Source: a virus
Virus record (IMG/VR): IMGVR_UViG_3300044642_000074
Location: 1-64,000 of that record
Direction: 5' to 3' (one strand)
Length of the DNA stretch: 64,000 bases
The position numbers were made by a program, and so were the translations under genes. Below the pieces are notes generated by a model, which was given only the letters and a program-made list of their open reading frames with translations, was not told the DNA's origin and ran no database searches. This document shows positions 1 to 64,000 of this stretch, one piece after another; positions within the stretch are counted from its first letter, which is position 1, and each line of letters begins with the position of its first letter.

Positions 1-1
1 A

Positions 2-127
2 GCTTTGGTCAACGCTGCTGCCAAGTTTGAGGCTATACGTCAGTCGTTTAAGGGTACACTCCGTGACCTTGAAGAAGAACAACAAAGTCAGGTAAGAGGA
101 GGACAAAATCTAGCTTATGATCAATAA
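2..127 (+). CDS. 3' end of conserved gene upstream of terminase (partial; possibly small terminase-related)
   Basis: Frame 2 reads ALVNAAAKFEAIRQSFKGTLRDLEEEQQSQVRGGQNLAYDQ-TAA, open from the window start. Confidence 0.7.
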   Translation, partial: ALVNAAAKFEAIRQSFKGTLRDLEEEQQSQVRGGQNLAYDQ

Positions 128-159
128 AGTGTAAAGTAAAAAGCTCTAAAAGTGTAAAA

Positions 160-316
160 TGTAAGGTGACGAAACCGGCAGACGTGCCCTCTTGTCTCGG
201 GGGTGTGGAAGATCTGATAAAGACAGAATACAATCGGGGTGTCCTCGGTGGAGGTTGACCATCAATCCTGTTCTGTTCCTAAAGACCACGTAGAGGTTCG
301 ACTCCTCTCCTTACAG
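160..316 (+). tRNA. tRNA-Asp(GTC)-like gene with class-II-type D arm and 88-nt variable arm
   Basis: Acceptor TGTAAGG(160-166)/CCTTACA(309-315) plus G discriminator; D arm ACG-AAACCGGCAGA-CGT; anticodon stem CCCTC/GGGGG with loop TT-GTC-TC; T arm AGAGG-TTCGACT-CCTCT; no encoded CCA. Confidence 0.75.
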
Positions 317-329
317 CTTGATAACATAT

Positions 330-400
330 TGTGGGGTGGTGTAATGGTAGCACACTGGGCTCATAACCCAGAAATCTTAGTTCGACTCTAAGCCCCGCAA
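330..400 (+). tRNA. tRNA-Met(CAT), initiator-like
   Basis: Acceptor TGTGGGG/CCCCGCA; anticodon stem CTGGG-CTCATAA-CCCAG with three consecutive G-C pairs typical of initiator tRNA; T arm CTTAG-TTCGACT-CTAAG. Confidence 0.92.
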
Positions 401-417
401 CTATAAACTTATATTCT

Positions 418-630
418 ATGGAAGAAAGTATACTTTATGATTACGTGTTTCATTTTAACACGTTTACCAAAACTTGGGCAGCTATTCCTCGTGACCAGTA
501 CAACGCATACTGGAGTAATCAAAATGTTCCCGGTGTATTACGCAGTAAGTCAATTGATACACTCTTAGAGTTATTGCAAAAGACAGGTGGTGATGTAAAG
601 AAGATTGCAAAACTATTTCGTGAAAAGTAA
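418..630 (+). CDS. small hypothetical protein (70 aa)
   Basis: ATG after an A/T-rich leader, co-oriented, stop overlaps the terminase start region. Confidence 0.75.
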   Translation: MEESILYDYVFHFNTFTKTWAAIPRDQYNAYWSNQNVPGVLRSKSIDTLLELLQKTGGDVKKIAKLFREK

Positions 631-2824
631 CCACTATATAGAAATACCAACCTTTGATAAAGATCACTGGACAGTAACTACTTTTTATTCAAGAGAAGAG
701 TTCAGGGACTTTGTATTATCCTGTTTTAAAGAACCGGGAAGATATGAGTTTGATGAAACCAGTCGGATCTTTAACGCTGAAGCTAAAAAGTTTCAGAAAG
801 ACGGATATTACTGTGCTGCTCCTGTAAAGACTAAAGACTTTATTAACTACTGGGATGACCAGAAAATGAAGTGTAAGTCAGGCATTATTGTCAAAAACGG
901 ACTTAATGTATGGTATATCAGTCGGGACTACTACATGTGGCTAAACTTTCTTCCTATCTATGACAAAGAAGAAAAACGGTTTGACTTTGCTAAAGTAAGA
1001 GATGCCCAGTATCACATGGCTCTTTACGAGCAATTAGCTGAACTACACTACAGACATTCTGCTATCTTAAAGAAACGTCAGATAGCCTCATCATATTTTC
1101 ATGCAGCTAAGCTGATTAACATGTATTGGTTTGAAGATGGTGCGGTATTAAAGATAGGTGCCAGTCTTAAAGACTATATTTCAGAGAAAGGTACCTGGCG
1201 TATGCTTACTGAGTACAGAACTTTTTTAAACGAACATACTGCCTGGTACAGACCTAGTGATCCTGATAAAGTATTTTCCTGGCAGCAGCGTATTAAGGTA
1301 CGTATTAGCGGTCGTGATACCCATAAAGGAAACAAGAGTATCATTACTGGTACTTCATTTGAGAAAGATCCTACTAATGGTGTCGGTGGTCCCTGTACTT
1401 ATTTCTTTCACGAGGAAGCTGGTATTGCTCCTAAGATGCACCTGACTTATGAGTACATGCGACCTGCTATGCAGAGTGGTATGATAACTACCGGTATGTT
1501 TATAGCAGCAGGATCTGTTGGTGACCTTGATCAGTGTGAACCTTTGAAGTTAATGATATTGCAACCGGAAGCTAATGATATTTATGCTGTACCCTCTAAT
1601 CTCATAGATAAGAACGGCACTATCGGCACGACTGGTCTTTTTATACCAGAACAATGGAGCATGCCTCCATATATAGATGAGTTTGGTAACTCTAAAGTAG
1701 AAGAAGCTTTAGAAGCCATTGTAGAAGAACGTATTCGTTGGAAGCGTGACCTTACACCAGAACAGTACCAGCTTCGTATATCACAGAAGCCAACAAATAT
1801 AGAAGAAGCTTTTGCTACCAGAAAAGAATCTATTTTTCCTCCGCATCTTGTGTCTAAACAAATGCAGCGTATTCAGGATAAAGAATACCCAGTAGAATAT
1901 TTAGAACTATCCAGAAACGCAGAGGGAAAGATTATAGATAAACAATCTAGGAAGATTCCTATCATGGAATTTCCTATCTCTAAGAAGACTGAAGATAAAG
2001 AGGGGGTACTTTGTGTGTACGAAAGACCACAAAAGGATCCTGCTTTTGGAATGTATTATGCTTCTGTGGATCCAGTAGGAGAGGGTAAGACCACAACTTC
2101 TGAATCTCTTTGTGCCATATACGTGTACAAGAATCCTGTAGAAGTAATTAAAGACGAGGGTAACGGAAAGGTAACCAATACCATAGAACGTGATAGAATT
2201 GTAGCCAGCTGGTGCGGTAGGTTTGATGACCTAAACAAAACCCATGAACGCCTAGAGCTTATCATAGAGTGGTACAACGCCTGGACCGTGGTGGAAAACA
2301 ACGTGGCCCTGTTTATTCAGTACATGATCAGCCGCAAGAAGCAACGATACCTTGTACCAAAAGACATGATCCTGTTTTTAAAAGACCTGGGTGCCAACCG
2401 GAACGTGTTCCAAGAATACGGATGGAAGAACGTAGGGACCATCTTTAAGGGCAACCTGCTCTCTTACGGGATAGAGTTCCTCAAAGAAGAGCTGGATCAT
2501 GAAACCAAGGCAGATGGAGAGATTGTAAAGACCATCTACGGGGTAGAAAGAATTCCGGATGTCATGCTTTTAAAAGAGATGCAAGCTTACCAAGAGGGGG
2601 TCAACGTGGACCGTTTGGTATCTTTTTGTGCCTTAGTGGCCTTTGCAAAAGTACAGCAAGCTAATAGAGGTTTAGCTAAACGTGTAGAAGTTACGGATCA
2701 AAAGTTGGATAACTCCCAGAAATTTAGTAAATTAAATTGGGGACCTTTTAGACATATGGGTTCTTCCAGAGGGAGTTCTGCAGGTATGAGACCACCCAGA
2801 TCACCCTTTAAAAACCTAAAATAA
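605..2824 (+). CDS. terL: terminase large subunit (true start possibly GTG at 620)
   Basis: Walker A-like ILKKRQIASS, Walker B FFHEEAG, RNase H-like nuclease motifs ASVDP / VVENN / NVDRLV; lies just before the portal. Confidence 0.93.
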   Translation: MQNYFVKSNHYIEIPTFDKDHWTVTTFYSREEFRDFVLSCFKEPGRYEFDETSRIFNAEAKKFQKDGYYCAAPVKTKDFINYWDDQKMKCKSGIIVKNGLNVWYISRDYYMWLNFLPIYDKEEKRFDFAKVRDAQYHMALYEQLAELHYRHSAILKKRQIASSYFHAAKLINMYWFEDGAVLKIGASLKDYISEKGTWRMLTEYRTFLNEHTAWYRPSDPDKVFSWQQRIKVRISGRDTHKGNKSIITGTSFEKDPTNGVGGPCTYFFHEEAGIAPKMHLTYEYMRPAMQSGMITTGMFIAAGSVGDLDQCEPLKLMILQPEANDIYAVPSNLIDKNGTIGTTGLFIPEQWSMPPYIDEFGNSKVEEALEAIVEERIRWKRDLTPEQYQLRISQKPTNIEEAFATRKESIFPPHLVSKQMQRIQDKEYPVEYLELSRNAEGKIIDKQSRKIPIMEFPISKKTEDKEGVLCVYERPQKDPAFGMYYASVDPVGEGKTTTSESLCAIYVYKNPVEVIKDEGNGKVTNTIERDRIVASWCGRFDDLNKTHERLELIIEWYNAWTVVENNVALFIQYMISRKKQRYLVPKDMILFLKDLGANRNVFQEYGWKNVGTIFKGNLLSYGIEFLKEELDHETKADGEIVKTIYGVERIPDVMLLKEMQAYQEGVNVDRLVSFCALVAFAKVQQANRGLAKRVEVTDQKLDNSQKFSKLNWGPFRHMGSSRGSSAGMRPPRSPFKNLK

Positions 2825-3123
2825 TGGAAAACACCCCACTACATGCACAGAAAGTAACTATTCTTTCCCGTCTGATAAAGGAAAGCTCACTCAGTTTAGA
2901 GGAGGCTTTAGTTCTTTTAAAGGAGGAGGAAGAGGAGGAAGTTACTCCGTCCACATTTAATCCTGGTACTACAACACCTTGGACTGTTCCAATTCAACCT
3001 TATGGAACAGGTATTAGCAGTGGAACAATTACCTGGACTGGTGGAACTGGAACTACTACTGTAGTACCGGCTAATTCCTTTTTTACTACAAATACCGAGG
3101 TTGAACCCGACCTAAATAATTAA
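2824..3123 (+). CDS. hypothetical protein (99 aa, Thr/Gly-rich C-terminus)
   Basis: TAATG overlap with terL; fills the gap to the portal gene. Confidence 0.7.
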   Translation: MENTPLHAQKVTILSRLIKESSLSLEEALVLLKEEEEEEVTPSTFNPGTTTPWTVPIQPYGTGISSGTITWTGGTGTTTVVPANSFFTTNTEVEPDLNN

Positions 3124-3128
3124 TTATC

Positions 3129-5873
3129 ATGCAGATATATAACGCTCTAGACCTAAAGGCTGGTAAAAAGGCCGACTATAACAAGATGGGTACTCTAACC
3201 CAACCTATTCAGTTTCTTTCTGAGAAGGAAAAGGATGAGGAATGGAGAGCCTGGAACCTTGACTGGTTAGAGTGGCAGGGTATGAAGCAGGTTAGGCGTA
3301 ATGCTCGTAGGCTGATGAAGAACTACAAGCTTGCCAAAGGCATTATAGATAAGGCAGACTACATTGTAGAAGAAGACAACGAGATGGCGGATCTGATAGA
3401 TACTCTTACTAAAGAAGATCAGTCTGCTTTAGAGCTTAAGTTCTATCCTATTATTCCTAACGTAATTAACGTACTCGCAAACGAGTTTTCTAAGCGTAGC
3501 TCTCGTATTATGTTCAAGGCCGTAGATGATATTTCCTACAACGAAATGATGGAGGAAAAAAGATCTATGGTAGAAAATGTACTGCTTCAGGATGCTGAAC
3601 GCAGGGTCATGATGCAGATGATGAACATGGGTATAGAGCTAGACTCTGAAGAAATGCAAAAAGCCATTGCTCCTGAAAATTTGCAGAAGCTTCCGGAAAT
3701 AGAAGGCTTCTTCCGTAAAGACTACCGTTCTATGATTGAAGAGTGGGCTACCCACCAGATGAGTGTAGATGAGGAAAGGTTTAAGATGCAAGAACTAGAA
3801 GAGCGTGCTTTTCGTGATATGCTAATTACAGACCGAGAGTTCTGGCATTTTCGTATGATGGAAGATGATTATGAGGTAGAGCTTTGGAATCCGCTGCTTA
3901 CTTTCTATCATAAATCACCAGATGTCCGTTATATCAGCCAGGGTAACTGGGTGGGTAAAATGGATCTGATGAGTGTATCAGATGTGATTGACAAGTACGG
4001 ATGGATGATGACGCAGGATCAGTTAGAAGCTTTGGAAGCTATCTACCCTGTACGTTCAGCCGGCTATCCTATTGAAGGATACCAGAACGATGGTACATAT
4101 TACGATCCTACTCGTTCTCACGAGTGGAATACTCAAATGCCATCTTTGGCCTACCGCCAGTTTACTTCTGTGTATGACTCACAATTTGGTACGGGAGATA
4201 TTGTTGAATGGATCATGTCTGACTCAGAAGATACTATTGACTTTGGTAAAAGTCATATGCTCAGGGTTTCTTCAATCTACTGGAAGAGTCAGAGAAAAGT
4301 AGGACATCTTACCAAGATTACTGAAGAAGGTGAGATTATACAAGACATTGTAGACGAAACCTATAAGATAACAGACAAACCTGAGTACAACACTGTTATA
4401 TACAAACAAAAGTCCAAGGATAACTTAATCTTTGGTGAACATATTGACTGGATCTGGATCAACGAGACCTGGGGTGGTATCAAGATTGGACCTAACCGTC
4501 CTGCTTTCTGGGGTCAAAATAACCCTGGTGGTATCAATCCTATCTATTTAGGTTTGAATGGGGGTAAGCCTGGTCGGATTCCATTCCAGTTTAAAGGAGA
4601 TTCTACTCTTTATGGTTGCAAACTTCCTGTGGAAGGTTCTGTATTTGGTGATCGTAACACCCGCAGTATTTCACTGGTTGATCTCATGAAGCCATACCAG
4701 ATAGGTTATAACATTGTAAATAACCAAATAGCTGACATCCTTGTAGATGAGCTAGGTACGGTTATTCTATTGGACCAGAACTCTTTACCTCGTCACTCTT
4801 TGGGAGAAGACTGGGGTAAAAATAATCTGGCCAAAGCCTATGTGGCCATGAAGAACTTCCAGATGCTACCGCTGGATACAACTATTACAAATACAGAGAA
4901 TGCTCTGAATTTCCAGCACTACCAGGTGCTAAATCTTGAGCAGACCAACCGTTTGCTTTCTCGTATTAATCTTGCCCAGTATTTTAAGAACCAGGCCTTT
5001 GAGGTTATTGGTCTTAACCCACAACGCATGGGTCAGCAGATTGCTCAGCAGCAAACTGCTACTGGTATAGAACAGGCTATGAGTGCCAGCTATGCACAGA
5101 CTGAGCAGTATTTTATTCAGCACTCTGATAACCTGATGCCAAGAGTTCACCAAATGAGAACTGACTTGGCTCAATACTACCATTCTAAGAAACCTAGTGT
5201 AAGACTTACCTATATCACTTCTAAAGATGAAAAAGTAAACTTTGAGATGAATGGTACAGATCTTCTATTAAGAGATCTGAATATCTTCTGTACTACAAAG
5301 ACCAACTCTCGTGCCATTATGGAGCAGCTTAAACAGCTGGCTATTAACAACAACACAACTGGTGCATCTATCTATGACCTGGGTAATGTAATTAAGTCTG
5401 AGTCTATAGCTGAACTTACCGGTGTTCTTAAGTCTGCTGAAGAAAAATCTATGGCACAGAAGCAGTCTGAGATGCAACAGCAACAGCAAATGCAGCAGGA
5501 AATGCTGGCGGCCCAAGAAAAACAAAGGGCTATGGAACTGCAGGCACAATCTGATAGAGATGATAAGATGATCCAAAAAGATATTACGGTAGCTGAGATA
5601 CGTGCTGCTGGCTATGGAGCTATGCAGGATATCAATCAGAACCAGCAGTCAGATTTTCAAGATGCTCTTGAAGGAATACGTAATGAACAACGTTATCAAG
5701 ATCAGATGAACCTAAAGCGTGAGCAGACACTTACTCAGAAAGAACAAGGCAGTGCTAAGCTTCAGATTGAGCGTGAAAGGCTTCAGGCTCAGAAAGATAT
5801 AGCTGATAAACAACTCCAGATTGCCAGGGAAAACAAAAATAAGTACGACAAACCTGGTAAAAAGTCAAACTAA
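3129..5873 (+). CDS. portal protein (crAss-like)
   Basis: 914 aa after terL; FYPIIPNVINVL, SLVDLMKPYQIGYNIVNNQI motifs; Gln-rich coiled-coil C-terminus typical of podovirus/crAss portals. Confidence 0.9.
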   Translation: MQIYNALDLKAGKKADYNKMGTLTQPIQFLSEKEKDEEWRAWNLDWLEWQGMKQVRRNARRLMKNYKLAKGIIDKADYIVEEDNEMADLIDTLTKEDQSALELKFYPIIPNVINVLANEFSKRSSRIMFKAVDDISYNEMMEEKRSMVENVLLQDAERRVMMQMMNMGIELDSEEMQKAIAPENLQKLPEIEGFFRKDYRSMIEEWATHQMSVDEERFKMQELEERAFRDMLITDREFWHFRMMEDDYEVELWNPLLTFYHKSPDVRYISQGNWVGKMDLMSVSDVIDKYGWMMTQDQLEALEAIYPVRSAGYPIEGYQNDGTYYDPTRSHEWNTQMPSLAYRQFTSVYDSQFGTGDIVEWIMSDSEDTIDFGKSHMLRVSSIYWKSQRKVGHLTKITEEGEIIQDIVDETYKITDKPEYNTVIYKQKSKDNLIFGEHIDWIWINETWGGIKIGPNRPAFWGQNNPGGINPIYLGLNGGKPGRIPFQFKGDSTLYGCKLPVEGSVFGDRNTRSISLVDLMKPYQIGYNIVNNQIADILVDELGTVILLDQNSLPRHSLGEDWGKNNLAKAYVAMKNFQMLPLDTTITNTENALNFQHYQVLNLEQTNRLLSRINLAQYFKNQAFEVIGLNPQRMGQQIAQQQTATGIEQAMSASYAQTEQYFIQHSDNLMPRVHQMRTDLAQYYHSKKPSVRLTYITSKDEKVNFEMNGTDLLLRDLNIFCTTKTNSRAIMEQLKQLAINNNTTGASIYDLGNVIKSESIAELTGVLKSAEEKSMAQKQSEMQQQQQMQQEMLAAQEKQRAMELQAQSDRDDKMIQKDITVAEIRAAGYGAMQDINQNQQSDFQDALEGIRNEQRYQDQMNLKREQTLTQKEQGSAKLQIERERLQAQKDIADKQLQIARENKNKYDKPGKKSN

Positions 5874-5961
5874 ACTTTGGGTTAGTAGAGAACTATAGCT
5901 CTATTATCCATACTTCAGGTACCCTTCAGCTCTACAAAGTAAATTTTTAGGGTTTAAAGTC

Positions 5962-5980
5962 GTATATTTTTATTGTAGAA
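5962..5980 (+). promoter_or_regulatory. putative phage late promoter motif (GTATATT...TGTAGA)
   Basis: GTATATTTTTATTGTAGAA; similar motif in four other intergenic gaps. Confidence 0.55.
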
Positions 5981-6007
5981 GTACACCATAAAAAACCAAT
6001 ATAACCT

Positions 6008-7285
6008 ATGGAAAATCAGAACAATGTACAGACTTCTGTACAGCAAGTAGATCTTGACATAGACAGCTGGCTTGGAGCCCCCGGTGCAGATAGTATCGTA
6101 ACCCCAACAGCTGCTGATACCAAGAAAGCAGAAACAAAACCTAACATCTTTTCTGCAAAAGCTGTAGATCTCAGCTTCATTGATAAAGACGATGAAGAAG
6201 AAAACAAAGATGAGCCTGCAGGAGAAGATAAAAAGGACACAGAACCCCTAGTTTCCCGTGAAACATCTGGTAACGTATTTGACGAGCTAGGTAAAGAGGA
6301 AACAGAAGATGAGGAAAAGAAGACCAAAGGTGGTCGTCCTCGTACAGAAAAGTCTGGTCTAGTAGAGTTTCTAAAAAAACGCATAGAGTCAAAGGAAATG
6401 TTTGCCTTTGATGACTTTGACGAAAGTAAACAATCTCTTGATGACTACCTTGGTGGTCTTGGAGAGAAAGATATAGAGGAGCTCTGGCAAGCTAACGTTG
6501 ATAACCTCAAGCAAGAAGTAGCAGCCAAGACTCCAAAAGAGTTCTTTGAGTCATTACCTGATGAGTTGCAATATGCAGCTAAGTATGTAATGGATGGTGG
6601 ACAAGACCTTAAAGGTTTGTTCCAAGCTCTGGCTCAGGTTGAGCAGGTTCGTTCTTTGAACCCTGCTGACGAAGGAGACCAAGAAGGTATTGTAAGATCT
6701 TACCTCAGTGCTACCGGTTTTGGTACAGAAGAGGAGATTGAAGAAGAAGTAAATACCTGGAAAGACCTTGGAGTGCTAGAAAAGAAAGCTAAGCAGTTCA
6801 AACCAAAGTTGGATCAGATGCAGGAAGAAATCGTGCAATCTCAGCTGGTAGAACAGGAAGCTAGAAAGCAGCAGCAGGAACAAGCTGCACAGGCTTATAT
6901 GCAGAATGTGTTTGAAGCCCTTCGTCCGGCAGAGATCAACGGTCTAAAACTTGACAAGAAAACCCAAGCACAACTTTATAGTGGTCTTGTACAACCTCAG
7001 TATCCATCCATCAGTGGTCGTCCAACCAACTTACTCGGTCATCTTTTAGAGAAGTACCAGTTTGTTGAACCTGACTACCCACTTATTGCAGAAGCTCTTT
7101 GGTTACTTTCTAACCCTGATGAATATCGTCAGAACCTAGTAAAGCAAGGAAAGAACCAAGCAGTAGAACAAACCGTACGCCAACTCAAGACTGAGCAGAG
7201 CCGTAAACAAAGTTCTACTTACCAGGATGAAGATGATCAAAGACCTAGAAAAATAGCTAGACCTCAGAATATTTTTAAACGCTAA
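6008..7285 (+). CDS. conserved protein between portal and MCP (putative scaffold; crAss gene-77-like)
   Basis: Acidic disordered N-terminus, coiled-coil, position immediately upstream of the MCP. Confidence 0.75.
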   Translation: MENQNNVQTSVQQVDLDIDSWLGAPGADSIVTPTAADTKKAETKPNIFSAKAVDLSFIDKDDEEENKDEPAGEDKKDTEPLVSRETSGNVFDELGKEETEDEEKKTKGGRPRTEKSGLVEFLKKRIESKEMFAFDDFDESKQSLDDYLGGLGEKDIEELWQANVDNLKQEVAAKTPKEFFESLPDELQYAAKYVMDGGQDLKGLFQALAQVEQVRSLNPADEGDQEGIVRSYLSATGFGTEEEIEEEVNTWKDLGVLEKKAKQFKPKLDQMQEEIVQSQLVEQEARKQQQEQAAQAYMQNVFEALRPAEINGLKLDKKTQAQLYSGLVQPQYPSISGRPTNLLGHLLEKYQFVEPDYPLIAEALWLLSNPDEYRQNLVKQGKNQAVEQTVRQLKTEQSRKQSSTYQDEDDQRPRKIARPQNIFKR

Positions 7286-7316
7286 TATTTTATTAACCCC
7301 CTAAATCCGATGCCCT

Positions 7317-8942
7317 ATGGCAACTCCAGTTTTGAACAATGGTATATTTCTACGAGATACCAGCTATCAAACTAGCTCACACGTAGATTCTTACCACCTT
7401 TCAAACCTCCTAAAGAGTGCGGAACCAACTGATCTTGGTCCCGTAGATCTATGGGCTATGGCTCAAAAGGTAGAAATGCCTTTGTACCAGATGTCCAGCT
7501 TTGGAGGAAAGAACGTTATCTCTGTAGATAACGCACGTGGTGAGTACAAATGGCAGATCCCTGTAGCTCAGGATCTACCCTATATCACAGAAGATATAGA
7601 ATCCGCTAATGCCACTAAAGGTATTGACGGACAGAGCTTCAAGATCAAAGTAAACAAGCGTTCTTTTGGTCATGGTGATATCATCACTTATGACAAGTAC
7701 AACGGTGTTGAAATGTACATCACTGCAGACGATATTATCCCTGCTGGTGACGGTTTCATCTACACAGTACAGCTTGTAAACAATGACAATGCTAAGTTTT
7801 TAGACAACAAGTATTTAAAAGTTGGAACCAAAGTATTCCGTAAGGGTTCTGCCCGTGGTGAATATGGTGAGCGTTTCTCAGATTTGGGTAACGTATCAGC
7901 TGGTTTCCGCGAATTCTACAACTATGTAGGTGGTGCAGAAGCTCACGTACACTACAGCATCAGCTCTCGTGCAGACTTGATGATGAAAGGTGGTATGAAA
8001 GCTGACGGTACTGTACCTGTAGTTGAGCTTTGGAGAAACTTTGACAGTGAGGCTCTTAAAGATCCTTCTGTTACTTCTCTTGAAAGCATGGCTTCTAAAA
8101 TGGGTAAAGATTATGTAAAGAAAGCTTACCAGTCTGGTCAGTTGACTCGTACATTCTTGACTACTCTTGAAGCTGCTCATTTGACTAAGATTGCTAACGA
8201 CATGGAAACTTACCTCATGTGGGGACAAGGTGGACGTGTTAAGCAAGACGGTCCAGATGATATCCGTTTGTCAGTAGGTCTTTGGAAGCAGTTGGATAAC
8301 TCTTACAAGCGTATCTACAACAAAGGTTCTTTCAATCTTGACTTGTTTAAGTCTGAAATCTTCAACTTCTTCAATGGTAAGGTTGAGTTCCAAGGTCCAG
8401 ATCCTAAGCGTCAGCTTGTTGTACAAACTGGTCTTGGTGGTATGAAATTGGTTAACGAAGCAATTAAGAAGGAAGCTATCAACAGCGGTCTTGTTATCAA
8501 TGCTTCTGAAATCGGTGCTATCACTGGTAAAGGTATGGATCTAAACTTCGGTTTTGCATACACTCAGTACGTTATTCCGTTCTTGGCTAACGTTAAGTTT
8601 GTATTGAACCCTGCGTTTGATAACATCCACACCAATGATATTGAGAACCCAATCATTGATGGTTTCCCATTATCTTCTTACAACTTCATCATATTTGATA
8701 TCACAGATAACGTTAACGACAACATCTTCTTGTTGAAGTTAAGCTGGGATAATCAATTGAAGTGGTTCTATCAGAATGGTACAATGGATTACATGGGTCG
8801 TACACAAGGCTTCCAGTCTTCTGGAAACTTCAACGGTTACCGTGTGTTCATGAGCCAGACTATGCCAGCGATCTGGGTGAAAGATCCTACCAAGGTTCTT
8901 AAGATCGTGATGAGAAACCCTGTTACAGGCGGCTCATTCTAA
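7317..8942 (+). CDS. major capsid protein (crAss-like, HK97 fold)
   Basis: 541 aa, strongly biased high-expression codon usage, C-terminal PAIWVKDPTKVLKI motif, synteny portal-scaffold-MCP. Confidence 0.9.
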   Translation: MATPVLNNGIFLRDTSYQTSSHVDSYHLSNLLKSAEPTDLGPVDLWAMAQKVEMPLYQMSSFGGKNVISVDNARGEYKWQIPVAQDLPYITEDIESANATKGIDGQSFKIKVNKRSFGHGDIITYDKYNGVEMYITADDIIPAGDGFIYTVQLVNNDNAKFLDNKYLKVGTKVFRKGSARGEYGERFSDLGNVSAGFREFYNYVGGAEAHVHYSISSRADLMMKGGMKADGTVPVVELWRNFDSEALKDPSVTSLESMASKMGKDYVKKAYQSGQLTRTFLTTLEAAHLTKIANDMETYLMWGQGGRVKQDGPDDIRLSVGLWKQLDNSYKRIYNKGSFNLDLFKSEIFNFFNGKVEFQGPDPKRQLVVQTGLGGMKLVNEAIKKEAINSGLVINASEIGAITGKGMDLNFGFAYTQYVIPFLANVKFVLNPAFDNIHTNDIENPIIDGFPLSSYNFIIFDITDNVNDNIFLLKLSWDNQLKWFYQNGTMDYMGRTQGFQSSGNFNGYRVFMSQTMPAIWVKDPTKVLKIVMRNPVTGGSF

Positions 8943-8953
8943 ATTATAACAGT

Positions 8954-8993
8954 ACCTGGGTTGCTTCCCATAAGAACAGCACCCAGGTCTTTA
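8954..8993 (+). terminator. stem-loop / probable terminator after MCP
   Basis: ACCTGGGT(T)GCT...AGCACCCAGGT followed by CTTT. Confidence 0.5.
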
Positions 8994-9008
8994 TATAGTT
9001 TTCCCCCT

Positions 9009-9067
9009 AACCTGTTGTACGCACACCGTGTCTGATCAGACGGAGAGCTTGCAACTCTCGACAGGTT
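9009..9067 (+). ncRNA. compact tRNA-like structured element
   Basis: AACCTGTT/GACAGGTT closing stem stacked on GAGAG-CTTGCAA-CTCTC, plus inner CG(TG)TCT-GATC-AGACG hairpin. Confidence 0.35.
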
Positions 9068-9120
9068 CTGATATGAGGTCGCAAAATGCGGCCACTTATG
9101 AAAAACCAAAAAAACCAAAC

Positions 9121-10137
9121 ATGAGTACAGTTACCATTGTGGAGAAGTACCCACAAAACAAAAGAAGCAGTATTGCAATCCGTCCCTTTTTTGATCCTAT
9201 GGTGGACAATATGGGATTACAGAAGTACGGCTTAAGCCTTTTTGACGGAGCGTTTCACGAGGAACAGCTTGCCTGTCTAGAGATCAACGGTATCAAAAGA
9301 TACCTTACTGGCTTAAATGAGTTTGCTCCGGAAGTAAAAGAACTTCCGTTAGAAGAACAAGAAGCCAAGATCAAACAGATTCGTCAGATTGTAGCTCAGC
9401 TAGAAAAAGAACTTGCAGCCAACGTGGTTGACCCCGCTGATGAGCAGTTCTGGAACAAGATCAAACTCTTGAAACCTGACAATGCTGACTTCTGGGATAA
9501 AGTAAAGATTCGTTGTGGTAACGAACCTGTATTCTTGGAGCCTGAAAAAGATCCTTATGATCTGATCAGACTTTACGCAATCGAGGCTGGTGGGTTTTCC
9601 ATCGTGTCTAAATCTTTAGAAGAAGCCCGTCGTCAACCGGTTCCTCCTAAGTTTTACCTCGATAAATTGGAAGAAACTGCTTCCGTACAAACAGAGGTTA
9701 AGAAGTTGCGTAACAAAGCTCTTTCTGAACTTCAGAAATTGTTTGACAAGAATCAGAACAAGCTATTGTATATAGCAAAGGTGCTTGACCCTAACAGTGC
9801 TCAGTACAAAAAGTCTACTCCAAATGATATTATCTATGATAACATGGATAAGTACATTAACGGAGACCTTGTAGAAAAAGATAAACGTAAGACTGCCCAG
9901 AGATTTCTGGATACCGCTAATCTGGATATGGAAACATTAAAGATCCGGACTATTGTAAAGGACAGTTCTTATTACAAGTTCATAGCTACTAAAGCTGACG
10001 GGTTTATCTATCATATGCAGACTGGTACTATGATGGGAAGAACACCGACCGATGTGGTGGAATACCTGAAGAATCCTTTGAACGAGGAGATTCTGGTGGA
10101 TCTTACCAAAAAAGTAGAGAAATACTGGAACGCTTAA
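9121..10137 (+). CDS. conserved capsid-module protein (crAss gene-75-like)
   Basis: Directly after the MCP; ATG at 9121 follows the AAAAACCAAAC leader (the track's GTG start at 9028 lies in the structured RNA). Confidence 0.75.
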   Translation: MSTVTIVEKYPQNKRSSIAIRPFFDPMVDNMGLQKYGLSLFDGAFHEEQLACLEINGIKRYLTGLNEFAPEVKELPLEEQEAKIKQIRQIVAQLEKELAANVVDPADEQFWNKIKLLKPDNADFWDKVKIRCGNEPVFLEPEKDPYDLIRLYAIEAGGFSIVSKSLEEARRQPVPPKFYLDKLEETASVQTEVKKLRNKALSELQKLFDKNQNKLLYIAKVLDPNSAQYKKSTPNDIIYDNMDKYINGDLVEKDKRKTAQRFLDTANLDMETLKIRTIVKDSSYYKFIATKADGFIYHMQTGTMMGRTPTDVVEYLKNPLNEEILVDLTKKVEKYWNA

Positions 10138-10143
10138 TAGAAT

Positions 10144-10845
10144 ATGAACAACAACCTTCTACAGATAAAGATCAAACAGCGGCTGAATAAGCTGGCTTCC
10201 CTGGACTATGACAACATAGAATGTTGGCAGATCCAGGAAGCATTTAACAAAGCTCAGCTGGAGTGGGTACGTCGTATGATGTACGGTCTAAACACGCGTA
10301 GAGAAGGTACCGAACAGTCAACCGGTTTGGTGGATGATTTGCAGGTCATATTGAAATCTCAGGATCTGACACCAGTAGACAAACAAACGTTCTTTGAAGC
10401 CACGCTTCCTGCAGACTATCTATACTATGTAAGGACAGATGTTTACGCTAACAGTAAATGCTGCCCTGATAAACGTAAGATGGTTGTATATGAGGTAGAA
10501 GAAGCCAATATGGGTGTTCTTCTAACTTCTGACACTAAAGGTCCTAGCTTTGAATGGGGTGAGACCTTGAGTACACTGGTAGGAGATAAACTTCGTGTAT
10601 ACACCAATGGTGAGTTTAATATCACAGACGTTGGACTTGTATACTACAGGACTCCACGCCAGGTACAGTTTCAGGGTTGTGTAAATCCCATTACAGGTCA
10701 GGCTTTTACAGCCAACCAGGAATGTGAGTTCAAAGACGATGTTGCTGAAATCTTAGTAGATCAGGCAGCAGCTATTCTTGCCGGTGACATAGAAAGCATG
10801 AACCAGTATCAAAGACAGTCACAAGAAGTACAAAAGAATAGCTAA
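10144..10845 (+). CDS. putative head-tail connector / ring protein (crAss gene-74-like)
   Basis: 233 aa; FNKAQLEW, LPADYLYY, YYRTP, EILVDQAA motifs typical of crAss neck ring proteins; synteny. Confidence 0.65.
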   Translation: MNNNLLQIKIKQRLNKLASLDYDNIECWQIQEAFNKAQLEWVRRMMYGLNTRREGTEQSTGLVDDLQVILKSQDLTPVDKQTFFEATLPADYLYYVRTDVYANSKCCPDKRKMVVYEVEEANMGVLLTSDTKGPSFEWGETLSTLVGDKLRVYTNGEFNITDVGLVYYRTPRQVQFQGCVNPITGQAFTANQECEFKDDVAEILVDQAAAILAGDIESMNQYQRQSQEVQKNS

Positions 10846-11258
10846 TGATAAAGACCATACCCAGACCGAGCCCTATGGGTCCTTGTACTGAAACAGCAGC
10901 TATGGTGGCCAATGCTCAGGCTTTGGTTGTATCAATACACCAGTTGCACCTGAAGATTACAGGACCAGGATCACACGCAGCCCATGAAGCTTTGGGTGAT
11001 TTTTATGAAGGTATGCCAGGTCTTGTTGATAAAGTAGCCGAGCAATACCAGGGAGCTCGTGAAAAACTCCTGGAATATCCTACAGTAGCTGCAGTAAAAT
11101 GCAGTTCTGTACAAGAAGCCCTGACTCACATGAAGGAGCTGTACAACGAAATAGTAGAACTGCAACGTATTATGCCGTTCTCAGAAGTAGTGAATCAGCT
11201 AGATGAGATAAAGAGTCTGATAGCTTCTACCAAGTATAAACTAATGTTTTTAAGCTAA
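10845..11258 (+). CDS. ferritin/Dps-like four-helix protein
   Basis: HQLHLKITGPGSHAAHEALGDFYE...DKVAEQYQG resembles the Dps-like H-x-x-H...H-x-x-L-x-x-x-Y...D-x-x-x-E pattern; TAATG overlap. Confidence 0.65.
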   Translation: MIKTIPRPSPMGPCTETAAMVANAQALVVSIHQLHLKITGPGSHAAHEALGDFYEGMPGLVDKVAEQYQGAREKLLEYPTVAAVKCSSVQEALTHMKELYNEIVELQRIMPFSEVVNQLDEIKSLIASTKYKLMFLS

Positions 11259-11291
11259 TTTTTTATTTATTAACCCCTAAATCTAAACACC

Positions 11292-12638
11292 ATGTATTTT
11301 CCTCATGCGTTTCGTAAGAGTTTTTTGCCTGCGAGCACAACTCTTGCTAGCTCTGGATCTACTGCAGATTTGACTGGTGGCCAGATTGGATTCTTTGATG
11401 CAAAGACTTTCCAAACTGTAACCGCTCAGGCTGCTCCGTTTATCCTAGCTGAAGGTAGTCGTTTCGCTTCTGACAAGATTGGCCCCGTTCACGGTGGTTA
11501 CAAAGAGTCTAAGAAGTCTAAGGCTATCAACCCTAAGTATGTAAGCCGCGTTATCAAAGTTTCTGGTAAGGCTGCTGTAAACCAAATCATCAAAGTAGAA
11601 GCTAATGCTTGTGCAGGTCTTGCTTGTGACAGCACTGTACGTCTTCGTCTTGATGTTAAAGGTTCTCCTGCTCTCCGTTTCTTAAACCATCAGTTGTATC
11701 AAACTTTGGATGCTTACACAGGTTGCTGTGATGCAAACAATGCTGCTATTGATCACACTGTGGCTCTTTTGAAGTGGGCAGATCAGATTAACTCTGAGCC
11801 TTTATTAAAAGATTTTGTAGACGCTAAAGTATGGGTTGAAGCTCACGGTAGTGTAGCTATTGATCCTACTGCTGCATCTGCAACTATTGTTGTAGCTAAT
11901 GCTGACCGTACTAAGTTCACAGTTGGTGACAAAGTGGTTGCTGCTGGTATCCCTGCTAATACACTTGTTGTATCTGTAGGTGCTGCTGATTCAGCTTCTA
12001 CTGGTAACGCTAACGTAGTTCTTAGCCGTGCTGCTACTTCTTCTACAAACGTTAACGCAGCTATTTTTGATCCTGCTGCATCTGCAACATATGTTCCTGC
12101 TACTTCTAGCTTAGGCAATGTAAATAGCCACATGGACATTATTGCTGCTTATGTAGACACAACTTTCGGTAACTGTACTTTTACTCCTACTGATTTTTAT
12201 GGCTTAGAGCCTTTGTTTATCTACGCTTCTGTAGTTGACGAGTCTGGTGATCCTTGCAAAGTAGAGTGCATCTCAGTTTCTGAGTCTCAAGTTCCTACAC
12301 AAGTATCTGGTCTTGGTGAGACTGTACTTCGTGAATTGATCTTAGATGGTCGTTACCTTCAGAATGCATACCCTGACAGTTCTCGTGTAGACAGCTTACG
12401 TATGCGTGAGATCGAAGCAGATCCTGCTTTGGCTACCGTAAACCGTAACGGTTTGTACGATCAGGTGTTGATCTTGCACAATGTGCCTCGTTTCAACAAC
12501 CCAACTAGTACATTTGATAACGATCAGTATTTGTTAGTACTTCATGTTCCTGCTGGAACTGCTACTGCTAGCATTACTAACTTCGTAATCAACAGCTGTA
12601 CTGCTGCCGGTAATGCAGTTGCTTTGGAGAGCTTCTAA
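11292..12638 (+). CDS. conserved virion structural protein (auxiliary capsid protein-like; crAss gene-73-like)
   Basis: 448 aa, high-expression codon bias, same leader as the MCP, C-terminal HNVPRFNNPTSTFDNDQY. Confidence 0.65.
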   Translation: MYFPHAFRKSFLPASTTLASSGSTADLTGGQIGFFDAKTFQTVTAQAAPFILAEGSRFASDKIGPVHGGYKESKKSKAINPKYVSRVIKVSGKAAVNQIIKVEANACAGLACDSTVRLRLDVKGSPALRFLNHQLYQTLDAYTGCCDANNAAIDHTVALLKWADQINSEPLLKDFVDAKVWVEAHGSVAIDPTAASATIVVANADRTKFTVGDKVVAAGIPANTLVVSVGAADSASTGNANVVLSRAATSSTNVNAAIFDPAASATYVPATSSLGNVNSHMDIIAAYVDTTFGNCTFTPTDFYGLEPLFIYASVVDESGDPCKVECISVSESQVPTQVSGLGETVLRELILDGRYLQNAYPDSSRVDSLRMREIEADPALATVNRNGLYDQVLILHNVPRFNNPTSTFDNDQYLLVLHVPAGTATASITNFVINSCTAAGNAVALESF

Positions 12639-12663
12639 GCAATCTAGATACCTTATACAAAAC

Positions 12664-12700
12664 GGGAGGCGGACTTAGTGTCCCCTCCCTTTTGTTTTTT
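12664..12700 (+). terminator. rho-independent terminator
   Basis: GGGAGG(C)GGAC-TTAGT-GTCCCCTCCC followed by TTTTGTTTTTT. Confidence 0.8.
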
Positions 12701-12720
12701 GGAGAACTCCCAAAAAATCA

Positions 12721-12740
12721 GTATATTATTATTGAGAACC
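12721..12740 (+). promoter_or_regulatory. putative phage late promoter motif
   Basis: GTATATTATTATTGAGAACC directly after the terminator. Confidence 0.5.
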
Positions 12741-12780
12741 TCTGTTCTTTTACTCCTATAAATTCTTAAAGTTTACCCAG

Positions 12781-13347
12781 ATGGCAAGCAAACACCAGCT
12801 AAGTTTAGAGCTGCCTGATACTAACAATATCAAGGTTTTACGCATATTCGACACCAGTATCTACGCTAATGGTGTTGGTAAAGACTGTGGTGTTTTAAGC
12901 ATCACTTCTCCAGGTTTTAACCTGCCTGTAAACATTGAGATCCTGCCTGGGTTTAATTCTACACTTACAGCCTGTACACTTGGTCTACAAAAGACCGGTT
13001 GTTCTGAAGCTGTACAAGCTTTACCTGATGGTATTTATACAATTAGGTATTCTGTATCTCCTAATACTTCTGTGTTTGTTGAGTACAATCACCTCCGTGT
13101 GACCCAGACCAACAACCGTTATCATAATCTTTTGTGTGAACTAGAAATGGCAGCCTGTGAGCCTGATGCTGATGTAAAAGAGCAGCTTAAGGAACTAAGA
13201 CTTATCAAGAGCTTTATTGAAGCTGCCAAAGCTAAAGTGGAATACTGCCATGATCCGGAAGCCGGTATGGAGCTTTTGCTTTATGCCAAGAAGAGGCTGG
13301 ATAAGATAACGAACAATCTTTGTTCGGACTCCTGCTCAACTTGCTAA
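12781..13347 (+). CDS. structural protein (tail hub/collar-like)
   Basis: 188 aa; LPDGIYTIRYSV beta-rich motif followed by a helical Cys-containing C-terminus. Confidence 0.55.
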   Translation: MASKHQLSLELPDTNNIKVLRIFDTSIYANGVGKDCGVLSITSPGFNLPVNIEILPGFNSTLTACTLGLQKTGCSEAVQALPDGIYTIRYSVSPNTSVFVEYNHLRVTQTNNRYHNLLCELEMAACEPDADVKEQLKELRLIKSFIEAAKAKVEYCHDPEAGMELLLYAKKRLDKITNNLCSDSCSTC

Positions 13348-13370
13348 ATAAACATAAAAACCAAAAACCC

Positions 13371-13535
13371 ATGAGAACATGCCCTAACTGCGGGTCACAA
13401 ATTACCTGCGGATGCCAAGACAGAACAGCATCAGATGGAAAGAAAGTATGCAGTACCTGTGTTGCTTTATATGAGCAGCAGATAAAAACCCAGAATCAGA
13501 CACCAAATGAGAACTTATCTACCCAACAAGGTTAA
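13371..13535 (+). CDS. small Cys-rich (zinc-binding-like) protein
   Basis: MRTCPNCGSQITCGCQ...VCSTCV; ATG at 13371 after the AAAAACCAAAAACCC leader. Confidence 0.7.
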   Translation: MRTCPNCGSQITCGCQDRTASDGKKVCSTCVALYEQQIKTQNQTPNENLSTQQG

Positions 13536-14106
13536 ATACTACAAGCAGTTTGCTGACGTAATACATCGCAAGTATAAGCAGATGCGTTACGGTATTGGTT
13601 CCTGCAAACCTGAGCAGGATCAGGACCTTATCAGTATGCGTAAGGAGTTGGTAGAATGGGAGTCTAATGAAGATGACGGAGCTCTTTCAGAAACTAAGAT
13701 TCAGTATAAGACCTGGTTGGGTGTGAAATACGATGATGTCCTGTACTCTAAAGGTGGTACGGGCTTTATTGTTTCTGACGAGGGTAAGGCTCCAGCTATG
13801 GGACTTAACTACATGGGTGGTGCTGCTCAGGGTGGCCAAAACATTATAGAAATTAACTCTGGTGGTTGTATTACCAGGATTAATCTTAACCCTGCTATTA
13901 CTATAAACCAAAACAGCTCATTTGTTCATACCCAGACTACGCCTGCTACAATGTGGGATATAAATCATGGTATGAATCTGATACCTAATGTAACTACTGA
14001 AGATGCTCAAGGTAATGATATAGTGGGTATACTAGATGTGGTAGATAATAACAGAATCAAGATTTATTTTAACACCCCTGTAGCGGGTAAAGCATATTTA
14101 TCATAA
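13507..14106 (+). CDS. tail-associated structural protein with C-terminal HNL-type beta domain
   Basis: C-terminus WDINHGMNLIPNVT...GKAYLS is paralogous to those of the next two genes. Confidence 0.65.
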   Translation: MRTYLPNKVKYYKQFADVIHRKYKQMRYGIGSCKPEQDQDLISMRKELVEWESNEDDGALSETKIQYKTWLGVKYDDVLYSKGGTGFIVSDEGKAPAMGLNYMGGAAQGGQNIIEINSGGCITRINLNPAITINQNSSFVHTQTTPATMWDINHGMNLIPNVTTEDAQGNDIVGILDVVDNNRIKIYFNTPVAGKAYLS

Positions 14107-14657
14107 TGTCAGAAGAAATACCATCTATACCGACATCAGTTAAGTATTACTATGATTTAGATCTTGGTACAAATCAGCTTTTAAATGCTCGTTTGCATCC
14201 AGTGACAACTGCAGAAAGAATTGCTCTTGCTTCTAGTTATAACTCTGCAGATGAAGGTGTAGTAGTATACGATAGTACATTGGATACCTTTTTTGCGTGG
14301 AACGGTAACACTTGGCTTCAGATAGGTATTACACAAAGTGATCTTCATAAAATAGGAGAGGCTTACGACCGTTCAGTAATGAGCGTGGATGTAACAAGTA
14401 CAAACACAGATAGAACTATAACATTAAACTATAGGGACGCAACCTTTACAGCAGATGTATACAAGTATGCTCATATTCACAATCAGCCAAGTGCTTCTGC
14501 ACAGTGGACCATCACTCACAATCTGGGTAAATTCCCTTCGGTTAGTGTGGTTGACTCAGCTAACAATGAAGTAATTGGTGAAGTAGAGTATGTAACAGAT
14601 ACACAGCTTGTTATAAAGTTTTCAGCTCCTTTTAGTGGAAAAGCATTTTTTAATTAA
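14106..14657 (+). CDS. tail-fibre adaptor-like protein
   Basis: N-terminal LDLGTNQLLN; C-terminal WTITHNLGKFPSVSVVD...GKAFFN. Confidence 0.65.
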   Translation: MSEEIPSIPTSVKYYYDLDLGTNQLLNARLHPVTTAERIALASSYNSADEGVVVYDSTLDTFFAWNGNTWLQIGITQSDLHKIGEAYDRSVMSVDVTSTNTDRTITLNYRDATFTADVYKYAHIHNQPSASAQWTITHNLGKFPSVSVVDSANNEVIGEVEYVTDTQLVIKFSAPFSGKAFFN

Positions 14658-14679
14658 TTAATATATAATCTAGATCCCC

Positions 14680-15882
14680 ATGGCAAAAAAGTTTTTAACT
14701 AACCTAGACCTCGCCAAAAATCAGATACTGAACGTAGCGTTACAGAATCTGGCTTCGGCTCCGGCATCACCTGTAGCCGGTCAAATTTACTTCAACACTA
14801 CAGACGTTCGTATTTATTTTTGGGACGGTACTGCGTGGGTAGATGTATCAGGTGATCTTCGTAGTGTAATTGGTGGTAGCGGTCTTACTGCTACCTATAC
14901 TCCTGACGGTGATGAGGTAACTCTTGACGTCAATGTAGATAATGCTACTATTGAAATTAATGCTGATACTCTTCGTGTAAAAGACTTAGGTATCATTACA
15001 GCTAAACTTGCTGACTCTGCAGTTACTACTATAAAGATTAATACCAATGCTGTAACTCTTGGTAAAATTCAGCAGATTGCTGCATTAAGAGTACTAGGTA
15101 ACCTTTCTGGAGGTACAGCTGATGTTGCAGAAGTAACAGTTATTACAGACATGGCAAGTTCTAGTTCTACTACACTTGCTACATCTAGTGCTATCAAGAC
15201 TTACATTGATGCAAACATCGGTGCTCTTGGTAACTTGGAAGGAGGTTGGAGTGCTGCTTCTGGAACTTTTCCTGTTGGATCTTCTCCAGTTGCAGGTACT
15301 AAAGCTGGTGACTACTGGTATGTAACTACTGCTGGTACAACTGGTGGTGTAGCTTTTAATCTTGGTGATGTAATCATTGCTAAAATAAACAATGCTTCTA
15401 CTACTCTTGCTTCAGACTGGGTTCAGTTAGAAGTTAACCGTGACCAGGCTACAGAAACTATATTAGGTCTTGTAGAGATTGCTACTCAAACCGAAACAAA
15501 TGATGGGTTGAGTGATACTGCAGCAGTAACTCCACTTAAATTAGCTGGACGTTCAGCAACAGAAACTCGTACAGGTATTGCAGAGCTTGCTACTCAAGCT
15601 GAGACAAATACCGGTACAGATGATGCACGTATCGTTACACCTCTTAAGTTAAAAACAAACCTTGCTACTTATAAGCATTCAGGAAACGTAGTAGTAACTA
15701 CAGCAGGTAACTATACTGTGACACATAACCTTGGTACAACTGATTTAATGGTAAGAGTTGCAGATTCAGCAGGTGAGACTGTGTTTTGTGATGTAACAAC
15801 TACTTCTGCAAACGTAGTAACTCTTGCTTTTTCTGGATCTCCAATTTCAGGTACATATCGTGTTATTGTAAGCTCACTGTAA
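14680..15882 (+). CDS. tail fibre protein
   Basis: Fibre repeats GLVEIATQTET...AVTPLKL / GIAELATQAET...IVTPLKL; C-terminal THNLG domain. Confidence 0.75.
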   Translation: MAKKFLTNLDLAKNQILNVALQNLASAPASPVAGQIYFNTTDVRIYFWDGTAWVDVSGDLRSVIGGSGLTATYTPDGDEVTLDVNVDNATIEINADTLRVKDLGIITAKLADSAVTTIKINTNAVTLGKIQQIAALRVLGNLSGGTADVAEVTVITDMASSSSTTLATSSAIKTYIDANIGALGNLEGGWSAASGTFPVGSSPVAGTKAGDYWYVTTAGTTGGVAFNLGDVIIAKINNASTTLASDWVQLEVNRDQATETILGLVEIATQTETNDGLSDTAAVTPLKLAGRSATETRTGIAELATQAETNTGTDDARIVTPLKLKTNLATYKHSGNVVVTTAGNYTVTHNLGTTDLMVRVADSAGETVFCDVTTTSANVVTLAFSGSPISGTYRVIVSSL

Positions 15883-15894
15883 TAAACTAACTAA

Positions 15895-16308
15895 ATGAAG
15901 TTTCTATCAGACATACTGGCAAGAGCCGGTCTGGTAGTAGAAGGAGCAGTTACGCTTAACAGTGTACCCAACGCTACTACAGATACAGACAAATTTCTTG
16001 TTGTTGATTCTGGTGCAGTTAAATACCGCACTGGAGCTCAGCTATTATCTGATATTGGAGGAGCTGCTCTTGCAACAGTATTTGTAACAGATTATGATTA
16101 TAATATTACAGGTACTAAAAATGGAACCAATAAAGTATTTACCCTTAGTGGAAACTTTACAAGTGGTACTACAAGAGTTTTTGTTAACGGTATTCGTTAC
16201 ACACGCGGGGCAAGCTATGACTATGTAGAGACAGGAAACAATCAGATAACTTTTACAAATGCTCCAGATGCTGGGGATCTTATAACAGTAGATTACATTA
16301 AACCCTAA
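15895..16308 (+). CDS. short tail-fibre segment/adaptor
   Basis: C-terminal GTKNGTNKVFTL...VFVNG...DY...AP..GD domain shared with the next gene. Confidence 0.65.
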   Translation: MKFLSDILARAGLVVEGAVTLNSVPNATTDTDKFLVVDSGAVKYRTGAQLLSDIGGAALATVFVTDYDYNITGTKNGTNKVFTLSGNFTSGTTRVFVNGIRYTRGASYDYVETGNNQITFTNAPDAGDLITVDYIKP

Positions 16309-16328
16309 AATAATTAAAACATAAAACT

Positions 16329-18230
16329 ATGCCAGTTACTCAAGTTCGTACGAAACAGCAGTTGTTAGTCACAGATAACGTTGACTTTCAAAACTTTCGT
16401 ATTCTAAATCTGGCAGATCCGACAAATGCACAGGATGCTGCCACCAAAGCTTATGTTGACGCTGTAAAACAGGCTTTAGATATTAAAGATTCTGTACGTG
16501 TAGCCACTACAGCTAACATTACTTTGTCTGCTACTCAGACAATTGATGGTGTAACTGTAGCAGCAGGTGACAGAGTCCTTGTAAAAGATCAAACAACCGG
16601 TTCTCAGAACGGTATCTACGTAGTAGCTGCTGGAGCATGGGCACGTTCAATTGATGCAAACATTTCTGCTGAAGTAACACCAGGGTTGTTTGTCTTTGTA
16701 GAAGAAGGTACTGCTAACGGTGACAATGGTTATGTTCTTACTACAAACGGACCTATAACACTAGATACTACAGCTCTTACCTTTACTCAGTTTTCTGGTG
16801 CAGGTCAAATTACAGCAGGTACTGGTTTAACAAAGACCGGTAACACGATTGATGTAATTGGTACAGCTGGTCGTATTGTGGCTAACGCTGACAGTATTGA
16901 CCTTGCCACTGTATCAGTAGGCTCAACAGTTGCAGCTGGACTGCGTAAGTTTGATGTAGATTCTTATGGTAGAATTTCTCAAGCAGCAGCTGCTAATGCA
17001 ACTGATATCAACACTGCTTACGGTTCTCAAACTGCAAACTTTGTTCTTGCAGCTCCTGATGCCGCAGCAGGTAACCCATCGTTTAGAGCTTTAGTAGCAA
17101 ACGATATTCCTAACCACAGTACAGATAAACTTACTAGTGGAACTTTACCAATTGCTCGTGGTGGTACTGGAGTAACTGGAGTTCCAACAAACGGTCAGTT
17201 GCTCATTGGTAATGGTACAGGATATACTGTAGCCGCATTAACTGCTGGTACTGCAATTAGTGTTACAAACGCATCTGGTAGTATTACAATTGCCAACACT
17301 GGTGTTACCGCATTGACTGGTACTGCTAACCAAGTGACTGTATCTGCATCTACTGGATCGGTTACATTATCTCTTCCTCAAAATATTCATACTAGTGCTA
17401 CACCAACCTTTGCTGGTTTAACTATAACAGCAGGTACTGTTACTACAAGTACTCCTTATAGATCATCTACCCAGACTTGGAACGCAGGTGCGGTAAGTTT
17501 TGTAGGTGAATTGGTTAACATTACTGACACAGCTTCTGCTGCGGGTTCAAGATTTATAGAATATCAAACAGGAGGTGTAGCTAGATTTGCTGTAAGAAAA
17601 GATGGTGCGATTGTTACCGGTTCATGGGCAGCTACAACTATTGCTGCTAACGTGGGGGGTACTGGTCAGACATCTTATGCAGTTGGTGATATTCTATTTG
17701 CTGATACTACTTCAACTCTTGCAAAACTTGCAGCTGTAGCAACAGGTAACGTATTGATTTCTGGTGGAGTAAGTACAGCTCCAAGTTATGGTAAAGTTGG
17801 TCTTACTACACATATCAGTGGTACACTTGCCGTAGGTAACGGTGGTACTGGCGTAACTACTACACCTACTAATGGTCAACTTTTGATCGGTAACGGTACT
17901 AACTATACGGTAGCTAATCTTACAGCTGGTACTGGTGTAACTATAACAAACGGATCTGGTTCTATTTCAATTGCTGTAGCTACAGCTTCAATTCTTGCTA
18001 AATCTGATTTTATAGTAAGAGAAATTCCAACAGGTACAGTGAATGGATCAAATGCAACATTTACTCTTGCTAGTACTCCAGTAGCTGGATCTGAATCAGT
18101 ATATGTAAACGGTATTTTACAGAATGTAGGAACCGGTAATGACTATACTATATCAGGTGCTACAGTAACTTTCTTAACAGGAGCTATTCCTCAGACAGGA
18201 GATATTGTACGCGTTTCTTATATAAGATAA
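16329..18230 (+). CDS. tail fibre protein
   Basis: DAATKAYVD, VRVATTANITLS..QTIDGV, GGTG repeats; Gly/Thr/Ala-rich. Confidence 0.8.
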   Translation: MPVTQVRTKQQLLVTDNVDFQNFRILNLADPTNAQDAATKAYVDAVKQALDIKDSVRVATTANITLSATQTIDGVTVAAGDRVLVKDQTTGSQNGIYVVAAGAWARSIDANISAEVTPGLFVFVEEGTANGDNGYVLTTNGPITLDTTALTFTQFSGAGQITAGTGLTKTGNTIDVIGTAGRIVANADSIDLATVSVGSTVAAGLRKFDVDSYGRISQAAAANATDINTAYGSQTANFVLAAPDAAAGNPSFRALVANDIPNHSTDKLTSGTLPIARGGTGVTGVPTNGQLLIGNGTGYTVAALTAGTAISVTNASGSITIANTGVTALTGTANQVTVSASTGSVTLSLPQNIHTSATPTFAGLTITAGTVTTSTPYRSSTQTWNAGAVSFVGELVNITDTASAAGSRFIEYQTGGVARFAVRKDGAIVTGSWAATTIAANVGGTGQTSYAVGDILFADTTSTLAKLAAVATGNVLISGGVSTAPSYGKVGLTTHISGTLAVGNGGTGVTTTPTNGQLLIGNGTNYTVANLTAGTGVTITNGSGSISIAVATASILAKSDFIVREIPTGTVNGSNATFTLASTPVAGSESVYVNGILQNVGTGNDYTISGATVTFLTGAIPQTGDIVRVSYIR

Positions 18231-18247
18231 TTTTAAATAACTGATCT

Positions 18248-21200
18248 ATGCCTGTAACAGGTCTACGAGGACGACAAATACGTGACGGTGATGTACTAAG
18301 GGCTGACTTAAATACGTCAACCTCTGGCTCAGCCGTCATTACCAAGATTATAGCTGGTACTAATATATCTATTAGTTCCACTGGTGTAGATGCTGGTACT
18401 GGCGATGTTACTATTTCTGCAACTGGAACTGGTCTTAATGGTACAGGTTTTGTACGTATGAGTGGTACAACCGTTTCTTATATTACAGGTACTAGTGCAC
18501 AGTTTGTGAAAGCTAACGGATCACTTGACTCTAACTCATATTTTGCAAATGGAGACTATTTTGCACCAAATGCTTCATTTGGTCAGCGTCCTTTAAGATC
18601 ACAGATTGTAGATAATGTTTTATACCAGGCTGATAGTAGGTTTAGTGTTACCAGAACAGATACCAGTGGAAGAATGGGTAATGCTTTGTTTAATGGAAAC
18701 TATGACCAAACAGCTTTTACAGTAGCAGCTGGTACATCACAAACATTTAATATAAACTTTACAGCTAACGGTAACTCTTCAATTACATATACAGAAGGTG
18801 CTGTTTACCTTCACTTTTATTATACTACTGTACCAGCATCAGTTTCAGGTAGAGTAAAGGATGGTAATTCAACTTGGAGAGATATAACCGGGTGGACCAA
18901 TGTTTCTACCAATGGTAGTTATGCAGTTTGGCGAGGAAACGTTCCTACTTTTAACTACATGACCGATATGGAAATCACCATAACGGCAAACGCTGGTAAT
19001 AACGCAGGTTTAAGCCAGTGGGAATATGTGATGGGCCGTCCGGGTCAGTATGAGTGGGGTGTGATAAGTAAAATGCAGGATAATAACCTGTGGACAAACC
19101 TTACTTTTAGAAATGGTACAAATGCTGCTACTATAAGTTTAGCACCAAGTACAGGAGTTGTTACTGCAGCTTCTTTTGTAAGATCAGGTGGTACTGCTTC
19201 TCAGTTCTTAAAAGCAAACGGTACTATAGATTCTAATACATACCTGACAGGAAACCAGTCTATTACTGTATCTGGTGACGCTTCTGGTTCTGGTGCTACT
19301 GCTATAGCTTTAACACTTGCAACTGTCAACTCTAATATTGGAACGTTTAATAACGTCACCGTCAATGCTAAAGGTTTAGTAACAGCTGCTTCTAACGTTT
19401 CCTACCTTACAGGTAACCAGTCGATCAGTTTGACAGGTGAAGCTACAGGATCTGGAGCCACCTCTATATCAGTGACGCTAACAAACAGTGCAGTGATCGG
19501 TAAACTGCTTACCGGACTGAACATTACCGGTGGTACTGTAGCAGCTACTGATACTATCCTTGCTGCTTTTGGTAAACTCCAAAACCAGGTCAACGGACTA
19601 ACTGGTGGTGTTACTTACCAGGGAACATGGAATGCATCTACTAATACACCGGCACTTGCATCCTCTACCGGTACAAAAGGATTTTACTACGTAGTAAGTG
19701 TAGCAGGAACTACTGCTCTTAATGGTGTATCTTCCTGGAGTCTTGGTGACTGGGCTATCTATAACGGTACAGCCTGGGAAAAAGTAGACAACACAGATGC
19801 TGTTGTTTCTGTAAATGGATTTACCGGTGCCGTGTCTCTTACTACAGCTAACGTTTCTGAAAGCGGAAACTTATATTATACAGATGCTAGAGCTCGTGCA
19901 GCAATTACTCTTACTACAACTGGATCAAGTGGTGCAGCAGCATATTCTGGTGGTACGTTAAACATACCAACCTATACACTAGCTGGATTAGGCGGACAGA
20001 CTGCATTGAACGGTACAGGTTTTGTTAAGATATCTGGTACAACAATAACGTATGATAACAGTACATATGCTTTAAGCAGTCATACTCACTCTTATTTTAT
20101 AGGAACAACAGCAGTACAAACTTCATCTGCTAACCAGGGTCTTACTGGTATAAGCAGTATTGGTTTTGTTGCTGAGGGTTCTGACAGTGCTTCTATATCA
20201 ACTACAATAAGTGGAACTAGCACGTTCTTTGACTTTAACTTAACTGATGATAATAACAACGATGAATGGCGTTGGAGGTTTACTCCTTCTGGAGCAACTG
20301 TTTATAACGCCATGCGTCTTGTACCTGTATCTAACACTGCAGCAAATCTTATAGTTTCAGGTACAATTACTGGGTCTCAGATTATTAGATCTGGTGGAAC
20401 TGCGTCTCAGTTTCTTAAGGCGGATGGTTCTGTTGATTCATCAAGTTACGTACCAACCTCACGCACACTAACAATCAATGGTACTGCGTTTGATTTAAGT
20501 GCGGATAGGTCTTGGACAATTACAGCAACAGGAGGAGTATCTGCTCTTAGTGCAGGCAGTGGCATATCTGTAAGCTCTACTACTGGTGCTATTACTGTTA
20601 CAAACACCGGTTTATTATCTGCTACGGCAGGCTCGGGTATATCTGTAAGTACAACAAGCGGGGTGCTAAATATTTTAAACACTGGTATTCTTTCTAGTAC
20701 GGCTGGTAGTGGTATATCTGTTTCTACAGCTAGCGGTGTATTAAATATTGTTAACACAGGTCTGTTATCTGCAACATCTGGTTCAGGTATAAGTGTATCA
20801 ACGGCTAGTGGCACACTTAACATTGTTAATACAGGCTTATTATCTGCAACAGCAGGAACAGGAATAAGTGTTTCTACTACATCAGGAACATTGAATATAG
20901 TTAATACCATTACTAATACAAATCAACTAACTAATGGTGCAGGATACATAACTGGTATTACATCAGGTATGGTGACTACTGCATTAGGATATACTCCTTA
21001 TAATAGTACTAATCCCAATGGGTATATAACAGCATCTTCAAGCAATACTCTTACAAACAAGAGTGGTAACATTAGCCAGTGGACTAATGACAGCGGTTAT
21101 ATAACTGCAACAAGTTCCACATATACTTATTCAGCAAGTTTAACTCTCTCTACCAGTTGGCAGAATACTGGTGTTACTGCAACACAACTTTCTACTAGTG

Positions 21201-21487
21201 GTGTATACATTGTTACTTGTGCTGTTAATGACTTTGGCGTCGGTGGAGGTCAGTATACAGAAACATACGTGGGTATTATGTATTGGTATGCAGCCGGAAC
21301 AAATAGCAACAATGCTGCAGAAATATCACTACATCATTCCGGTCATGCTGATAATGATAGATATATATATTTAAGAACATGGACTGATACTGGAGGAGCA
21401 ACAGGTAAAATATATCTTCAGATAAAAGGAAACGGTAATAACTCAGCAGCTTCTACTTACTCATTTACATTTAAAAGACTACTATAA
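18248..21487 (+). CDS. long tail fibre protein
   Basis: 1079 aa; VTVNAKGLVTAA, QFLKANG repeats and 25-aa tandem repeats. Confidence 0.8.
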   Translation: MPVTGLRGRQIRDGDVLRADLNTSTSGSAVITKIIAGTNISISSTGVDAGTGDVTISATGTGLNGTGFVRMSGTTVSYITGTSAQFVKANGSLDSNSYFANGDYFAPNASFGQRPLRSQIVDNVLYQADSRFSVTRTDTSGRMGNALFNGNYDQTAFTVAAGTSQTFNINFTANGNSSITYTEGAVYLHFYYTTVPASVSGRVKDGNSTWRDITGWTNVSTNGSYAVWRGNVPTFNYMTDMEITITANAGNNAGLSQWEYVMGRPGQYEWGVISKMQDNNLWTNLTFRNGTNAATISLAPSTGVVTAASFVRSGGTASQFLKANGTIDSNTYLTGNQSITVSGDASGSGATAIALTLATVNSNIGTFNNVTVNAKGLVTAASNVSYLTGNQSISLTGEATGSGATSISVTLTNSAVIGKLLTGLNITGGTVAATDTILAAFGKLQNQVNGLTGGVTYQGTWNASTNTPALASSTGTKGFYYVVSVAGTTALNGVSSWSLGDWAIYNGTAWEKVDNTDAVVSVNGFTGAVSLTTANVSESGNLYYTDARARAAITLTTTGSSGAAAYSGGTLNIPTYTLAGLGGQTALNGTGFVKISGTTITYDNSTYALSSHTHSYFIGTTAVQTSSANQGLTGISSIGFVAEGSDSASISTTISGTSTFFDFNLTDDNNNDEWRWRFTPSGATVYNAMRLVPVSNTAANLIVSGTITGSQIIRSGGTASQFLKADGSVDSSSYVPTSRTLTINGTAFDLSADRSWTITATGGVSALSAGSGISVSSTTGAITVTNTGLLSATAGSGISVSTTSGVLNILNTGILSSTAGSGISVSTASGVLNIVNTGLLSATSGSGISVSTASGTLNIVNTGLLSATAGTGISVSTTSGTLNIVNTITNTNQLTNGAGYITGITSGMVTTALGYTPYNSTNPNGYITASSSNTLTNKSGNISQWTNDSGYITATSSTYTYSASLTLSTSWQNTGVTATQLSTSGVYIVTCAVNDFGVGGGQYTETYVGIMYWYAAGTNSNNAAEISLHHSGHADNDRYIYLRTWTDTGGATGKIYLQIKGNGNNSAASTYSFTFKRLL
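20540..20907 (+). repeat. about five tandem 75-bp (25-aa) repeats in the tail fibre
   Basis: Consensus LLSATAGSGISVSTxSGxLNIVNTG repeated head-to-tail. Confidence 0.85.
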
Positions 21488-21490
21488 CAT

Positions 21491-24400
21491 ATGTCATTTA
21501 GAATAGATCAACTAGCGGTACTTAATCTTGTAACAGTAGGAAACTCTGTTACAGCAGGTTCATTTGTTAGAAGTGGAGGCACAGCTGTTCAGTTTTTAAT
21601 GGCTGATGGTTCAGTATCTACCAATCCAGGTTGGTTAACGAGTATTACATCAAACCAGGTTACGACAGCTTTAGGGTACACTCCTTACAATGCTACTAAT
21701 CCTAATGGATATACTTCTAATACAGGAACTGTGACATCTGTATCTGGTACAGGAACCGTTTCAGGTCTTACGCTTACAGGTACCGTAACAAGCTCTGGTT
21801 CACTCACCCTTGGTGGTACGTTATCAGCAAGTATAGACAATATCACAGATGAGCATCGGTTGTTCAATAACATGGGAGATAATCATGGAACAAGATCATC
21901 CTTTGATGCTACAACACCTTCTTACAATTTTGGTTGGAGATATGTCCAGGGTAATACAAACGGTCCTGGCGTAAACTCTGCTACTCAGTATTATTCTGTA
22001 TATGTTGGTCTTGGTAATGACTATCCTGCAACTGGTGCAGGTTCTTATGGTATGCAACTTGCCATACCTAGAAACGTTACTACTCCATATATATCTGTAC
22101 GGTACAATGAAAATAACGGACTGGGATCTTGGCAGAAAATAGCTGCCGGTTATGCTGATACAGCTGGTGCTCTTACCAGTATGAACATATCCCAATTTAC
22201 CAATAACAGCGGGTATACAACAAACGTAGGAACTGTCACCTCTGTTTCTGGTACAGGTACAGTTAGCGGACTAACACTTAGTGGTACAGTTACTTCTTCA
22301 GGGTCTTTGACTTTGGGTGGGACATTGACGCTAACTAGCGGTCAGGTTACTGGGGCTTTAGGGTATACACCATATAACTCTAGTAATCCTAATGGTTATA
22401 TAACTTCTTCAGGTTCTATTAGTGGATCAGCTGGTTCTGTGGCTTGGACTAATGTAACAGGAAGACCTAGTGCATTAAGTTCATTTACTAATGATATAGT
22501 AGCTAGAACTACCCTTAGTGCTTCTGGTGATTTTCAATTTGGTGGTCAAGATTTAGCTCAGAATAACTTTAGTTTATCGGGTGCTACCACAGACACAGAT
22601 CAGTTTGGTAGATATTATTATTCTGGCACATCAGGGTCTATCTGGTCGAGGTATTTACCGGTTGATAAGACTGGTAGATATAGAATGAGACTTAGATGGA
22701 AAGCTACAGCATCAAACAGTACATATCTTGCTGTGATTCTTTTAGACACCAACGGTAACAATATCAACGGTGCTGGGACATATTGGGCATATCCGTGGAG
22801 CGGGTCTGGAGCACCGACGTCATGGACAACAAGTGAATACTGGTATGATGGATCGTCTTTCCCGTCAAATGCTGCTTATGTAGCTTTTGGTATATCTCAT
22901 ACTAACTATGGTGGCGGGTCTGCAACCTATTATGTATCTCAGCTTGAACTTGAGAGGTATAATGATAAGATAGCTGGTAATACTGTATGGCACGCTGGTA
23001 ATTTAACCAACTTAAACCAACTTTCTAATGGACCAGGGTATATAACTGGCTATACTGAGACGGATACACTTGCTACTGTAACAGGAAGAGGTGCTAGTAC
23101 ATCAACTAATTCAATTTTTACTGGTGGACTACAAGCTAGAAGAAATCAATCTGATAATAACTACACTACAGCAGCATTATGGACTGAGTCTTATGGTGGT
23201 ACTACCACAGGTATTGCATTTCATATTAGCGGAAATGTAGGAAAGTTCTTAGAAATGAGAACTAATGGTGTTCTTTATTGGGAGAATGGTCAAGTGTGGA
23301 CATCAAGTAATCTAACTAATCTAAATCAGTTAAGTAACGGACCAGGATACATTACAGCATCGTATGGAGGCTTTGCTACGAGACAAGATGGAACAAGATT
23401 TACTACTAACTATAACTCCATCTTGTCTTCTGGATTTTTTAATGCAGAAGGACAACCTTCTAATGCACCAAATAGTTATGGTCAGCTTATAGTAGCTAAA
23501 GGTTCAGATACAGGTCTTCAGATAGCAGGTGGCTATAACTCTAACAACCTATATTTTAGAGGATGGGGATACGGCCCAGAAGCAGATGGTTTTTATCCAT
23601 GGAGAACAGTATGGCATAATGGTAACTTGACCAATTTAAACCAATTAACAAACGGGCCAGGATATATCACAAGTTCTTCTTTAGGTGCCTACTTACCACT
23701 TGCAGGTGGTACTATGACCGGTAATATCGGATGGGGTCAAACAGACAGAGGATTAACCTGGGATTTTAATACAGACGGAGCCTACATAAAATTCTTCAAC
23801 ACCGGTAACGGAGATACAGACTCAAGACTTGAGTATGGTACTTATGATGACGGTAATGAATACCACAGATTTATTGTATCTAATGTAGAAAGGTTTACTA
23901 TAAAAGCTGATGGAGCTAGGGTAAGTGGCAATTTAGTATGGCATGCAGGTAACCTTACAAACCTCAACCAACTTAGTAACGGTCCTGGTTATATTACATC
24001 TGCTGCAAACTGGTTTGGAGCTGTTACAACAGGAGGTACTACTGATTGGAACCATGTTACTAATACAAGACCGGGTACAGGCTACACGTTGTTACTTGGG
24101 TCACATTCTAACGGTCCTGGTTCAGGTGAGTACTATCATTCACTTAATCTTGAGTATAGTTCAAAAGACGGTACTGGGAATGTTACTCAAATGGCTATTT
24201 CATATGGTAGTCCAGGGAATAAGCTATACATGCGTGGACGATATGATGGATCTTGGAGTGGATGGAATCAGTTTGTAACAAACAGCGGTACCTGGGGTAT
24301 AAACGTCACAGGTACTTCAGGCTCTATATCTGGATTCAACAATCCAACCACATCAGCCACTGCTAATACCATAGCATATCGTGATGCACAAGGAGATATA

Positions 24401-26512
24401 ACAGTAAGAGAACTTGTAATGAATGTTGGTGTTCAAAATTTTACACCATCGTCAATGGTGGCTATATATCCTACAACTAACCAAGCTGTAAAAGTAACTG
24501 CTTCAGGAGCAAGAGAGTTTTTGAATGTTCCAACAAGAACAGGTGGAGATGCTTCCGGTACATGGGGTATTAATATAAGTGGTATAGCTGCTCGTGCAAC
24601 AAGGGCTAATGGAAACTTTTATATTGATGATAACTATGGTAATACTATAGTTGGTGTATATGCATCTACAAGATATCAAGGTGTTTTTGCAATGGGTGAT
24701 TCTTATAAGTTACCTGGAGATGGTACTAGCACCGGTTCTCTTTATGGTTTAGCATGGTCTCATCCTAACGCTGGTGGTGTAGCCGGAAACTTAAATACAC
24801 ATGGTCTACTTGTAATGGAGAATGGTACGTTCTTAGCCGCTATATCAGGTTCTATAAGAGCAAGAGATGATATGCGTGCTCCTATATTTTATGATTCAAA
24901 CAATACAGGTTATTACTTAGACCCTAACAGCACAAGCTATTTGTACTATATTCAGATGCCACATCTTGGTAACGGTACACCAAATATTAGGGTGAATGAT
25001 AATGCTGCAGAAAACTGGAGAGCTATTCAAGTAGGAAATGGGAACATGGGTATAGGAATTAGTGGCAGTTCAAGAAGTTGGTCTGGTAGAGTTAGTATGG
25101 CGTTTCATGTAGGAGTTTCTGAATCATTTAGGGTACACTCTGATGGCTGGGACTCATTATTTGAAGTATGGGGTTCTACCGGTTATGCCAGAACTAAAGG
25201 TAGTTTAGAAGTTGGTGGTGATGTTTATCTTGGAACTAGAGGTAATTGGATGACTACGTTATTAGATGCTAAAGCAAGCACAGGACACCTTCATGATGAC
25301 CGTTACTTCTTTGATTATGGTTTTACAACAGGATATCCTGGAACTGAAGCAAACGGAATGCCTGGTAACAGATCTGCATTTACTTATTCTAATGGTGCTC
25401 CTTTAACAGGATGTATAGCTCATTTTGGAGCATCTGGTTACGGTATTCAACTTAACGGAGACTATGGTGGAGACTCTTTTTCTATGAGAAGTAGAAATGG
25501 GGACAATGCTACATGGAGACCTTGGAAACGTTTACTTACTGATTATAACTATAACAACTATTCACCAACATTAACTGGAGGTAATGCTTCAGGAACTTGG
25601 GGTATAAGTATTACAGGTAGTGCATCTTCTGCAACATTTTTAAATAATAGCAACTATATTAATAGATGTGGTTCATCTGGAAATGCAAATACTGATTTCC
25701 AAAATACACCAGCTGGTTCAGTAAGACATAACGGTGATGATGCTAATTTATCAAACTCCCCAGGAGGAACTTGGTGGTTTTATGACAATTATAGACACTC
25801 AAATGGTAGTAACTTTTGGGGTACCCAAGTAGCGTGGGGTTGGGAAGATAATGCTAACAGACTAGCTACCAGAAATATTTCTGGAGGAAATTTTGGTGGG
25901 TGGGTTTACTACTTAAACTCAAGTAACTTTAGCAACTGGGCAGTACCTATTGGAGGAGGTTATTTAGATAATATATTTTATTTTAGAACAAACTTAGGTG
26001 GGTATTGTGGTTCTCTTAGCAATGCCAGAATGCAAGCATATTCTGATAGCAATAACTCAGCATTTATATCATTCCATAAGGGAAGTCAGTATGCTGTTAA
26101 TTTGGGATTGGATGCCGACAATGTAATGCGTATTGGTGGCTGGTCTGCTTCTTCTAACAGATGGCAGCTTGATATGTCTGGTAACATGACGGTAGCCGGT
26201 GATGTAACCGCATACTCTGACGCCAGGGTTAAAGAAAATGTGGTAACTGTAGAAGATGCTCTTGATCGTGTACAAAAGATGAGAGGTGTGTTTTACAACC
26301 GCACAGATTCTGATGATAAAAAACGCAAAGTGGGAGTTATAGCTCAAGAGATTATGGAGGTGTTACCAGAAGTAGTTAACCAGGATAATGAGGGTATGTA
26401 CAACGTATCTTATGGGAACGTTGTGGGTGTCCTGATCGAAGCTATCAAGGAACAGCAGTCTCAGATAGAGGACTTAAAGAATCAGATTACAGAACTAAAA
26501 GAAAACAAGTAA
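21491..26512 (+). CDS. receptor-binding tail fibre with C-terminal intramolecular chaperone (peptidase S74-type)
   Basis: 1673 aa; several knob-like modules; C-terminal YSDARVKENV...GVIAQE...EAIKEQQ coiled coil. Confidence 0.88.
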   Translation: MSFRIDQLAVLNLVTVGNSVTAGSFVRSGGTAVQFLMADGSVSTNPGWLTSITSNQVTTALGYTPYNATNPNGYTSNTGTVTSVSGTGTVSGLTLTGTVTSSGSLTLGGTLSASIDNITDEHRLFNNMGDNHGTRSSFDATTPSYNFGWRYVQGNTNGPGVNSATQYYSVYVGLGNDYPATGAGSYGMQLAIPRNVTTPYISVRYNENNGLGSWQKIAAGYADTAGALTSMNISQFTNNSGYTTNVGTVTSVSGTGTVSGLTLSGTVTSSGSLTLGGTLTLTSGQVTGALGYTPYNSSNPNGYITSSGSISGSAGSVAWTNVTGRPSALSSFTNDIVARTTLSASGDFQFGGQDLAQNNFSLSGATTDTDQFGRYYYSGTSGSIWSRYLPVDKTGRYRMRLRWKATASNSTYLAVILLDTNGNNINGAGTYWAYPWSGSGAPTSWTTSEYWYDGSSFPSNAAYVAFGISHTNYGGGSATYYVSQLELERYNDKIAGNTVWHAGNLTNLNQLSNGPGYITGYTETDTLATVTGRGASTSTNSIFTGGLQARRNQSDNNYTTAALWTESYGGTTTGIAFHISGNVGKFLEMRTNGVLYWENGQVWTSSNLTNLNQLSNGPGYITASYGGFATRQDGTRFTTNYNSILSSGFFNAEGQPSNAPNSYGQLIVAKGSDTGLQIAGGYNSNNLYFRGWGYGPEADGFYPWRTVWHNGNLTNLNQLTNGPGYITSSSLGAYLPLAGGTMTGNIGWGQTDRGLTWDFNTDGAYIKFFNTGNGDTDSRLEYGTYDDGNEYHRFIVSNVERFTIKADGARVSGNLVWHAGNLTNLNQLSNGPGYITSAANWFGAVTTGGTTDWNHVTNTRPGTGYTLLLGSHSNGPGSGEYYHSLNLEYSSKDGTGNVTQMAISYGSPGNKLYMRGRYDGSWSGWNQFVTNSGTWGINVTGTSGSISGFNNPTTSATANTIAYRDAQGDITVRELVMNVGVQNFTPSSMVAIYPTTNQAVKVTASGAREFLNVPTRTGGDASGTWGINISGIAARATRANGNFYIDDNYGNTIVGVYASTRYQGVFAMGDSYKLPGDGTSTGSLYGLAWSHPNAGGVAGNLNTHGLLVMENGTFLAAISGSIRARDDMRAPIFYDSNNTGYYLDPNSTSYLYYIQMPHLGNGTPNIRVNDNAAENWRAIQVGNGNMGIGISGSSRSWSGRVSMAFHVGVSESFRVHSDGWDSLFEVWGSTGYARTKGSLEVGGDVYLGTRGNWMTTLLDAKASTGHLHDDRYFFDYGFTTGYPGTEANGMPGNRSAFTYSNGAPLTGCIAHFGASGYGIQLNGDYGGDSFSMRSRNGDNATWRPWKRLLTDYNYNNYSPTLTGGNASGTWGISITGSASSATFLNNSNYINRCGSSGNANTDFQNTPAGSVRHNGDDANLSNSPGGTWWFYDNYRHSNGSNFWGTQVAWGWEDNANRLATRNISGGNFGGWVYYLNSSNFSNWAVPIGGGYLDNIFYFRTNLGGYCGSLSNARMQAYSDSNNSAFISFHKGSQYAVNLGLDADNVMRIGGWSASSNRWQLDMSGNMTVAGDVTAYSDARVKENVVTVEDALDRVQKMRGVFYNRTDSDDKKRKVGVIAQEIMEVLPEVVNQDNEGMYNVSYGNVVGVLIEAIKEQQSQIEDLKNQITELKENK

Positions 26513-26517
26513 GATAT

Positions 26518-27036
26518 ATGGCACTACCAGGTCCTAGCGGTAGTATAAGTATGTCCCAGATCAATACTGAACTGGGAAGATCTTCTACCGCTTCTATATC
26601 ATTAGATACTGCCGAAAACGGAGGCTATGGTGGTATACAGAACTGTTCTCCTCCATACCCGTCATCTGGTAACCCAGCCAGGATGAGTGAGTGGTTTGGA
26701 TATAACCATAACGTCTCCTGTGCGGTAAGCTGTGGTGGTGGGTTTAATACTTACGCCACGCAAATTGATTGTGCTAACTGGAACTACAGACAGGTGAACC
26801 TGGGCGGGTATACATCCGGCACCGTTAGTGTTGGGTGGACCATTTCTAAAGATCCTTCTTTTGGTGCAAACGGACTAAGAGTCTATGTTGTTTATAACGG
26901 CACTACGGTAGCTGACACAGGTAATGTTCAAGTGGGAGCCGGTGAGCCAAACTCAAAGTCTGGTACTTTAACGTTTAGTGCTACAGGTGCTGACAATAAA
27001 TACTTTGTTTACTTTATTGATGCATACTGCTATTAA
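26518..27036 (+). CDS. tail-fibre-associated protein
   Basis: N-terminal MALPGPSGSISMSQINTELG, a motif typical of genes following S74-bearing fibres; Cys-containing beta-rich C-terminus. Confidence 0.6.
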   Translation: MALPGPSGSISMSQINTELGRSSTASISLDTAENGGYGGIQNCSPPYPSSGNPARMSEWFGYNHNVSCAVSCGGGFNTYATQIDCANWNYRQVNLGGYTSGTVSVGWTISKDPSFGANGLRVYVVYNGTTVADTGNVQVGAGEPNSKSGTLTFSATGADNKYFVYFIDAYCY

Positions 27037-27045
27037 TATCATTTT

Positions 27046-27417
27046 ATGCCAGGAACCGTAACCTTATCTTTTGGCTGTGCCGTGGCCGCTTCCACACCAG
27101 TCACCATTAACTACTACACTCCTTTTAACGTAGGGTGCTATAACTATCTTACTTTTGCAGCAGCAAGTAGTGTTGCTGTAAATACGGATGTTAGCGTGAC
27201 CATTAACTGGTATGGTGACTTAGGTGGCTATATGTCAGGTACCGTAATTATCTATAGTGGTACATCTTGTAACACGGCCAGCTTCTATTCCGGTGGAGGT
27301 GTAAACTGTGCGGGTGAAAACGAGACTAGTAACTCAGCTTATGTTTCTCCTTCTGTCTCAGGAAGCCAAACTTACTCTATTGGCAGCCAATACAATATTG
27401 GATACGCTCCTTGTTAA
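27046..27417 (+). CDS. Cys-rich beta-strand hypothetical virion protein
   Basis: 123 aa, Ser/Thr/Gly/Tyr-rich, co-oriented. Confidence 0.6.
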   Translation: MPGTVTLSFGCAVAASTPVTINYYTPFNVGCYNYLTFAAASSVAVNTDVSVTINWYGDLGGYMSGTVIIYSGTSCNTASFYSGGGVNCAGENETSNSAYVSPSVSGSQTYSIGSQYNIGYAPC

Positions 27418-27435
27418 TAACCAAAAACCCATACT

Positions 27436-27666
27436 ATGATAAACTATTATGTAAGACCCGATGGGGCACACGTTAAAGTGGACACCGAAACTAAAACGGT
27501 AGTAAATGTTCTGAACATTCCTACGCAGAAAACAATCTCTCAGATAGTTAATGAGGAGTATTACAACAACATGCTTCCTCAGTTTTCTACTACTTACACA
27601 CCAACAGACGAGGCCACCTATACCGCAGCTTTTGAAGCAGCCAGGACAGCTATTGTCGGAATGTAA
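27436..27666 (+). CDS. hypothetical protein (76 aa)
   Basis: ATG after the AACCAAAAACCC leader. Confidence 0.65.
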   Translation: MINYYVRPDGAHVKVDTETKTVVNVLNIPTQKTISQIVNEEYYNNMLPQFSTTYTPTDEATYTAAFEAARTAIVGM

Positions 27667-27754
27667 GTAGAGATATTCACAGTCTGTTAATATGTCAGTT
27701 CTACAACATGGGTATAGTGTTTGTATATTTGTACGAGATTAATCTAATATACCC

Positions 27755-28273
27755 ATGGAAAAAATTACCCTAAAACTGTTTGAGTTCTACAACCTGGACG
27801 CGGAACTAAACGGTATGACAAACCAGCAAACCGGTGAGAAACTGGCTTCTGGCTTACTCCAGGAAAAATTATCTTTAGTAACCAAGTACTGGCTGTCTGA
27901 CCTGGCTAAGAAAGTAGCCGCTGAGAAAGCTGCTGTGGAAGAGCTTAAAAACGACTTGATCAAAAAGTACGGTAAAGAAGATGAGCGTGGCGGCATCTCT
28001 ATTCCTATGGTTATAGACGATGTGGACGCTGACGGTAACCCTATTAAAGACACTGATGCTGAAGACAATGAAGTCATTCGCAAAAAGCTTAACCCTGACT
28101 TTCAGCAGTTTGAGAAGGAGTTTAACGAGCTTCTGCAAACTGAAAAAGACCTGGAGTACAAGACTATTAAGCTGGAAGACTTTGAGAAAGTAGAGACCGC
28201 TGATAACTATATCACGTTCTTTAAGCTGATTAAAGCTGATGATACCCCTGTGGTACCTATGCCGGCTAAGTAA
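27755..28273 (+). CDS. hypothetical helical protein (possible tail assembly chaperone)
   Basis: 172 aa charged coiled-coil with LIKKYG motif; followed by a terminator. Confidence 0.65.
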   Translation: MEKITLKLFEFYNLDAELNGMTNQQTGEKLASGLLQEKLSLVTKYWLSDLAKKVAAEKAAVEELKNDLIKKYGKEDERGGISIPMVIDDVDADGNPIKDTDAEDNEVIRKKLNPDFQQFEKEFNELLQTEKDLEYKTIKLEDFEKVETADNYITFFKLIKADDTPVVPMPAK

Positions 28274-28303
28274 GCTCTCTCCTGACCCTCCATATATATC
28301 TAG

Positions 28304-28340
28304 AAACCACCTCTCTAAACCGGGGTGGTTTTTTGTTTTT
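28304..28340 (+). terminator. rho-independent terminator
   Basis: AAACCACC...GGTGGTTT followed by TTTGTTTTT. Confidence 0.8.
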
Positions 28341-28354
28341 CTTGTAGAAATTCA

Positions 28355-28372
28355 GTATATTATATTGTAGAC
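28355..28372 (+). promoter_or_regulatory. putative phage late promoter motif
   Basis: GTATATTATATTGTAGAC immediately after the terminator. Confidence 0.55.
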
Positions 28373-28400
28373 TATACAAACTTTAAACTCATTATAAACT

Positions 28401-28910
28401 ATGGCACTTAAAATCACCACTCAGATTGGAACCGATCGCGGGATTACTTCTGAAGCTTATATCCGTATTGCTGACTATCAGATTTCTAAGTCTGGTTCGG
28501 CTAACTTCCGTATTGAAATCTATCAGTCTCAGGCTGACGTTCCTTCTTTATCTAGTGTGATCCCTGGTCCTATGGCTGGGTTAGCTCGTAATCAGCAAAT
28601 TGGTGACAATCTTTGGGTATCACTTACTAAAGAAATTGATGTTACAGTAACTGAGACTCGTCCTACGCCTGTTCAGGTAACTGAAGAAGTAGAAATGCCA
28701 GGTCCTGTTGATGAAGATGGTAATCCAACCACTATTACACAAACTGTAACTCGTACAGAAACCCAATCTCAAGAAGTAGAAATTACCTATAAGCGTACTG
28801 TACCTGACCTTAGCACAGCTGAAGATGTAGACATTTTTGAGTTTGGCTATGGTAAAATTAAAGCCAAGTTGGTTGAGCTTTTCGGAGCTAGCAACGTGGT
28901 TGATTGCTAA
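28401..28910 (+). CDS. hypothetical virion/tail-associated protein
   Basis: 169 aa, first gene after the promoter motif. Confidence 0.65.
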   Translation: MALKITTQIGTDRGITSEAYIRIADYQISKSGSANFRIEIYQSQADVPSLSSVIPGPMAGLARNQQIGDNLWVSLTKEIDVTVTETRPTPVQVTEEVEMPGPVDEDGNPTTITQTVTRTETQSQEVEITYKRTVPDLSTAEDVDIFEFGYGKIKAKLVELFGASNVVDC

Positions 28911-28933
28911 TAACTGATTGATATTCAATACAT

Positions 28934-30178
28934 ATGCTACCTGTGAAATCCAATACTGCCGAACAGGGTTGTTCTCCTGTATCCTCTAACTGTGTCGTAT
29001 GGCAAGGTCCTGACTTGTCATGTATTAACCTCTGCACCGGTGACACCGTTTCTGATGTAGTCTACAAGGTAGCAGTACAGCTCTGTACCATTAAGGACGA
29101 GCTTAAGTTGTCCACTCTGGACCTTACTTGTCTGACCACGTTTTGCTCTAGCGTAGGTCCTGCTCCAGCTACAAATAATAGAACCCTGTCGGCAGTGTTG
29201 GATTTTATTATTAAGAAGATCTGCTGTTTGGAAGATACTATTCCTGCAGGTGGGGGATCTGGTGGGGGTACTACTTACTCTGAACCTAATCTTGCCTTAC
29301 CTACTTGTCTTCAGTATACAGATCCTAATACTAATCAAACGGTTACTCAGCTGGTTCATAATCAGTATACGTTAAGACTAGCTAATCAGCATTGTGCTTT
29401 AAACACTACGGTTCAGGGGCATGTATCAACACTTGCTTCTTACAATACCAGGATTACTACTTTAGAAAACCGTCCTGCTACACCTCTTCCTCAGGTTACT
29501 CCTAATTGTATTTTACCTTCTGTGCCTACAGCTATGAATACTGTATTGGATGAACTTGAAGCTCAGTTTTGTACATTAAGAGGTGCCTTAGGTACTAATA
29601 CCCAGATTACTGCAGCAACAGCAAGTCAGTGTGCTAATCTAGCTTCGGCTAACGCTCTTAGTCAAAGTGGGATTATGTCCAGCCTAACTGGTTGGAACAC
29701 TAGTGTAACAAACATGGCTCAGGCTTTTCAGAATCTTTGGATTACTGTATGTGACATGAGAGCAGCTGTGGCTACTTTGATTACCACTGGTTCTCAGGTT
29801 AACTGTAATCTGTTTGTACTTAGCTATGATGCAAGTACAAATAACACTCGTACAGATGTTGTTTTGGATTTTAACCCCGGTACTATTATTCCTGCTGGTT
29901 TTTCCAATGCTGTTATTGGAAGTACCGTGGTTATTTCAGACGGTACTAATCAGAAGAGCTTCCCGATCAACTTAACTTCTCTTGCTGCTAGCGGTACATT
30001 TACTGCAGTGGTAGCAGGTGGTAGCGTTGTTGGTACAGCTCTTAATACTTCTCAACCTTATACGGTGACTGTAACTGGAAATATTACTAAAGACGGTCAA
30101 ACATGTAGCAAGACTGAATCTAGAACTATATCTGTTCCTTGTCCTATCATTACTAACGTAACAGCTAGCATATCATAA
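28934..30178 (+). CDS. Cys-rich fibre/spike structural protein
   Basis: N-terminal CSPVSSNCVVWQGPDL motif, coiled-coil middle, Ig-like C-terminus. Confidence 0.65.
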   Translation: MLPVKSNTAEQGCSPVSSNCVVWQGPDLSCINLCTGDTVSDVVYKVAVQLCTIKDELKLSTLDLTCLTTFCSSVGPAPATNNRTLSAVLDFIIKKICCLEDTIPAGGGSGGGTTYSEPNLALPTCLQYTDPNTNQTVTQLVHNQYTLRLANQHCALNTTVQGHVSTLASYNTRITTLENRPATPLPQVTPNCILPSVPTAMNTVLDELEAQFCTLRGALGTNTQITAATASQCANLASANALSQSGIMSSLTGWNTSVTNMAQAFQNLWITVCDMRAAVATLITTGSQVNCNLFVLSYDASTNNTRTDVVLDFNPGTIIPAGFSNAVIGSTVVISDGTNQKSFPINLTSLAASGTFTAVVAGGSVVGTALNTSQPYTVTVTGNITKDGQTCSKTESRTISVPCPIITNVTASIS

Positions 30179-30179
30179 T

Positions 30180-30743
30180 ATGAACATAACCCTTACATGG
30201 ACTGCAGGTGGTGGTGCTGCATCTCAAGATGTACAGTACAAACTTTCTACTTCGTCTACATGGATTACCCATGCAAACGTAGCAGGTAATGTATCTACTG
30301 CTACTATAAACGGATTACAAGACAACAGGATTTATGATTTTAGGGTTATCACAAATTGTGCCGGGGGAACACCTAGTGCAAGTCCTGCTACCCAACAAAT
30401 AAAGATTACTTGTCCGGTTGTAACTGCTACTCCTTCTGACGTAAGTATTGCTTATAGTTTTTCTGAACTTGGTGGTTCAGTTACCGCTTATGCAGTTAAA
30501 CTATTTAATAGTGATGGTAGCCAGGAACTTGCTAGCCAAGCTCCAACAGGAACTACTACCAGATCAGGAACTTTTACAGGACTTAGTCAAAGTACAGCTT
30601 ATAAAATAAGAGTAATTGTTACAGCTGGATCTTTCAGTAAGACTGACTGTGCTTTTGTAAATGCAACTACTACAGCAACGCCTGCTTGTAACCCGCCAAC
30701 CAATGTAACTGCTAGTATAGATCCTGATCTACCTCAAGAATAA
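30180..30743 (+). CDS. fibronectin type III domain protein (two FN3-like domains)
   Basis: LTWT...VQYK...INGLQDNRIYDFRV and FTGLSQSTAYKIRV signatures. Confidence 0.75.
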   Translation: MNITLTWTAGGGAASQDVQYKLSTSSTWITHANVAGNVSTATINGLQDNRIYDFRVITNCAGGTPSASPATQQIKITCPVVTATPSDVSIAYSFSELGGSVTAYAVKLFNSDGSQELASQAPTGTTTRSGTFTGLSQSTAYKIRVIVTAGSFSKTDCAFVNATTTATPACNPPTNVTASIDPDLPQE

Positions 30744-30757
30744 AATTACTATAGAAT

Positions 30758-31405
30758 ATGGCTTGCCCTGATCATAACCCATGTAACCCTTGTGCAGATT
30801 GCCCACCAGCTCCTGCCCTCAATCTTCCTCCTTGTCTTGGTGGTGAACCATGCGAAGAGATTTCTAAGGTTGACTGTATAACTTTTTCCGGACCTAACCT
30901 TCCGGCTCTTGGTGTTTTGAATAATGACAGGATGTTGGCTGTTTTGTTAAAGCTTCACAGAATAGTAAATGGACTAATTAGTCCTACTATTCCTTTAGCA
31001 AACTTTACTGCTACAAATACCGATACTACAGCTCCTATTGATCCTTTGGTAGTAACCTACTTGGGATTGGGACCTGTATACACTTCAACTGCAGGAGCTA
31101 CAAGTTCCGGAACTACTATTACAGTAGGATCTACTACGGGTTTAACCGTGGGGATGTCAGTACAAGTTTTATCAGGTAATGGAGTTTTTGCTGCTAACAC
31201 AACAGTATTATCTGTTCCTACTGCAACAACTTTTGTAGTTACTGCTGCACCAACTACTGCACTTTCTGGTACAACTAACATAATAAGGGCAACAGGATCT
31301 AATCATGAAATATTTACTATTAGTGTAGCTGCCGGAACACCACAGACTTTTAGAGCTTTTGTAGGTTCGCCTGTAAGAGTATCTGGTACAGGAACCATTG
31401 TATAA
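30758..31405 (+). CDS. Cys-rich structural protein
   Basis: CEEISKVDCITFSGPNL motif paralogous to 28934; C-terminal beta domain. Confidence 0.6.
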   Translation: MACPDHNPCNPCADCPPAPALNLPPCLGGEPCEEISKVDCITFSGPNLPALGVLNNDRMLAVLLKLHRIVNGLISPTIPLANFTATNTDTTAPIDPLVVTYLGLGPVYTSTAGATSSGTTITVGSTTGLTVGMSVQVLSGNGVFAANTTVLSVPTATTFVVTAAPTTALSGTTNIIRATGSNHEIFTISVAAGTPQTFRAFVGSPVRVSGTGTIV

Positions 31406-31415
31406 CCAATTAGAT

Positions 31416-31847
31416 ATGTCTACTTATTCTTGTTCAACATTTAGAACCCTTCAGGTTAGTTTTGCTAGTCCTGCCATTACACCGGCTAACGGCTATGTGG
31501 TAAAGTGGAGACCTGTTGGTACTACTGAGTGGAATACTGTTAACCAGAACCAGAACCCTGTTACAATTGCAGGCGTACCCGGTTGTTTTAATATTGAAGG
31601 TACTATTCAGGCAAACTGTGGCAGTGGTAACTTAGGTTCAGCTGTTTCATTTGCAGTTAGCTCTAGTTCAGCAGAATGTAGAAATATTCGTCTGCTTGCT
31701 ACAGCTTCTTATAGTTATGTACCGTGCAACAGTAATGTAGCTGTTAGTGTAAACAATCAATCAGGAAGTCCAACCGTAGTTTGTGCTAAAGATGGTACAG
31801 TAAGCGGAGGAACATTTACTGATCTCAACCAAGCCTGTATAGGATAA
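31416..31847 (+). CDS. FN3-like Cys-rich protein
   Basis: PANGYVVKWRPVGTTEW; in-frame ATG at 31416. Confidence 0.6.
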   Translation: MSTYSCSTFRTLQVSFASPAITPANGYVVKWRPVGTTEWNTVNQNQNPVTIAGVPGCFNIEGTIQANCGSGNLGSAVSFAVSSSSAECRNIRLLATASYSYVPCNSNVAVSVNNQSGSPTVVCAKDGTVSGGTFTDLNQACIG

Positions 31848-31857
31848 TTATTATAAG

Positions 31858-32652
31858 ATGCCTAACTTAAATATATCATTTACTCCTGTATCACCTGCTC
31901 CTACTAATGGGTATAGGGTGAAGTATTGGAATGTAAATACGCCTGGTAATATAATTACAGTTACTCCTAATCCAACTAGCTCTCCTGTAAGTATTATAGG
32001 TGTTGATGCAGCATCTTATGCAGGAACTATTGAATCAGCTTGTGGTGGTGGAAACTTTTCTGCACCACAAAACTTTACAGCAACCTTTACACCAACTTAC
32101 TACTATTATGCTCTAAATGAATATGCTTGTAGTAACTGTACATTAGGTAGCACAAAAGTAGGTAGATCAACTACAGTGCTTTCTACTAGTAGTGGAACAC
32201 ACTATAAAGTGGGAAGTTATAGTTATGTAGTTACTAACCAAATCACCCCTGCTCCAGCATCATTTGATGTGGACTTAGATACGTCTACACAAACAGGTGC
32301 AAACTGTAGCATTGCTTGTGGATCTGTAAGTAACGGTACTGTAACAATTCAGAATCAGACACAGGGTAGTATTAGTTTTTCAGATTTTAGTCCAGCTTGG
32401 TTTACTATAGATAGTGGTAGTGTATCACCTTTGATAAGCGGATCAATTGCAACAGGTACTAATGGTGGGTATATTGGAAACATGAGTATTACAGTAAGTT
32501 CTGTTTCTCAAAACGGATGTCTTGTACTAAGAAAAAATGGCATTGTTATAGATAGTAATGCAGTAACTAGTACAGGAATGTATCAGTTTAATAGCTTAAA
32601 CATTGCAAATACCGACAGCGTGTCTATACAATTTGTAGCTAGCTGTCCATAA
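31858..32652 (+). CDS. FN3-like Cys-rich protein
   Basis: PTNGYRVKYW...GTIESACG paralogous to the preceding gene. Confidence 0.6.
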   Translation: MPNLNISFTPVSPAPTNGYRVKYWNVNTPGNIITVTPNPTSSPVSIIGVDAASYAGTIESACGGGNFSAPQNFTATFTPTYYYYALNEYACSNCTLGSTKVGRSTTVLSTSSGTHYKVGSYSYVVTNQITPAPASFDVDLDTSTQTGANCSIACGSVSNGTVTIQNQTQGSISFSDFSPAWFTIDSGSVSPLISGSIATGTNGGYIGNMSITVSSVSQNGCLVLRKNGIVIDSNAVTSTGMYQFNSLNIANTDSVSIQFVASCP

Positions 32653-32694
32653 TATAAAAAAGTCAGTGGTTTTGTTGGTTTCCCTGACATAACA

Positions 32695-32730
32695 AAGCCC
32701 CTGGTATTTCTATACTGGGGGCTTAATTTT
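32695..32730 (+). terminator. stem-loop terminator
   Basis: 13-bp stem AAGCCCCTGGTAT-TTCT-ATACTGGGGGCTT followed by AATTTT. Confidence 0.7.
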
Positions 32731-32819
32731 GTAGAACTGTTTATAGTTTGTGTATAATTATACCATAAGCTCTACATAAAGAGCTAATTTTATACACCAT
32801 ATACCCAACCCAATACCCT

Positions 32820-34136
32820 ATGAGCCTAATCCATCAGGTATATGGATCTCTGAGGTGGAAAAAAACCGATGAGTTCTGTGCCACAAAGCTAGGTATTTCC
32901 CTGCAGAAATACCAAGAAATCAAGAAACAAATTTTACAGACCAGAGAACTTCTACAGAATGAGCTGGATACCAGTCTTGTAGAACTAGCTGGCCAGCGTA
33001 TGCTCGAGCTGATTGATGATGAGCAGATAAAAAATAAGTACATCACCGATCTGGAAGATCAGCTGGTAGAGGCTATCAACCAGCAGAGAGAAAAGGTCGT
33101 AGAGTTCAAGGAAAACTTGGATGAAGGTACAGCCGAGATCAAGGGTGTAGCATTTGCAGAACCTAAGAGCCCCGAAGAAATTATCCGGATTTTGAAGATA
33201 GACACTGAGAAGTGGAAGCTGTCTTCCTACTGGAACAAACAACACAAAGACTACTGGCTGGTTTCAGCCATGGTTACCCATAAGATTTTAGAAGGTAAGG
33301 ATCTTCTAAAGCATACACTAGAAAACTTTCAACCTGACTATACACCCGTTGCAGAGGTGCATCTTAACGACACGTTTGTTAATCCTACCGTGGGGGTCTT
33401 GAGTATTCAGGACCTCCATTTTGGTAAGGAAGGTAACGACACAGTAGTTAAAGAGTTTCGCGAGGCCGTTTCTAACCTAACACTAAGAGCTTACAAGAGC
33501 CACCGACTGGAGAAGATTATCTATGTCTTTGGTGGGGATCTGCTTAACATGGATACATTCCACGGGCAGACCACCAAGGGCACTCCGGTGGACAATGACA
33601 TGCGTGCACAGGATGCATACAAACAAGCATTTGATTCTCTGTACTGGAGCATCAACTTTGTAAAGCAGTTCTGTAATGAGTTACACGTAGTATACCTTCC
33701 TGGTAACCATGACAGGCTCAGTTCCTATCATATGGCTCATGCCTTGTCTAAGTGTTTTTCTAAAGAAAACAATATCATATTTAACGTAGAATATTCAGAG
33801 CGTAAAGTTATTACCTATGGTAGTAACTTTTTTGCTTTTGAACACGGAGACGTAAGCTCTAAGAATACACCATTAGTATACGCTACAGAGTTTGCTAAAG
33901 AGTGGGGATCTACATTATACCGTACCTGTTATACTGGCCACTGGCATCGTAAGAAGACTGTGGAATACGTTAGTGAAAATGAGGTACACGGTTTTGCTTT
34001 AAAGCAGCTTCCGAGTTTATCCAAGTCTGACTACTGGCATTACCACAACAAGTTTACTGGGGCTAAACGCCAGGCTGTTATGGAGGTACATGACCGTACA
34101 AAAGGTAAGATTACCGAGCTGACATATACTGCCTAA
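32820..34136 (+). CDS. calcineurin-like metallophosphoesterase with N-terminal helical region
   Basis: Complete motif set DLHFG, GGDLL, GNHD, HGD, GHWH. Confidence 0.88.
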   Translation: MSLIHQVYGSLRWKKTDEFCATKLGISLQKYQEIKKQILQTRELLQNELDTSLVELAGQRMLELIDDEQIKNKYITDLEDQLVEAINQQREKVVEFKENLDEGTAEIKGVAFAEPKSPEEIIRILKIDTEKWKLSSYWNKQHKDYWLVSAMVTHKILEGKDLLKHTLENFQPDYTPVAEVHLNDTFVNPTVGVLSIQDLHFGKEGNDTVVKEFREAVSNLTLRAYKSHRLEKIIYVFGGDLLNMDTFHGQTTKGTPVDNDMRAQDAYKQAFDSLYWSINFVKQFCNELHVVYLPGNHDRLSSYHMAHALSKCFSKENNIIFNVEYSERKVITYGSNFFAFEHGDVSSKNTPLVYATEFAKEWGSTLYRTCYTGHWHRKKTVEYVSENEVHGFALKQLPSLSKSDYWHYHNKFTGAKRQAVMEVHDRTKGKITELTYTA

Positions 34137-34143
34137 ACTCTAC

Positions 34144-34195
34144 AAGTTTAGCTAGGAAACCTCAGAGATTTTCCGTAAATTATTAATGTAGAACC
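34144..34195 (+). promoter_or_regulatory. extended phage promoter-like motif
   Basis: AAGTTTAG...AAACCTCAGAGATTTTCCGTAAATTATTAATGTAGAACC; near copy at 51189. Confidence 0.6.
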
Positions 34196-34197
34196 TT

Positions 34198-34803
34198 GTG
34201 GCCATACCCTATAAAAAACCAGACCTAAACGCTCCTAGATACCGCCCTAAGAAACTGAACTTCACTAACCAGGATTTCTATAATCAGTTTATACAGGCTA
34301 ATCCCAGGTTTGCTTCTTTAACTCCACAGAAGTTTAAAGAGGTTGTTACCAATTTTAATGGTAAGATATGGGAAACAGTAATAGCAGAAAGGGACGGAGT
34401 AGAACTGCCAGAGCAGCTCGGATTTATTTTTATAGGAACATGCCCTCGTAAAAAAAGTAACGTAGACTTTCACAAGTCTCAGACGTATGGAGTAAAACTT
34501 CAGAACCAGAATTGGGAATCCGATCAGTACGTTGCTAAAATCTTCTACACAAATTTTGAAACTAAGTACCGGTTCAAGCATCACGAGATGTGGGGCTTTA
34601 CCGGTGTAAGAGACTTCAAACGTACGGTTGGGAAGACCTATCCTACAGAGTGGAAGAAATATGTGATGGTAGATAATCTTGTAAGGGTAAGCCGAATCTT
34701 TCGTAAGCAGAAGTTCAGACATTATAAAGAAGACCTTACTCAGCAACTCTTAGAAGAGTATGATGAGTTTAACCTAGAAACACCATGGCCAGACCTACCA
34801 TAG
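34198..34803 (+). CDS. IHF/HU-like protein of the crAss tail module
   Basis: IWETVIAERDGVELPEQLGFIFI resembles the HU/IHF core; synteny before ring and muzzle genes. Confidence 0.6.
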   Translation: MAIPYKKPDLNAPRYRPKKLNFTNQDFYNQFIQANPRFASLTPQKFKEVVTNFNGKIWETVIAERDGVELPEQLGFIFIGTCPRKKSNVDFHKSQTYGVKLQNQNWESDQYVAKIFYTNFETKYRFKHHEMWGFTGVRDFKRTVGKTYPTEWKKYVMVDNLVRVSRIFRKQKFRHYKEDLTQQLLEEYDEFNLETPWPDLP

Positions 34804-35459
34804 GAAATATCCTTTCAAGAATCCGTACCCAGGTAAAGGCGGTAAGGCAAGATGCTTTACTGACTGACCGGGTAATCTATACGTTTGTCCTCAAGCATGC
34901 CAAATGGCTAATGAAGCGTGAGGATGCGAAGAACCGTTTGCTTGGGTTTTCCGGAGTGGTTCAGACTATGGACTTTGTGGAACTGATTGAGGTAGATAAG
35001 GTAGAAGCATGTTGTACAGGTTTAAGTTCTGATTGTAAGATCAAACGTACGAAGGAAAAGATGCCTGTATTTATGCAGGGATACTACGGTCCGTTAATCC
35101 GTACTGTAGCTAGTCTTGATGGATCAGAAGAACTTCAACCTACCAATCCTAATTCTTACTTGGCTATGAGCCGCAGTAAGAACTTTAAGTATAACAAAGC
35201 TAAATACTTCTGGTACCTCGATGACTATTTATACTTTCCAAACCTTGACTGGGATGCTGTACGTATAGAAGGAATCTTTGAAGATGATATTTCAAGATTT
35301 ACTTGTGAAGAGGATAACTGCAAGGTTCGTTCAGACGAAAGTTTTAACGTTCCTGACTATCTACATGGTGAAATAGAATCACAAGTATTTAGAGACTTAG
35401 CAGGTATGTACCAGCTTCCTACGGATATGCCGAACGATAAACAAAATGCTCTTAGGTAA
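34785..35459 (+). CDS. tail ring protein
   Basis: 224 aa; YFWYLDDYLYFPN...IEGIFEDD; crAss tail-module synteny. Confidence 0.65.
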   Translation: MARPTIGNILSRIRTQVKAVRQDALLTDRVIYTFVLKHAKWLMKREDAKNRLLGFSGVVQTMDFVELIEVDKVEACCTGLSSDCKIKRTKEKMPVFMQGYYGPLIRTVASLDGSEELQPTNPNSYLAMSRSKNFKYNKAKYFWYLDDYLYFPNLDWDAVRIEGIFEDDISRFTCEEDNCKVRSDESFNVPDYLHGEIESQVFRDLAGMYQLPTDMPNDKQNALR

Positions 35460-36328
35460 TGAAGACAGAACTTCAATATAGAACTTTTGATCAGCTCTTG
35501 GATGAAGTCTCTGCAGACTTTACCACATATAGTATTGAGGGCATGATCGAACCTGGTCAGTTGATCAAGGTTGCTCAGCGTGTAAACTATGATCTGGGTC
35601 TGCGTATTCATGGTACCAAAGAAAAAGTACTGGATATAGAAAAGTCAAAGACTAAACTTCCGGATGATTTTTATGTGCTAAACTACGCATACCTGTGCGG
35701 AAGATATACGGTGTCTAGTCCTGTTATGGCTGGACGTGAAACAGAAAATGTCATACTTAATAAAGATCTCTGCAGAAAGTGCGGCAAACCTGATCCTACT
35801 TGTAGCTGTGAAGCTACTTATACTGTAGAGTGCAATACTGGTCAAAAAGTATTTGTACAGGTTGTAGAAAAACGTAAGTATGAAACTCGTACTTATGACA
35901 CGTTTGAACCTATTCGTATTTCCACATCTACTGGAAAAATAGATGCTACAGACGATAGGGGAGTAAGAGCAGGGTACATTAAGAATGGTTTTATTTATAC
36001 CAACCTAACTGAAGGAAGAATCTTTATTTCTTACCAGGGGTCATTAGAAGATGACCATGGTAATCTTTTGGTACTGGATCATCCTATGATTAACGAGTAC
36101 TATGAATATGCTTTGAAGCAGAGAATATTGGAGAACCTATTTATTGCTGGTGAAGAAGTAAGCCAGAAGATGCAGCTTATAGAGCAGCGTCTTAGAGGTG
36201 CTCGTAATAATGCTCTAAGCATAGTGAACACCCCGGATTTTGCAGAAATGTACAAGCTGTGGCAGACTAATAGAAAGGCCATGTATAGCAAATACTATGA
36301 TATGTTTAAATCAACCGAGGGGTTCTAG
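35459..36328 (+). CDS. tail tubular/ring protein (P22 gp4-like position)
   Basis: KLPDDFY, GFIYTN...ISYQG, YYEYALK motifs; Cys-rich insert CRKCGKPDPTCSC. Confidence 0.65.
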   Translation: MKTELQYRTFDQLLDEVSADFTTYSIEGMIEPGQLIKVAQRVNYDLGLRIHGTKEKVLDIEKSKTKLPDDFYVLNYAYLCGRYTVSSPVMAGRETENVILNKDLCRKCGKPDPTCSCEATYTVECNTGQKVFVQVVEKRKYETRTYDTFEPIRISTSTGKIDATDDRGVRAGYIKNGFIYTNLTEGRIFISYQGSLEDDHGNLLVLDHPMINEYYEYALKQRILENLFIAGEEVSQKMQLIEQRLRGARNNALSIVNTPDFAEMYKLWQTNRKAMYSKYYDMFKSTEGF

Positions 36329-36331
36329 TAT

Positions 36332-36691
36332 ATGAGAATAAAAACCACTATAAAACTTCCGACCTACAGCTGTGATCTCGTAATAAGCGTTGTTGAAAGC
36401 GTAGCCGTAGAAGCAGAGAGACTTTATAAGAAGCATAAGATAACTGAACCGTTTGGAGCTGAGGCAGAAGGAGCTCTTGTAATGATAGGTATGGAAAGAT
36501 ACTACTTGTTGTTTCACAAGGACTTTCTTACTCATAATACTATAGCTCATGAAATATTTCACGCAGCTGTTAGAATAACAGAAGATCGTGACGTGACAGA
36601 TGAAGAAGCTCAGGCTTGGGTCGCTGGATATCTTAGTGCAGTAGTATATAAATTTTTAGAAAAGAAGAAGCTAGAGATAAAACATGGCTGA
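36332..36691 (+). CDS. small zincin-like metallopeptidase
   Basis: TIAHEIFH...DEEAQAW (HExxH plus downstream Glu). Confidence 0.7.
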   Translation: MRIKTTIKLPTYSCDLVISVVESVAVEAERLYKKHKITEPFGAEAEGALVMIGMERYYLLFHKDFLTHNTIAHEIFHAAVRITEDRDVTDEEAQAWVAGYLSAVVYKFLEKKKLEIKHG

Positions 36692-39600
36692 GCAAAGACA
36701 AAATAATCCCGGAGCTGTTACCAATACTTTTTCAAAAGGTATGGTAAAAGATTTCAATGATACCTTTGTTGGTGAAGGTCTGTGGACTCATGCCCGTAAC
36801 GCAGTTAATAATTCCCATGATGGTCAGCTGGGTGTTATAGGAAACGAACCTGCTAACCTGCATTGTGTCACACTTCCTTATGATCTCATAGGTGTTATTC
36901 ATTTAAGAGATGACCAGTGGGCAGTATATACTACAAATGATGTAGACTCTGAGATTGGTGTTTTTGATGAGAGCCAGTGTACATACACTAAGAAGGTTAA
37001 CGATCGTTGCCTCAACTTTAGACGTACAAACTTAATTACCGGCATAAGCCGTAGAAGGTTTGATTGTGAGCGTCCTGTTTACTGGGCAGATGGTAGAAAC
37101 CCAGACAGATTTATGGATCTGGATAACCCCCCGTTTAAGTTTACTGAATCTATACAAAACGGGTGTGTTACCAAAACTTATACTAACCAGCTGGATTGTG
37201 AAAAGATCCGCCTGGCTTCTTTGGTTACTGCTCCATGTATAGTCCTAGAAAAAGGAAAGGGAGCTGGTACTTTACCAAATGGATCTTACCAGGTTTGCCT
37301 GGCCTACACAATTAACCAGGTTAAGATAACTGACTATATGGGACTTTCAGAAGTTCAGTCAGTTTTTCATCATGATAATGTAAAGTCATCTTTAGAAGTT
37401 AAGATTACACAAGTTGACCAGAACTTTGACGAGTTTGAACTGGTTATTCTGGCTCAGATAAATGGAGAGACTATTGCCCGCAGAATCGGGTACTATTCTA
37501 CAAACCAGGGTACTATCTACATAGATACTCTTAGCAATGAAAGTCCTACCGTACCGATCAACCAGGTTGTTGTACGTACAGAACCTATAGAAAGAAGTGA
37601 TACCATGTACCAGGTAAATGACTACGCGTTGCGTGTAGGTGTTTACACTAAGTACAAGTTTAACTATCAGCTTCAGGCTAATAATATCCGCAGTAGCTGG
37701 GTAGCTGTAGAATATCCTGCAGAATACTACAAGAAAGGCGGAAACAATACTGGCTACATGAGAGATGAGCAGTATGCGTTTTTTATCCGTTGGGTGTATA
37801 ACACAGGAGAGAGATCTGAATCTTATCATATTCCAGGTCGTAGTGCTTTACCTACTGAAAAAGATATTGTGGTAAATGCAGATGCCTATGAAGCTGCTAA
37901 CGGAGTTACCGTACAGCGTTGGCAGGTGTATAACACTGCTACGATAGAAGGTAGAACTGCAACTTTGCTTGCAGACGGGGGAAGAGTTATTGGTACTGGT
38001 AGAATGGGTTATTGGGAGTCAACTGAAAAGTATCCTGATGATCGTCCGGATATTTGGGGCAACCTTTGCGGTCAACCTATTCGTCATCATAAGTTTCCTG
38101 ATGAAACTTGTGATACTGCTGCTACTAACCGTGTGTTAGATACATTTAGTCAGAGCGGATCTAAGATTGTTATTCTTGGTGTACAGTTTGAAAACATAAC
38201 ACACCCTCTGGATAATAACGGAAATCCTATTACCTCTATAGTAGGATATGAAATACTTAGAGGTTCCCGCCAGGGAAATAAAACTGTTATAGGAAAGGGT
38301 CTCTTAAATAACATGAGAACCTTTAAATTGCCTGAAGATACTACCAATGAAAGGTTGTTTCAGAACTATCCTTTTAATGACCTTCGTGCAGACTCTTACT
38401 TGACAACTGAATTTCAGAGTGGGACTAACGGATCTCCTGATGTAAAGTCATCTAAGATGACAGGATATAAGAAGAACATCTTTTCTTTTCATAGTCCTGA
38501 AACTACATTTAGCCAACCATTTGTAAATGCTACAGAGTTAAAAGTATATCAGCAGCTTAGCGGTACTGCTACTGGACGTTTTATTATTCCGCATAAGCAT
38601 CCTAAGTTTAAACTACCTACTAACTTTGCAGATACTATATCTGACGTATTAGGTGTAGTTCAACAGATAGCAGACATTACAAGTTTGATTGCCGGAGCTG
38701 CTCCGACTATTAATCTTCAAGGTACCTCTGATCTTCCTTTTACACAGAGTCTAATTACTCCACATAGACAAGAGTCTTTATCTGGTATATTTGCCGGGGT
38801 GACTAGTGGATGGGTCGGAACTACCGGTGCACCTGGTGCTGATACTGCAGCATCTTCAAGAAGATCTATTGCAAACACAGCTATTACCGTGGCAAACGGT
38901 ATAGTGATGGTAACGTTGGCAGCATTTAAAGCTAATGTTACTTCTGAGCAAGTATTCAGATTAATTCTTGCTTTAGTACCTTATAGACAATACGCTGCTC
39001 AATATGTGTCTCATGGTTTTTATAACCAGGCAGTTAATCAACCTTTAGATTTCAGACGTCGTTTTGTTACCAATACAAGTTATGTAGGGGCTGACGTAGC
39101 TACGTTTGGTTCATCTTATCAAATCTACAATCTTAACAGAAACCGTTTTGTGGCTGTAGAGATACCTCAAGCTACAGAATTAAATCCTCCTACAGTTGTA
39201 GATAACAGCCGTTTTATCATTAGTGAAAGAAACGCTGAGCTAAACAAAGACCTAACAAGTACAATATCTAGTTTGTACGGAGCTTTAAAGATTCCTTTAG
39301 ATGCTCAGTACGGACAGTTGGAAAGCATTAAGCAGATACCAATATCTTCCTGTGTTTTTAATACAGTAGCAAACACTACCAGCAAGTTTATTACTCCTGT
39401 TTTATTTGGAGGAGACATTTATATTAACAGGTTTACTGAGAAGAACAATATGTTGTTCTTTAATACCTGGCTGATGGGAGAACCTAACGGTGCAGAGCTG
39501 GACTATACTTTATATTTCAGCATGCCGTATTCAAGATTCTGGGTAAACAATACAGATCTTAACGGTGGCTTGTTTGAAGGAGCTTCTAATTTCAGGGTTC

Positions 39601-42227
39601 TGGACGCTAGAGAGTCAAGACTATTTTCAATATCAAAAGGTTACTTCTACTTGTTTAACTCAGGAGTACGTGACTTTTTTGTAGAGAGTGACGTTAACAT
39701 AGCATACCGTGATTGGGATGACCAGCTCGGCAGAAGACACTACGACCCCTATGAAATTGCAGATCTTAACTTACTGATGAGATCTGATGTAATAAAAGAA
39801 AGTAACATATACAAGTATGATTACTCTTTAAGTATATCTAAGCTTTTCAACTCTCAGATTACCTGGGGTAACATGCTTCCTAGGGACTATGATCCTAAGA
39901 AAGCCGAGACATGTTATGTGTATTATCCTAATAGGGTAGTCTACTCTTTGCCTCAGCAGGATGACAGTCGTAAAGACAGTTGGAGAATATATCTTGCCAA
40001 TAACTATAAGACAATGGGTGGTAGAGTTACTGCCATCAAACCAGTAAATAAGACTGGGGCATTGTTTATGATGGCTTTTCAAAGTCCACTCCAGTTTATG
40101 GGAGTAGAGGAACTAAAGCTTGACGCAACTGGTGCAAAGATTACTATAGGTGACGGTGCTTTATTTTCAGGTCCGCAACAGCTACAGGCTATTGTAAACT
40201 CTGATGAAAGCTATGAATACGGATCTTGCCAAAACAGGTTTGCTACCGTTGGTTGCACACATGGGATATTCTGGGTCAGCCAGAACCAGGGTAAAGTATT
40301 TCAGTACCAGGGAGGTTTAAAGGAAATCTCTAGAGACGGAATGAAATGGTGGTTTGCAAACTATCTTCCTAGTGAACTTCTTAAATTATATCCTAACTAT
40401 CCTTTGTATGATAATCCTGTTGCAGGTATTGGAGTACAGATGATTTATGATAATACAAATGAGATAATCTATATTACTAAGAAAGACTATAGACCAAAGA
40501 GAAAAGACTTGTTATATGATCAGGGTGGCTTTTATTATGAGGGCCCAGGGTCAACAACAATTAATACATGCCCTCCGGGTTATACCCTACAGGGGAATAC
40601 CTGTGTAGCTAATACTGCAACGTGTCCTCCAGGTCATCAGTTGATCAACGGAGTATGTACCAAAACTGAAACGATAGATCCAATTCAGTCTGGTCAGGTA
40701 GTAGAAGTATCTAGAACACCATTTGAGGTTTACGGTAATCAAGGTACAAGAGTATACAGTGCCGCTACTGTTGGTTCTACTTCTACTCTTTTAAATACAA
40801 GCAATCCATTTTGGATACGTCAAGTTAGTCCGGCAAACTGGAACTCACTTACTGCAGATCAGAAACAAGCGTTTGATCTTAACAATGGACCGGTAAACCG
40901 TATCTCTATATGGGGGCGTACACTATCCGGATCTACTGTACTAAATAACTATAACCACAGCGGTGCTGATCTAAATCCTGTTAGTCAATGGATTGGCTTC
41001 GATGTTTGTATAAATATCACAACAACTAAGACATACTATGTAGCTATTGCTGCAGACAATGATTACAGGTTTTCTTTGGACGGAAACCTGATCTTAAGTG
41101 ACACTGGTGGTACTACTGCTACTTTTAACTTCCTTCATATCTACCCTGTAACTATTACAGCTGGTAGTCATATACTTCGTTTGGAAGGGAAGAACAACGG
41201 TCAGAAAGCAGGATTTGGTTGTGAGATTTTTGACCTAGATAACAGACCAACTGGTACCAGTGTGGTAGATTTCTTAAATGCTCAGACGAGCTACGATAAT
41301 TTGATTGTAGTCTTTACAACCAGAAACGTAACACAGTTTTCTTCTAACCTGTACACCTGTCCTGTTGGATATGGTTTAGCTAACCCTACCTGTACAGAAC
41401 CTGTATGTCAAAGAATTACTACAGCTGCTCCTGTGTTTGATACAAAGCAGCCTACTGTAGTTACAGTAAAAAATAAGATCTACTGCAACTTTGATAAAGG
41501 TGAATGTTGGGAAAATGCTAGCTGGACTATTTCTTACGATCCTAAGACACAGACCTGGATATCATTTCATGATTGGATTCCAAGCTTCCTGATTCCTGGT
41601 AAGGCTCACTTCATGAGCGTTAACATGAACTCTATATGGAAGCATAACATTCGTTGTGATAAGTACACTAACTTCTATGGTATAGACTATCCGTTTGAGG
41701 TAGAGTTTGTATCAGCTACCGGTCAGGTAGTTAATTCTATGAGAAACATAGAGTACTTAATGGAAGCATATAAGATGCACAATGACTGCCGTGATAAGTT
41801 TCATGTACTAGATGCAAACTTTGATCAGGCTATTATACATAATTCAGAACAAATATCCGGTCTTCTTGAACTTGAACTGAAAAGCAAGACTAATCCTGTA
41901 GCTATGTTGAGCTATCCTCAGGTCCGTACTCAGTCTATTGGAATAAACTATTCTAAGGAAGAGAATAAGTACAGGTTTAATCAGTTCTGGGATATCACGC
42001 GTAACCGCGGAGAGTTCCAGGGAGTGAATGTTCCGATGTTTAACACAGAACCAAACGGATATAAGTTTCAAATAAACCCTACTTATGTGAACTATAATAA
42101 ATCTCCACTGGAGCGTAAGAAGTTCAGACATAACGTAAACAAGGTATTCTTAAGAAAATTAGTAAGTAATGATACCAAGTATCTATTTAAGATATCTAAC
42201 CAAAAGATTCTACAAAGTCCTAGATAA
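36684..42227 (+). CDS. tail stabilisation / muzzle protein (P22 gp10-like)
   Basis: 1847 aa; N-terminal NTFSKGMVKD...HARNAVN, YMRDEQYAFFIRW, WTISYDP...WISFHDW motifs characteristic of crAss muzzle proteins. Confidence 0.85.
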   Translation: MAEQRQNNPGAVTNTFSKGMVKDFNDTFVGEGLWTHARNAVNNSHDGQLGVIGNEPANLHCVTLPYDLIGVIHLRDDQWAVYTTNDVDSEIGVFDESQCTYTKKVNDRCLNFRRTNLITGISRRRFDCERPVYWADGRNPDRFMDLDNPPFKFTESIQNGCVTKTYTNQLDCEKIRLASLVTAPCIVLEKGKGAGTLPNGSYQVCLAYTINQVKITDYMGLSEVQSVFHHDNVKSSLEVKITQVDQNFDEFELVILAQINGETIARRIGYYSTNQGTIYIDTLSNESPTVPINQVVVRTEPIERSDTMYQVNDYALRVGVYTKYKFNYQLQANNIRSSWVAVEYPAEYYKKGGNNTGYMRDEQYAFFIRWVYNTGERSESYHIPGRSALPTEKDIVVNADAYEAANGVTVQRWQVYNTATIEGRTATLLADGGRVIGTGRMGYWESTEKYPDDRPDIWGNLCGQPIRHHKFPDETCDTAATNRVLDTFSQSGSKIVILGVQFENITHPLDNNGNPITSIVGYEILRGSRQGNKTVIGKGLLNNMRTFKLPEDTTNERLFQNYPFNDLRADSYLTTEFQSGTNGSPDVKSSKMTGYKKNIFSFHSPETTFSQPFVNATELKVYQQLSGTATGRFIIPHKHPKFKLPTNFADTISDVLGVVQQIADITSLIAGAAPTINLQGTSDLPFTQSLITPHRQESLSGIFAGVTSGWVGTTGAPGADTAASSRRSIANTAITVANGIVMVTLAAFKANVTSEQVFRLILALVPYRQYAAQYVSHGFYNQAVNQPLDFRRRFVTNTSYVGADVATFGSSYQIYNLNRNRFVAVEIPQATELNPPTVVDNSRFIISERNAELNKDLTSTISSLYGALKIPLDAQYGQLESIKQIPISSCVFNTVANTTSKFITPVLFGGDIYINRFTEKNNMLFFNTWLMGEPNGAELDYTLYFSMPYSRFWVNNTDLNGGLFEGASNFRVLDARESRLFSISKGYFYLFNSGVRDFFVESDVNIAYRDWDDQLGRRHYDPYEIADLNLLMRSDVIKESNIYKYDYSLSISKLFNSQITWGNMLPRDYDPKKAETCYVYYPNRVVYSLPQQDDSRKDSWRIYLANNYKTMGGRVTAIKPVNKTGALFMMAFQSPLQFMGVEELKLDATGAKITIGDGALFSGPQQLQAIVNSDESYEYGSCQNRFATVGCTHGIFWVSQNQGKVFQYQGGLKEISRDGMKWWFANYLPSELLKLYPNYPLYDNPVAGIGVQMIYDNTNEIIYITKKDYRPKRKDLLYDQGGFYYEGPGSTTINTCPPGYTLQGNTCVANTATCPPGHQLINGVCTKTETIDPIQSGQVVEVSRTPFEVYGNQGTRVYSAATVGSTSTLLNTSNPFWIRQVSPANWNSLTADQKQAFDLNNGPVNRISIWGRTLSGSTVLNNYNHSGADLNPVSQWIGFDVCINITTTKTYYVAIAADNDYRFSLDGNLILSDTGGTTATFNFLHIYPVTITAGSHILRLEGKNNGQKAGFGCEIFDLDNRPTGTSVVDFLNAQTSYDNLIVVFTTRNVTQFSSNLYTCPVGYGLANPTCTEPVCQRITTAAPVFDTKQPTVVTVKNKIYCNFDKGECWENASWTISYDPKTQTWISFHDWIPSFLIPGKAHFMSVNMNSIWKHNIRCDKYTNFYGIDYPFEVEFVSATGQVVNSMRNIEYLMEAYKMHNDCRDKFHVLDANFDQAIIHNSEQISGLLELELKSKTNPVAMLSYPQVRTQSIGINYSKEENKYRFNQFWDITRNRGEFQGVNVPMFNTEPNGYKFQINPTYVNYNKSPLERKKFRHNVNKVFLRKLVSNDTKYLFKISNQKILQSPR

Positions 42228-45200
42228 TGAATAAGCTGCTCCAACATATTATGAATGCGGGGGATGTATCAGATAAGTTTCTGGTGCATTTCAATAATGG
42301 AGTACCTCTTACTAAGAAACCTTTAGTAAAAGCTCAGCAGGGTATTCAAAACGTTACCGTAGATGGTAAACGTATGAGGACAGATTCTCCTGAATATAAA
42401 AATCTTTACAGTAAAGGCATAGGCCGTTGGATGAAAAAAGATGCTTCAGGAAACTGGGTACCTGGTACTGCCAATGATTCTGGGTCTGAGTTTGTATCTT
42501 CTCCCAAGACATTAGAAGAAGTTGTTGTTAAGAGTACAGTTAAACCTAACTCACTTGGAGCATACTCTTCCAAATTCTATAGAGAAAATCCTTTTGAAAC
42601 CTTCTTTAAAGATAGGTATGGTCAGATAAAAGATGAATTTACTTCAGAGCCTATATGGGCTCAACGTGCAGTAGGTGGATGGGATAGAGAAAGTAGACAG
42701 AAGAATATACGTGAGCAGATTCAACAAGAGTATGATAAGAAGTATAGTGATTACTTAACCCAAAGATTACTTCAAAGAAATCCTCAAGGAGACCAGTACA
42801 GGGATGATTGGTTATCTAATAAGAACTTTACTAACAGGGAACTTAGTATACTTACTGCTAATGAAAACCTGCCTCAGCCAAACTTATATTCTCAGGGTGC
42901 TCAGGGTCTCTACAATACTGCTGATATGTTGGCTCTTGGAAAGCTTCCAGAGCTTGCTGTACCTGGTATAGCTAAATCTGAAGTTGCTCAGTATAACAGT
43001 CCTTTACTTACTTTTCAACCGCTTTCTATTCCAGCTAAGATGGTTCAGTCTTTTTACACAGACGACTATACATTTAGAGACGCTGTGAGAGGTACTCCTA
43101 ATAAAGCAAGTCTTACGGAAGATATAATTACTGATCCTTTAACATGGTGGACACTTGGTGGTAAATCATTACTTACTGCGGCTGGTAAAGCCAGTGGTAT
43201 AAATACTGCAAGGTTTTTTCCTGAAGTAAGTAACTTTTCTAAACTATCTAAGCCACCAAAAACACAGTTTGCTCAAGATGCTGATGACTTTTTAAAAGCT
43301 GGTAAAGAAGTAGTAGATCCTGAAACAGGTGTATCTAAATTTGTTTATGAGCTGGATGATGTATCTACTGCTTCTGATAATCCTTTTGTTTGGTATCCTG
43401 ATAGTCAAGCAGGTAAAAAACCTTATACAGGTGGTGGCGTGGAGCTTACATTTGATGACTTAGTAGATGTATCTGATATTCCTGTTCTTAATAACAAGAT
43501 CAGTCCTATTGGTACTAGTGGATCAAAGACCTTTGGAAGTACCTTATCTAATATTTACGATAAAGGTAAGAGCAAGCTTATGAAGCTTTTTGCTAATACA
43601 AACCAATGGGATGTTTCTAAACCACTTGGTACTTTGCAAGATTATAAAAGTTGGGGTAACAATATTCATAAAGAACTTGATTATGTAGATCCTGCTCTTA
43701 TCCGTGATGCTCACAAAAAAGCTATAAAATATTTTAAATCTACCGGACAGTGGGGGAATATGCAAAACTCACCTAGAGAGTTCGGTCTTTTTATAAGGGC
43801 AGAACTAGCTGATAAAATACCATCTTTTGCAAATCCTGTAGTAGTTGATCCTGCAACGGGAGCTAGATTCAATTATGGACAAGAGGCTTGGCATCCGAGT
43901 TTATACCCAGATAATCAGCAAGCCATGTATTTTAGCACGGTTAGAAACGAGGCTGAATATTACAAAGATGCTCCATTTGCTGCACAAGAGGCTCAACCGC
44001 TTTCTTGGGGGTATGATGCAGAAAAATTTACTCCGCAAGAAGCTAATCTTATAACAGGGTATGCACATGGTTATGATAATCCTCTTAATAATGTGTTTAG
44101 AGCTAGATCCACAGTAGGAGCAAAAAAATTTTATGAAACTAAAGGTAATGAGTTAAATACAGCTGTACAGAAGAATAAGTTTCCTGTAGCTACTCAAGTA
44201 AGAAGAGGTGTTGATAACTATCCTGTAGAGATTTTAGATCCAGTTACCTATAAGCCAACTGGTGTTTTTAAGAGACGTTCTGAATTAGGTGTAGGAGATG
44301 TATTTAAAGATGAAGGTTTTATGTCCACTAGTCTTAATACTAACCATACATGGGGAACAGCCGATGCTTCAGAACTTATTGATATACCCGGAGGCGGAGT
44401 TCAGTCTTATGCTTTTCCTAACGCTATGTCAAACAGCCCTTATTTTCCCGAGGCTGAGGCTATATTACCAAAAGGATTAATACGTAAAGTAGAAGAAGTA
44501 AGAGAACCCGTAAGCGGTGGTAGTTATGGTTTTCCTAATAATGCCAGAATCAGAACTAGTATATTAAATCCTTATAGTGTTTTACTTCCAGTAGTTGGTG
44601 GTGCGGCTGCAATACAAGGTCAGAAAAAACAAGGTGGTCCTATTGTAGACCCGCGTGGTCAGTGGGCTCATCCTGGTAAAGTTACTCGTATACCTGGATC
44701 AGATATTACTATGCAGGGAGTAAACTACCCGGTGTATGCCAAACCTAACAAAGGCAAAGGTGGTATGATGTATCCAGGGGGGAATTACTCTTTCCCCAAA
44801 GCTGATTATGTAGATGAGTATCCTATGATGCAAAGAGGAGGTCAATATATAGACTCTGTGTTTAACGCTAACCGAAATCTTAACTGGGTAAAACGACTAT
44901 ATGATAAAAACACACCTAGTATCCAGATTCCTGGAGAGCCTTACCCGTCTACCCACTACATGGAATATGCCGATAACCGCGTATATCCTCAAGTAGTACA
45001 GATGCCAGATGGTAAGTTGAAACACCTGGGTAAGAACGCTTACGACTATGCTGACTCTACTAAAACATACATTAAGTTTCCAACAGAAGCTGATGCTAAA
45101 TGGTTTAGTCAAAACTATAAGAAGGGTAAAGGCGTATTAGGTAACAGGCAATTAGGAGGTCAGTCTGCAGGGAAAAGTCCTTACTTTTTTATGAACATTA

Positions 45201-46135
45201 ATAATGATATGGAAGAAAGATTTCGTGCCCTTGATTATGTTAAAGATGAATATAACAAGGGTATGGATTTTCATACTAAGTGGCTTAACTCACCTATGTA
45301 CAAGAGTATGATTAACGCGTCTGATCCTGCCAATGCAAAACAAATTACTGACCAACGTAAAAAACGTCTTTCTGCTGTGACTATGAAATACGTTGATACT
45401 GCATATGGCCCAGATATTAGGACTGGAGCTACAGCTGATAATCTAGGAAATATAAAGGTATACCCAATAGGTGTTGGTCATAACAGCGTTGGTACTCATG
45501 AAATATCTCATGTAACAGACAATGGTCCAGGGCTCGATCTTATACCTGCTAAAGATCAAATTAACATTTTAGAAAAAGCTTATGATAAAGTAAACTTACC
45601 AAAGTATGAAGCTGATAAAGAGTATGTTGATTATATTACTAAACCAACAGAGACAAGAGCTAGATTAAATCAAATACGTCAGCAAGCTTCTGAAAATAAA
45701 TTATATGACCCTTTTACTCAAAAAGTAAACCCAGCTATATATAATAAACTTAAAAATTTTAAGTTTGATAAGTCAGTAGACTGGAGTCCTCTTCAACAGT
45801 TAAAAGAAGCTTATAGTGATCAACAGATTATGGAACTGCTTAATAGTGTTTCTAAAGTAAATACTAATAACGATATGCAAAACATGATGGCCAGTGGTGG
45901 ACAGCATGGCGGTCTTGACCGTTGGTTTGCAGAGAAATGGGTAGATGTAAAGACAGGAAAAGCATGTGGTAGACAAGAAGGTGAAAGCAGAGCTTACCCG
46001 GCATGTCGTCCTTCTAGACGAGTATCATCCCAGACACCAAAGACTTCTTCAGAAATGAGTCCTGCTGAGAAGGCTAAGTTTAAAAGGACTAAGACATCCT
46101 CAGAACGTATAAACTATAATCATAAAAGAAATTAA
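42227..46135 (+). CDS. polyvalent virion cargo protein with ADP-ribosyltransferase and zincin domains
   Basis: ART R-STS-ExE motifs (VRRG 44201, FMSTS 44324, EAE 44450); HEISH at 45497 with PTETRARL; position after the muzzle gene. Confidence 0.8.
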   Translation: MNKLLQHIMNAGDVSDKFLVHFNNGVPLTKKPLVKAQQGIQNVTVDGKRMRTDSPEYKNLYSKGIGRWMKKDASGNWVPGTANDSGSEFVSSPKTLEEVVVKSTVKPNSLGAYSSKFYRENPFETFFKDRYGQIKDEFTSEPIWAQRAVGGWDRESRQKNIREQIQQEYDKKYSDYLTQRLLQRNPQGDQYRDDWLSNKNFTNRELSILTANENLPQPNLYSQGAQGLYNTADMLALGKLPELAVPGIAKSEVAQYNSPLLTFQPLSIPAKMVQSFYTDDYTFRDAVRGTPNKASLTEDIITDPLTWWTLGGKSLLTAAGKASGINTARFFPEVSNFSKLSKPPKTQFAQDADDFLKAGKEVVDPETGVSKFVYELDDVSTASDNPFVWYPDSQAGKKPYTGGGVELTFDDLVDVSDIPVLNNKISPIGTSGSKTFGSTLSNIYDKGKSKLMKLFANTNQWDVSKPLGTLQDYKSWGNNIHKELDYVDPALIRDAHKKAIKYFKSTGQWGNMQNSPREFGLFIRAELADKIPSFANPVVVDPATGARFNYGQEAWHPSLYPDNQQAMYFSTVRNEAEYYKDAPFAAQEAQPLSWGYDAEKFTPQEANLITGYAHGYDNPLNNVFRARSTVGAKKFYETKGNELNTAVQKNKFPVATQVRRGVDNYPVEILDPVTYKPTGVFKRRSELGVGDVFKDEGFMSTSLNTNHTWGTADASELIDIPGGGVQSYAFPNAMSNSPYFPEAEAILPKGLIRKVEEVREPVSGGSYGFPNNARIRTSILNPYSVLLPVVGGAAAIQGQKKQGGPIVDPRGQWAHPGKVTRIPGSDITMQGVNYPVYAKPNKGKGGMMYPGGNYSFPKADYVDEYPMMQRGGQYIDSVFNANRNLNWVKRLYDKNTPSIQIPGEPYPSTHYMEYADNRVYPQVVQMPDGKLKHLGKNAYDYADSTKTYIKFPTEADAKWFSQNYKKGKGVLGNRQLGGQSAGKSPYFFMNINNDMEERFRALDYVKDEYNKGMDFHTKWLNSPMYKSMINASDPANAKQITDQRKKRLSAVTMKYVDTAYGPDIRTGATADNLGNIKVYPIGVGHNSVGTHEISHVTDNGPGLDLIPAKDQINILEKAYDKVNLPKYEADKEYVDYITKPTETRARLNQIRQQASENKLYDPFTQKVNPAIYNKLKNFKFDKSVDWSPLQQLKEAYSDQQIMELLNSVSKVNTNNDMQNMMASGGQHGGLDRWFAEKWVDVKTGKACGRQEGESRAYPACRPSRRVSSQTPKTSSEMSPAEKAKFKRTKTSSERINYNHKRN

Positions 46136-46146
46136 TTATATATCCT

Positions 46147-47958
46147 ATGGCTAACAAACCTAATAATCCTGCCCTTTGGTCTAAAGCTAAGTCTTTAGCT
46201 AAACAGAAATTTGATGTCTATCCCTCAGCCTATGCTAACGGCTGGGCAGCTAAGTGGTACAAAGGTAAAGGAGGTACTTGGCGTAAAGCTGAGTACGGAA
46301 TGGAAGTACCGTTTATGAATAACGGTGGAGAAAAAATGCCACCCGAGATTGCTCGTGCACGTTTTGCTGCAGCAGGTAATCTTGATAAGATGGGTGATTA
46401 TGGTTATGCTTATGGTGGAGATACACCTAAATATATGCAACAAGGTGGACAACAAGATCAGATTATGATGGTTATTCAGCAGTTTGCTCAAATGAATCAA
46501 GTTGATCCCCAAGAAGTTATACAGCAACTTCAACAGTTGCCTGCTGAACAACAACAAGCAGCTATTCAAAAGATGGCAGAAACAATACAACAAGCTTCTC
46601 AGCAGCAACCTGATATGGTGCAAGCTGCTATGGCTTATGGTGGATATACTACTGGTGTATTTGCTGATGGTGGAGAACCTGATGGGTCTATGGCCCTTGG
46701 TCAGATAGATGCTGCAGTAGATAAACTTCAGAAACTTCGTCAGTTTATTCAACCTGAGTCTGATCTAGAACCATGGGTAAGTTCTAAACTTACTAAGATG
46801 GATGATTATGCAGATGCCGTGTCTGACTACATGATGTATAACCCAGAAGCCCAGGGAGAGATGATGGAAGAGCCTCAGGGACTTCCTATGCAACAAATGA
46901 AAGAAGGTGGTATTCCTACCCGTTACAAGAACATGGGCTTTTCTAAAGTTGGGGCTAAGAAAGAATCTACCCGTCCTGGTAAAAAGTGGATGGTGCTAGC
47001 CAAGAAAGGTAGTGACTATAAAGTAGTACACGGTGGATACGATGGTATGAAGGACTTCTCTCAGCATGGATCTGAGAAACGTAAAGATCGTTTCTGGGAC
47101 CGTATGGGTGGTAAGAACTCAGCTAAAGCCAAGGATCCGTTTAGTCCTTTGTACTGGCATAAAAGATTTGGTACCTGGCAAGATGGTGGAGAGATATATG
47201 GTATGGGTGGATATATACCAGAATATGGCATGGGTGGCATGCCTTGTTATGAATGTGGTGGTATGTTTGCAGAAGGCGGAATGTATGATTGCCCTGATCA
47301 GGAGAAAGACCCTGTAACAGGTAAGTGTAAAGCTGAGGTTGTTCGTGGTAGAGAAGCAAATGCTGCTAACAAAGCAGCTAGTGCAGACATGAACGCATGG
47401 GCTAAGCAAGTTGCTGCTATGGATAAAGAAGTTGCTAAACAGAATGCTGCTCAGTATGCTGGACAAAAAAGTTTTGATTATGACTGGATGCAATCTCCTG
47501 TAGATAAAGCAGAGAAGAAAGCAGCTATTGCTCAATACAAACAATTTATTCAGCAGAACCCTAATGTATTTGTAGCAGATGATTCATCTGGGTACAATCC
47601 AGAACAGAAGTATATCATTGCTTCTAAGCTTAAGCAAAAATCAAGCACTCCAATGGGATCTAAAGCATTCCAGCAAAAGTTTAACCAGGATGCACGTTTG
47701 CTAGATCTTGGACGTATACAGTCTGACATTGTTCCTTTAATGGGTGGCTGGAGTGGAATTCAGAACTGGCTGTTTGGTAATAAAAAATTCGGTGGCTACA
47801 TAGGACAAGACGGAAAGCGTCACATATCTAAGACACCTACCTGGTCTGGAAATACCGGTTATCAAGAAGGTGGTCCTGTTCTAGGGGATGTAATGGATGT
47901 AACACCTGAACAGCTTGAAGTTCTTCGTGCTCAAGGCTATGACTTTGAAATAATCTAA
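46147..47958 (+). CDS. modular virion cargo protein rich in x-x-x-G-G motifs
   Basis: 603 aa of short modules separated by MNNGG, YAYGG, MQQGG, FADGG, MKEGG, WQDGG, FAEGG, KKFGG, YQEGG. Confidence 0.75.
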   Translation: MANKPNNPALWSKAKSLAKQKFDVYPSAYANGWAAKWYKGKGGTWRKAEYGMEVPFMNNGGEKMPPEIARARFAAAGNLDKMGDYGYAYGGDTPKYMQQGGQQDQIMMVIQQFAQMNQVDPQEVIQQLQQLPAEQQQAAIQKMAETIQQASQQQPDMVQAAMAYGGYTTGVFADGGEPDGSMALGQIDAAVDKLQKLRQFIQPESDLEPWVSSKLTKMDDYADAVSDYMMYNPEAQGEMMEEPQGLPMQQMKEGGIPTRYKNMGFSKVGAKKESTRPGKKWMVLAKKGSDYKVVHGGYDGMKDFSQHGSEKRKDRFWDRMGGKNSAKAKDPFSPLYWHKRFGTWQDGGEIYGMGGYIPEYGMGGMPCYECGGMFAEGGMYDCPDQEKDPVTGKCKAEVVRGREANAANKAASADMNAWAKQVAAMDKEVAKQNAAQYAGQKSFDYDWMQSPVDKAEKKAAIAQYKQFIQQNPNVFVADDSSGYNPEQKYIIASKLKQKSSTPMGSKAFQQKFNQDARLLDLGRIQSDIVPLMGGWSGIQNWLFGNKKFGGYIGQDGKRHISKTPTWSGNTGYQEGGPVLGDVMDVTPEQLEVLRAQGYDFEII

Positions 47959-47961
47959 TCT

Positions 47962-50900
47962 ATGAAAATACGTATTACAAAAAAAGGGCTACCTAAAGCT
48001 CAGTGGTTAAACAGTCAACCTGGAGTTCAGTTACAGCTGCCTGCCAGTTCGCAACCTAACTTTGCATGGATGACATCTCAGCAGATGCAGAATTATCTTA
48101 TGCCTGCTGCTCCACAAACGTTACCTGTTAACAACACAAGCCTTCCTCCTGATGTTATTATTCCTAGGAACTTGTATCCAGCTATGACAGATGCTGAGAT
48201 GGCTCCTCCTGAAGTTCTTGATCAACAAAACCAAGTAAGTCAACCTGTTGATATAGCAGCTGCTTTAGGTATTGGACCAAAGAGAGAAGCTTGGGAAATA
48301 GAGCAGCAGAAAAAATATGATACCGATCCAAACTATGCATTGAAGTTTGATGATAGTGTTGGCTTTGGTATGCTTCAGGGGTATACAGATCCTAAGCGTC
48401 TTACTAGTAGGCAAGATCTTAAGAAGTACGTAAACTTCTTTAACAAAAAGTACGGTACGAAACTAAAGATGCCTACTTACAATCCAGGCTTAGCTAAGGC
48501 TGCTAACGCTGTTAGTACAGGTATTGGAGCTTTGGCCTTAGCTGGTAATGCAGTAGATTATTTAGAAGCTAATAAAAAAGGAAAAGAGTGGGAACGTTTC
48601 TTCCGTCAGCGTATGATGGAACCTGCTCCCAATACTGAGTTTGAAGGTATTGAGAATATTAACTCCGGAAGAATGTTTGAAAACATGCTACCTAAACCTA
48701 ATCAAGGACGTTTTGATTATGGTGGTGTAGCTAACAATATGTTTGATTCTATGAAAATACGTATTACATCTGCTCCTCAGTCCATGGAGTATGGAGGTCA
48801 GTCTAACTACGGACTTGATCTTGGTAGAAGAAAAATCTATACAGACATGCCTGAGTCCCAGGCTGAGTCAGTTACTAGTTCTGTAGGAGCTGTACCTAGA
48901 GCTATGGCGAATATTGAAGCTGAAGGCGGAGAAACTGTCTTTGGAGACATGGACGGTGATGGAGCTATGGAACATATGAACATAGTTGGTAAACGTCACC
49001 ATCAAGGTGGTGTACCATTAAATGTACCTGAAGGAAGTTTTATCTTTTCAGATACAGCTAAGATGAGAATCAAAGATCCTGCTGTTCTTGCTATGTTTGG
49101 TAAGACTATTACAAAAGGAAATAAAGGATATACTCCGGCTCAAATTGCTAAGCAGTATAACATAAATAAGTATAAAGCAGTAATGGAAGATCCTAATGCG
49201 GATCATGTTGCCAAAGCTACTGCACAGTTAATGGTAAACAATTACCGTAAGAAACTTGGTGGCCTTGCTCTGATACAAGAAGAGATGAAAGGATTTCCTC
49301 AAGGTATACCTCAAGTAGCTGAAGCTGCTACAGACAAACCTATGATGGCAAAGTTTGGCGGATACCTTCCGGAATATCAAACAGCAGGACAAGCTCCTCC
49401 TGTTATACCTCAAGCTTTTAGGATAACTTCTTTGACTCCTGAGGTACAAGCTGCGTTAGCTGAATTTGCTAGCCGTCAAAATCCTGGGGGTGGTCAAAAT
49501 ACAACAGTGTCTGCGTCTAATACCAGATCTCCTCAGGCTTTAGCTGATATGAGTGACCCAGAGTTCCAGAAGTTTATGGATCTGGTTAACAAGTATGATA
49601 ATAAGCAGAGAAAAGATGCTAGTTATATAAATTCTATGACAGATGCAGACGCTAAAGAGTTTGCCCGTCTTGCTACCAAGTTTGGTTTTAAAAGAACAGA
49701 CAAAGATGGTAAACAGCAGTATAGAGTTGTACAAGGATCTACTCCAGATTATAACTTTACAATAAAAGGTAAAGACGGAAAACCTCAAAAGATTGGATTT
49801 TTTGGTGGCTACCGTCCGCAGCAATACGAGCGTAGAGTTGTAGAAGATGTTCTTGGAGAAGACTCTGTAAAGAATATGAGTGAGCTAGATATCCGTAAAG
49901 CTTACTTTAAAGAACTTGGTGTTGATGTAAGTGGTATGAGTGATGATCAGTTAAAGGATTCTAAGAAACTTTATACTGATGCAAACTTTTTTCAAAATGT
50001 CTTCTATCCTAAGTTTACTCAAAGGTTTGGTAAAGATGATTACCGTAGCCAGCTTGGTGATGACTTGTTGATTGGTGCTGAGCACTATGATGCATATCGT
50101 AAAAAAGAGAAATCTCAGGATACTACCGTTATAGGTTATATCTGTAAGGGTGTGTCTGCAAATGGTGCTCCTATTGTAGAAAGTTCTAGCTTTAGAGATG
50201 AAGCTGCTTTGGCTGCAGCTGGTGCGTCTAAGTCATACCAAGTAGCTATCTTAAACTGTGGCAAAGACACTGATATAGATATAGATATTATTCCTGGAAA
50301 GAAGAAGCAACCTACTGACTTCATGACTCCTGATAAGCTTACGTTAATGGCTGCTGCAGCTATTCCACCAAAAGGATATTTTCCTTTTGTATCGGATATG
50401 CCGTTTAGACCGGGTCAACTAGCTTTAGAAGACTGGTTAAGCCAGGTTCAGAATATTCAACAGGGGTATAACACTTCAGCAAATATGTTGGGTACATACA
50501 ACCCTGGTACAGCTATGGCGTCTAACTTATCTTTCTTAGCAGGTCAGGCTGGTGATCAGACTGCCCAGGCTATTTCACAGGTAGGCAGCCGTAACGTTGA
50601 CAGATTCAACCAATTTGCAAACACTGAGACTCAGCGTAGACAGAATGTTGATGCATACAATACATCAGCCAGAGACAAACGCTGGGATGGGTACACTGTA
50701 ACCAAACAAAACCTAGATAATGCTCGTAGGAGATATCTTAATACAGTCACTAAAGCCACTAATAATATGTGGGCTAACCGTATGTACTTAGATATGATTA
50801 ATTCTGTTAATCCTTTCTTTAATGTAGATCCTAGATCTGGTCTTTCTTATTTTACAAATGATGGGTATACTACAAAAGATCTTGGAAGAAGTTCTGCCGG

Positions 50901-51162
50901 TGCAGGTGGAGGAGGTATAGATTGGTCTGAAATAAGCAGAGGCTTTCAAGATGCCAAAGGCAAGTTTCCTGGTCTTACTGAAGAGCAGTATCTCAGAATG
51001 ACCAATCAAAGAACTACATCTGTTGATACAAACAGAGACGGTCTACCTGACAGGACAAGTACTGCAAACATGGGACCCATGAGCTACATGTCTCAGATGC
51101 TTCCTATGTATATGGCAATGTCTAACATTGCTAGATCAGCTAATCCTTTTACCGGGCAATAA
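47962..51162 (+). CDS. crAss-like cargo/ejection protein
   Basis: ANIEAEGGE...GKRHHQGGVPL...FIFSD core typical of crAss cargo proteins; helical C-terminus. Confidence 0.75.
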   Translation: MKIRITKKGLPKAQWLNSQPGVQLQLPASSQPNFAWMTSQQMQNYLMPAAPQTLPVNNTSLPPDVIIPRNLYPAMTDAEMAPPEVLDQQNQVSQPVDIAAALGIGPKREAWEIEQQKKYDTDPNYALKFDDSVGFGMLQGYTDPKRLTSRQDLKKYVNFFNKKYGTKLKMPTYNPGLAKAANAVSTGIGALALAGNAVDYLEANKKGKEWERFFRQRMMEPAPNTEFEGIENINSGRMFENMLPKPNQGRFDYGGVANNMFDSMKIRITSAPQSMEYGGQSNYGLDLGRRKIYTDMPESQAESVTSSVGAVPRAMANIEAEGGETVFGDMDGDGAMEHMNIVGKRHHQGGVPLNVPEGSFIFSDTAKMRIKDPAVLAMFGKTITKGNKGYTPAQIAKQYNINKYKAVMEDPNADHVAKATAQLMVNNYRKKLGGLALIQEEMKGFPQGIPQVAEAATDKPMMAKFGGYLPEYQTAGQAPPVIPQAFRITSLTPEVQAALAEFASRQNPGGGQNTTVSASNTRSPQALADMSDPEFQKFMDLVNKYDNKQRKDASYINSMTDADAKEFARLATKFGFKRTDKDGKQQYRVVQGSTPDYNFTIKGKDGKPQKIGFFGGYRPQQYERRVVEDVLGEDSVKNMSELDIRKAYFKELGVDVSGMSDDQLKDSKKLYTDANFFQNVFYPKFTQRFGKDDYRSQLGDDLLIGAEHYDAYRKKEKSQDTTVIGYICKGVSANGAPIVESSSFRDEAALAAAGASKSYQVAILNCGKDTDIDIDIIPGKKKQPTDFMTPDKLTLMAAAAIPPKGYFPFVSDMPFRPGQLALEDWLSQVQNIQQGYNTSANMLGTYNPGTAMASNLSFLAGQAGDQTAQAISQVGSRNVDRFNQFANTETQRRQNVDAYNTSARDKRWDGYTVTKQNLDNARRRYLNTVTKATNNMWANRMYLDMINSVNPFFNVDPRSGLSYFTNDGYTTKDLGRSSAGAGGGGIDWSEISRGFQDAKGKFPGLTEEQYLRMTNQRTTSVDTNRDGLPDRTSTANMGPMSYMSQMLPMYMAMSNIARSANPFTGQ

Positions 51163-51188
51163 GTTTATTCACACGCTTTAAACCTGTT

Positions 51189-51238
51189 AAGTTTAGTATT
51201 AAACTTCAGAGATTTTTTAGTATATTATAATGTACACC
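51189..51238 (+). promoter_or_regulatory. extended phage promoter-like motif
   Basis: AAGTTTAGTATTAAACTTCAGAGATTTTTTAGTATATTATAATGTACACC, ending 1 nt before the ATG. Confidence 0.6.
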
Positions 51239-51239
51239 T

Positions 51240-53600
51240 ATGGCTACATACCTTCCTAATATTACTGACGCAATACCAGAGCCAGCGTTGTTTACGCCTG
51301 ACTTTTCCTTCTTAGATACTATGCTAAGGAGAAGGCAGGGTCTTTATGAGCAAGGCTTTGCTCAGGTAAACAGTGCGTACAACTTTCTTAACAGGGATGT
51401 AACGCAGGCTTACAATGCTCAGACTAAACAAAGATATCTTAATGAAGCTCGTTCTCGTTTAAAGAACTTGTCTGCTATGGATTTGTCTCAAAGACAGAAT
51501 GTTTCTACAGCAACAGGTGTATTTGAACCTTTTTATAAGAATAGTACTTTACTTGGTGACCAGGCTCTTACTGCTCACTGGAACCAGCAGTTAAGTGTAG
51601 CAGATTCCTATCGTTTACAAGACGGAGGAAAAGAGTTTCATGAAGATAATGCTGCTCTTGTCCGAATGCAACAGGAAAAGTTCAGAAGTGATACTCCTGA
51701 TTCATGGCAAAGGTATTACGGTAACCGTGAATATTATACTCCTTTTTATGACGCAGATAAGGAGATGATAGAGCTGATGAAGAACTTTAAGCCTTCTTCT
51801 ACAAAGATTGAAAGGGTAAACGGTATGTACATGGTTACTACCAAAGATGCTTCTTGGACCAAGGAGGAGATTTCTAGATACCTGAACGCTACTTTGTCAG
51901 AAAAAGCAAAGAAGCAGTTAGGTATACATGCAAAAGTTAGATACTCTGATCCTGCTGCTGTAGCTGGTCTATATGTTAACCAGGCTCAGATGGAACTTCC
52001 TGTTATTGAACAGAAGATATCAGATGTTAATGCATCTATAAAGAGTGAAAGAAACAAAGAAAAGCTTGAACAGCTTAAGAGTCTGCGTGAAACATTTGTA
52101 CAGAACAGAAACGAGATTGCTTCAAACTTAGAAAGTATTTCTAAAGGAGATATATCTTTTTTACAAGGTAATGCTGAAAAGTTTGCCAGAAACGTATATA
52201 TGTCTCAGGCTGTAGACCGTATAGCCAAAGGGTTTTCTCATAAAGATATTGAGCAGACCATTGATGCTAACCAAGTAGCCATGATGTATGCCCGCATGGC
52301 TTTTGACCGTGCTGAAAACGAAAAGAACAGAAAGGCTCAACAAGGAACTGAACTTCCTATAGTACCTGTTACTAGGGAAGGTGAGACAGTAACTACTTCA
52401 TACAGTACTTTACAGAATGATATTAAGAATGCTAAGAAAGTATCTGATGCTAAGTTTAACGAACTTAAAGACTACATGACTACTCAAGATGCTTTCCGTG
52501 GAAGATCTTCTGCTAGTATTACAGGGGAGGAAGTACAAAAATGGGTTTCTTCTCATCAACAGAATGAAAAAGTAATAGCTTTTGTAAATGCAGAAACAGT
52601 ACATAGTGCTAAGAATGACCAGCTTACTAACTGGCAAAAAGGTGCTGAGCAGTGGGCTGTTCAACAAATGGGCAGTGAATATGATCAGCTATTAACATAC
52701 CGTGAAGAACAAAAGAAACTTGAAAACAAAGCTGTAAATAATATTACAGGTACTCAAACTATGACTGTAAATGGTCGTACGTTTCAAGTTCCTTCCTCAG
52801 TAATACCGGCAGGAAAAGATAAGTATTATTTTGAAAGAGGACCTTATGGTAAATCTCGGTATGATATAGATAAAGACTTGGCTAAAGCAGGTAGTAAGAT
52901 GGTTGCTAGACAACAAACAGGTATAAATGGAGAGGCTTTAGAAAAGAAGTTTACTGATTTGAAAAAGCAGTATAATAGTAAGCAGAATACTGTGGAGGTA
53001 AGTAAGAATACTCAAGGGTTTACTTTGAGTACTGATGATAAAAGATATAAATCTGCGGTGGGTTATCTTGAATCTATTTCTGGAGCTGATGGTATGATTT
53101 CTGGTGTAAAATGGTTTCCGACTTTAGAAGGGTTTGACATGACCTTTAAGTTAAATGATGCTGATAAAACAAATCCTAAAGATAGAGAAAAGCTAAGGAA
53201 TGATTTAATAAGTACACTAGGAACTAATCAGGTTACTTATAATAAAGACACTGATGTTTTTACTGTTGGAAATTTGGCCCCTACAATATCTCCTAGGTTA
53301 GATCCTTATGGAGGTATTCCACCTGTGCACAGACAAGCGTTATCTTCTATTGAGGGGCTTGCTGGTCAGCCCGGTATGACAAGATCAACTGTTGCTTTTC
53401 CGATGACAGGAAAAGCTGGTACACATGCTGTACAAGTTGTAAAGTTGTTTGGAACCACCCCAGAATCTGACAGTTATATATTATATATGAATAACAAGTC
53501 TATAGATAGACCCTATAGTTCTCCATTGGACGCTTATGGTGCTGCTTTTGGCTTGGTCAACAATCCTGTTGCTTTGAGTACAGTATTGTCTGGTAACTAA
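51240..53600 (+). CDS. cargo/ejection protein preceding the virion RNA polymerase
   Basis: 786 aa helical protein, N-terminal MATYLP...FTPDFSF; crAss cargo synteny. Confidence 0.7.
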   Translation: MATYLPNITDAIPEPALFTPDFSFLDTMLRRRQGLYEQGFAQVNSAYNFLNRDVTQAYNAQTKQRYLNEARSRLKNLSAMDLSQRQNVSTATGVFEPFYKNSTLLGDQALTAHWNQQLSVADSYRLQDGGKEFHEDNAALVRMQQEKFRSDTPDSWQRYYGNREYYTPFYDADKEMIELMKNFKPSSTKIERVNGMYMVTTKDASWTKEEISRYLNATLSEKAKKQLGIHAKVRYSDPAAVAGLYVNQAQMELPVIEQKISDVNASIKSERNKEKLEQLKSLRETFVQNRNEIASNLESISKGDISFLQGNAEKFARNVYMSQAVDRIAKGFSHKDIEQTIDANQVAMMYARMAFDRAENEKNRKAQQGTELPIVPVTREGETVTTSYSTLQNDIKNAKKVSDAKFNELKDYMTTQDAFRGRSSASITGEEVQKWVSSHQQNEKVIAFVNAETVHSAKNDQLTNWQKGAEQWAVQQMGSEYDQLLTYREEQKKLENKAVNNITGTQTMTVNGRTFQVPSSVIPAGKDKYYFERGPYGKSRYDIDKDLAKAGSKMVARQQTGINGEALEKKFTDLKKQYNSKQNTVEVSKNTQGFTLSTDDKRYKSAVGYLESISGADGMISGVKWFPTLEGFDMTFKLNDADKTNPKDREKLRNDLISTLGTNQVTYNKDTDVFTVGNLAPTISPRLDPYGGIPPVHRQALSSIEGLAGQPGMTRSTVAFPMTGKAGTHAVQVVKLFGTTPESDSYILYMNNKSIDRPYSSPLDAYGAAFGLVNNPVALSTVLSGN

Positions 53601-53614
53601 ATATCCTATACCCC

Positions 53615-56600
53615 ATGATAGAAAACCTTTTTGAACAAGGCTTAGATAACGTTGACGTTCCTGAAAACTTGGAAGAAACTCCAGGTTTAGAACTTGGTAA
53701 TCTAGATCAGCCTGAAAGTCCTGAGCAAAGTCCATTAGGAACACCTGCTCCTGTTCAATCTACACCTTCGGTTGATCCTCCTACAAAGAAGTATAAGTCT
53801 TATGAGGCTGCTTTGGATGCTGCAGAACTTGGGGCTAAAAAGTTTTTTCCTTTTGCTGATACTGACTTCTTAAGATCCAAGACTGTTTCTGGTGATCGTG
53901 CCAGAAAGTATAACGATATGGAATATGGCTACCGTTATGGTGTAGACATGGATGACTTTTACGGGGAGATGGAAAGTCCGCTAACTACTTTTGCTAAAGG
54001 AGCAGGTAGATTTGTATTAGGTGTAGGAACCAAAGTAGGACAAGGTGCAGGTTTTCTTTTAGGTCTTGCAAACCCTCAGAATTGGGATGAAGATATTATT
54101 ACAAAAGCTTCCGATAACGGTATTACATATTTATTTGACCAGCTGGACGAAAAGACCAAGCAAGATTGGTTACCTACTTTTCAAGAAGCAGCTGATAGAG
54201 ACAAAGGTTTTTGGAATAAGTTTTTTACAGATGGGGATTTTTGGATGACTGATGCTGTAGACGGTGCTGCATTTCTAGTATCTGCATGGGTACCGGGTAT
54301 GGCATTGTCTAAGTTAGGTCTAGGAACAAAGTTAGCTCAAAGTCTTTCAGGTCTTAGACTTGGTGTTGGCGGAGCTGAAGCTGCTGTAGAAGGAGCAGCC
54401 ATGACACAGAACTATCTTACTAAAGCTAACAGTATCTTCAAAACAGGTATTGATAAGTTTAATGCTTGGGCTTTAGCAACAAGTTCTGAAGCTATGTTTG
54501 AAGCTGCAGAAGCAAGAAGGGGTATTATAGACTCATTGACTTATGATGAGTTTGGACGTTTGAAAATTAATCCTGTTACAGGAACTCCATATTCAGAAGA
54601 TGAGAAAAGAAAGATTGCCGGTGGAGCTGCTCAGAATAGTTTCTTACTTAATGCTGCTTTGCTTGCTGGTACAAATGCTTTAGAACTTAGATGGATAGGC
54701 TCTATGTTTGGAGCTGGAGAAAGAGCTGCTGTTAGTGGAATAACCGGTGCAACTAATCTTACAGACCGTATGGTTGCAGAACAGGCAGTAGGTAAGTTTA
54801 GTAAGTTTTTATCATCTGGTAAGGGTGCTTTTTTAAGTGGAGCTACACAAGGTATTCTTGCAGAAGGTTTTGTAGAAGAGAATGCTCAGCTTGCTATACA
54901 GCGTGTAAATCAGCAGTATGGTATGCAAGGTAAGGTTGCTGAATTTGGTAACCTTGGAGACTTTATAACTCAGTTTAAGAATCAAACCTTCAATGCTTTA
55001 ATCGGCAAGGACCCAGAGGCTGCTACTAGTATAGGTATTGGTGGTATTCTTGGTACGCTAGGAGGTGGTATATCTTCTACAATACAACAGCGTAAAGATA
55101 GAACTCTTACAGAACAGGTAATAAATGCATATAACTTAGCCCAGGATAACTGGCTTAAGTTTGGTAACATATATAAAACTCAAGATGTATTTACTGTAGA
55201 TGAACAGGGTACTACTGTAAAAACACAGCAGGTAGTCTTTGATCAAAACGGGGAACCTGTAGTTGATCAAGAAAAACTGTCGGGTGCTTTAACAGGTTAT
55301 ACTGCAGTAACAGCTGCACTAGATGAAGCTTCAAAACTACAACCAGGTTTTCAAAGAGATATACTTAGAGACACTGCTTTTGCAGATTTTGTAACAGCTC
55401 ATATTAATGCTGGTATAGAAAACACTGTTATAGATAAACTTAACAGTCTTCAAAAAGCTTCACCTCAGGATCTTGCAAAGCTTGGATTTACTGTTGGTGA
55501 AAACGCAGAGCAGCAGATCAATAGGTATAAGAACCTAGCATCTGCTATTATCAATCAGAACAAACTGATTAACTCTGATATCTTGGTTGACAATAGCCAG
55601 GAAGATAAAGCCCGTAAAAATTATTTATTAAAGCTTGCTGCTGACCAGGCTGTATATAAGAGCTTGGTAAATGAGAACCAGACAGCCCTAACCGAGATAC
55701 AGAATCAGTTAGTTACTTCTGAGAATTCTTCATTGTCAGATGGTTTAGTAGAACAGCTTAATGAGCTTGCTCAAAGGATCAAGTCTCAGGAAGAGATACT
55801 TCAGGAAATGGGTACTAGTCCTGACACTGGTATTCGTAAGCAGGTAGCTAATCAAGTACTTGATGAGCTGAAGCAAAACTACGAACAGTTAGAAAAAGAT
55901 AATACTACAACTATTCAGAGTCTTAAAAAAGACAAGGATGGTTTTTATGAATATGAAAAACCAGGCCGTAATATACCTGGTGTATATGATCAGTACAAGA
56001 AGAAAGTAAGATTAAAAGGTGAACTGCAAAACCAGATTAAGTTAAATGGCCTTGAGTGGTCTAAGTATGCTGATACTAAAAACGGTAAGCAGAACTTTTT
56101 ACAGATGTTCAAAGAGGACATTGTTGATCCTTTAACTCAAGCCGCAGCTGAAGCTCAGGACGCACAGTCTCAACTCGGAAAAACAATTACTCTTACTGGC
56201 ACAGATGCTAACGGTAATCCTAAAGCAATAGATATAACCGTAGGTAAACTGTACGTTGGTAAGTTTACCAAGTCAGAAAGATACAGAGGCAAGCAGATTG
56301 TATCTGTATTTAATAATGATAAGATTAAGATATTAGATATATCAGAGGATGGCTCTACCGTTACTATAAAGGCTAATGGAGAGGTTATGGAAATGTCAGC
56401 ACAAGAGCTGGCAGATATTGCTATACCAGAAAACTGGAGAGCGTTTGATTCTTTAACTGATGATCAGAAACTTTATTTGACCCTGCGTAACCAAGTAATT
56501 GAGTACAGGGTTTTAGAACGAGATGCATCAGGTAAACCTATAAAACAAGCTAATGGTAAGTACAAGACACGCGTTGTAAAAGGACGTGTGGCTATGAATA

Positions 56601-59600
56601 AGAACAGAACTGATCTTTTATTTACATATATAGACCCTACTACTAACAAGAAGAAGTTTGTGGACTTTGACATGAGGTATGTAGTAAATCAGGAGTCTCT
56701 TGAAAAACTTCTTACCCCTCAGCAGTTTTCTGTTAAATCTCAGGAGGAAAAGGTTAAACAAAAGTATGAGACTCAAAAGCAGTTTCTTACAAACCTTATT
56801 ACTGAAACCGAAGCTAAGCTAGCTGATGCAGATACTCGTCGTCAGGCTAATGTTCAGGAGTTCCAGAAGCTGGAAGAAGATCTGAAAGGTATGAGAGAAA
56901 TGCTTGAAGAAGCTGTTTCATTCCTTGAAAAGAATCCTTATACCCGTGGCAGAAAAAGCAATGCGTACAAGTCAATGGAAGAATTGTCTCAGCAGCTTAC
57001 TGATGAGATCAATAAAAAAGAGACCCAGCTTGCTGCTTTGCAAAAAGAAAAGGAAGATCTAACCAATCTTCTTGAAGCTCTTAAGAGCACTAATGAACTT
57101 TACTACCAAGGTCTTATTGAGTTGGAAGAGACTAGCCAGCCGTTTCTGGCTGATCAGTCCGGATCTATATTTGCTCAAGAACAGGCTGACTTGGAAACTG
57201 CACAAGACAATCAGGTAACCAGACGCTTTAACAGCTCTGAGTTAGAACAGATGATTGAGCAGACTGAAACTGAGGTAGAACTTATTGACGATAGAGTAAA
57301 CTATTTACAGGGATATATTAACCAGCTGAAAAAAATGCTGGATAAAGTCCTGGTATTTAAAGATGTAGCTGATGCGTTGATGGAGATCACTGATCGTGAG
57401 CAGCTTCGTAACGCTCTGAAGATGCTAGAAGACCAGAGCTCTGTTCTTGCAGACAATACTGATGTAACCAAAGTTGGTGATATACTTTTACCTTCTGCTC
57501 CTGTTGAGAACATAGCTCCTCAGGTAACTGATGTAATAAAGAAAGAAATTGTGAAGGCTCTCCGTAAAGGACTTGCCCGTGGAGATAAAGGTATAGAAGC
57601 TCAGTACACCCTTGAGTTGATTCAACGTTTAAAGGATTCTGTACAAGAGATGGATGATCTCATTCAGAAAAGAGATGAGCTTGCTCCTAAGTTAATCAGA
57701 CTAGAAACTGCCCTTCAGCAGAAGCAATTGCTTACTAGCTTGCAGGAAAGAGTAAACTTCTTAAAGACTATACAGGAAGGATTACTTGCCCAGTATGAAA
57801 TACGTCAGCAGGAAATACTTACCCAGCGTCAAAGTAAGACAGCTGAGGTTGTACAGAACCAGATGATGGGGGACAAGCTTGCTGATGAGGAAGTATCTCA
57901 GGATTCTGAAACGTACAACTTTGATGTTAAGAAGCCTCTTTTAGCAGTACATGGATTATTTACTACTGCCGGTAGGCACTTTGTAGATGATGCGGATACA
58001 GAGCTGAACATGGAAAACAATAACGCCCTGTTCTATAAGTTATCTGCAATGGCCGATTTGCTTACAGATGAGTTTTACTTGATGCCTGTAACTGCAGAGA
58101 ATGATACGTTTGGTATCAGACGTCCTGATGTTTACGGGGATGATATCAAGTTGGTTGTAGTAAAGAAAGTAGGTAATGAGTTTAAGTTTGTAGATGCAAA
58201 CGGTGAGGTTTTAGAAAATCCTACTAAAGAAACTTTAGTATATACTTCTATGCATGGTAATGCTACCATGTTTGGAGATAACGTACAGGCCGCAGTAGAC
58301 AGTGTAAAGAACAGCTTTACTACAAAAGGTCTGACTGATGCTGAGATCCTGGATCATATTAAAAGATTCAAAGCATTCAGAGATAAGATCAAAGCTGATA
58401 TAGAAGCCGGAAGACCTGCTTATGTACCTGTAATGGGTAAGAGCAAGGGTGTGCAAGTCTTTGTAGAAAAAGACGCTAGTGGTCTACCTCAGGAACTTCC
58501 TATGGAAGGAAGACTAATCAGTGAAGACACTGCTGACTATACTAACATGACCCACCCAGATGGGCAGGGTATATCTTTAGTAGTGTCTACTTTAAAAGAT
58601 AACACTGCTGTGGATGTAAAACCCGGTCGTGTTATAATGCAAAAAGCAGACGGTACCGGATTCCGCGTATTTAACCGTCAGCTTTCACAAGAAGAAAAAG
58701 ACAACTTTATAAATACACTAAAGGTTCTTACTGGCTTATTGGCTAGAAAGAATTCTACTACAAGTCCTCTGTCTAAGCAAGAGGCTTTGGATCTTAGTGA
58801 TGTTCTTACTTACTTGAACGGTTTAGTATTCTGGACTAAGCAGGATAGTATAAGTCAAAGTGAGAATAAGTTTTATATTAACCAGGACAATGGTATGCTT
58901 TACCGCGGCACCAATGCTGTAGCACTTACAGCAGATGCTATTGAAGCAGCTAAAGAAACTCTTACCAAGGATCTTTACCACCAGGTTAATAACAACCTGG
59001 TTAAACTTAATGATCCTTTCTTCCAGGTTATTGTAGATGAGAACATGAAGATCAGTAAGGTAGAGTACCAAAACTATGTGCATTACTTACTGGGTACTCA
59101 GGACATGAAGGGACAGAATCGTAGACTCGGTACACCAGTGGTCTATACCAATACTCCTGCATATAGTCCTGATGACTTGACACCTCAACTTAAGAGCGTA
59201 TTCTTTACTTACCAGGATCCTGATAATCCGATCATCCCTAAGGTTACCGTTACACAGAATAACATAGCGTTTCCTGCTGCACAGGCTCAGCCAAACGGTC
59301 AGCCAGTAGTAGGTACTGCAGCTACTGGATTTGTAATTAATCCTGCTGCTTTTGGTGCAACGGCACCTGCAGCATCTCAGCAGCAGACTCCTGCTCCTGC
59401 AGTTGCTGCCCAGAATCCTTTTATATTTAATCCTGCCGGTTTTACAGCTCAGCCTCAGGCACAACCTGCAGCTCAGCCACAACCCGCTGTTCCTGGTTTT
59501 GTATTCAATCCTAATCAGCCAGTACAACCTCAGTCTACTACTCAGGCTCCGGCCAATCCTTTTATCTTAAATACTGCAGAGTTTGTTGCTCCTCCTCAAC

Positions 59601-62600
59601 CGGTATTTCCTACAACTCAGACAGCAACACCTGGTGCAAGTACTCTGATAAGTACCATACTTTCTGATCAATATCAGCAAAGTATGCCTAGCATGTCTGA
59701 CCCTAGTACCAAGGTTAGCAATGTGTACAGAGAAGCTCTGGATACTTTGAAGAAAAGAGAAGACTTTAAAAAGGTAGCTAAATGGTTTAGTGAGAAACTT
59801 CCACAGATTTCTGTAGAGAAAGTAGCTGAGCTTATTGACGGTATTGCATGGGGGGCATTTAAAAACGGTGCGGTATATATATCTGAGAATGCAGAAGAAG
59901 GTACTGGTTTCCACGAAGCTTTTGAAGCAGTGTGGGGTAGTTATCTTACTGTAGAAGAACAGATGGAGCTTGCAAAAGCGTTCCGTTCTTTAGAAGGAGA
60001 GTTTACTAATCCGTTTACTAAAGAGACCAAACCTTACAGCCAGGCTTCTATGTACGATGTACGTGAGATGTTAGCTGAGGGTATGAGAGATTATATGTTA
60101 GAAAGAAGTACTTACGGAGGTAAGATACTTGCTTTCTTTAAAGAACTATGGAATGCTATTAAAGCACTAGTAGGACTTGGAAACATTAATGAAGCTGAAG
60201 AGCTAATTAATAATGTCTATAAGTCTATTAATCAGGGTAAGTACGTCAATGCTAAACAGGTTCGTGACGTTAGCATGATGGGTACAGCTTACAGTCAGGC
60301 TATCCCAGGTACTACGCAGGAGTTTAGTACACAGTTTACTGAAGGACTTACCGGGTTCTTCTTTATGAATCTGTATGCTAGCCAAAAGAATATTGACAGC
60401 TTACTTGATAAGTATTCAAATACCAACCAGCTTCTGAAACAACTCTTTGTTCAGAGTTTGGAAGACATGAAATCTTACCTGGTTGGACCTATGTCTAACT
60501 TTGCTCAGCGTTATGTTAACGTAGCAAGAAAGCAACTTGGTCGTGACCTTACACAGGATGAGCTGAACTTCTTATATACTCAGTATCTTAACCAGGATAG
60601 AAATGCATACCAGATAGAGCAGGCCTTCGGTCAGCCAAAGTATGTGTATGATAACCTAAAAGCATCTCTGAAGAAGTTTGGTTTGCAGTTTAAAGAATTG
60701 ACAAGCCAGGAAGATGAGGAGTTTATTAATAATAAAGAAGAATCTGTAACTGATGCTTTAGGTATCCGTGATGCTATTTTCATAGACCCCCGCAGACTTA
60801 CTGCAGTAAACTTCAGAATGTTACTTGGGTCTTTGACTTCAGATACCTATGACAGTGCATACAAGTCAGACACTAACCCGATGGGTATTGTGTTTGAAAA
60901 AAATAATCTTGGTCTTCCCAAGCTAATTGACTTTGATAATGTTCATAACATGCTTATCAATGAGCTTAATGGATCTGCTTCCCGTATTGAGGGAGGTAAG
61001 TTCATTGACGCTTTGACCGAGATGATGAACAAGCTTGATAAGAAATATAAAAACATTAACGGTACTTATAAGCCTGGATACGTATGGATCCAGCGTCTGA
61101 AGAACCGTTTGAAATATGCCGGTACTGAAGGAAGTTATTTTACAACTGCTAACATTACTGCAGATGATATAGCCTTGATGATCGGTTTTGAGAAGAGTTT
61201 GCTTAACAAGCAGAACCTTCCTGTAAAGACTATTATTGGAGAGAACGGTTACATCTTTGATACAGATCCTATTCAGACAAACTCTGAAAGCAAGATCCGC
61301 GAAGAGTGGGAAAACAATGTGATGACAAGTACTCAGCCTTTGTCCCGTAAGAGTCAGTCTAGTTTATTGGGTGTGGATGACAAGGGTATGATCGTTATTG
61401 ATCGTAGCAGCTACGCATATGCCGGTAACCCTGCTGATACAAGCAAGCCACACTTGTCTATGTCTAGACCTACGTTTAACCAGATAATAGAAATACTATC
61501 TGAGTTTGGAATTAAGTTTACGGCTAGCAATGAGGAGCTTAAGAAGCATAAGGTTGCTATTAACAGATCTTATAGTGCGATCAGGGAAAAGATCATAGAC
61601 GGTACTATTTCTACCATGCAAGATCTTTATGGTCGCAACGTAGTTAACAAGGCCATCACTGACCTAGTGGAAATCCAGGCAGAGTACAGTGCAGAGGATA
61701 ATGTACTAATGCATTTAACTGCAGAAGGTAAACCTCAGTACTCTATCACACTACCTTCCAACATTACATATGTACTTAACTCATTGAATGATGCTAAGAA
61801 TCTTGCTGACTTTGTAAGCAGCAATCCTCAGTTTGGTTTTGTAGACCAGAGCGGAAATGTTGCACTACATCCTTACCAAAGCAGAAGCTTGTTGTTAAAA
61901 CCAGGTGGGCTGATATTTGATGCAGATGGAAACAAGCGTCTTGATATGGATGTAAAGTACCATCTTATTTCTGGTGTGGCTGCTCAGGACAGTGACGGTA
62001 CAAATACGTCTGACCTGACTTACCCTGACCGTGTAATGCAGGAAATACATTACTTACTTAAGAATATTCACTATACTATTATCAACTCTGATAAGTCTAC
62101 AGAGTTTGCTTTAGGACTGAACAATAGTTTTGTCAGCTTTAGAGAAGCATCTGCCGGCATTGATTCAGCTGACTTTAGTAAGGTAATTAATATTTACATG
62201 GATCAGCTAGAAGATGAAATAGATTCAGCTGTCCGTGAACAGGAGCTTCCTAGTAATATACAATACTATTCTAAAGAAGTTAAGCAGCTTGGTCACTACA
62301 GGGATATCCTGGGGCCCGCGTTAGTAAAAGAGTTTACTGATAAGGTTCTTAAAAAGAAGATGACCAAGCAGGACTTCATGAACAAGCCTGCTGTACAGGC
62401 TGCTATAAAGAACCATATTACTGGTCTTGCTAGTGAGACCTTACAAGGCCTGATTGATCTAGATATTATTAAAGCTACCCAGGTTGGAACAACAACTGCA
62501 GGAAAACCTGTATTTGAATACAGCACCAAGGCTATCAGTCAGGAGCAGTTGTCTTTACTGAAGCTTGATGGTAGCCAGATGAACCAGGCAGATATAGAAT

Positions 62601-64000
62601 CATTGATGACATATCTAGCTGTGAACAAAGAGATTGCGGTGGTAGAACAGCATAAGCTTATCTACGGTCATCCAGTTATGTATAAAGATTTGGCTAAGCG
62701 TGCAAACGGTGCCAACTCTAACAAAGATGCTATTGTAGATAACCACGAGATTGTCAAGTGGATGGATCAGAACATGCCGCGTTTGGATGGCAAGAAGCGT
62801 AGTAGCAATACTACACAGACATTTAAGAATATTTCTTTCAAGGATGTTAATACGGTATCTGAGTTTTATAAAGAGATAGCAGAAAACATGTATGCTTCTA
62901 TGAAGGAAGACATGTCAAAAGATGCTGCAGAAAAACGTATTGGTGTTAAGTTTGACGCCAAGGGTAAGTTCAAAAACTTTATCCTTGATGACAAGAAAGG
63001 ATTTACCGGAGAGATCAAGGCTTATCTTAACCTTAATGAGGCGGACGCTCAGGCGTATATCATGCCTGATCTTTATAGAGACATGTTATACTTGTCTTCT
63101 AAGATCAGTAAGAACCAGCTTCGTCAGTGGGAGTATGAAAGAGCCTACGAGGTGGTAGCAAGAAGCTCAAAGCGTAAGGACCACCCTGCATATAAAAACT
63201 ACTCTAAGATTTATACTAAGGAACAAATGGCTGAGTTTAGGAAGATTGTTGAGGCCGGAAGCCCTGGTATAGTTATGCAGCCACTCAAACCTCAGTACTT
63301 TGGTTATGCTAATAACTCAAGCCTGATGCAGACCGTGTTCCTTAAACACTCGGTACAACCTAAGTTCTACCGTCAGGTAGAGGGCAGTCAGTTTGAAAAA
63401 CTTTATTTGGCTGCACAGAACAATCAGGTAGATATTGTAGGCTTTGAGTCTGGAGAGAAAGTAGGTAACATGCTTAACAGCAAGGGAGAGTTCTTGCCTA
63501 TATATAATACAGCCGGTGAAATTAACATACCGGTTCAGTATGATCAGAACGGAAACACCCAGTCTGTAAACCTTCCTGACGGCATGCCGGTACAGGAATT
63601 GTTTACCCGTTACTATGGTATTCAGCAGGAAGTACCTGCTCTTTCTAAGAGCAAGGTTGTACGCGGTACCCAGGTAACCAAGCTGGTTATGAGTAACTTC
63701 AAGGTAGATGGTAAGTTTACATCTGCTGAAGCAGAAGCTAAGGTTAATGAGTACAATAGTATTCTAAGACAAATGATCCGTTTGGGTAAAGAGGAGTTAT
63801 TAGAAGAGCTGGGTATGCAGAGACTTGGTGATGGAAGCTATATTGTTGCTGACATTAATAAGATGGTAAGCATGCTCAGGGAAGAGTTGGAAAAGAGAGA
63901 TCTTCCAAACAATTTGATTGATGGCTTACAGGCTACACCAGATGGTAGCAGCCTTATGTATAAGTTTGACACGCTGGCTAACCGTAATAAGATTGACAAT
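53615..64000 (+). CDS. giant virion protein (>3,460 aa, 3'-partial) with zincin-like and crAss-type RNA polymerase regions
   Basis: ATG at 53615 (MIENLFEQ...), same frame open at the window end (KFDTLANRNKIDN); TGFHEAFE...EMLAE at ~59912; NEADAQAY, PLKPQYFG, FESGEKVG, GIQQE, GTQVTKL at 63035-63690. Confidence 0.85.
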   Translation, partial: MIENLFEQGLDNVDVPENLEETPGLELGNLDQPESPEQSPLGTPAPVQSTPSVDPPTKKYKSYEAALDAAELGAKKFFPFADTDFLRSKTVSGDRARKYNDMEYGYRYGVDMDDFYGEMESPLTTFAKGAGRFVLGVGTKVGQGAGFLLGLANPQNWDEDIITKASDNGITYLFDQLDEKTKQDWLPTFQEAADRDKGFWNKFFTDGDFWMTDAVDGAAFLVSAWVPGMALSKLGLGTKLAQSLSGLRLGVGGAEAAVEGAAMTQNYLTKANSIFKTGIDKFNAWALATSSEAMFEAAEARRGIIDSLTYDEFGRLKINPVTGTPYSEDEKRKIAGGAAQNSFLLNAALLAGTNALELRWIGSMFGAGERAAVSGITGATNLTDRMVAEQAVGKFSKFLSSGKGAFLSGATQGILAEGFVEENAQLAIQRVNQQYGMQGKVAEFGNLGDFITQFKNQTFNALIGKDPEAATSIGIGGILGTLGGGISSTIQQRKDRTLTEQVINAYNLAQDNWLKFGNIYKTQDVFTVDEQGTTVKTQQVVFDQNGEPVVDQEKLSGALTGYTAVTAALDEASKLQPGFQRDILRDTAFADFVTAHINAGIENTVIDKLNSLQKASPQDLAKLGFTVGENAEQQINRYKNLASAIINQNKLINSDILVDNSQEDKARKNYLLKLAADQAVYKSLVNENQTALTEIQNQLVTSENSSLSDGLVEQLNELAQRIKSQEEILQEMGTSPDTGIRKQVANQVLDELKQNYEQLEKDNTTTIQSLKKDKDGFYEYEKPGRNIPGVYDQYKKKVRLKGELQNQIKLNGLEWSKYADTKNGKQNFLQMFKEDIVDPLTQAAAEAQDAQSQLGKTITLTGTDANGNPKAIDITVGKLYVGKFTKSERYRGKQIVSVFNNDKIKILDISEDGSTVTIKANGEVMEMSAQELADIAIPENWRAFDSLTDDQKLYLTLRNQVIEYRVLERDASGKPIKQANGKYKTRVVKGRVAMNKNRTDLLFTYIDPTTNKKKFVDFDMRYVVNQESLEKLLTPQQFSVKSQEEKVKQKYETQKQFLTNLITETEAKLADADTRRQANVQEFQKLEEDLKGMREMLEEAVSFLEKNPYTRGRKSNAYKSMEELSQQLTDEINKKETQLAALQKEKEDLTNLLEALKSTNELYYQGLIELEETSQPFLADQSGSIFAQEQADLETAQDNQVTRRFNSSELEQMIEQTETEVELIDDRVNYLQGYINQLKKMLDKVLVFKDVADALMEITDREQLRNALKMLEDQSSVLADNTDVTKVGDILLPSAPVENIAPQVTDVIKKEIVKALRKGLARGDKGIEAQYTLELIQRLKDSVQEMDDLIQKRDELAPKLIRLETALQQKQLLTSLQERVNFLKTIQEGLLAQYEIRQQEILTQRQSKTAEVVQNQMMGDKLADEEVSQDSETYNFDVKKPLLAVHGLFTTAGRHFVDDADTELNMENNNALFYKLSAMADLLTDEFYLMPVTAENDTFGIRRPDVYGDDIKLVVVKKVGNEFKFVDANGEVLENPTKETLVYTSMHGNATMFGDNVQAAVDSVKNSFTTKGLTDAEILDHIKRFKAFRDKIKADIEAGRPAYVPVMGKSKGVQVFVEKDASGLPQELPMEGRLISEDTADYTNMTHPDGQGISLVVSTLKDNTAVDVKPGRVIMQKADGTGFRVFNRQLSQEEKDNFINTLKVLTGLLARKNSTTSPLSKQEALDLSDVLTYLNGLVFWTKQDSISQSENKFYINQDNGMLYRGTNAVALTADAIEAAKETLTKDLYHQVNNNLVKLNDPFFQVIVDENMKISKVEYQNYVHYLLGTQDMKGQNRRLGTPVVYTNTPAYSPDDLTPQLKSVFFTYQDPDNPIIPKVTVTQNNIAFPAAQAQPNGQPVVGTAATGFVINPAAFGATAPAASQQQTPAPAVAAQNPFIFNPAGFTAQPQAQPAAQPQPAVPGFVFNPNQPVQPQSTTQAPANPFILNTAEFVAPPQPVFPTTQTATPGASTLISTILSDQYQQSMPSMSDPSTKVSNVYREALDTLKKREDFKKVAKWFSEKLPQISVEKVAELIDGIAWGAFKNGAVYISENAEEGTGFHEAFEAVWGSYLTVEEQMELAKAFRSLEGEFTNPFTKETKPYSQASMYDVREMLAEGMRDYMLERSTYGGKILAFFKELWNAIKALVGLGNINEAEELINNVYKSINQGKYVNAKQVRDVSMMGTAYSQAIPGTTQEFSTQFTEGLTGFFFMNLYASQKNIDSLLDKYSNTNQLLKQLFVQSLEDMKSYLVGPMSNFAQRYVNVARKQLGRDLTQDELNFLYTQYLNQDRNAYQIEQAFGQPKYVYDNLKASLKKFGLQFKELTSQEDEEFINNKEESVTDALGIRDAIFIDPRRLTAVNFRMLLGSLTSDTYDSAYKSDTNPMGIVFEKNNLGLPKLIDFDNVHNMLINELNGSASRIEGGKFIDALTEMMNKLDKKYKNINGTYKPGYVWIQRLKNRLKYAGTEGSYFTTANITADDIALMIGFEKSLLNKQNLPVKTIIGENGYIFDTDPIQTNSESKIREEWENNVMTSTQPLSRKSQSSLLGVDDKGMIVIDRSSYAYAGNPADTSKPHLSMSRPTFNQIIEILSEFGIKFTASNEELKKHKVAINRSYSAIREKIIDGTISTMQDLYGRNVVNKAITDLVEIQAEYSAEDNVLMHLTAEGKPQYSITLPSNITYVLNSLNDAKNLADFVSSNPQFGFVDQSGNVALHPYQSRSLLLKPGGLIFDADGNKRLDMDVKYHLISGVAAQDSDGTNTSDLTYPDRVMQEIHYLLKNIHYTIINSDKSTEFALGLNNSFVSFREASAGIDSADFSKVINIYMDQLEDEIDSAVREQELPSNIQYYSKEVKQLGHYRDILGPALVKEFTDKVLKKKMTKQDFMNKPAVQAAIKNHITGLASETLQGLIDLDIIKATQVGTTTAGKPVFEYSTKAISQEQLSLLKLDGSQMNQADIESLMTYLAVNKEIAVVEQHKLIYGHPVMYKDLAKRANGANSNKDAIVDNHEIVKWMDQNMPRLDGKKRSSNTTQTFKNISFKDVNTVSEFYKEIAENMYASMKEDMSKDAAEKRIGVKFDAKGKFKNFILDDKKGFTGEIKAYLNLNEADAQAYIMPDLYRDMLYLSSKISKNQLRQWEYERAYEVVARSSKRKDHPAYKNYSKIYTKEQMAEFRKIVEAGSPGIVMQPLKPQYFGYANNSSLMQTVFLKHSVQPKFYRQVEGSQFEKLYLAAQNNQVDIVGFESGEKVGNMLNSKGEFLPIYNTAGEINIPVQYDQNGNTQSVNLPDGMPVQELFTRYYGIQQEVPALSKSKVVRGTQVTKLVMSNFKVDGKFTSAEAEAKVNEYNSILRQMIRLGKEELLEELGMQRLGDGSYIVADINKMVSMLREELEKRDLPNNLIDGLQATPDGSSLMYKFDTLANRNKIDN

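Follow-up and report, generated by a model that had tools for sequence, protein, structure and literature searches.

The described RNAs that lie closest to the one reported here are the bacterial class II tRNAs, tRNALeu in particular (RF00005), bacterial tRNAAsp(GUC), the tRNAAsn that serves a non-discriminating aspartyl-tRNA synthetase (AspRS) together with the amidotransferase GatCAB (Thermus, Deinococcus), the allo-tRNAs and nematode nev-tRNAs, and the bacterial Y-RNA-like YrlA. The identity set of tRNAAsp consists of G73, G34, U35, C36 and C38; for the amidotransferase, a U1-A72 pair confers amidation and G1-C72 prevents it; and G73 is an antideterminant against LeuRS and TyrRS (PMC9976931). 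Allo-tRNAs and nev-tRNAs place the anticodon of a class I amino acid on a class II shape, and GUC is a frequent choice in allo-tRNAs (PMC5389517). The branch formed by the acceptor stem and T-stem is 8/4 or 9/3 in allo-tRNAs, which have a long D-stem and otherwise ordinary arms (Mukai et al., 2017). YrlA is a non-coding RNA that holds a tRNA-like module (PMC4201824).

The window studied here is a stretch of 64,000 nucleotides (positions 1 to 64,000 of IMG/VR record IMGVR_UViG_3300044642_000074) from a crAss-like lake phage whose 114.8-kb record is an estimated 88% of the genome. Near its start lies a complete cloverleaf RNA gene which, as read from the sequence, has the shape of an aspartate tRNA and bears a large folded side arm (Table 1). 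A sequence-only reading had proposed this intact cloverleaf with its variable region, and both are confirmed.

Table 1. Parts of the RNA gene and its neighbour, in positions of the window.
Feature	Position	Strand	Size	Details
Whole RNA gene	160-316	+	157 nt	G316 is discriminator position 73; sequence, R1 score, homologues
Acceptor stem	160-166 UGUAAGG / 309-315 CCUUACA	+	7 bp	99.7% paired; 3 pairs covary
D-arm	169-185	+		Stem 169-171 ACG / 183-185 CGU, 3 bp; 11-nt loop with GG; class II, tRNALeu-like
Anticodon-like arm	187-203	+		Stem 187-191 CCCUC / 199-203 GGGGG; 4 of 5 pairs covary
Anticodon-like loop	192-198 UUGUCUC	+		GUC at 194-196; U33 present; U37; C38
Variable-arm domain	204-291	+	88 nt	Alignments A1 and A2
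P1	205-208 GUGG / 286-289 CCAC	+		99% paired; 3 of 4 pairs covary
Bulge AAGA	209-212	+	4 nt	Between P1 and P1b
P1b	213-215 UCU / 283-285 AGA	+	3 bp	All 3 pairs covary; 87-92% paired
Internal-loop strand GAUAAAG	216-222	+		Conserved; opposite 277-282 UCCUAA; alignments
P2	223-276	+		ACAGAAUA (223-230) / UGUUCUGU (269-276); encloses three-way junction
P3a hairpin	233-249	+		AUCGGGG-UGU-CCUCGGU; variable accessory hairpin, 5' of conserved motif
P3 hairpin	253-267	+		GGUUG-ACCAU-CAAUC; the family's conserved GGGUUGACCAC motif, a near-invariant block in A1
T-arm	292-308	+		Stem 292-296 AGAGG / 304-308 CCUCU; canonical loop UUCGACU; 99.6% paired, 4 of 5 pairs covary
tRNAMet(CAT)	330-401	+		Initiator-like; ARAGORN; Rfam 65.6 bits

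The body of the RNA is that of a canonical cloverleaf, with a 7-bp acceptor stem, a 5-bp T-stem, a T-loop of the form UUCRANY and GG in the D-loop. The acceptor/T branch is thus of the 7/5 type, and an eighth acceptor pair would be a U167-U308 mismatch. With tRNALeu and the other class II tRNAs it shares this 7/5 branch, the short D-stem with its long GG loop, the canonical T-loop and an arm that follows position 44. The class II character of the D-arm had been recognized from the sequence, and indeed the D-arm is almost identical to that of tRNALeu(UAG) in related phages. Unlike tRNALeu, however, the RNA has G73 rather than A73, U1-A72, a GUC-type loop and a pyrimidine at position 37, and unlike class II tRNAs in general its arm, 38-114 nt long (15-102 nt in phage copies), combines a bulged helix with a conserved internal loop and, in many cases, a three-way junction. 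The GUC, G73 and U1-A72 of the RNA set it apart from all three class II isotypes, which would show a Leu, Ser or Tyr anticodon, A73 for Leu and Tyr, and G1-C72 for Ser. With bacterial tRNAAsp(GUC) it has G73, G34-U35-C36, C38 and G2-C71 in common, but it differs in its class II body, in U1-A72 in place of G1-C72, in an arm of at least 15 nt throughout the family in place of the 4-5 nt class I variable loop, in U37 instead of a purine, and in the variability of positions 33 and 34 among its relatives. Toward the tRNAAsn of the indirect pathway the likeness lies in U1-A72, G73, G34 and U35, and the difference in the giant arm, the apparently non-decoding character and C36 in place of U36, so that any AspRS could in principle charge it. 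Allo-tRNAs differ in their branch, compared with 7/5 here, and their arms are several times shorter. YrlA differs from the RNA, whose termini are a plain acceptor stem, whose extra domain is internal, and which has neither an Rfam match nor a tmRNA call by ARAGORN. In YrlA, a Ro-binding stem reportedly closes the molecule at its termini, and the tRNA-like module is said to sit inside and to lack an anticodon arm.

None of the catalogues and tools consulted recognizes this gene. Rfam 15 gave no match on positions 100-420 at E up to 10, nor over the whole window at gathering score, and the RNA matches no ribozyme, riboswitch, tmRNA, Y RNA or intron family there. The tRNA model RF00005 left 160-316 below its gathering score and unmatched even at E up to 10, and the same holds for the phage relatives and for three bacterial members (L212, L230 and L264). 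ARAGORN, which the sequence-only reading had named as a check, called neither a tRNA nor a tmRNA at 160-316; the short-armed phage copies, in turn, it labels tRNAAsp. When introns were allowed, the program returned a poor tRNAArg(CCU) whose anticodon stem is mismatched and whose intron measures 85 nt, a solution rejected because the short-armed relatives align as expansions of the variable arm. Among phage nucleotide sequences there was no near match, a distant search matching only the neighbouring tRNAMet, and a full-text literature search found no description of a giant-armed RNA of this kind. The RNA family is one of the Bacteroidota, absent from Rfam 15 and not found in print. tRNA finders need a wider arm limit to detect it, and an Rfam entry is deserved.

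Folding of the single sequence is uninformative as to whether the structure is real, with a minimum free energy (MFE) z-score of -0.43 and a comparative structure of -41.6 kcal/mol against an MFE of -48.3. It is the comparison of relatives that settles the matter. The family comprises 188 unique sequences, 72 from phages and 116 from bacteria. In an alignment of 51 bacterial and phage sequences, 97.5% of cells are paired and both partners have changed in 19 of the 27 pairs, values that none of 500 shuffles attained; the D-stem is paired in 100% of these cells with two of its three pairs covarying. Across 36 long-armed phage copies, with P2 included, pairing amounts to 94.2% of cells, and two-sided changes are seen at 23 of 36 pairs. 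Compensatory changes in seven helices, the four tRNA stems and three arm helices, are decisive: the family and its structure are real, the RNA having an L-shaped cloverleaf fold in which a conserved folded domain takes the place of the variable arm. The sequence-only reading had called for homologues with compensatory changes in the insert, and these were found in both phages and bacteria; its view that this is no decayed tRNA is borne out by the conserved family and its covarying insert stems, which likewise show that no random recent insertion is involved. A family model of 122 positions built here, R1, covers the window RNA from 1 to 122 with 112.4 bits (E 7e-31), a circular score with the window in the R1 seed. 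Independent members outside the seed score 90-123 bits, and ordinary class II tRNAs give weak matches only, the best at E 1e-10 to 1e-17.

All of the arm helices proposed from the sequence exist, namely P1, P2 and the two hairpins P3a and P3, although that list was incomplete and had missed P1b. P1, the bulge, P1b and the GAUAAA/CUAA internal loop, all present in the window arm, are the hallmarks of the R1 family. The consensus of the loop is GA(U)AAA on the 5' strand and CUAA on the 3' strand, and it may resemble the UAA/GAN internal-loop motif. In P2, 6 of 9 pairs covary on A1, and the inner six are mostly paired. At the place of P3a a hairpin of other sequence is found in four phage loci (L123, L030, L129 and L145) and three bacterial ones (L245, L260 and L300). 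The loop of P3 is ACCAC in most members, and the stem variants GAUUG/UAAUC and GGUUG/CAAC preserve its pairing; the motif is missing from the minimal arms of the Pedobacter type. Clade-specific apical loops (ACCAC, GNRA and UGAUCAG) are conserved, hairpin modules are gained and lost between close relatives, and some inner hairpins are perfect palindromes. Arm length forms a continuum of 15-114 nt, with 38-114 nt in bacteria (none below 38) and 15-102 nt in phages, where some copies have been cut down to a plain hairpin of 15-26 nt; the large domain is therefore dispensable, at least for phages. Given this continuum, together with the lack of any splice-like motif and of an Rfam ribozyme or intron match, the earlier suggestion that the insert is removable finds no support. 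K-turn and hammerhead readings of CUGAUAAAG were rejected by inspection, there being no tandem G-A pairs in register and no Rfam match.

The RNA of the window is a phage copy of a widespread, often multi-copy chromosomal RNA of the Bacteroidota, which phages have picked up rather than invented. It is present in about 105 of 150 sampled Cytophagales genomes (~70%), and likewise in Pedobacter and Chitinophagaceae. Tandem copies number up to about six, the matches amounting to about six in one genome (G221) and about seven in another (G300), and several kinds of phage carry it. This bacterial chromosomal multi-copy origin goes beyond what was noticed from the sequence, as do the constancy of U1-A72 and the pairing with an AsnC-like regulator described below.

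The nucleotides that the family holds constant are U1-A72, G2-C71, G73, U35, C36 and C38. In the window RNA all five positions (G73, G34, U35, C36 and C38) are present, in keeping with the G73, GUC and C38 pointed out from the sequence. Among the bacterial copies recovered with an anticodon-free pattern, which left U35, C36 and C38 free, G73, U35, C36 and C38 are found in 116 of 116, and G34 in 102; position 34 is A or C in the other 14, giving the anticodons AUC and CUC. Every member recovered has U1-A72, an invariance that is partly built in, as the search pattern fixed U1-A72, G2-C71, U3-A70 and A4-U69; with a freer anticodon-free regular expression, all members with a GUC loop begin with UGUA. 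By the sequence rule for GatCAB substrates, the RNA would qualify, with U1-A72 present and the G1-C72 antideterminant absent; a further antideterminant, U20a, belongs to the D-loop, whose numbering is ambiguous in a class II body. At position 37, where a pyrimidine had been noted in the window, 187 of the 188 unique members carry U or C. A decoding loop would combine U33 with a purine at 37; the window RNA has the former but U37, and in 26 of 188 members position 33 is itself not U, being a purine or C. The loss of U33 affects 9 of 13 short-armed phage copies versus 7 of 59 with longer arms. Judged by these positions, the RNA looks unfit for ordinary decoding.

The genomic surroundings of the bacterial copies direct attention to asparagine. 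Within 1 kb upstream of the RNA, and divergent from it, lies an AsnC-like regulator in 79 of 109 bacterial loci, with the site not visible in 11 more; seen from the other side, the RNA adjoins 11 of the 17 best regulator orthologues in a sample of the phylum. The best NCBIfam model for the regulator is the AsnC equivalog at 156-170 bits, short of its cut-off of 227, and Lrp-type models give at most 90 bits. The E. coli genes asnC and asnA are arranged divergently, and asnC is responsive to asparagine. Orthologues of the regulator without an adjacent RNA have unrelated neighbours (peptidases, transketolase and others), which counts against an asparagine reading, and in ten Cytophagales loci no AsnC-like gene was found within 1.5 kb of asnA. 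The asnA gene occurs in 12 of 150 genomes, 7 with and 5 without the RNA, so its distribution does not complement that of the RNA. AsnB-type genes are present in 135 of 150, so that in most genomes the RNA is no substitute for a missing synthetase, and AsnRS is found in 148 of 150 Cytophagales genomes. Among the 60 genomes that also have GlnRS, GatB is present in 44 of 45 RNA-positive genomes versus 4 of 15 RNA-negative ones (Fisher p = 4e-8). On a GlnRS tree this amounts to three co-losses of RNA and GatB, two losses of the RNA only (G209 and G217) and one absence of GatB only (G238); after phylogenetic correction, with five independent pairs, the link is not significant (sign test, p >= 0.25). 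In the phylum sample each of the 14 genomes with the RNA also has GatB, a figure that is not informative given its presence in 126 of 151 genomes there (83%). As a further likeness to the tRNAAsn route, hosts of the RNA retain GatCAB, even though AsnRS occurs in almost all of them and GlnRS in many.

The reading we favour, with a probability of roughly one in three, is that the RNA would be a charged, non-decoding carrier that receives aspartate from AspRS, undergoes amidation by GatCAB and has a link to asparagine; its support is indirect and mixed. Host AspRS would charge it with aspartate, as the invariance of G73, U35, C36 and C38 and the usual G34 suggest. GatCAB would then convert the aspartate to asparagine on the RNA, a step suggested by the replacement of the G1-C72 of bacterial tRNAAsp with U1-A72. 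An asparagine-charged RNA with GUC may be kept from EF-Tu and the ribosome by its bulky arm and U1-A72, by the pyrimidine at position 37 and by the variability of positions 33 and 34. On this view it would serve asparagine supply, either as a platform set aside for the purpose or as a gauge, and AsnC would switch it in the cell; the phage may express it during infection to push the asparagine pathway of its host. Several observations count against parts of this scheme. In E. coli AspRS, G1-C72 helps to place the acceptor end, and the RNA has another pair there; G34, a strong determinant of aspartate identity, varies in the 14 bacterial copies mentioned above. The cells have no obvious need of the route, AsnB-type genes being nearly universal. 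Asparagine on the RNA would need to be released for use, and we know of no releasing step. The dispensability of the large domain in phages likewise tells against the scheme. In its wider form the proposal, which we hold somewhat more tentatively still, is that Cytophagales, Sphingobacteriales and Chitinophagales may keep a dedicated non-decoding RNA on which AspRS and GatCAB make or report asparagine under AsnC control, the arm and the crippled loop serving as safeguards against translation, and that their phages, this crAss-like one among them, would carry copies to commandeer the pathway. Neither an asparagine synthase nor GatB was found in the phage record, and the phage has no regulator of its own.

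Other explanations have to be weighed against the asparagine carrier. The RNA might be a decoy or sponge that soaks up or buffers a protein recognizing tRNAAsp, such as AspRS, a nuclease or toxin directed at GUN anticodons, or a modification enzyme, with the arm as a second docking site; in phages it could blunt tRNA-directed defence. A decoy for anticodon nucleases or AspRS had also been suggested from the sequence, as had a possible aptamer or guide domain. Retention of the loop core U35-C36-U37-C38 and of the acceptor end alongside the loss of decoding features would fit such a role, as would the high gene dosage, suited to a stoichiometric binder, the conserved apical loops, which resemble docking sites, and the occurrence in several kinds of phage. 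The decoy leaves unexplained, however, both the invariant U1-A72 and the regulator pairing; the conserved neighbours of the RNA include neither nuclease nor toxin genes, and bacterial copies vary at G34, on which anticodon nucleases of the colicin E5 type depend. We regard it as unlikely. Somewhat less probable again is a working isoacceptor of tRNAAsp that is charged with aspartate and reads GAY, its arm tolerated or regulatory (for example in resistance to tRNA-targeting defences), with the phage copy topping up or replacing the host tRNA. The full identity set, the standard T-arm and D-loop, the ARAGORN calls of short-armed copies and the fact that altered anticodon loops are common among phage-carried tRNAs are all compatible with decoding, and engineered tRNAs with aptamers in the variable region keep some activity (PMC7590224). 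Against this stand the almost universal pyrimidine at 37 and the loss of U33 in part of the family, the AUC and CUC anticodons, of which CUC would read Glu codons, and U1-A72 where bacterial tRNAAsp strictly conserves G1-C72. Moreover, a normal class I tRNAAsp is already present in all five RNA-bearing host genomes checked, and three phage loci (L130, L187 and L192) hold it beside the RNA.

That the RNA is a missense tRNA that accepts serine, after the manner of allo-tRNAs or nev-tRNAs, seems improbable. In that case SerRS would see the long arm and G73, and the RNA would insert serine at Asp codons or act as a Ser-charged regulatory RNA. A long variable arm with G73 is the serine signature, the change from A73 to G73 turns tRNALeu bodies into Ser acceptors (PMC9976931), GUC is among the commonest allo-tRNA anticodons (PMC5389517), and G2-C71 is conserved. 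Yet most bacterial tRNASer have an absolutely conserved G1-C72 where the RNA has U1-A72, its branch is neither 8/4 nor 9/3, and SerRS ignores anticodons, which does not account for invariant U35, C36 and C38. The 4-5 nt bulge that follows 4-5 bp at the base of the arm is a further obstacle, as a single bulge in the V-stem blocked SerRS in allo-tRNAs (PMC7590224). Least credible of all, and only just worth a mention, is a tRNA gene broken up by the insertion of an element, or a decaying pseudogene, with a functionless insert. The spread of arm lengths, the hairpin modules that appear and vanish among close relatives and the palindromic inner hairpins would be expected of one, but the covarying arm helices contradict it, as does the conservation of the GAUAAA/CUAA strands and the P3 motif across orders and across phages and bacteria; the gene is also kept in most sampled Cytophagales, and no bacterial arm is shorter than 38 nt.

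If the family is as it seems, a large part of a major phylum and many phages would make an abundant tRNA-derived RNA that is uncatalogued and that pipelines do not call. It would join, as a natural case, the few tRNAs known to have been diverted from decoding and would parallel, in nature, the engineered tRNAs that carry an aptamer in the variable arm. Should the link with asparagine prove true, tRNA-dependent amino-acid synthesis would gain in it a first scaffold RNA devoted to the task; the RNA could also help to explain why GatCAB is retained despite AsnRS and often GlnRS, and would represent a new kind of phage auxiliary metabolic gene, made of RNA.

The neighbours of the phage copies are varied. 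Upstream genes in phage relatives encode a GNAT protein, an HU-like protein, an exonuclease, a ferredoxin-like protein and an unknown 170-aa protein, and offered no functional lead. Downstream in the window lies the tRNAMet of Table 1, the sole other tRNA-type gene found in the phage record. A tRNAMet often partners the RNA in relatives, and the same pair is found in loci L002, L006, L009 and L010.

The sequence at 160-316 forms every arm of the cloverleaf that a sequence-only reading had described, and it carries G73. The body is Leu-like, and its D arm, called Leu/Ser (class II) style in that reading, lies two bases from the D arm of phage tRNA-Leu(UAG) in relatives. Neither ARAGORN nor Rfam, at the gathering score and at E up to 10, returned a match to 160-316, and the single sequence folds no more stably than its shuffles do; on its own, the observation is therefore a pattern seen by eye only.

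Comparison with relatives shows that the tRNA-shaped RNA with a giant arm is real. Phage relatives were gathered as 80 loci collected through the terminase, to which a pattern scan of IMG/VR added more; in many of the 80 the same RNA gene lies just upstream of the terminase, often with the same tRNA-Met after it. Arm length in the 72 distinct phage sequences ranges from 15 to 102 nt, with clusters at 21-41 and at 72-95 nt, and ARAGORN calls the short-armed copies tRNA-Asp(GUC) of 91-96 nt. When one genome of each prokaryote species was scanned with an anticodon-free pattern, at least 120 stretches matched. Among the matches listed, all are from Bacteroidota, at least 116 sequences are distinct, arms measure 38-114 nt, and cultured strains of Pedobacter, Cyclobacterium, Marivirga, Fulvivirga, Hymenobacter, Aquirufa and Ekhidna are represented.

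The sequence-only reading had proposed looking for homologues with covarying insert stems, and these exist. In A2, an alignment of 51 bacterial and phage sequences covering the four tRNA stems and the arm helices P1 and P1b, 97.5% of cells are paired and 19 of 27 pairs have changed on both sides; in A1, which holds 36 long-armed phage copies and adds helix P2, the values are 94.2% and 23 of 36. None of 500 shuffles reached either result, and shifting the 3' partner by 1-3 columns leaves 43-61% of cells paired. A2 also served to build a covariance model (R1), a step likewise proposed, and R1 picks out the family: in 150 Cytophagales genomes members score 90-123 bits (E <= 1e-21), separated from ordinary class II tRNAs (E 1e-10 to 1e-17). 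The RNA is present in about 105 of these genomes, tandem matches numbering about six or seven in some, and those lacking it are mostly small (0.9-1.7 Mb). In a phylum-wide sample of 151 genomes, a strict pattern detected it in 8.

Features of the RNA and of the genes downstream of it, with family characteristics of the arm
Feature	Position	Strand	Remarks
Cloverleaf	160-316	+	7-bp acceptor stem, G73, canonical T arm (read from sequence)
D arm	within 160-316	+	3-bp stem, 11-nt GG loop
Anticodon arm	within 160-316	+	5-bp stem, loop UUGUCUC
Variable region	within 160-316	+	88 nt
P1	205-208 with 286-289	+	4-5 bp in family (A1, A2)
Bulge, 5' strand only	209-212	+	4-5 nt in family (A1, A2)
P1b	213-215 with 283-285	+	3 bp, all three pairs covary
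Internal loop	216-222 and 277-282	+	conserved 5' GA(U)AAA against 3' CUAA
P2	223-230 with 269-276	+	A1, A2
Accessory hairpin	233-249	+	5' of hairpin 253-267
Conserved-block hairpin	253-267	+	loop ACCAU in window
Large terminase	605-2824		typical crAss-like phage gene
Portal protein	3129-5873		typical crAss-like phage gene
Major head protein	7317-8942		typical crAss-like phage gene

The arm consensus was read from A1 and A2 together. P1, P2 and both hairpins stand as recognized from the sequence alone, whereas P1b had gone unseen. A plain cap, often a GNRA tetraloop, closes P2 in Pedobacter-type members; in most phage copies, and in Cytophagaceae, Aquirufa and Chitinophagaceae, P2 leads into a three-way junction containing the near-invariant block GGGUUGACCAC. 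This block is compatible with a short hairpin whose stem is GGUUG/CAAU(C) and whose loop is ACCAC; the stem still pairs in variants, GAUUG/UAAUC for example. A hairpin of other sequence occupies the accessory position in some phage copies (L123, L030, L145) and in bacterial loci L245, L260 and L300. Evaluated on the window's RNA, the comparative structure has an energy of -41.6 kcal/mol, and its internal loop may resemble the UAA/GAN motif. Tandem or nearby copies within one bacterial genome (L239 6989-7298, L292 2546-2898, L207 2588-7120) share the tRNA body and differ in the distal arm (56 versus 69 nt, one more hairpin inserted into the P1 bulge, apical loops that are not alike); from these sequences, paralogues seem to diverge at the tips of their arms.

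Rfam 15, searched with the window copy and relatives, holds no family for this RNA, and a full-text search of the published literature found no description of it. Its closest described counterparts are class II tRNAs, allo-tRNAs, whose branch is 8/4 or 9/3 (PMC5389517), and tRNAs engineered to carry aptamer tags (PMC7590224).

In bacteria, among the matches listed, a divergent Lrp/AsnC-family gene (about 155 aa) is found no more than 1 kb from the RNA gene, or from its first tandem copy, at 79 of 109 loci; at 11 more the upstream side falls beyond the locus end. Its best NCBIfam match is the AsnC equivalog, which aligns along the full length at 156-170 bits and so does not reach the curated cut-off (227 bits); Lrp-type models score at most 90 bits. 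In the phylum-wide sample the RNA adjoins 11 of the 17 closest regulator orthologues, and around the six orthologues that lack it the neighbours are unrelated. Beside such orthologues R1 added six genomes to the eight found by the strict pattern. Genes on the RNA's far side are variable. In E. coli, asnC is divergent from asnA and its product responds to asparagine.

The RNA retains the nucleotides read by AspRS, namely G73, U35, C36, C38 and usually G34, which make up the Asp identity set (PMC9976931). Its first pair is U1-A72, which licenses amidation by GatCAB, in place of the G1-C72 of tRNA-Asp, which forbids it (PMC9976931). Because of these two features and the AsnC-like neighbour, a coherent reading is that AspRS would charge the RNA with Asp, the Asp would then be converted to Asn, and U37, the bulky arm and U1-A72 would keep the charged RNA off the ribosome. 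Among the 150 Cytophagales genomes AsnRS occurs in 148, GatB in 137 and GlnRS in 60. GatCAB is not compulsory for translation in those 60, and GatB is found there in 44 of 45 RNA-positive versus 4 of 15 RNA-negative genomes (Fisher p = 4e-8), two of the four having an atypical fused GatB. The GlnRS tree gives three joint losses of RNA and GatB, two losses of the RNA only and one absence of GatB only; an independent-pairs test of the link on this tree (5 pairs) was not significant. Against the asparagine reading, AsnB-type genes are present in 135 of the 150 genomes, asnA (12 of 150) shows no complementarity to the RNA, and none of 10 asnA loci has an AsnC-like neighbour. We therefore consider support for this reading weak and give it about one chance in three. 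The fused GatB is an N-terminal domain within reading frames whose length is about 1110-1126 aa (in genome G255, 720 aa), with E of about 1e-91 to 1e-94; it occurs in G253, G255, G287 and G302 and as a second copy in G228 and G235, all Cytophagales, and is the sole GatB match in G253 and G255, both without the RNA.

The RNA is neither the cell's nor the phage's tRNA-Asp: a canonical class I tRNA-Asp is also present in each of five RNA-bearing genomes, and three phage loci hold a tRNA-Asp of 75-78 nt alongside. Among the bacterial matches listed, U35, C36 and C38 are invariant, the loop not being fixed by the pattern, and position 34 is A in nine copies and C in five instead of G. Position 33 is other than U in 10 of these bacterial copies and in 16 phage copies. 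The pyrimidine noticed at position 37 recurs in 187 of 188 unique sequences (bacterial ones from the matches listed). Such features do not suit a tRNA that decodes. A true decoding isoacceptor is unlikely, a binding decoy slightly less so. G73 is found in every copy, phage and bacterial (among the matches listed). Every copy recovered also has U1-A72, G2-C71, U3-A70 and A4-U69, the search patterns having fixed 5' UGUA; a looser pattern with a free 5' start found no member with the family loop and another start. That the RNA accepts serine is improbable, and a junk insertion can be given hardly any weight beside the covarying arm. The remaining probability belongs to an explanation nobody has yet proposed.

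The window covers the first 64 kb, from the left, of a linear virus record of 114.8 kb, and the adjacent tRNA-Met has its nearest named phage matches in crAss-like phages (IAS virus, PhiCrAssBcn). The giant-armed RNA and this tRNA-Met are the only tRNA-type genes in the record, in which neither GatB nor an Asn synthase domain was found. Since the window RNA retains all family features, it is a full member and no relic; the same three-way-junction arm occurs in bacterial copies of Chitinophagaceae, Cytophagaceae and Aquirufa. Close phage relatives differ in arm modules, and in some lineages the arm is cut to a stub with the loop strands still present (L038, L064, L031), so for phages body and loop seem to matter more than the distal arm. 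U33 is lost in 9 of 13 phage copies with arms of at most 26 nt versus 7 of 59 longer-armed ones, relatedness ignored, and it looks as if disabling the U-turn offsets arm loss. In short-armed copies (e.g., L002 2883-2977, L009 3490-3584, L107 3825-3908) position 33 is usually a purine (9 of 13).

The tRNA-Met(CAT) at 330-401 has an initiator look: its anticodon stem has three G-C pairs at the foot. Its acceptor begins with U1-A72, and relatives (L006 599-672, L010 3598-3669) have the C1xA72 mismatch, a bacterial initiator feature. Immediately 5' of the RNA gene, 127-159 holds AAGTGTAAA twice, resembling the gene's first bases (UGUAAGGUG); the repeat may have arisen by partial duplication, or it may serve the phage as a promoter or processing signal. 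In relatives L003 and L005 the RNA begins immediately after the upstream gene's stop codon (TGATCAATAA). Two further conserved non-coding stretches lie between the RNA gene and the gene that follows it in relatives (L003 337-395 and L019 3087-3150; L030 3492-3615 and L038 3578-3670); both have obvious inverted repeats, lack an Rfam match and are absent from the window. Charged tRNAs are acetylated by some GNAT toxins; with any link to the RNA conjectural, a close relative, L010, has a GNAT acetyltransferase gene (55-486) upstream of the RNA gene, at a distance of about 3 kb.

What the first reader, a model, noticed from the sequence alone, without database searches (positions are those of the whole stretch)
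13507..18330. Plug-and-socket domain chain across consecutive tail-fibre genes
Seen: 13507, 14106 and 14680 each end in a paralogous HNL-type beta domain, and the gene following each starts with a related K-[FY]-[LY] motif (KYYYDLDL..NQ, KKFLTNLDL..NQ, MKFLSDI). Then 15895 and 16329 each end in a different paralogous domain (GTxNGxNxxFTL...VxVNG...DY...GD), and the gene following each starts MPVT (MPVTQVR, MPVTGLR). The C-terminal domain type therefore predicts the N-terminal motif of the next gene. Inference: a segmented fibre is built head-to-tail in gene order through two orthogonal docking pairs, making segments insertable and swappable.
Basis: partly seen in the sequence, partly recalled or inferred. 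Interest (0 to 1): 0.7.

Follow-up and report, generated by a model that had tools for sequence, protein, structure and literature searches.

The report
Snap-together joints between phage fibre genes
Seven neighbouring fibre genes of a crAss-like phage each end in a small domain that predicts how the next gene begins, and the same end-to-start pairs recur in hundreds of unrelated phages, so they are probably reusable joints, one kind known and one undescribed, though no binding has been shown.

Summary
Genes at 13507, 14106 and 14680 end in a related ~65-aa beta domain ("HNL"). Genes at 15895 and 16329 end in a second domain. The next genes start KYYYDLDL/KKFLTNLDL/MKFL and MPVT/MPVT.

The adjacency rule holds well beyond this genome. 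In non-redundant IMG/VR pairs, 48 of 50 genes after an HNL-1 end carry the N-terminal "plug" domain, against 5 of 333 other ORFs. Conversely, 50 of 51 plug genes follow an HNL end. The pairing is type-specific: ends like G.AYLN precede DLxxN[EQ] in 81/89 pairs, and ends like YRVVVIG in 0/67. The same pair occurs in Streptococcus, Gordonia, Rhodobacter and Dinoroseobacter phages.

The second domain is a T4 gp10-like (XD2/XD3) domain, a known docking platform for the N-terminal peptide of the next receptor-binding protein. Here it sits at the C-terminus, which suggests a chain rather than a branch. Its rule held in only about half of the pairs tested.

The HNL/plug pair has no model in the local Pfam copy and no PDB relative by sequence, yet HNL covers about 17,000 protein clusters.

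Docking and linear order are inferred from comparative genomics only. No multimer fold or experiment was possible, and conserved synteny remains a rival. Earlier reports of this scan described similar joint codes built from other modules on other DNA.

The parts
13371..13535 (+). Small Cys-rich (CxxC...CGC) ORF directly upstream of g1 and overlapping its start; possibly part of the anchor
   Evidence: Conserved at this position in L004, L007, L013, L020, L021, L027, L047, L054, L058 and L075. Its role was not tested.
13507..14106 (+). g1, 199 aa: lineage-specific N-terminal part, then a divergent HNL-1 domain at the extreme C-terminus (nt 13900-14103). Proposed first (anchor) segment.
   Evidence: HNL profile E 1e-27 and the domain ends at the last residue. 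No plug at its N-terminus. No Pfam or PDB match.
14106..14657 (+). g2, 183 aa: divergent plug-1 (about nt 14139-14330), then canonical HNL-1 (nt 14451-14654). Proposed extender made of plug plus socket.
   Evidence: Plug profile E 2e-8, HNL E 4e-33. AF2 pLDDT 83.7: HNL residues 122-183 score about 98, and residues 1-30 are of low confidence. Residues 28-75 resemble the Mtd N-terminal prism (Z 4.4).
14680..15882 (+). g3, 400 aa: canonical plug-1 (nt 14680-14859), T4 gp34/gp12-type fibre repeats (about nt 15433-15675), HNL-2 at the C-terminus (about nt 15685-15870)
   Evidence: Plug E 1e-32, HNL-2 E 1e-23. PDB hits to T4-type long and short tail fibre repeats, E 7e-42. phrog_8309 over the full length.
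15895..16308 (+). g4, 137 aa: MKFLSDILARAG start, then a T4 gp10-like XD domain (nt 16084-16305). Proposed converter between the two joint systems.
   Evidence: AF2 pLDDT 81, with the domain above 90. CBA120 TSP4 XD2 Z 8.4, rmsd 1.8 A, 63 residues, 21% identity. The profile hits T4gp10-like regions of solved receptor-binding proteins, E 3e-7.
16329..18230 (+). g5, 633 aa: MPVTQVR start, a fibre body, and a second XD domain at the C-terminus (nt 17997-18227)
   Evidence: XD profile E 9e-34 at residues 556-633. Residues 57-191 resemble a solved 'capsid decoration protein', 9nx3, E 1e-6. PHROG tail fibre and head decoration families.
18248..21487 (+). g6, 1079 aa: MPVTGLRGRQ start, a long fibre, and a conserved ~125-aa C-terminal domain (nt 21098-21484) that ends FTFKRLL
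   Evidence: The same start follows the g5-like XD gene in L084. The C-terminal domain is 62-71% identical in L195 and L196.
21491..26512 (+). g7, 1673 aa: MSFRIDQL start, a long fibre, and a Peptidase_S74 intramolecular chaperone (about nt 26216-26377). Proposed distal segment.
   Evidence: Pfam PF13884 E 4e-14. M[SA]FR[IV]D follows the g6-type end in L195 and L196, although the protein bodies differ.

Best explanation
The seven genes g1 to g7 encode segments of one composite, probably trimeric, virion fibre of a crAss-like phage. Each segment ends in a small beta-sandwich domain at the very last residues. There are three HNL domains, two T4 gp10-like XD domains and one g6-type domain. In the proposed mechanism each of these trimeric end-domains offers a face to which the N-terminal 10-60 residues of the next gene's product dock, so the segments join non-covalently in gene order. 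g1 would anchor the fibre to the virion through its lineage-specific N-terminal part. g2 would be an extender and g4 a converter between joint systems. g7, with its S74 chaperone, would be the distal tip.

Shown: the domains, their terminal positions, the pairing rule, its generality and type-specificity, and the XD identity of the second domain.

Inferred: physical docking, trimer geometry, linear rather than branched topology, and the attachment site (tail hub or capsid).
For: 1. Rule, forward direction: 48/50 non-redundant genes after an HNL-1 end carry an N-terminal plug-1, against 5/333 other ORFs. All 5 of those follow an HNL-2 end.

2. Rule, converse: 50/51 plug genes fetched by plug similarity lie 2-40 nt downstream of a gene that ends in HNL, with 0-2 residues after the domain.

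3. Type specificity: G.AYLN ends precede DLxxN[EQ] in 81/89 pairs, and YRVVVIG ends in 0/67. Two rarer HNL subtypes have their own plug subtypes.

4. The conserved unit straddles the gene boundary. Median similarity is 0.50 for HNL-1 and 0.55 for the plug, against 0.13 and 0.08 for the two protein bodies. There are 21 unrelated body clusters on each side. Gene A ranges from 53 to 698 aa and gene B from 257 to 937 aa.

5. The plug is conserved across phages with unrelated virions: a crAss-like phage, Streptococcus T12, Gordonia GMA6 and Clawz, Rhodobacter RcMrWorf and Dinoroseobacter R5C. In several of these the pair lies outside the tail module. Its partner is therefore more likely encoded in the cassette than in the core virion.

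6. The second socket is a T4 gp10-like XD domain. Such domains bind the N-terminus of the next trimeric protein in T4, CBA120, G7C and KP32 (PMC8825819; PMC13352976).

7. In the whole genome, sockets and plugs occur only in this array, in matching numbers and in consecutive order.

8. Relatives swap segments but keep the joint grammar.

9. The plug residues are of low confidence in the monomer models. That fits a peptide that folds on a partner.
Against: All the statistics can also arise from a conserved gene cassette inherited as a block. HNL-1 and plug similarities do not co-vary across pairs (Spearman -0.03). HNL also occurs as internal tandem arrays of up to 12 copies, so it is a general bead domain and not a dedicated socket. 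The XD rule holds in only about half of the non-redundant pairs (10/21). A seven-segment chain of about 4300 residues would be unusually long. Part of g5 resembles a capsid decoration protein, so some segments may sit on the head.
Confidence: 0.6

Rival explanations
1. Conserved synteny only. The genes are tandem paralogous fibres or decorations inherited as a block. Each attaches to the virion on its own through its N-terminus, and the HNL and XD domains are distal glycan-binding or Ig-like tips.
For: Small C-terminal beta-sandwiches are common fibre tips, and the HNL model weakly resembles pyocin and T7 fibre tips. There is no covariation between HNL-1 and the plug. HNL occurs as internal repeats. 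g5 resembles a capsid decoration protein.
Against: The plug is conserved across phages with unrelated virion architectures, while the upstream protein's N-terminus varies. The first gene of each array has a socket but no plug, and the last has a plug but no socket. Adaptors of 83-120 aa are little more than an HNL domain. XD domains are documented docking modules.
Confidence: 0.2
2. The joints are real, but the topology is branched or alternative rather than one linear fibre. Proteins with the same plug type (g5 and g6; g2 and g3) compete for sockets of the same type, or extenders such as g2 and g5 self-polymerise as the A-1(L) neck fibre gp81 does.
For: XD domains build branched complexes in CBA120, G7C and KP32. 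g2 and g5 carry both a plug and a socket of one class. The A-1(L) neck fibre is a bead chain with about 14 copies of one extender (PMC10966104). The PhicrAss001 fibres have inner and outer assemblies (PMC10172136).
Against: Within the array each socket subtype is followed by its own plug subtype. The g1-type HNL precedes the g2-type plug in all four relatives, and the XD of the small adaptor and the XD of the mid fibre precede different plug variants in five lineages. That argues for ordered, specific pairing.
Confidence: 0.13
3. The small HNL-1 proteins are assembly chaperones for the downstream fibre and are not virion parts.
For: They are small, are encoded next to the fibre, and their domain is homologous to the fibre's own C-terminal HNL-2.
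Against: Known fibre chaperones are usually encoded downstream (general knowledge). The association is with the fibre's N-terminal motif, not with its C-terminus. In some phages the HNL-1 domain ends proteins of 400-700 aa.
Confidence: 0.07

Closest known systems
T4 gp10-like (XD2/XD3) branching domain plus N-terminal conserved peptide: KP32 gp37/gp38, CBA120 TSP4 with TSP1-3, G7C gp66/gp63.1, T4 gp10 with gp11/gp12
   Same: The g4 and g5 C-terminal domain has this fold and profile (Z 8.4 to TSP4 XD2; E 3e-7 to a K64-1 depolymerase N-terminal region). The partner is the N-terminal peptide of the protein encoded by the next gene, as in KP32.
   Different: Here the domain is the last ~75 residues of the protein, so it would extend a chain rather than make a side branch. 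It also occurs in a 137-aa protein that is only plug plus socket. The peptide motif is M-P-V-T. Binding was not shown here.
T4 long tail fibre gp34-gp35-gp36-gp37
   Same: A fibre built from separately encoded segments joined end to end, with genes in assembly order (established knowledge). g3 carries gp34/gp12-type repeats.
   Different: The joints are different. None of the HNL, plug-1 or XD end modules matches T4 fibre junctions by sequence.
Lactococcal phage TP901-1 / Tuc2009 BppU-BppL tripod
   Same: The C-terminal beta domain of an upstream-encoded adaptor holds the N-termini of the downstream-encoded receptor-binding trimer. The HNL model aligns to the BppU C-terminal domain (Z 5.3, rmsd 1.7 A, 52 residues).
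   Different: The Z-score is in the range of chance fold resemblance. There is no sequence similarity, and no BppU_N Pfam hit in the T12 or other adaptors.
Anabaena myophage A-1(L) neck fibre gp82-gp81-gp80 (PMC10966104)
   Same: Anchor, extender and tip proteins from one operon form a bead chain, and the operon lies away from the other structural genes. The HNL/plug cassette is similarly placed in T12, Clawz, GMA6 and RcMrWorf.
   Different: No sequence relation was tested or seen, and extender copy number is unknown here.
PhicrAss001 tail and head fibres (PMC10172136)
   Same: Same virus order. N-terminal residues of fibre proteins (gp22 1-26, gp21 1-38, gp29 1-58) are the docking elements, and gp22 carries further fibre proteins.
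   Different: No detectable sequence homology of g1-g7 to solved PhicrAss001 chains. The joints between its fibre proteins were not resolved.

Membership tests
T4 gp10-like XD2/XD3 docking domain (g4 and g5 C-termini) | ~60-aa beta-jellyroll fold superposable on TSP4 / gp10 XD2-XD3 | tested here: met
   VIA-align: 7rfv_A residues 187-250, Z 8.4, rmsd 1.8 A, 63 aligned, 21% identity. XD3 (7rej_A 265-334) Z 7.1. This is comparable to TSP4 XD2 against XD3 (Z 8.7, PMC8825819).
T4 gp10-like XD2/XD3 docking domain (g4 and g5 C-termini) | Sequence-profile relation to known T4gp10-like regions of receptor-binding proteins | tested here: met
   Profile A7 against PDB: K64-1 depolymerase S2-4 residues 124-171, E 3e-7. 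Also Shigella phage fibres, Kp9 and PhiM1 fibres. TSP4 residues 204-250 only E 0.03.
T4 gp10-like XD2/XD3 docking domain (g4 and g5 C-termini) | Binds the N-terminus of another trimeric fibre or spike protein | not testable with these tools
   Only genomic adjacency: 10/21 next genes start M[PAS].[TS][QKGRL], against 15/585 controls.
HNL / plug-1 joint (family proposed here) | HNL domain ends at the last 0-2 residues of the upstream protein | tested here: met
   True for g1, g2 and all IMG/VR adaptors. All 53 single-domain proteins among the best 150 of 1.84 billion representatives end with it.
HNL / plug-1 joint (family proposed here) | The next gene, 2-40 nt downstream, starts with M-x(0-3)-K-F-L..DLxxN[EQ] and a P..P..GQIYYNT prism | tested here: met
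   g2 and g3 in the window; 48/50 and 50/51 in the two directions.
Mtd_N beta-prism (PF18454), for the plug-1 domain | Pfam model match above threshold, or a clear fold match | tested here: inconclusive
   1 of 24 plug sequences at E 0.05. Fold Z 4.4, rmsd 1.8 A over 42 residues to 1yu0.
BppU (TP901-1 baseplate upper protein) | BppU_N Ig-like domain and a BppU C-terminal domain | tested here: inconclusive
   No Pfam hit at E <= 0.01 in T12 gp61 or four other adaptors. The C-terminal fold match is only Z 5.3.
Pfam 38.1 PF26696 PTL_trimer | Match to the family model | not testable with these tools
   The family is absent from the local Pfam. It is carried by 41% of members of the nearest ESM Atlas cluster of g2 (score 0.95). 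The score falls to 0.77 with the HNL part alone.

The most novel reading that the evidence does not exclude
The HNL end-domain and the KFL..DLxxNE plug are an undescribed, near-universal connector of tailed phages, covering about 17,000 protein clusters in phages of at least four bacterial phyla. Together with C-terminal XD domains it forms a small set of type-specific joints. If so, the order and topology of multi-protein fibres could be read directly from gene order and end motifs, and segments could be exchanged between unrelated phages.
Probability: 0.45. Interest if true: 0.75.

Novelty: new variant of a known kind. Interest (0 to 1): 0.6.

Why it matters
Host recognition in most uncultured phages depends on fibre genes that carry no annotation. 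A joint grammar would let one predict which fibre proteins belong to one assembly, in what order, and which one carries the host-binding tip. It would also explain why fibre genes recombine at within-gene boundaries. The HNL/plug pair is abundant, lacks a family model in the local Pfam and lacks a solved structure. One co-expression or cryo-EM experiment would therefore annotate thousands of proteins. The XD result extends an experimentally validated docking principle from branched spikes of enterobacterial phages to linear chains in a crAss-like phage.

Tried and rejected
- Sequence searches of g1, g2, the HNL profile and the plug profile against PDB gave nothing. The plug hit only leucine-rich repeats, through the L..L.L..N pattern, which I take as coincidental.
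- Foldseek on the g2 model gave no match at E <= 0.001.
- hhalign of HNL against XD gave probability 0.3%, so the two sockets are not demonstrably homologous. Their models do hit many of the same PDB chains.
- Read-through or frameshift fusion of the two genes is rejected. The spacer frames are 67:64:42 and the median gap is 11 nt.
- A natural fusion (Rosetta stone) was not found. The one 'internal plug' (L136) was only the GQ.WY...W sub-motif. Internal HNL copies are followed by further HNL copies, not by plugs.
- The mirror-tree test for co-evolution was negative (rho -0.03).
- The first MSA for g2 misaligned the plug fragments and was discarded.
- No cultured relative of this phage was found. 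The 448-aa neighbour has no match in the phage collection.
- The weak DUF2460 Pfam hit of g4 (E 0.006, below cut-off) is not used.
Full report
CONTEXT. The window is the first 64 kb of a 114.8-kb IMG/VR virus record. All long ORFs lie on the + strand. PHROGs identify a large terminase (605-2824), a portal (3129-5873) and a major head protein (7317-8942). Earlier first-reader notes on the same genome describe a muzzle protein and a virion RNA polymerase, which points to a crAss-like phage (not re-tested here). The finding covers g1 13507-14106, g2 14106-14657, g3 14680-15882, g4 15895-16308 and g5 16329-18230. I extend it to g6 18248-21487 and g7 21491-26512.

OBSERVATION. The C-terminal ~65 residues of g1, g2 and g3 align, with W.I.HNL near the start and F....G.A... 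at the end. An HNL profile finds exactly these three places in the whole genome. g4 and g5 end in a different domain that is 40% identical between them. g2 and g3 share a ~60-aa N-terminal domain (K-[FY]-[LY]..DL..NQ.LN....P..G.....W.G..W). g4 shares only MKFL. g5 and g6 start MPVT. The local Pfam has no model for g1-g3. PHROGs place them in families of unknown function.

GENERALITY OF THE HNL RULE. A tblastn search of g2 against cultured phages found the HNL domain at the C-terminus of short proteins in the following phages:
- Streptococcus T12-like prophages
- Rhodobacter phages
- Dinoroseobacter phages

In each, the next gene starts M-x-x-K-[FI]-[LF]..[DN][LF]..N[QE] and ends in a second HNL type. 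Gordonia phages GMA6 (gp102/gp103) and Clawz (gp68/gp69) show the same arrangement. In T12 and Clawz the pair lies after the lysis genes, and in RcMrWorf between the DNA polymerase and the ribonucleotide reductase. It therefore behaves as a self-contained cassette.

Using a plug profile built from g2 and g3 alone, 48 of 50 non-redundant genes after an HNL-1 end carry the plug at their N-terminus. The two misses are visibly homologous. Among other ORFs only 5 of 333 carry it, and all five follow an HNL-2 end (Fisher p = 9e-53).

The converse also holds. Loci were fetched by plug similarity (527 confirmed). Among them, 50 of 51 non-redundant plug genes lie just downstream of a gene whose HNL domain ends 0-2 residues before the stop.

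TYPE SPECIFICITY. Among 173 non-redundant pairs:
- Ends of the form G.AYLN (HNL-1) are followed by DLxxN[EQ] in 81/89 pairs. Most exceptions are near-misses of the regular expression.
- Ends of the form YRVVVIG (HNL-2) are followed by it in 0/67 pairs (p = 1e-35).
- HNL-2 ends are followed instead by a short M-x(0-3)-[KRNQS]-[FILVY]-[LIFVYK] start in 25/31 pairs, against 52/358 controls. The strict K[FY][LY] form occurs in 7/31 pairs against 1/358. The relaxed pattern was defined after looking at the data.
- Two rarer HNL-1 subtypes have their own plug subtypes. The g1-type end precedes the g2-type plug in all relatives. The GC.[FY]LN end precedes a plug with an extra G[LI][ND]V.GN turn in 4/5 pairs, against 0/84 for the canonical end. 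These cases are confined to single lineages.

WHERE THE CONSERVATION LIES. In 71 complete pairs the median normalised similarity by segment was as follows:

| Segment | Median similarity |
|---|---|
| HNL-1 | 0.50 |
| Plug | 0.55 |
| Upstream protein body | 0.13 |
| Fibre body | 0.08 |
| HNL-2 | 0.34 |

The conserved unit therefore straddles the gene boundary. It is embedded in at least 21 unrelated bodies on each side, in 33 combinations. Spacers have a median of 11 nt and no frame preference, so the products are separate. HNL-1 and plug similarities do not co-vary (rho = -0.03). That fits a universal interface, but it gives no positive evidence of co-evolution.

THE HNL DOMAIN AT LARGE. A profile search of 1.84 billion representative proteins found 17,238 clusters at E <= 1e-3 and 10,426 at E <= 1e-10. 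All 53 single-domain proteins in the best 150 end with the domain at their last residue. The other 97 carry two to twelve tandem copies, some inside large fibres with an S74 chaperone. HNL is therefore a general bead domain of fibres, and a C-terminal copy is the last bead of a polypeptide.

STRUCTURES.
- The AF2 model of g2 (pLDDT 83.7) gives a compact beta-sandwich for residues 122-183 (pLDDT about 98) and low confidence for residues 1-30.
- Foldseek finds nothing clear for that model.
- VIA-align gives only middling matches, with a best Z of 6.8. They include N-terminal or neck domains of several phage tail complexes, the BppU C-terminal domain of TP901-1 (Z 5.3), and the Mtd N-terminal prism for residues 28-75 (Z 4.4).
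- The AF2 model of g4 (pLDDT 81.3; the domain above 90) matches CBA120 TSP4 XD2 best (Z 8.4, rmsd 1.8 A, 21% identity), then XD3 (Z 7.1) and the T7 gp17 N-terminal domain (Z 5.4).
- The domain profile also hits T4gp10-like regions of solved receptor-binding proteins by sequence (E 3e-7).

Such XD domains are the binding sites for gp11 and gp12 in T4 and for TSP1 and TSP2 in CBA120 (PMC8825819). In KP32 the branching domain of RBP1 binds the first 29 residues of RBP2, which is encoded by the next gene. This was shown by ITC and by engineered phages (PMC13352976).

THE XD RULE. In IMG/VR loci found with the g4/g5 domain, 10 of 21 non-redundant next genes start M[PAS].[TS][QKGRL], against 15 of 585 controls (p = 5e-10). 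Several of those controls are themselves chain members. MP[VI]T occurs in 3/21 against 0/585. Exceptions include next genes that encode signal-peptide proteins. This rule therefore holds within a subfamily only. Five lineages show the same three-gene unit:
1. A small adaptor that ends in XD.
2. A fibre that starts ..T[QKL][VI]K and ends in XD.
3. A fibre that starts ..[TS][QG]..G.[QR].[.]DG.

THE CHAIN IN THIS GENOME AND ITS RELATIVES. Genome-wide there are three HNL domains, two XD domains, two plug-1 domains, two MPVT starts and one MSFR start. All lie in this array, and each socket is followed by its plug. The ~125-aa end of g6 (..FTFKRLL) is followed 3 nt later by M[SA]FR[IV]D in two relatives whose protein bodies differ. 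With n = 3 this is only a hint of a further joint.

Relatives with the same backbone keep the joints but vary the segments:
- L007 and L013 have g1-g2-g3 and then one long protein with the g4-type start.
- L020 and L054 lack the g2 extender.
- L084 has a 399-aa HNL-1 protein instead of g1 plus g2, followed by g3-g4-g5-g6 homologues.

INTERPRETATION. The most economical reading is that these end-to-start pairs are docking joints, and that the array encodes a composite fibre assembled in gene order. The XD pair is a C-terminal, chain-forming variant of a documented docking system. The HNL/plug pair is a separate, very widespread and unannotated one.

What is missing is any direct evidence of contact. 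Block inheritance of a cassette would give the same statistics. The topology could be branched, or extenders could polymerise. The anchoring site is unknown: the similarity of g5 to a capsid decoration protein and the head and tail fibres of PhicrAss001 leave both tail and capsid open. I put docking in gene order at about 0.6.

RELATION TO EARLIER REPORTS OF THIS SCAN. Several follow-up reports describe 'plug-and-socket' codes in other phages, built from other modules such as C-terminal peptide tags with Mtd_N caps and T4-type joints. None shares sequence with g2, and only one window shares a few words with g3. They gave me the leads to the A-1(L) paper and to Mtd_N. They are not independent evidence.

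Noticed in passing
window 13371-13535 (+): A ~54-aa Cys-rich ORF (MRTCPNCG..CGCQ..C..C) overlaps the start of g1. It is conserved directly upstream of the HNL-1 adaptor in ten related IMG/VR contigs. It looks like a zinc ribbon and has no annotation.
   Followed up: partly
L010-L017, L039, L042, L045, L062, L077, L079, L136 (gene upstream of the HNL-1 adaptor): In many other lineages the adaptor gene overlaps by 4 nt a ~115-aa gene that ends ..G.F.V..EVTR, and the adaptor then starts MS..[IV].V. This may be one more joint upstream of the chain.
   Followed up: no
P0005, P0007, P0020, P0026: HNL domains form tandem arrays of 4-12 copies in proteins of 600-2400 aa. One (P0020) is a fibre that ends in an S74 chaperone. 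The family has about 17,000 clusters and no model in the local Pfam.
   Followed up: partly
window 21098-21560; L195 2501-2960; L196 2501-2960: The g6-type C-terminal domain (..TYTFTFKRLL) is followed 3 nt later by M[SA]FR[IV]D...SGGT.SQFLKA.GS in three genomes whose protein bodies differ. This is a candidate further joint type.
   Followed up: partly
window 15880-15897: The g3 stop codon and the g4 start codon are in the same frame, separated by 12 nt. A stop-read-through reference would give a natural g3-g4 fusion for structure prediction.
   Followed up: no
window 10845-11258 (+): A Dps-like gene ('starvation-inducible' DNA-binding protein, phrog_858, E 1e-19) sits inside the structural gene block. 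It is conserved at the same place in L007 and L013.
   Followed up: no
window 14680-14760 and alignment A8: The plug's first 25 residues (..FLTNLDL.KNEL.N..IQNLA) score as a single leucine-rich repeat against PDB LRR proteins. I take this as convergence of a strand-turn motif, but it hints at how the peptide may fold.
   Followed up: no
L001 (Streptococcus phage T12, gp61-gp64, next to speA) and L111 (Gordonia phage Clawz gp68-gp71): The HNL/plug fibre cassette lies after the lysis genes, in the region where prophages usually carry accessory or conversion genes. It is not in the tail module.
   Followed up: partly

Follow-up and report, generated by a model that had tools for sequence, protein, structure and literature searches.

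The window analyzed here is the opening 64 kb of a crAss-like phage genome of 114.8 kb, the completeness of which is estimated at 88% by CheckV. Within it, the genes CrAss_Ring_2 and CrAss_Ring_1 (34785-36328) precede the gene for a muzzle-like tail-tip protein of 1847 aa (36684..42227, + strand), which has matches to PHROG virion structural proteins and the synteny of which is kept across dozens of loci. The muzzle gene start is overlapped by 8 nt by a small gene (36332..36691, + strand) coding for a putative stand-alone 119-aa mini-zincin with an HExxH...E signature, a candidate processing peptidase located outside of the segment from 42227 to 51162. That segment, bordered upstream by the muzzle gene and situated ahead of a giant polymerase-like gene, carries three cargo genes on the + strand, encoding cargo protein 1 (1302 aa, a polyvalent protein; 42227..46135), cargo protein 2 (603 aa; 46147..47958) and cargo protein 3 (1066 aa; 47962..51162). 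The assignment of genes 42227, 46147, and 47962 as encoding modular ("polyvalent") cargo-position proteins is supported, and gene position makes it most likely that all three products are packed into the virion and ejected into the host. A short peptide, [M/Y/F/W, sometimes K]-x-x-G-G (hereafter, the joint motif), recurs in these proteins.

In cargo protein 1, a variable N-terminal part is followed by an ADP-ribosyltransferase module (44018-44506; Pfam ADPrib_exo_Tox, 2.2e-9) with its R, STS, and ExE elements at aa 658, 700, and 742, a small beta module (44639-44764), a zincin-like module of 248 residues (45158-45901, with HEISH at 45497), and a basic DUF5872 C-half (45902-46132; Pfam DUF5872, 6.4e-12), all on the + strand. 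Its C-terminal modules are bracketed by motifs at aa 800, 842, 848, 868, 974, and 1221, and a protein-atlas search gave a lead, and a lead only, to the polyvalent-protein domain LPD23 (score 0.86). Cargo protein 2 consists of approximately nine small modules with 12-14 joint motifs, including (+ strand throughout) a DUF5872 N-half (46147-46275), a Q-rich helical module (46450-46644), a further helical module (46675-46911), DUF5754 (46912-47190), a helical variable insert (47281-47796), and a conserved 27-residue C-terminal tail (47875-47955). The left border of the variable insert is formed in homologues by a tandem micro-array (47176..47280, + strand), in which five motifs (WQDGG, YGMGG twice, YECGG, and FAEGG) occupy 35 residues with no module between them (AlphaFold pLDDT 25-31). 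Cargo protein 3 begins with an added N-terminal module ending in FDYGG (47962-48726), followed, likewise on the + strand, by an ancestral start peptide ending in MEYGG (48727-48798), the most conserved central domain (48799-49263), and a long C-terminal part in which the motif is not enriched. Thus, an ADP-ribosyltransferase, the HEISH module, and a DUF5872 half reside in one 1302-aa ORF, and DUF5754 is combined with other modules in the 603-aa ORF, which is the multi-domain make-up by which polyvalent proteins are recognized.

The original prediction had named 20 motifs in the three cargo genes, and all 20 were found where claimed: KKQGG, MQRGG, RQLGG, and MASGG at aa 800, 868, 974, and 1221 of the 42227 gene product; MNNGG 57, YAYGG 87, MQQGG 97, MAYGG 162, FADGG 172, MKEGG 251, WQDGG 344, YGMGG 351 and 360, YECGG 368, FAEGG 374, KKFGG 546, and YQEGG 572 in that of gene 46147; and FDYGG 251, MEYGG 275, and AKFGG 463 in that of gene 47962. 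Further motifs are present in the first (WTLGG 308, YTGGG 400, KGKGG 842, and MYPGG 848) and second (KGKGG 39) proteins. When [MFYW]-x-x-G-G counts were compared with composition-preserving shuffles, the predicted enrichment held for the 603-aa protein (12 versus 1.2 expected, p<5e-5) and the 1302-aa protein (5 versus 1.0, p=0.002) and failed for the 1066-aa protein (2 versus 1.0, not significant); the motif observation is therefore strong for gene 2, moderate for gene 1, and weak for gene 3. Pooled, the three genes carry 6.4 motifs per 1000 aa versus 0.48 in the remaining 107 ORFs of the genome (114.8 kb; Fisher 2e-12). As anticipated, the signature is absent from terminase and portal (zero motifs), and the muzzle has only two in 1847 aa; across 24 related loci, motif-rich ORFs are confined to the 2-4 genes that separate the muzzle from the next conserved gene. 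A chance origin, or an artefact of a composition rich in Gly, Met, Tyr, and Gln, with which the result for the third gene would agree, is ruled out for genes 1 and 2. The composition-preserving shuffles of the 603-aa protein gave 1.2 motifs where 12 are observed, and the motif columns are invariant across homologues; we regard this account as exceedingly improbable.

The information content of the motif sits at positions -3, -2, and -1 and in the Gly-Gly pair, position -3 being M in 27-38%, Y in 17-18%, K in 10-12%, and F in 6% of cases, with W at 6% in the homologue set (n=120; motif density, 16.6 per 1000 aa). Gly-Gly pairs 165/166, 175/176, 254/255, and 575/576 of the 603-aa protein are invariant among 28 homologues, and in relatives such pairs stay invariant while the intervening modules come and go. 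The motif is real and is kept in thousands of relatives. GGT encodes the first Gly in 75% of motifs, compared with 55% of single glycines, and breakpoints cluster at motifs, as would be the case if GGTGG-like microhomology drove shuffling at the DNA level and the peptide were its mere translation. However, other Gly-Gly pairs have nearly the same GGT bias (66%), synonyms occupy a quarter of the first and half of the second Gly codons, and the strongest extra signal is the amino-acid class at -3, which is specified by unrelated codons. We consider a DNA-level signal very unlikely; the synonymous variation of the Gly codons instead lends support to selection acting on the motif at the protein level.

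Cargo proteins 1 and 2 are strings of self-contained small modules (about 25 to 250 residues; median, 42), mostly helical, with disordered linkers between them, nearly all of which bear one motif. Motif-bounded segments constitute module families of fixed length, the order and host gene of which vary. The motifs had been proposed to sit mostly at module boundaries, and for genes 1 and 2 this is the case: 65% (8% expected) and 54% (26% expected), respectively, of internal similarity breakpoints adjoin motifs, and AlphaFold places 12 of 12 motifs of the 603-aa protein in low-confidence coil (pLDDT<50) between small folded modules, in line with the anticipated linker location. For gene 3, the proposal did not hold, with 2% of breakpoints adjoining motifs versus 4% expected. 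Among the >3700 homologues of the 603-aa protein, architectures are mosaic, and relatives gain, lose, reorder, and exchange modules exactly at the motifs, bearing out the predicted swapping of cassettes; gene fusion, gene fission, and module duplication occur there as well. For example, the module that ends gene 1 here has a K-x-x-G-G joint behind it where it is internal in a fused ORF and no joint where it is gene-terminal.

Exchange at the joints would also be expected if the Gly-Gly were a passive flexible element that merely ends a module, the bulky residue capping the module before it, such that a beads-on-a-string chain could thread the narrow portal and tail channel without global unfolding and motif ubiquity would reflect the survival of linker-joined recombinants. 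The small size and helicity of the modules, the location of the motifs at aa 39, 344, and 546 of the 603-aa protein directly behind predicted helices, and the argument of the crAss001 study (PMC10172136) that cargo has to pass constrictions under 50 Å all agree with this account. Yet a hinge needs neither an invariant Gly-Gly nor a conserved bulky residue at exactly -3, and the module-free arrays and the motifs at the extreme N-terminus of some cargo genes (e.g., MYYQQGG) are left unexplained; moreover, other multi-domain proteins of the same phage (i.e., the muzzle, the fibres, and the giant ORF) do not use the motif as a joint. A purely passive joint is, in our judgment, unlikely, and we read the motif as a peptide recognized by a protein partner.

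Such a partner could act without any cleavage, in keeping with the capsid-targeting tag that the original prediction offered as its alternative. The motif may be a multivalent docking or loading handle that binds a putative conserved site in the particle, whether on the capsid protein's luminal face, the portal, or the ring proteins or in a further cargo module, so that strings are co-packaged and held in the cargo zone, much as with encapsulin cargo-loading peptides or the T4 capsid-targeting sequence. This account accommodates the confinement of the motif to cargo-position proteins, its high copy number (module-free tandem arrays suit avidity), its fixed register in disordered linkers and near N-termini, the tolerance of M, Y, F, W, and K at -3, and the lack of a protease that co-varies with it. 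In crAss001, cargo proteins C1 (gp45) and C2 (gp46) are likewise encoded straight after the muzzle and ahead of polymerase-like giants; gp45 is Gly-rich, has 21 Gly-Gly pairs and includes FAEGG, FAYGG, and KAFGG, and its virion-bound segments ordered by cryo-EM (214-245 and 425-552; PMC10172136) are each flanked by Gly-Gly motifs. In contrast, gp45 itself lacks significant motif enrichment (p=0.15), the targeting signals known from phages are lone terminal peptides rather than sets of 10-16 copies, and the conserved 27-residue tail of the 603-aa protein is a simpler and better candidate for a single targeting tag; we view docking without cleavage as possible but doubtful. The crAss001 locus further differs in having two cargo genes instead of three, a far lower motif density, and no gene between ring protein 1 and the muzzle. 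Between the cargo proteins described here and gp45/gp46, BLASTP gave no significant match and hhalign a probability of 12%, and no Pfam crAss cargo family matched the former at E<=0.01.

The original prediction drew on an analogy with the adenovirus protease and with ASFV polyprotein processing. Adenain and ASFV pS273R cut packaged precursors at Gly-Gly, the site pattern being (M/I/L)-x-G-G or G-G-x. The likeness extends to a hydrophobic residue upstream of Gly-Gly, most commonly Met, in precursors that are, here presumably, packaged. As a claim of membership, however, the analogy fails: the bulky residue occupies position -3 relative to the first Gly, M-x-x-G-G having one more intervening residue than the M-x-G-G of adenain, and clan-CE peptidases (Peptidase_C5 and Peptidase_C48) had zero matches at E<=1 in the 114.8-kb genome (88% complete). 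The same genome yielded no match to the C39 peptidase PF03412 or to PF03420, PF04586, and PF00574 (S77, S78, and ClpP-like prohead proteases) and encodes no M23 peptidase, Ulp1, or adenain. Two zincin candidates are encoded, namely the 119-aa protein, the gene for which lies immediately ahead of the muzzle gene, and the HEISH module within cargo protein 1. T4 internal proteins and Alt, as well as phiKZ-type inner-body proteins, are injected, include an ADP-ribosyltransferase, and carry short leader-like N-terminal peptides, the sites of which end in Glu and rely on S77/S80-type prohead proteases. The ADP-ribosyltransferase and the leader-like N-terminal peptides have counterparts here, where many cargo genes open with a 7-43-residue peptide ending in the motif, whereas S77 and S78 proteases were sought and not found.

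The 119-aa protein resembles zincins of the PolyVal/SprT-like type. No substitution of its HExxH (H73, E74, and H77) or of E92 occurs among 17 syntenic homologues, and in 150 family representatives of <50% mutual identity these are 99% and 97% conserved, respectively. The confident AlphaFold model (pLDDT 94.8) matches viral predicted models of small phage PolyVal metallopeptidases, SprT-like proteins, IrrE, and metalloproteases in Foldseek, with E values of 1e-3 to 5e-2 for the metallopeptidase and SprT-like models; the match to Pfam SprT-like is sub-threshold (E=0.047). As in small zincins (SprT-like proteins, PolyVal metallopeptidases, and minigluzincins), HExxH is combined with a downstream Glu on the next helix in about 110-120 residues with a beta-sheet and two-helix layout. 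Unlike these, the protein has no significant match to solved structures: Foldseek against the PDB returned nothing at E<=0.001, and the best VIA-align Z was 5.3, with YbeY-like chains at about 4. The HEISH module has no Pfam match and is found in only some relatives. Mini-zincin and motif dissociate in both directions, and neither candidate has a distribution across genomes that matches that of the motif: in one complete 114-kb relative, the cargo bears motifs but a mini-zincin homologue is missing, the mini-zincin is absent at the syntenic spot in locus L020, and members of the same family turn up in another type of phage that lacks motif-rich proteins.

Among these readings, we tentatively rank first the cleavage of the cargo strings at their joints by a zincin-type peptidase, without regarding it as probable. 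For polyvalent proteins, processing by zincin peptidases was predicted by Iyer, Burroughs, Anand, de Souza, and Aravind (2017; PMC5512222), who cite cleavage of phage P1 DdrB prior to packaging; the partner would be such an enzyme. The 119-aa HExxH...E protein or the HEISH module may be the cutting enzyme, acting at or beside the joints either within the capsid or once the cargo has been ejected, and such cutting would release enzymes such as the ADP-ribosyltransferase together with small basic modules. The cargo proteins share with polyvalent proteins the combination of many unrelated effector or small domains in one phage polypeptide, presumed co-delivery with DNA, mosaic architectures, and an ADP-ribosyltransferase, alongside a candidate zincin-like module; they differ in that modules are mostly tiny (25-75 residues) and a candidate peptidase is additionally encoded on its own, by the 119-aa gene. 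As the text of PMC5512222 contains neither "linker" nor "glycine", the joint motif is apparently not described there, and its use as a joint is apparently new to the literature. Counted for cleavage were motif enrichment, the sequence signal at -3 to -1 and Gly-Gly, restriction to the cargo block, invariant Gly-Gly, linker placement, leader-like ends, recurrent module families, gene-boundary equivalence, synonymous Gly codons, the candidate peptidases, and the DdrB precedent (PMC5512222); counted against it were the mini-zincin/motif dissociation, the patchy presence of HEISH, and the crAss001 study (PMC10172136), in which no cleavage is reported and gp45 is modelled as one chain spanning tail and capsid. 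More broadly, although we have our doubts, a large uncultured crAss-like clade might possess a maturation system in which cassette-built cargo polyproteins are cut at [M/Y/F/W]-x-x-G-G by stand-alone or embedded small zincins, so that inserted cassettes are loaded and released as independent injected effectors.

Few known viruses are as abundant as the crAss-like phages, and the motif, which marks exchangeable modules in >3700 related proteins, offers a testable handle on cargo loading and delivery; with it, injected effectors such as the ADP-ribosyltransferase described here would be easy to recognize in metagenomic data. Cut joints would represent a polyprotein strategy new for tailed phages, and docking peptides a code for loading HK97-fold capsids; either, if true, could be put to use in the laboratory for packaging foreign proteins into phages.

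Several joints have features that fit a cut site poorly. Neighboring tandem motifs are spaced 6-9 residues apart and would give tiny peptides; in about two-thirds of homologues, the joint with the highest conservation has Pro right behind its Gly-Gly; and the KGG of the first module is intrinsic to that module, even at the C-terminus of an unrelated cyanophage protein. At the start of cargo gene 3, the first 18 nt (ATGAAAATACGTATTACA) recur in frame at 48751, and in relatives the gene begins at this second copy.

All 20 of the [M/F/Y/K]-x-x-G-G motifs named in the original prediction were present in three consecutive genes for putative virion cargo, which encode cargo protein 1 (42227-46135, 1302 aa), cargo protein 2 (46147-47958, 603 aa) and cargo protein 3 (47962-51162, 1066 aa). 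Enrichment was assessed against shuffles that kept each protein's composition. Cargo protein 2 carried 12 [MFYW]-x-x-G-G motifs versus 1.2 expected, a count reached in 0 of 20,000 shuffles, and cargo protein 1 carried 5 versus 1.0 expected (p=0.002). Cargo protein 3 carried 2 versus 1.0 expected, which was not significant, and enrichment thus held for genes 1 and 2 and not for gene 3. With the three genes pooled, the motif rate was 6.4 per 1000 residues, compared to 0.48 in the genome's other 107 ORFs (Fisher 2e-12). As had also been claimed, the signature was absent from portal and terminase; these two, the muzzle, the 786-aa protein and the giant ORF contained zero or almost zero motifs.

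The record is 114,808 bp long, and its first 64 kb, the window, encode the terminase, the portal (3129-5873), capsid proteins including the major capsid protein (7317-8942), and the long fibre genes. The crAss ring proteins (34785-36328; Pfam CrAss_Ring_2 and CrAss_Ring_1) and a 119-aa gene are followed directly by a muzzle-like structural protein of 1847 aa and then by the cargo genes. After these come a 786-aa gene, a single 4603-aa ORF (53615-64000 on the plus strand, continuing to 67426 in the genome) and a 1539-aa ORF. The latter two, which are presumably virion RNA polymerase-like giants, had no Pfam match and no joint motifs. The same tail and cargo block order is found in the cultured Bacteroides phage crAss001 (ring 1, muzzle gp44, cargo gp45 and gp46, polymerase-like giants; PMC10172136), except that crAss001 has no gene between ring protein 1 and the muzzle, whereas here the 119-aa gene occupies that spot. 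We retrieved 63 related viral loci. Gene order is conserved in dozens of loci, running from ring 2 and ring 1 through the 119-aa gene and the muzzle to cargo 1, cargo 2 and cargo 3, then the 786-aa homologue and the giant ORF. In every one of 24 related loci, motif-rich ORFs were confined to a block of two to four genes behind the muzzle. The GenBank phage collection held no close relative of this phage; searches of it by tblastn and megablast returned no relative of the three cargo genes, the 119-aa protein or gene 3's central domain; their sole match was one 27-residue module in two cyanophages.

In metagenomes, we found >3700 relatives of cargo protein 2. These are mosaic, with DUF5754, DUF3597, DUF5872, YkuD, CwlK-like and tail-lysozyme domains among them. 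In the best 120 of these relatives, motif density was 16.6 per 1000 residues, and position -3 before Gly-Gly was M (38%), Y (17%), K (12%), F (6%) or W (6%). Across 662 Gly-Gly sites from 54 cargo proteins, information was found only at -3, -2, -1 and both glycines. Aligning 28 homologues showed four Gly-Gly pairs to be invariant and another four almost so. A DNA-level signal was set aside as the motif's origin; the Gly codons vary synonymously, with no more than a mild GGT excess, and selection is thus on the peptide. In the literature, we found no Gly-Gly joint motif described for crAss cargo or polyvalent proteins.

Modules are exchanged at these motifs. The 28-homologue alignment showed entire modules gained or missing between conserved Gly-Gly pairs, and the predicted module gain and loss in relatives was likewise seen in segment families and in fused or split genes. 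Splitting the 54 cargo proteins at the motif gave 511 segments (median 42 residues), which group into recurrent families, each of fixed length: (i) a 25-residue helix, found 23 times; (ii) a 43-residue N-terminal module; (iii) a 27-residue C-terminal tail; (iv) a 57-residue basic module; (v) DUF5754; and (vi) the basic DUF5872 C-half. The families vary in order and copy number, and are found in cargo gene 1 or 2. Four loci (L018, L025, L002 and L016) carry genes 1 and 2 as one fused ORF, and gene 2 is split in L034. Wherever the last module of gene 1 ends a gene, it lacks a trailing motif, whereas in the fused L025 ORF KEYGG and gene 2's first module come after it, and in L020 KQQGG does. Since the motif trails this module only when the module is internal, it serves as punctuation on a par with a gene boundary. 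The proposed location of motifs at module boundaries stood for gene 1, where 65% of similarity breakpoints adjoined motifs versus 8% expected, and for gene 2 (54% versus 26% expected), the matches in both being mutually related such that p-values overstate their independence; in gene 3, breakpoints were not concentrated at motifs.

At the gene 1/gene 2 boundary (45902-46275, plus strand), the halves of DUF5872 lie in reversed order, the C-half ending gene 1 and the N-half starting gene 2; in L025 they lie within one ORF, linked by KEYGG. The two halves might pair in trans, linking cargo proteins 1 and 2.

An AlphaFold2 model of cargo protein 2, built with the 28 homologues, consisted of small modules, all helical except for the three-stranded DUF5754, separated by coil of pLDDT <50 (residues 17-65, 85-101, 154-178, 230-255, 345-380 and 546-575). 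All 12 motifs of this protein lay inside such coil, in agreement with the expected inter-domain position. Low pLDDT at the joints is not proof of disorder, but is consistent with the indel pattern. The joints could be passive hinges, the third of three readings in our ranking and an unlikely one. Recognition by a partner is suggested by the fixed register, the invariant Gly-Gly, the linker location, the restriction to cargo proteins, and the many cargo genes that open with a short motif-terminated peptide (e.g., MKTYKVRIKKSPESMAYGG, MKKWLDKYAEGG and MYYQQGG). The conserved 27-residue C-terminal tail (PVLGDVMDVTPEQLEVLRAQGYDFEII; 47875-47955, plus strand) ends cargo protein 2 in most relatives, whatever precedes it, and could be a single peptide for targeting or anchoring.

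Judged from the sequences, cleavage at the joints is possible. Cleavage by zincin-type peptidases is our first-ranked reading, held tentatively; zincin peptidases are predicted to process polyvalent proteins, and cleavage of P1 DdrB before packaging is cited (PMC5512222). Three observations stand against simple cleavage: five motifs are packed into 35 residues (47176-47280) with no module separating them, Pro directly follows Gly-Gly at the conserved last joint, and the KGG of the first module is retained at the C-terminus of a cyanophage protein that is otherwise unrelated. Ranked second, and likewise tentative, is an uncleaved docking handle. In crAss001 gp45, two virion-bound segments have been seen, 214-245 in the tail barrel and 425-552 on the portal, with no cleavage reported and the chain treated as continuous (PMC10172136). 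We found Gly-Gly motifs on either side of both the former (AYGG 207-210 and FAEGG 260-264) and the latter (AFGG 425-428 and FAYGG 559-563). That gene 3's central domain is homologous to the gp45 domain bound to the portal was a visual impression, unsupported by BLASTP or hhalign.

The genome, 88% complete by CheckV, had no match to Peptidase_C48, C5, S78, M23, C39, ClpP or S77. The suggested Ulp1/adenain-like protease was thus not found (C48 and C5 both without match), and the link to adenovirus and ASFV proteases fails as membership. Two zincin candidates were identified. The HEISH module of cargo protein 1, placed between RQLGG and MASGG, had no family match and was found in only part of the relatives. 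The second is the stand-alone HExxH...E protein of 119 aa (36332-36691, plus strand), encoded downstream of ring protein 1 and overlapping the muzzle start. Its HExxH and the Glu 15 residues downstream were invariant in 17 of 17 syntenic homologues and 97-99% conserved among 150 family representatives. The family comprises at least 936 clusters, each of stand-alone proteins with ~115-125 residues. Its predicted fold had a pLDDT of 94.8. The protein matched predicted structures of viral proteins annotated as PolyVal metallopeptidase, SprT-like, IrrE or metalloprotease; comparison with solved structures gave no clear fold match, and a PDB sequence search was empty. A role as dedicated motif protease is weakened, because a complete 114-kb relative whose cargo bears the motif has no member of the family, and members are found in a different type of phage that has no motif-rich proteins; family and motif thus dissociate both ways across genomes. 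One close locus also had no 119-aa gene at the syntenic spot.

The cultured crAss-like Cellulophaga phage phi14:2 encodes a virion protein, gp081 (record 60360-62141), with two HExxH modules (HEFTH and HEFIH), each preceded by x-G-G-[M/P]-VDPP, which makes this phage a tractable system for tests of possible joint cleavage. N-terminal leaders and the flanks of Gly-Gly joints often carry a second short tag, [L/M/I]-P-[K/G]-[A/F/Y]-Q, which occurred 23 times in 47 kaa of cargo, compared with 13 in the 92 kaa of other ORFs. In gene 3 it reads LPKAQ (residues 10-14; 47989-48003, plus strand), and it is also found in L005, L025, L036, L050 and other loci.

Gene 3 opens with 18 nt (ATGAAAATACGTATTACA, encoding MKIRIT; 47962-47979) that are repeated exactly and in frame 789 nt downstream (48751-48768, plus strand). 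Relatives of gene 3 begin at the second copy, indicating that the gene has gained a 263-residue N-terminal module here or retains an internal start. Cargo protein 1 contains an ADP-ribosyltransferase module (44018-44506, plus strand) with R (aa 658), STS (700) and ExE (742), which, by analogy with T4 Alt, is likely an injected host-modifying enzyme.
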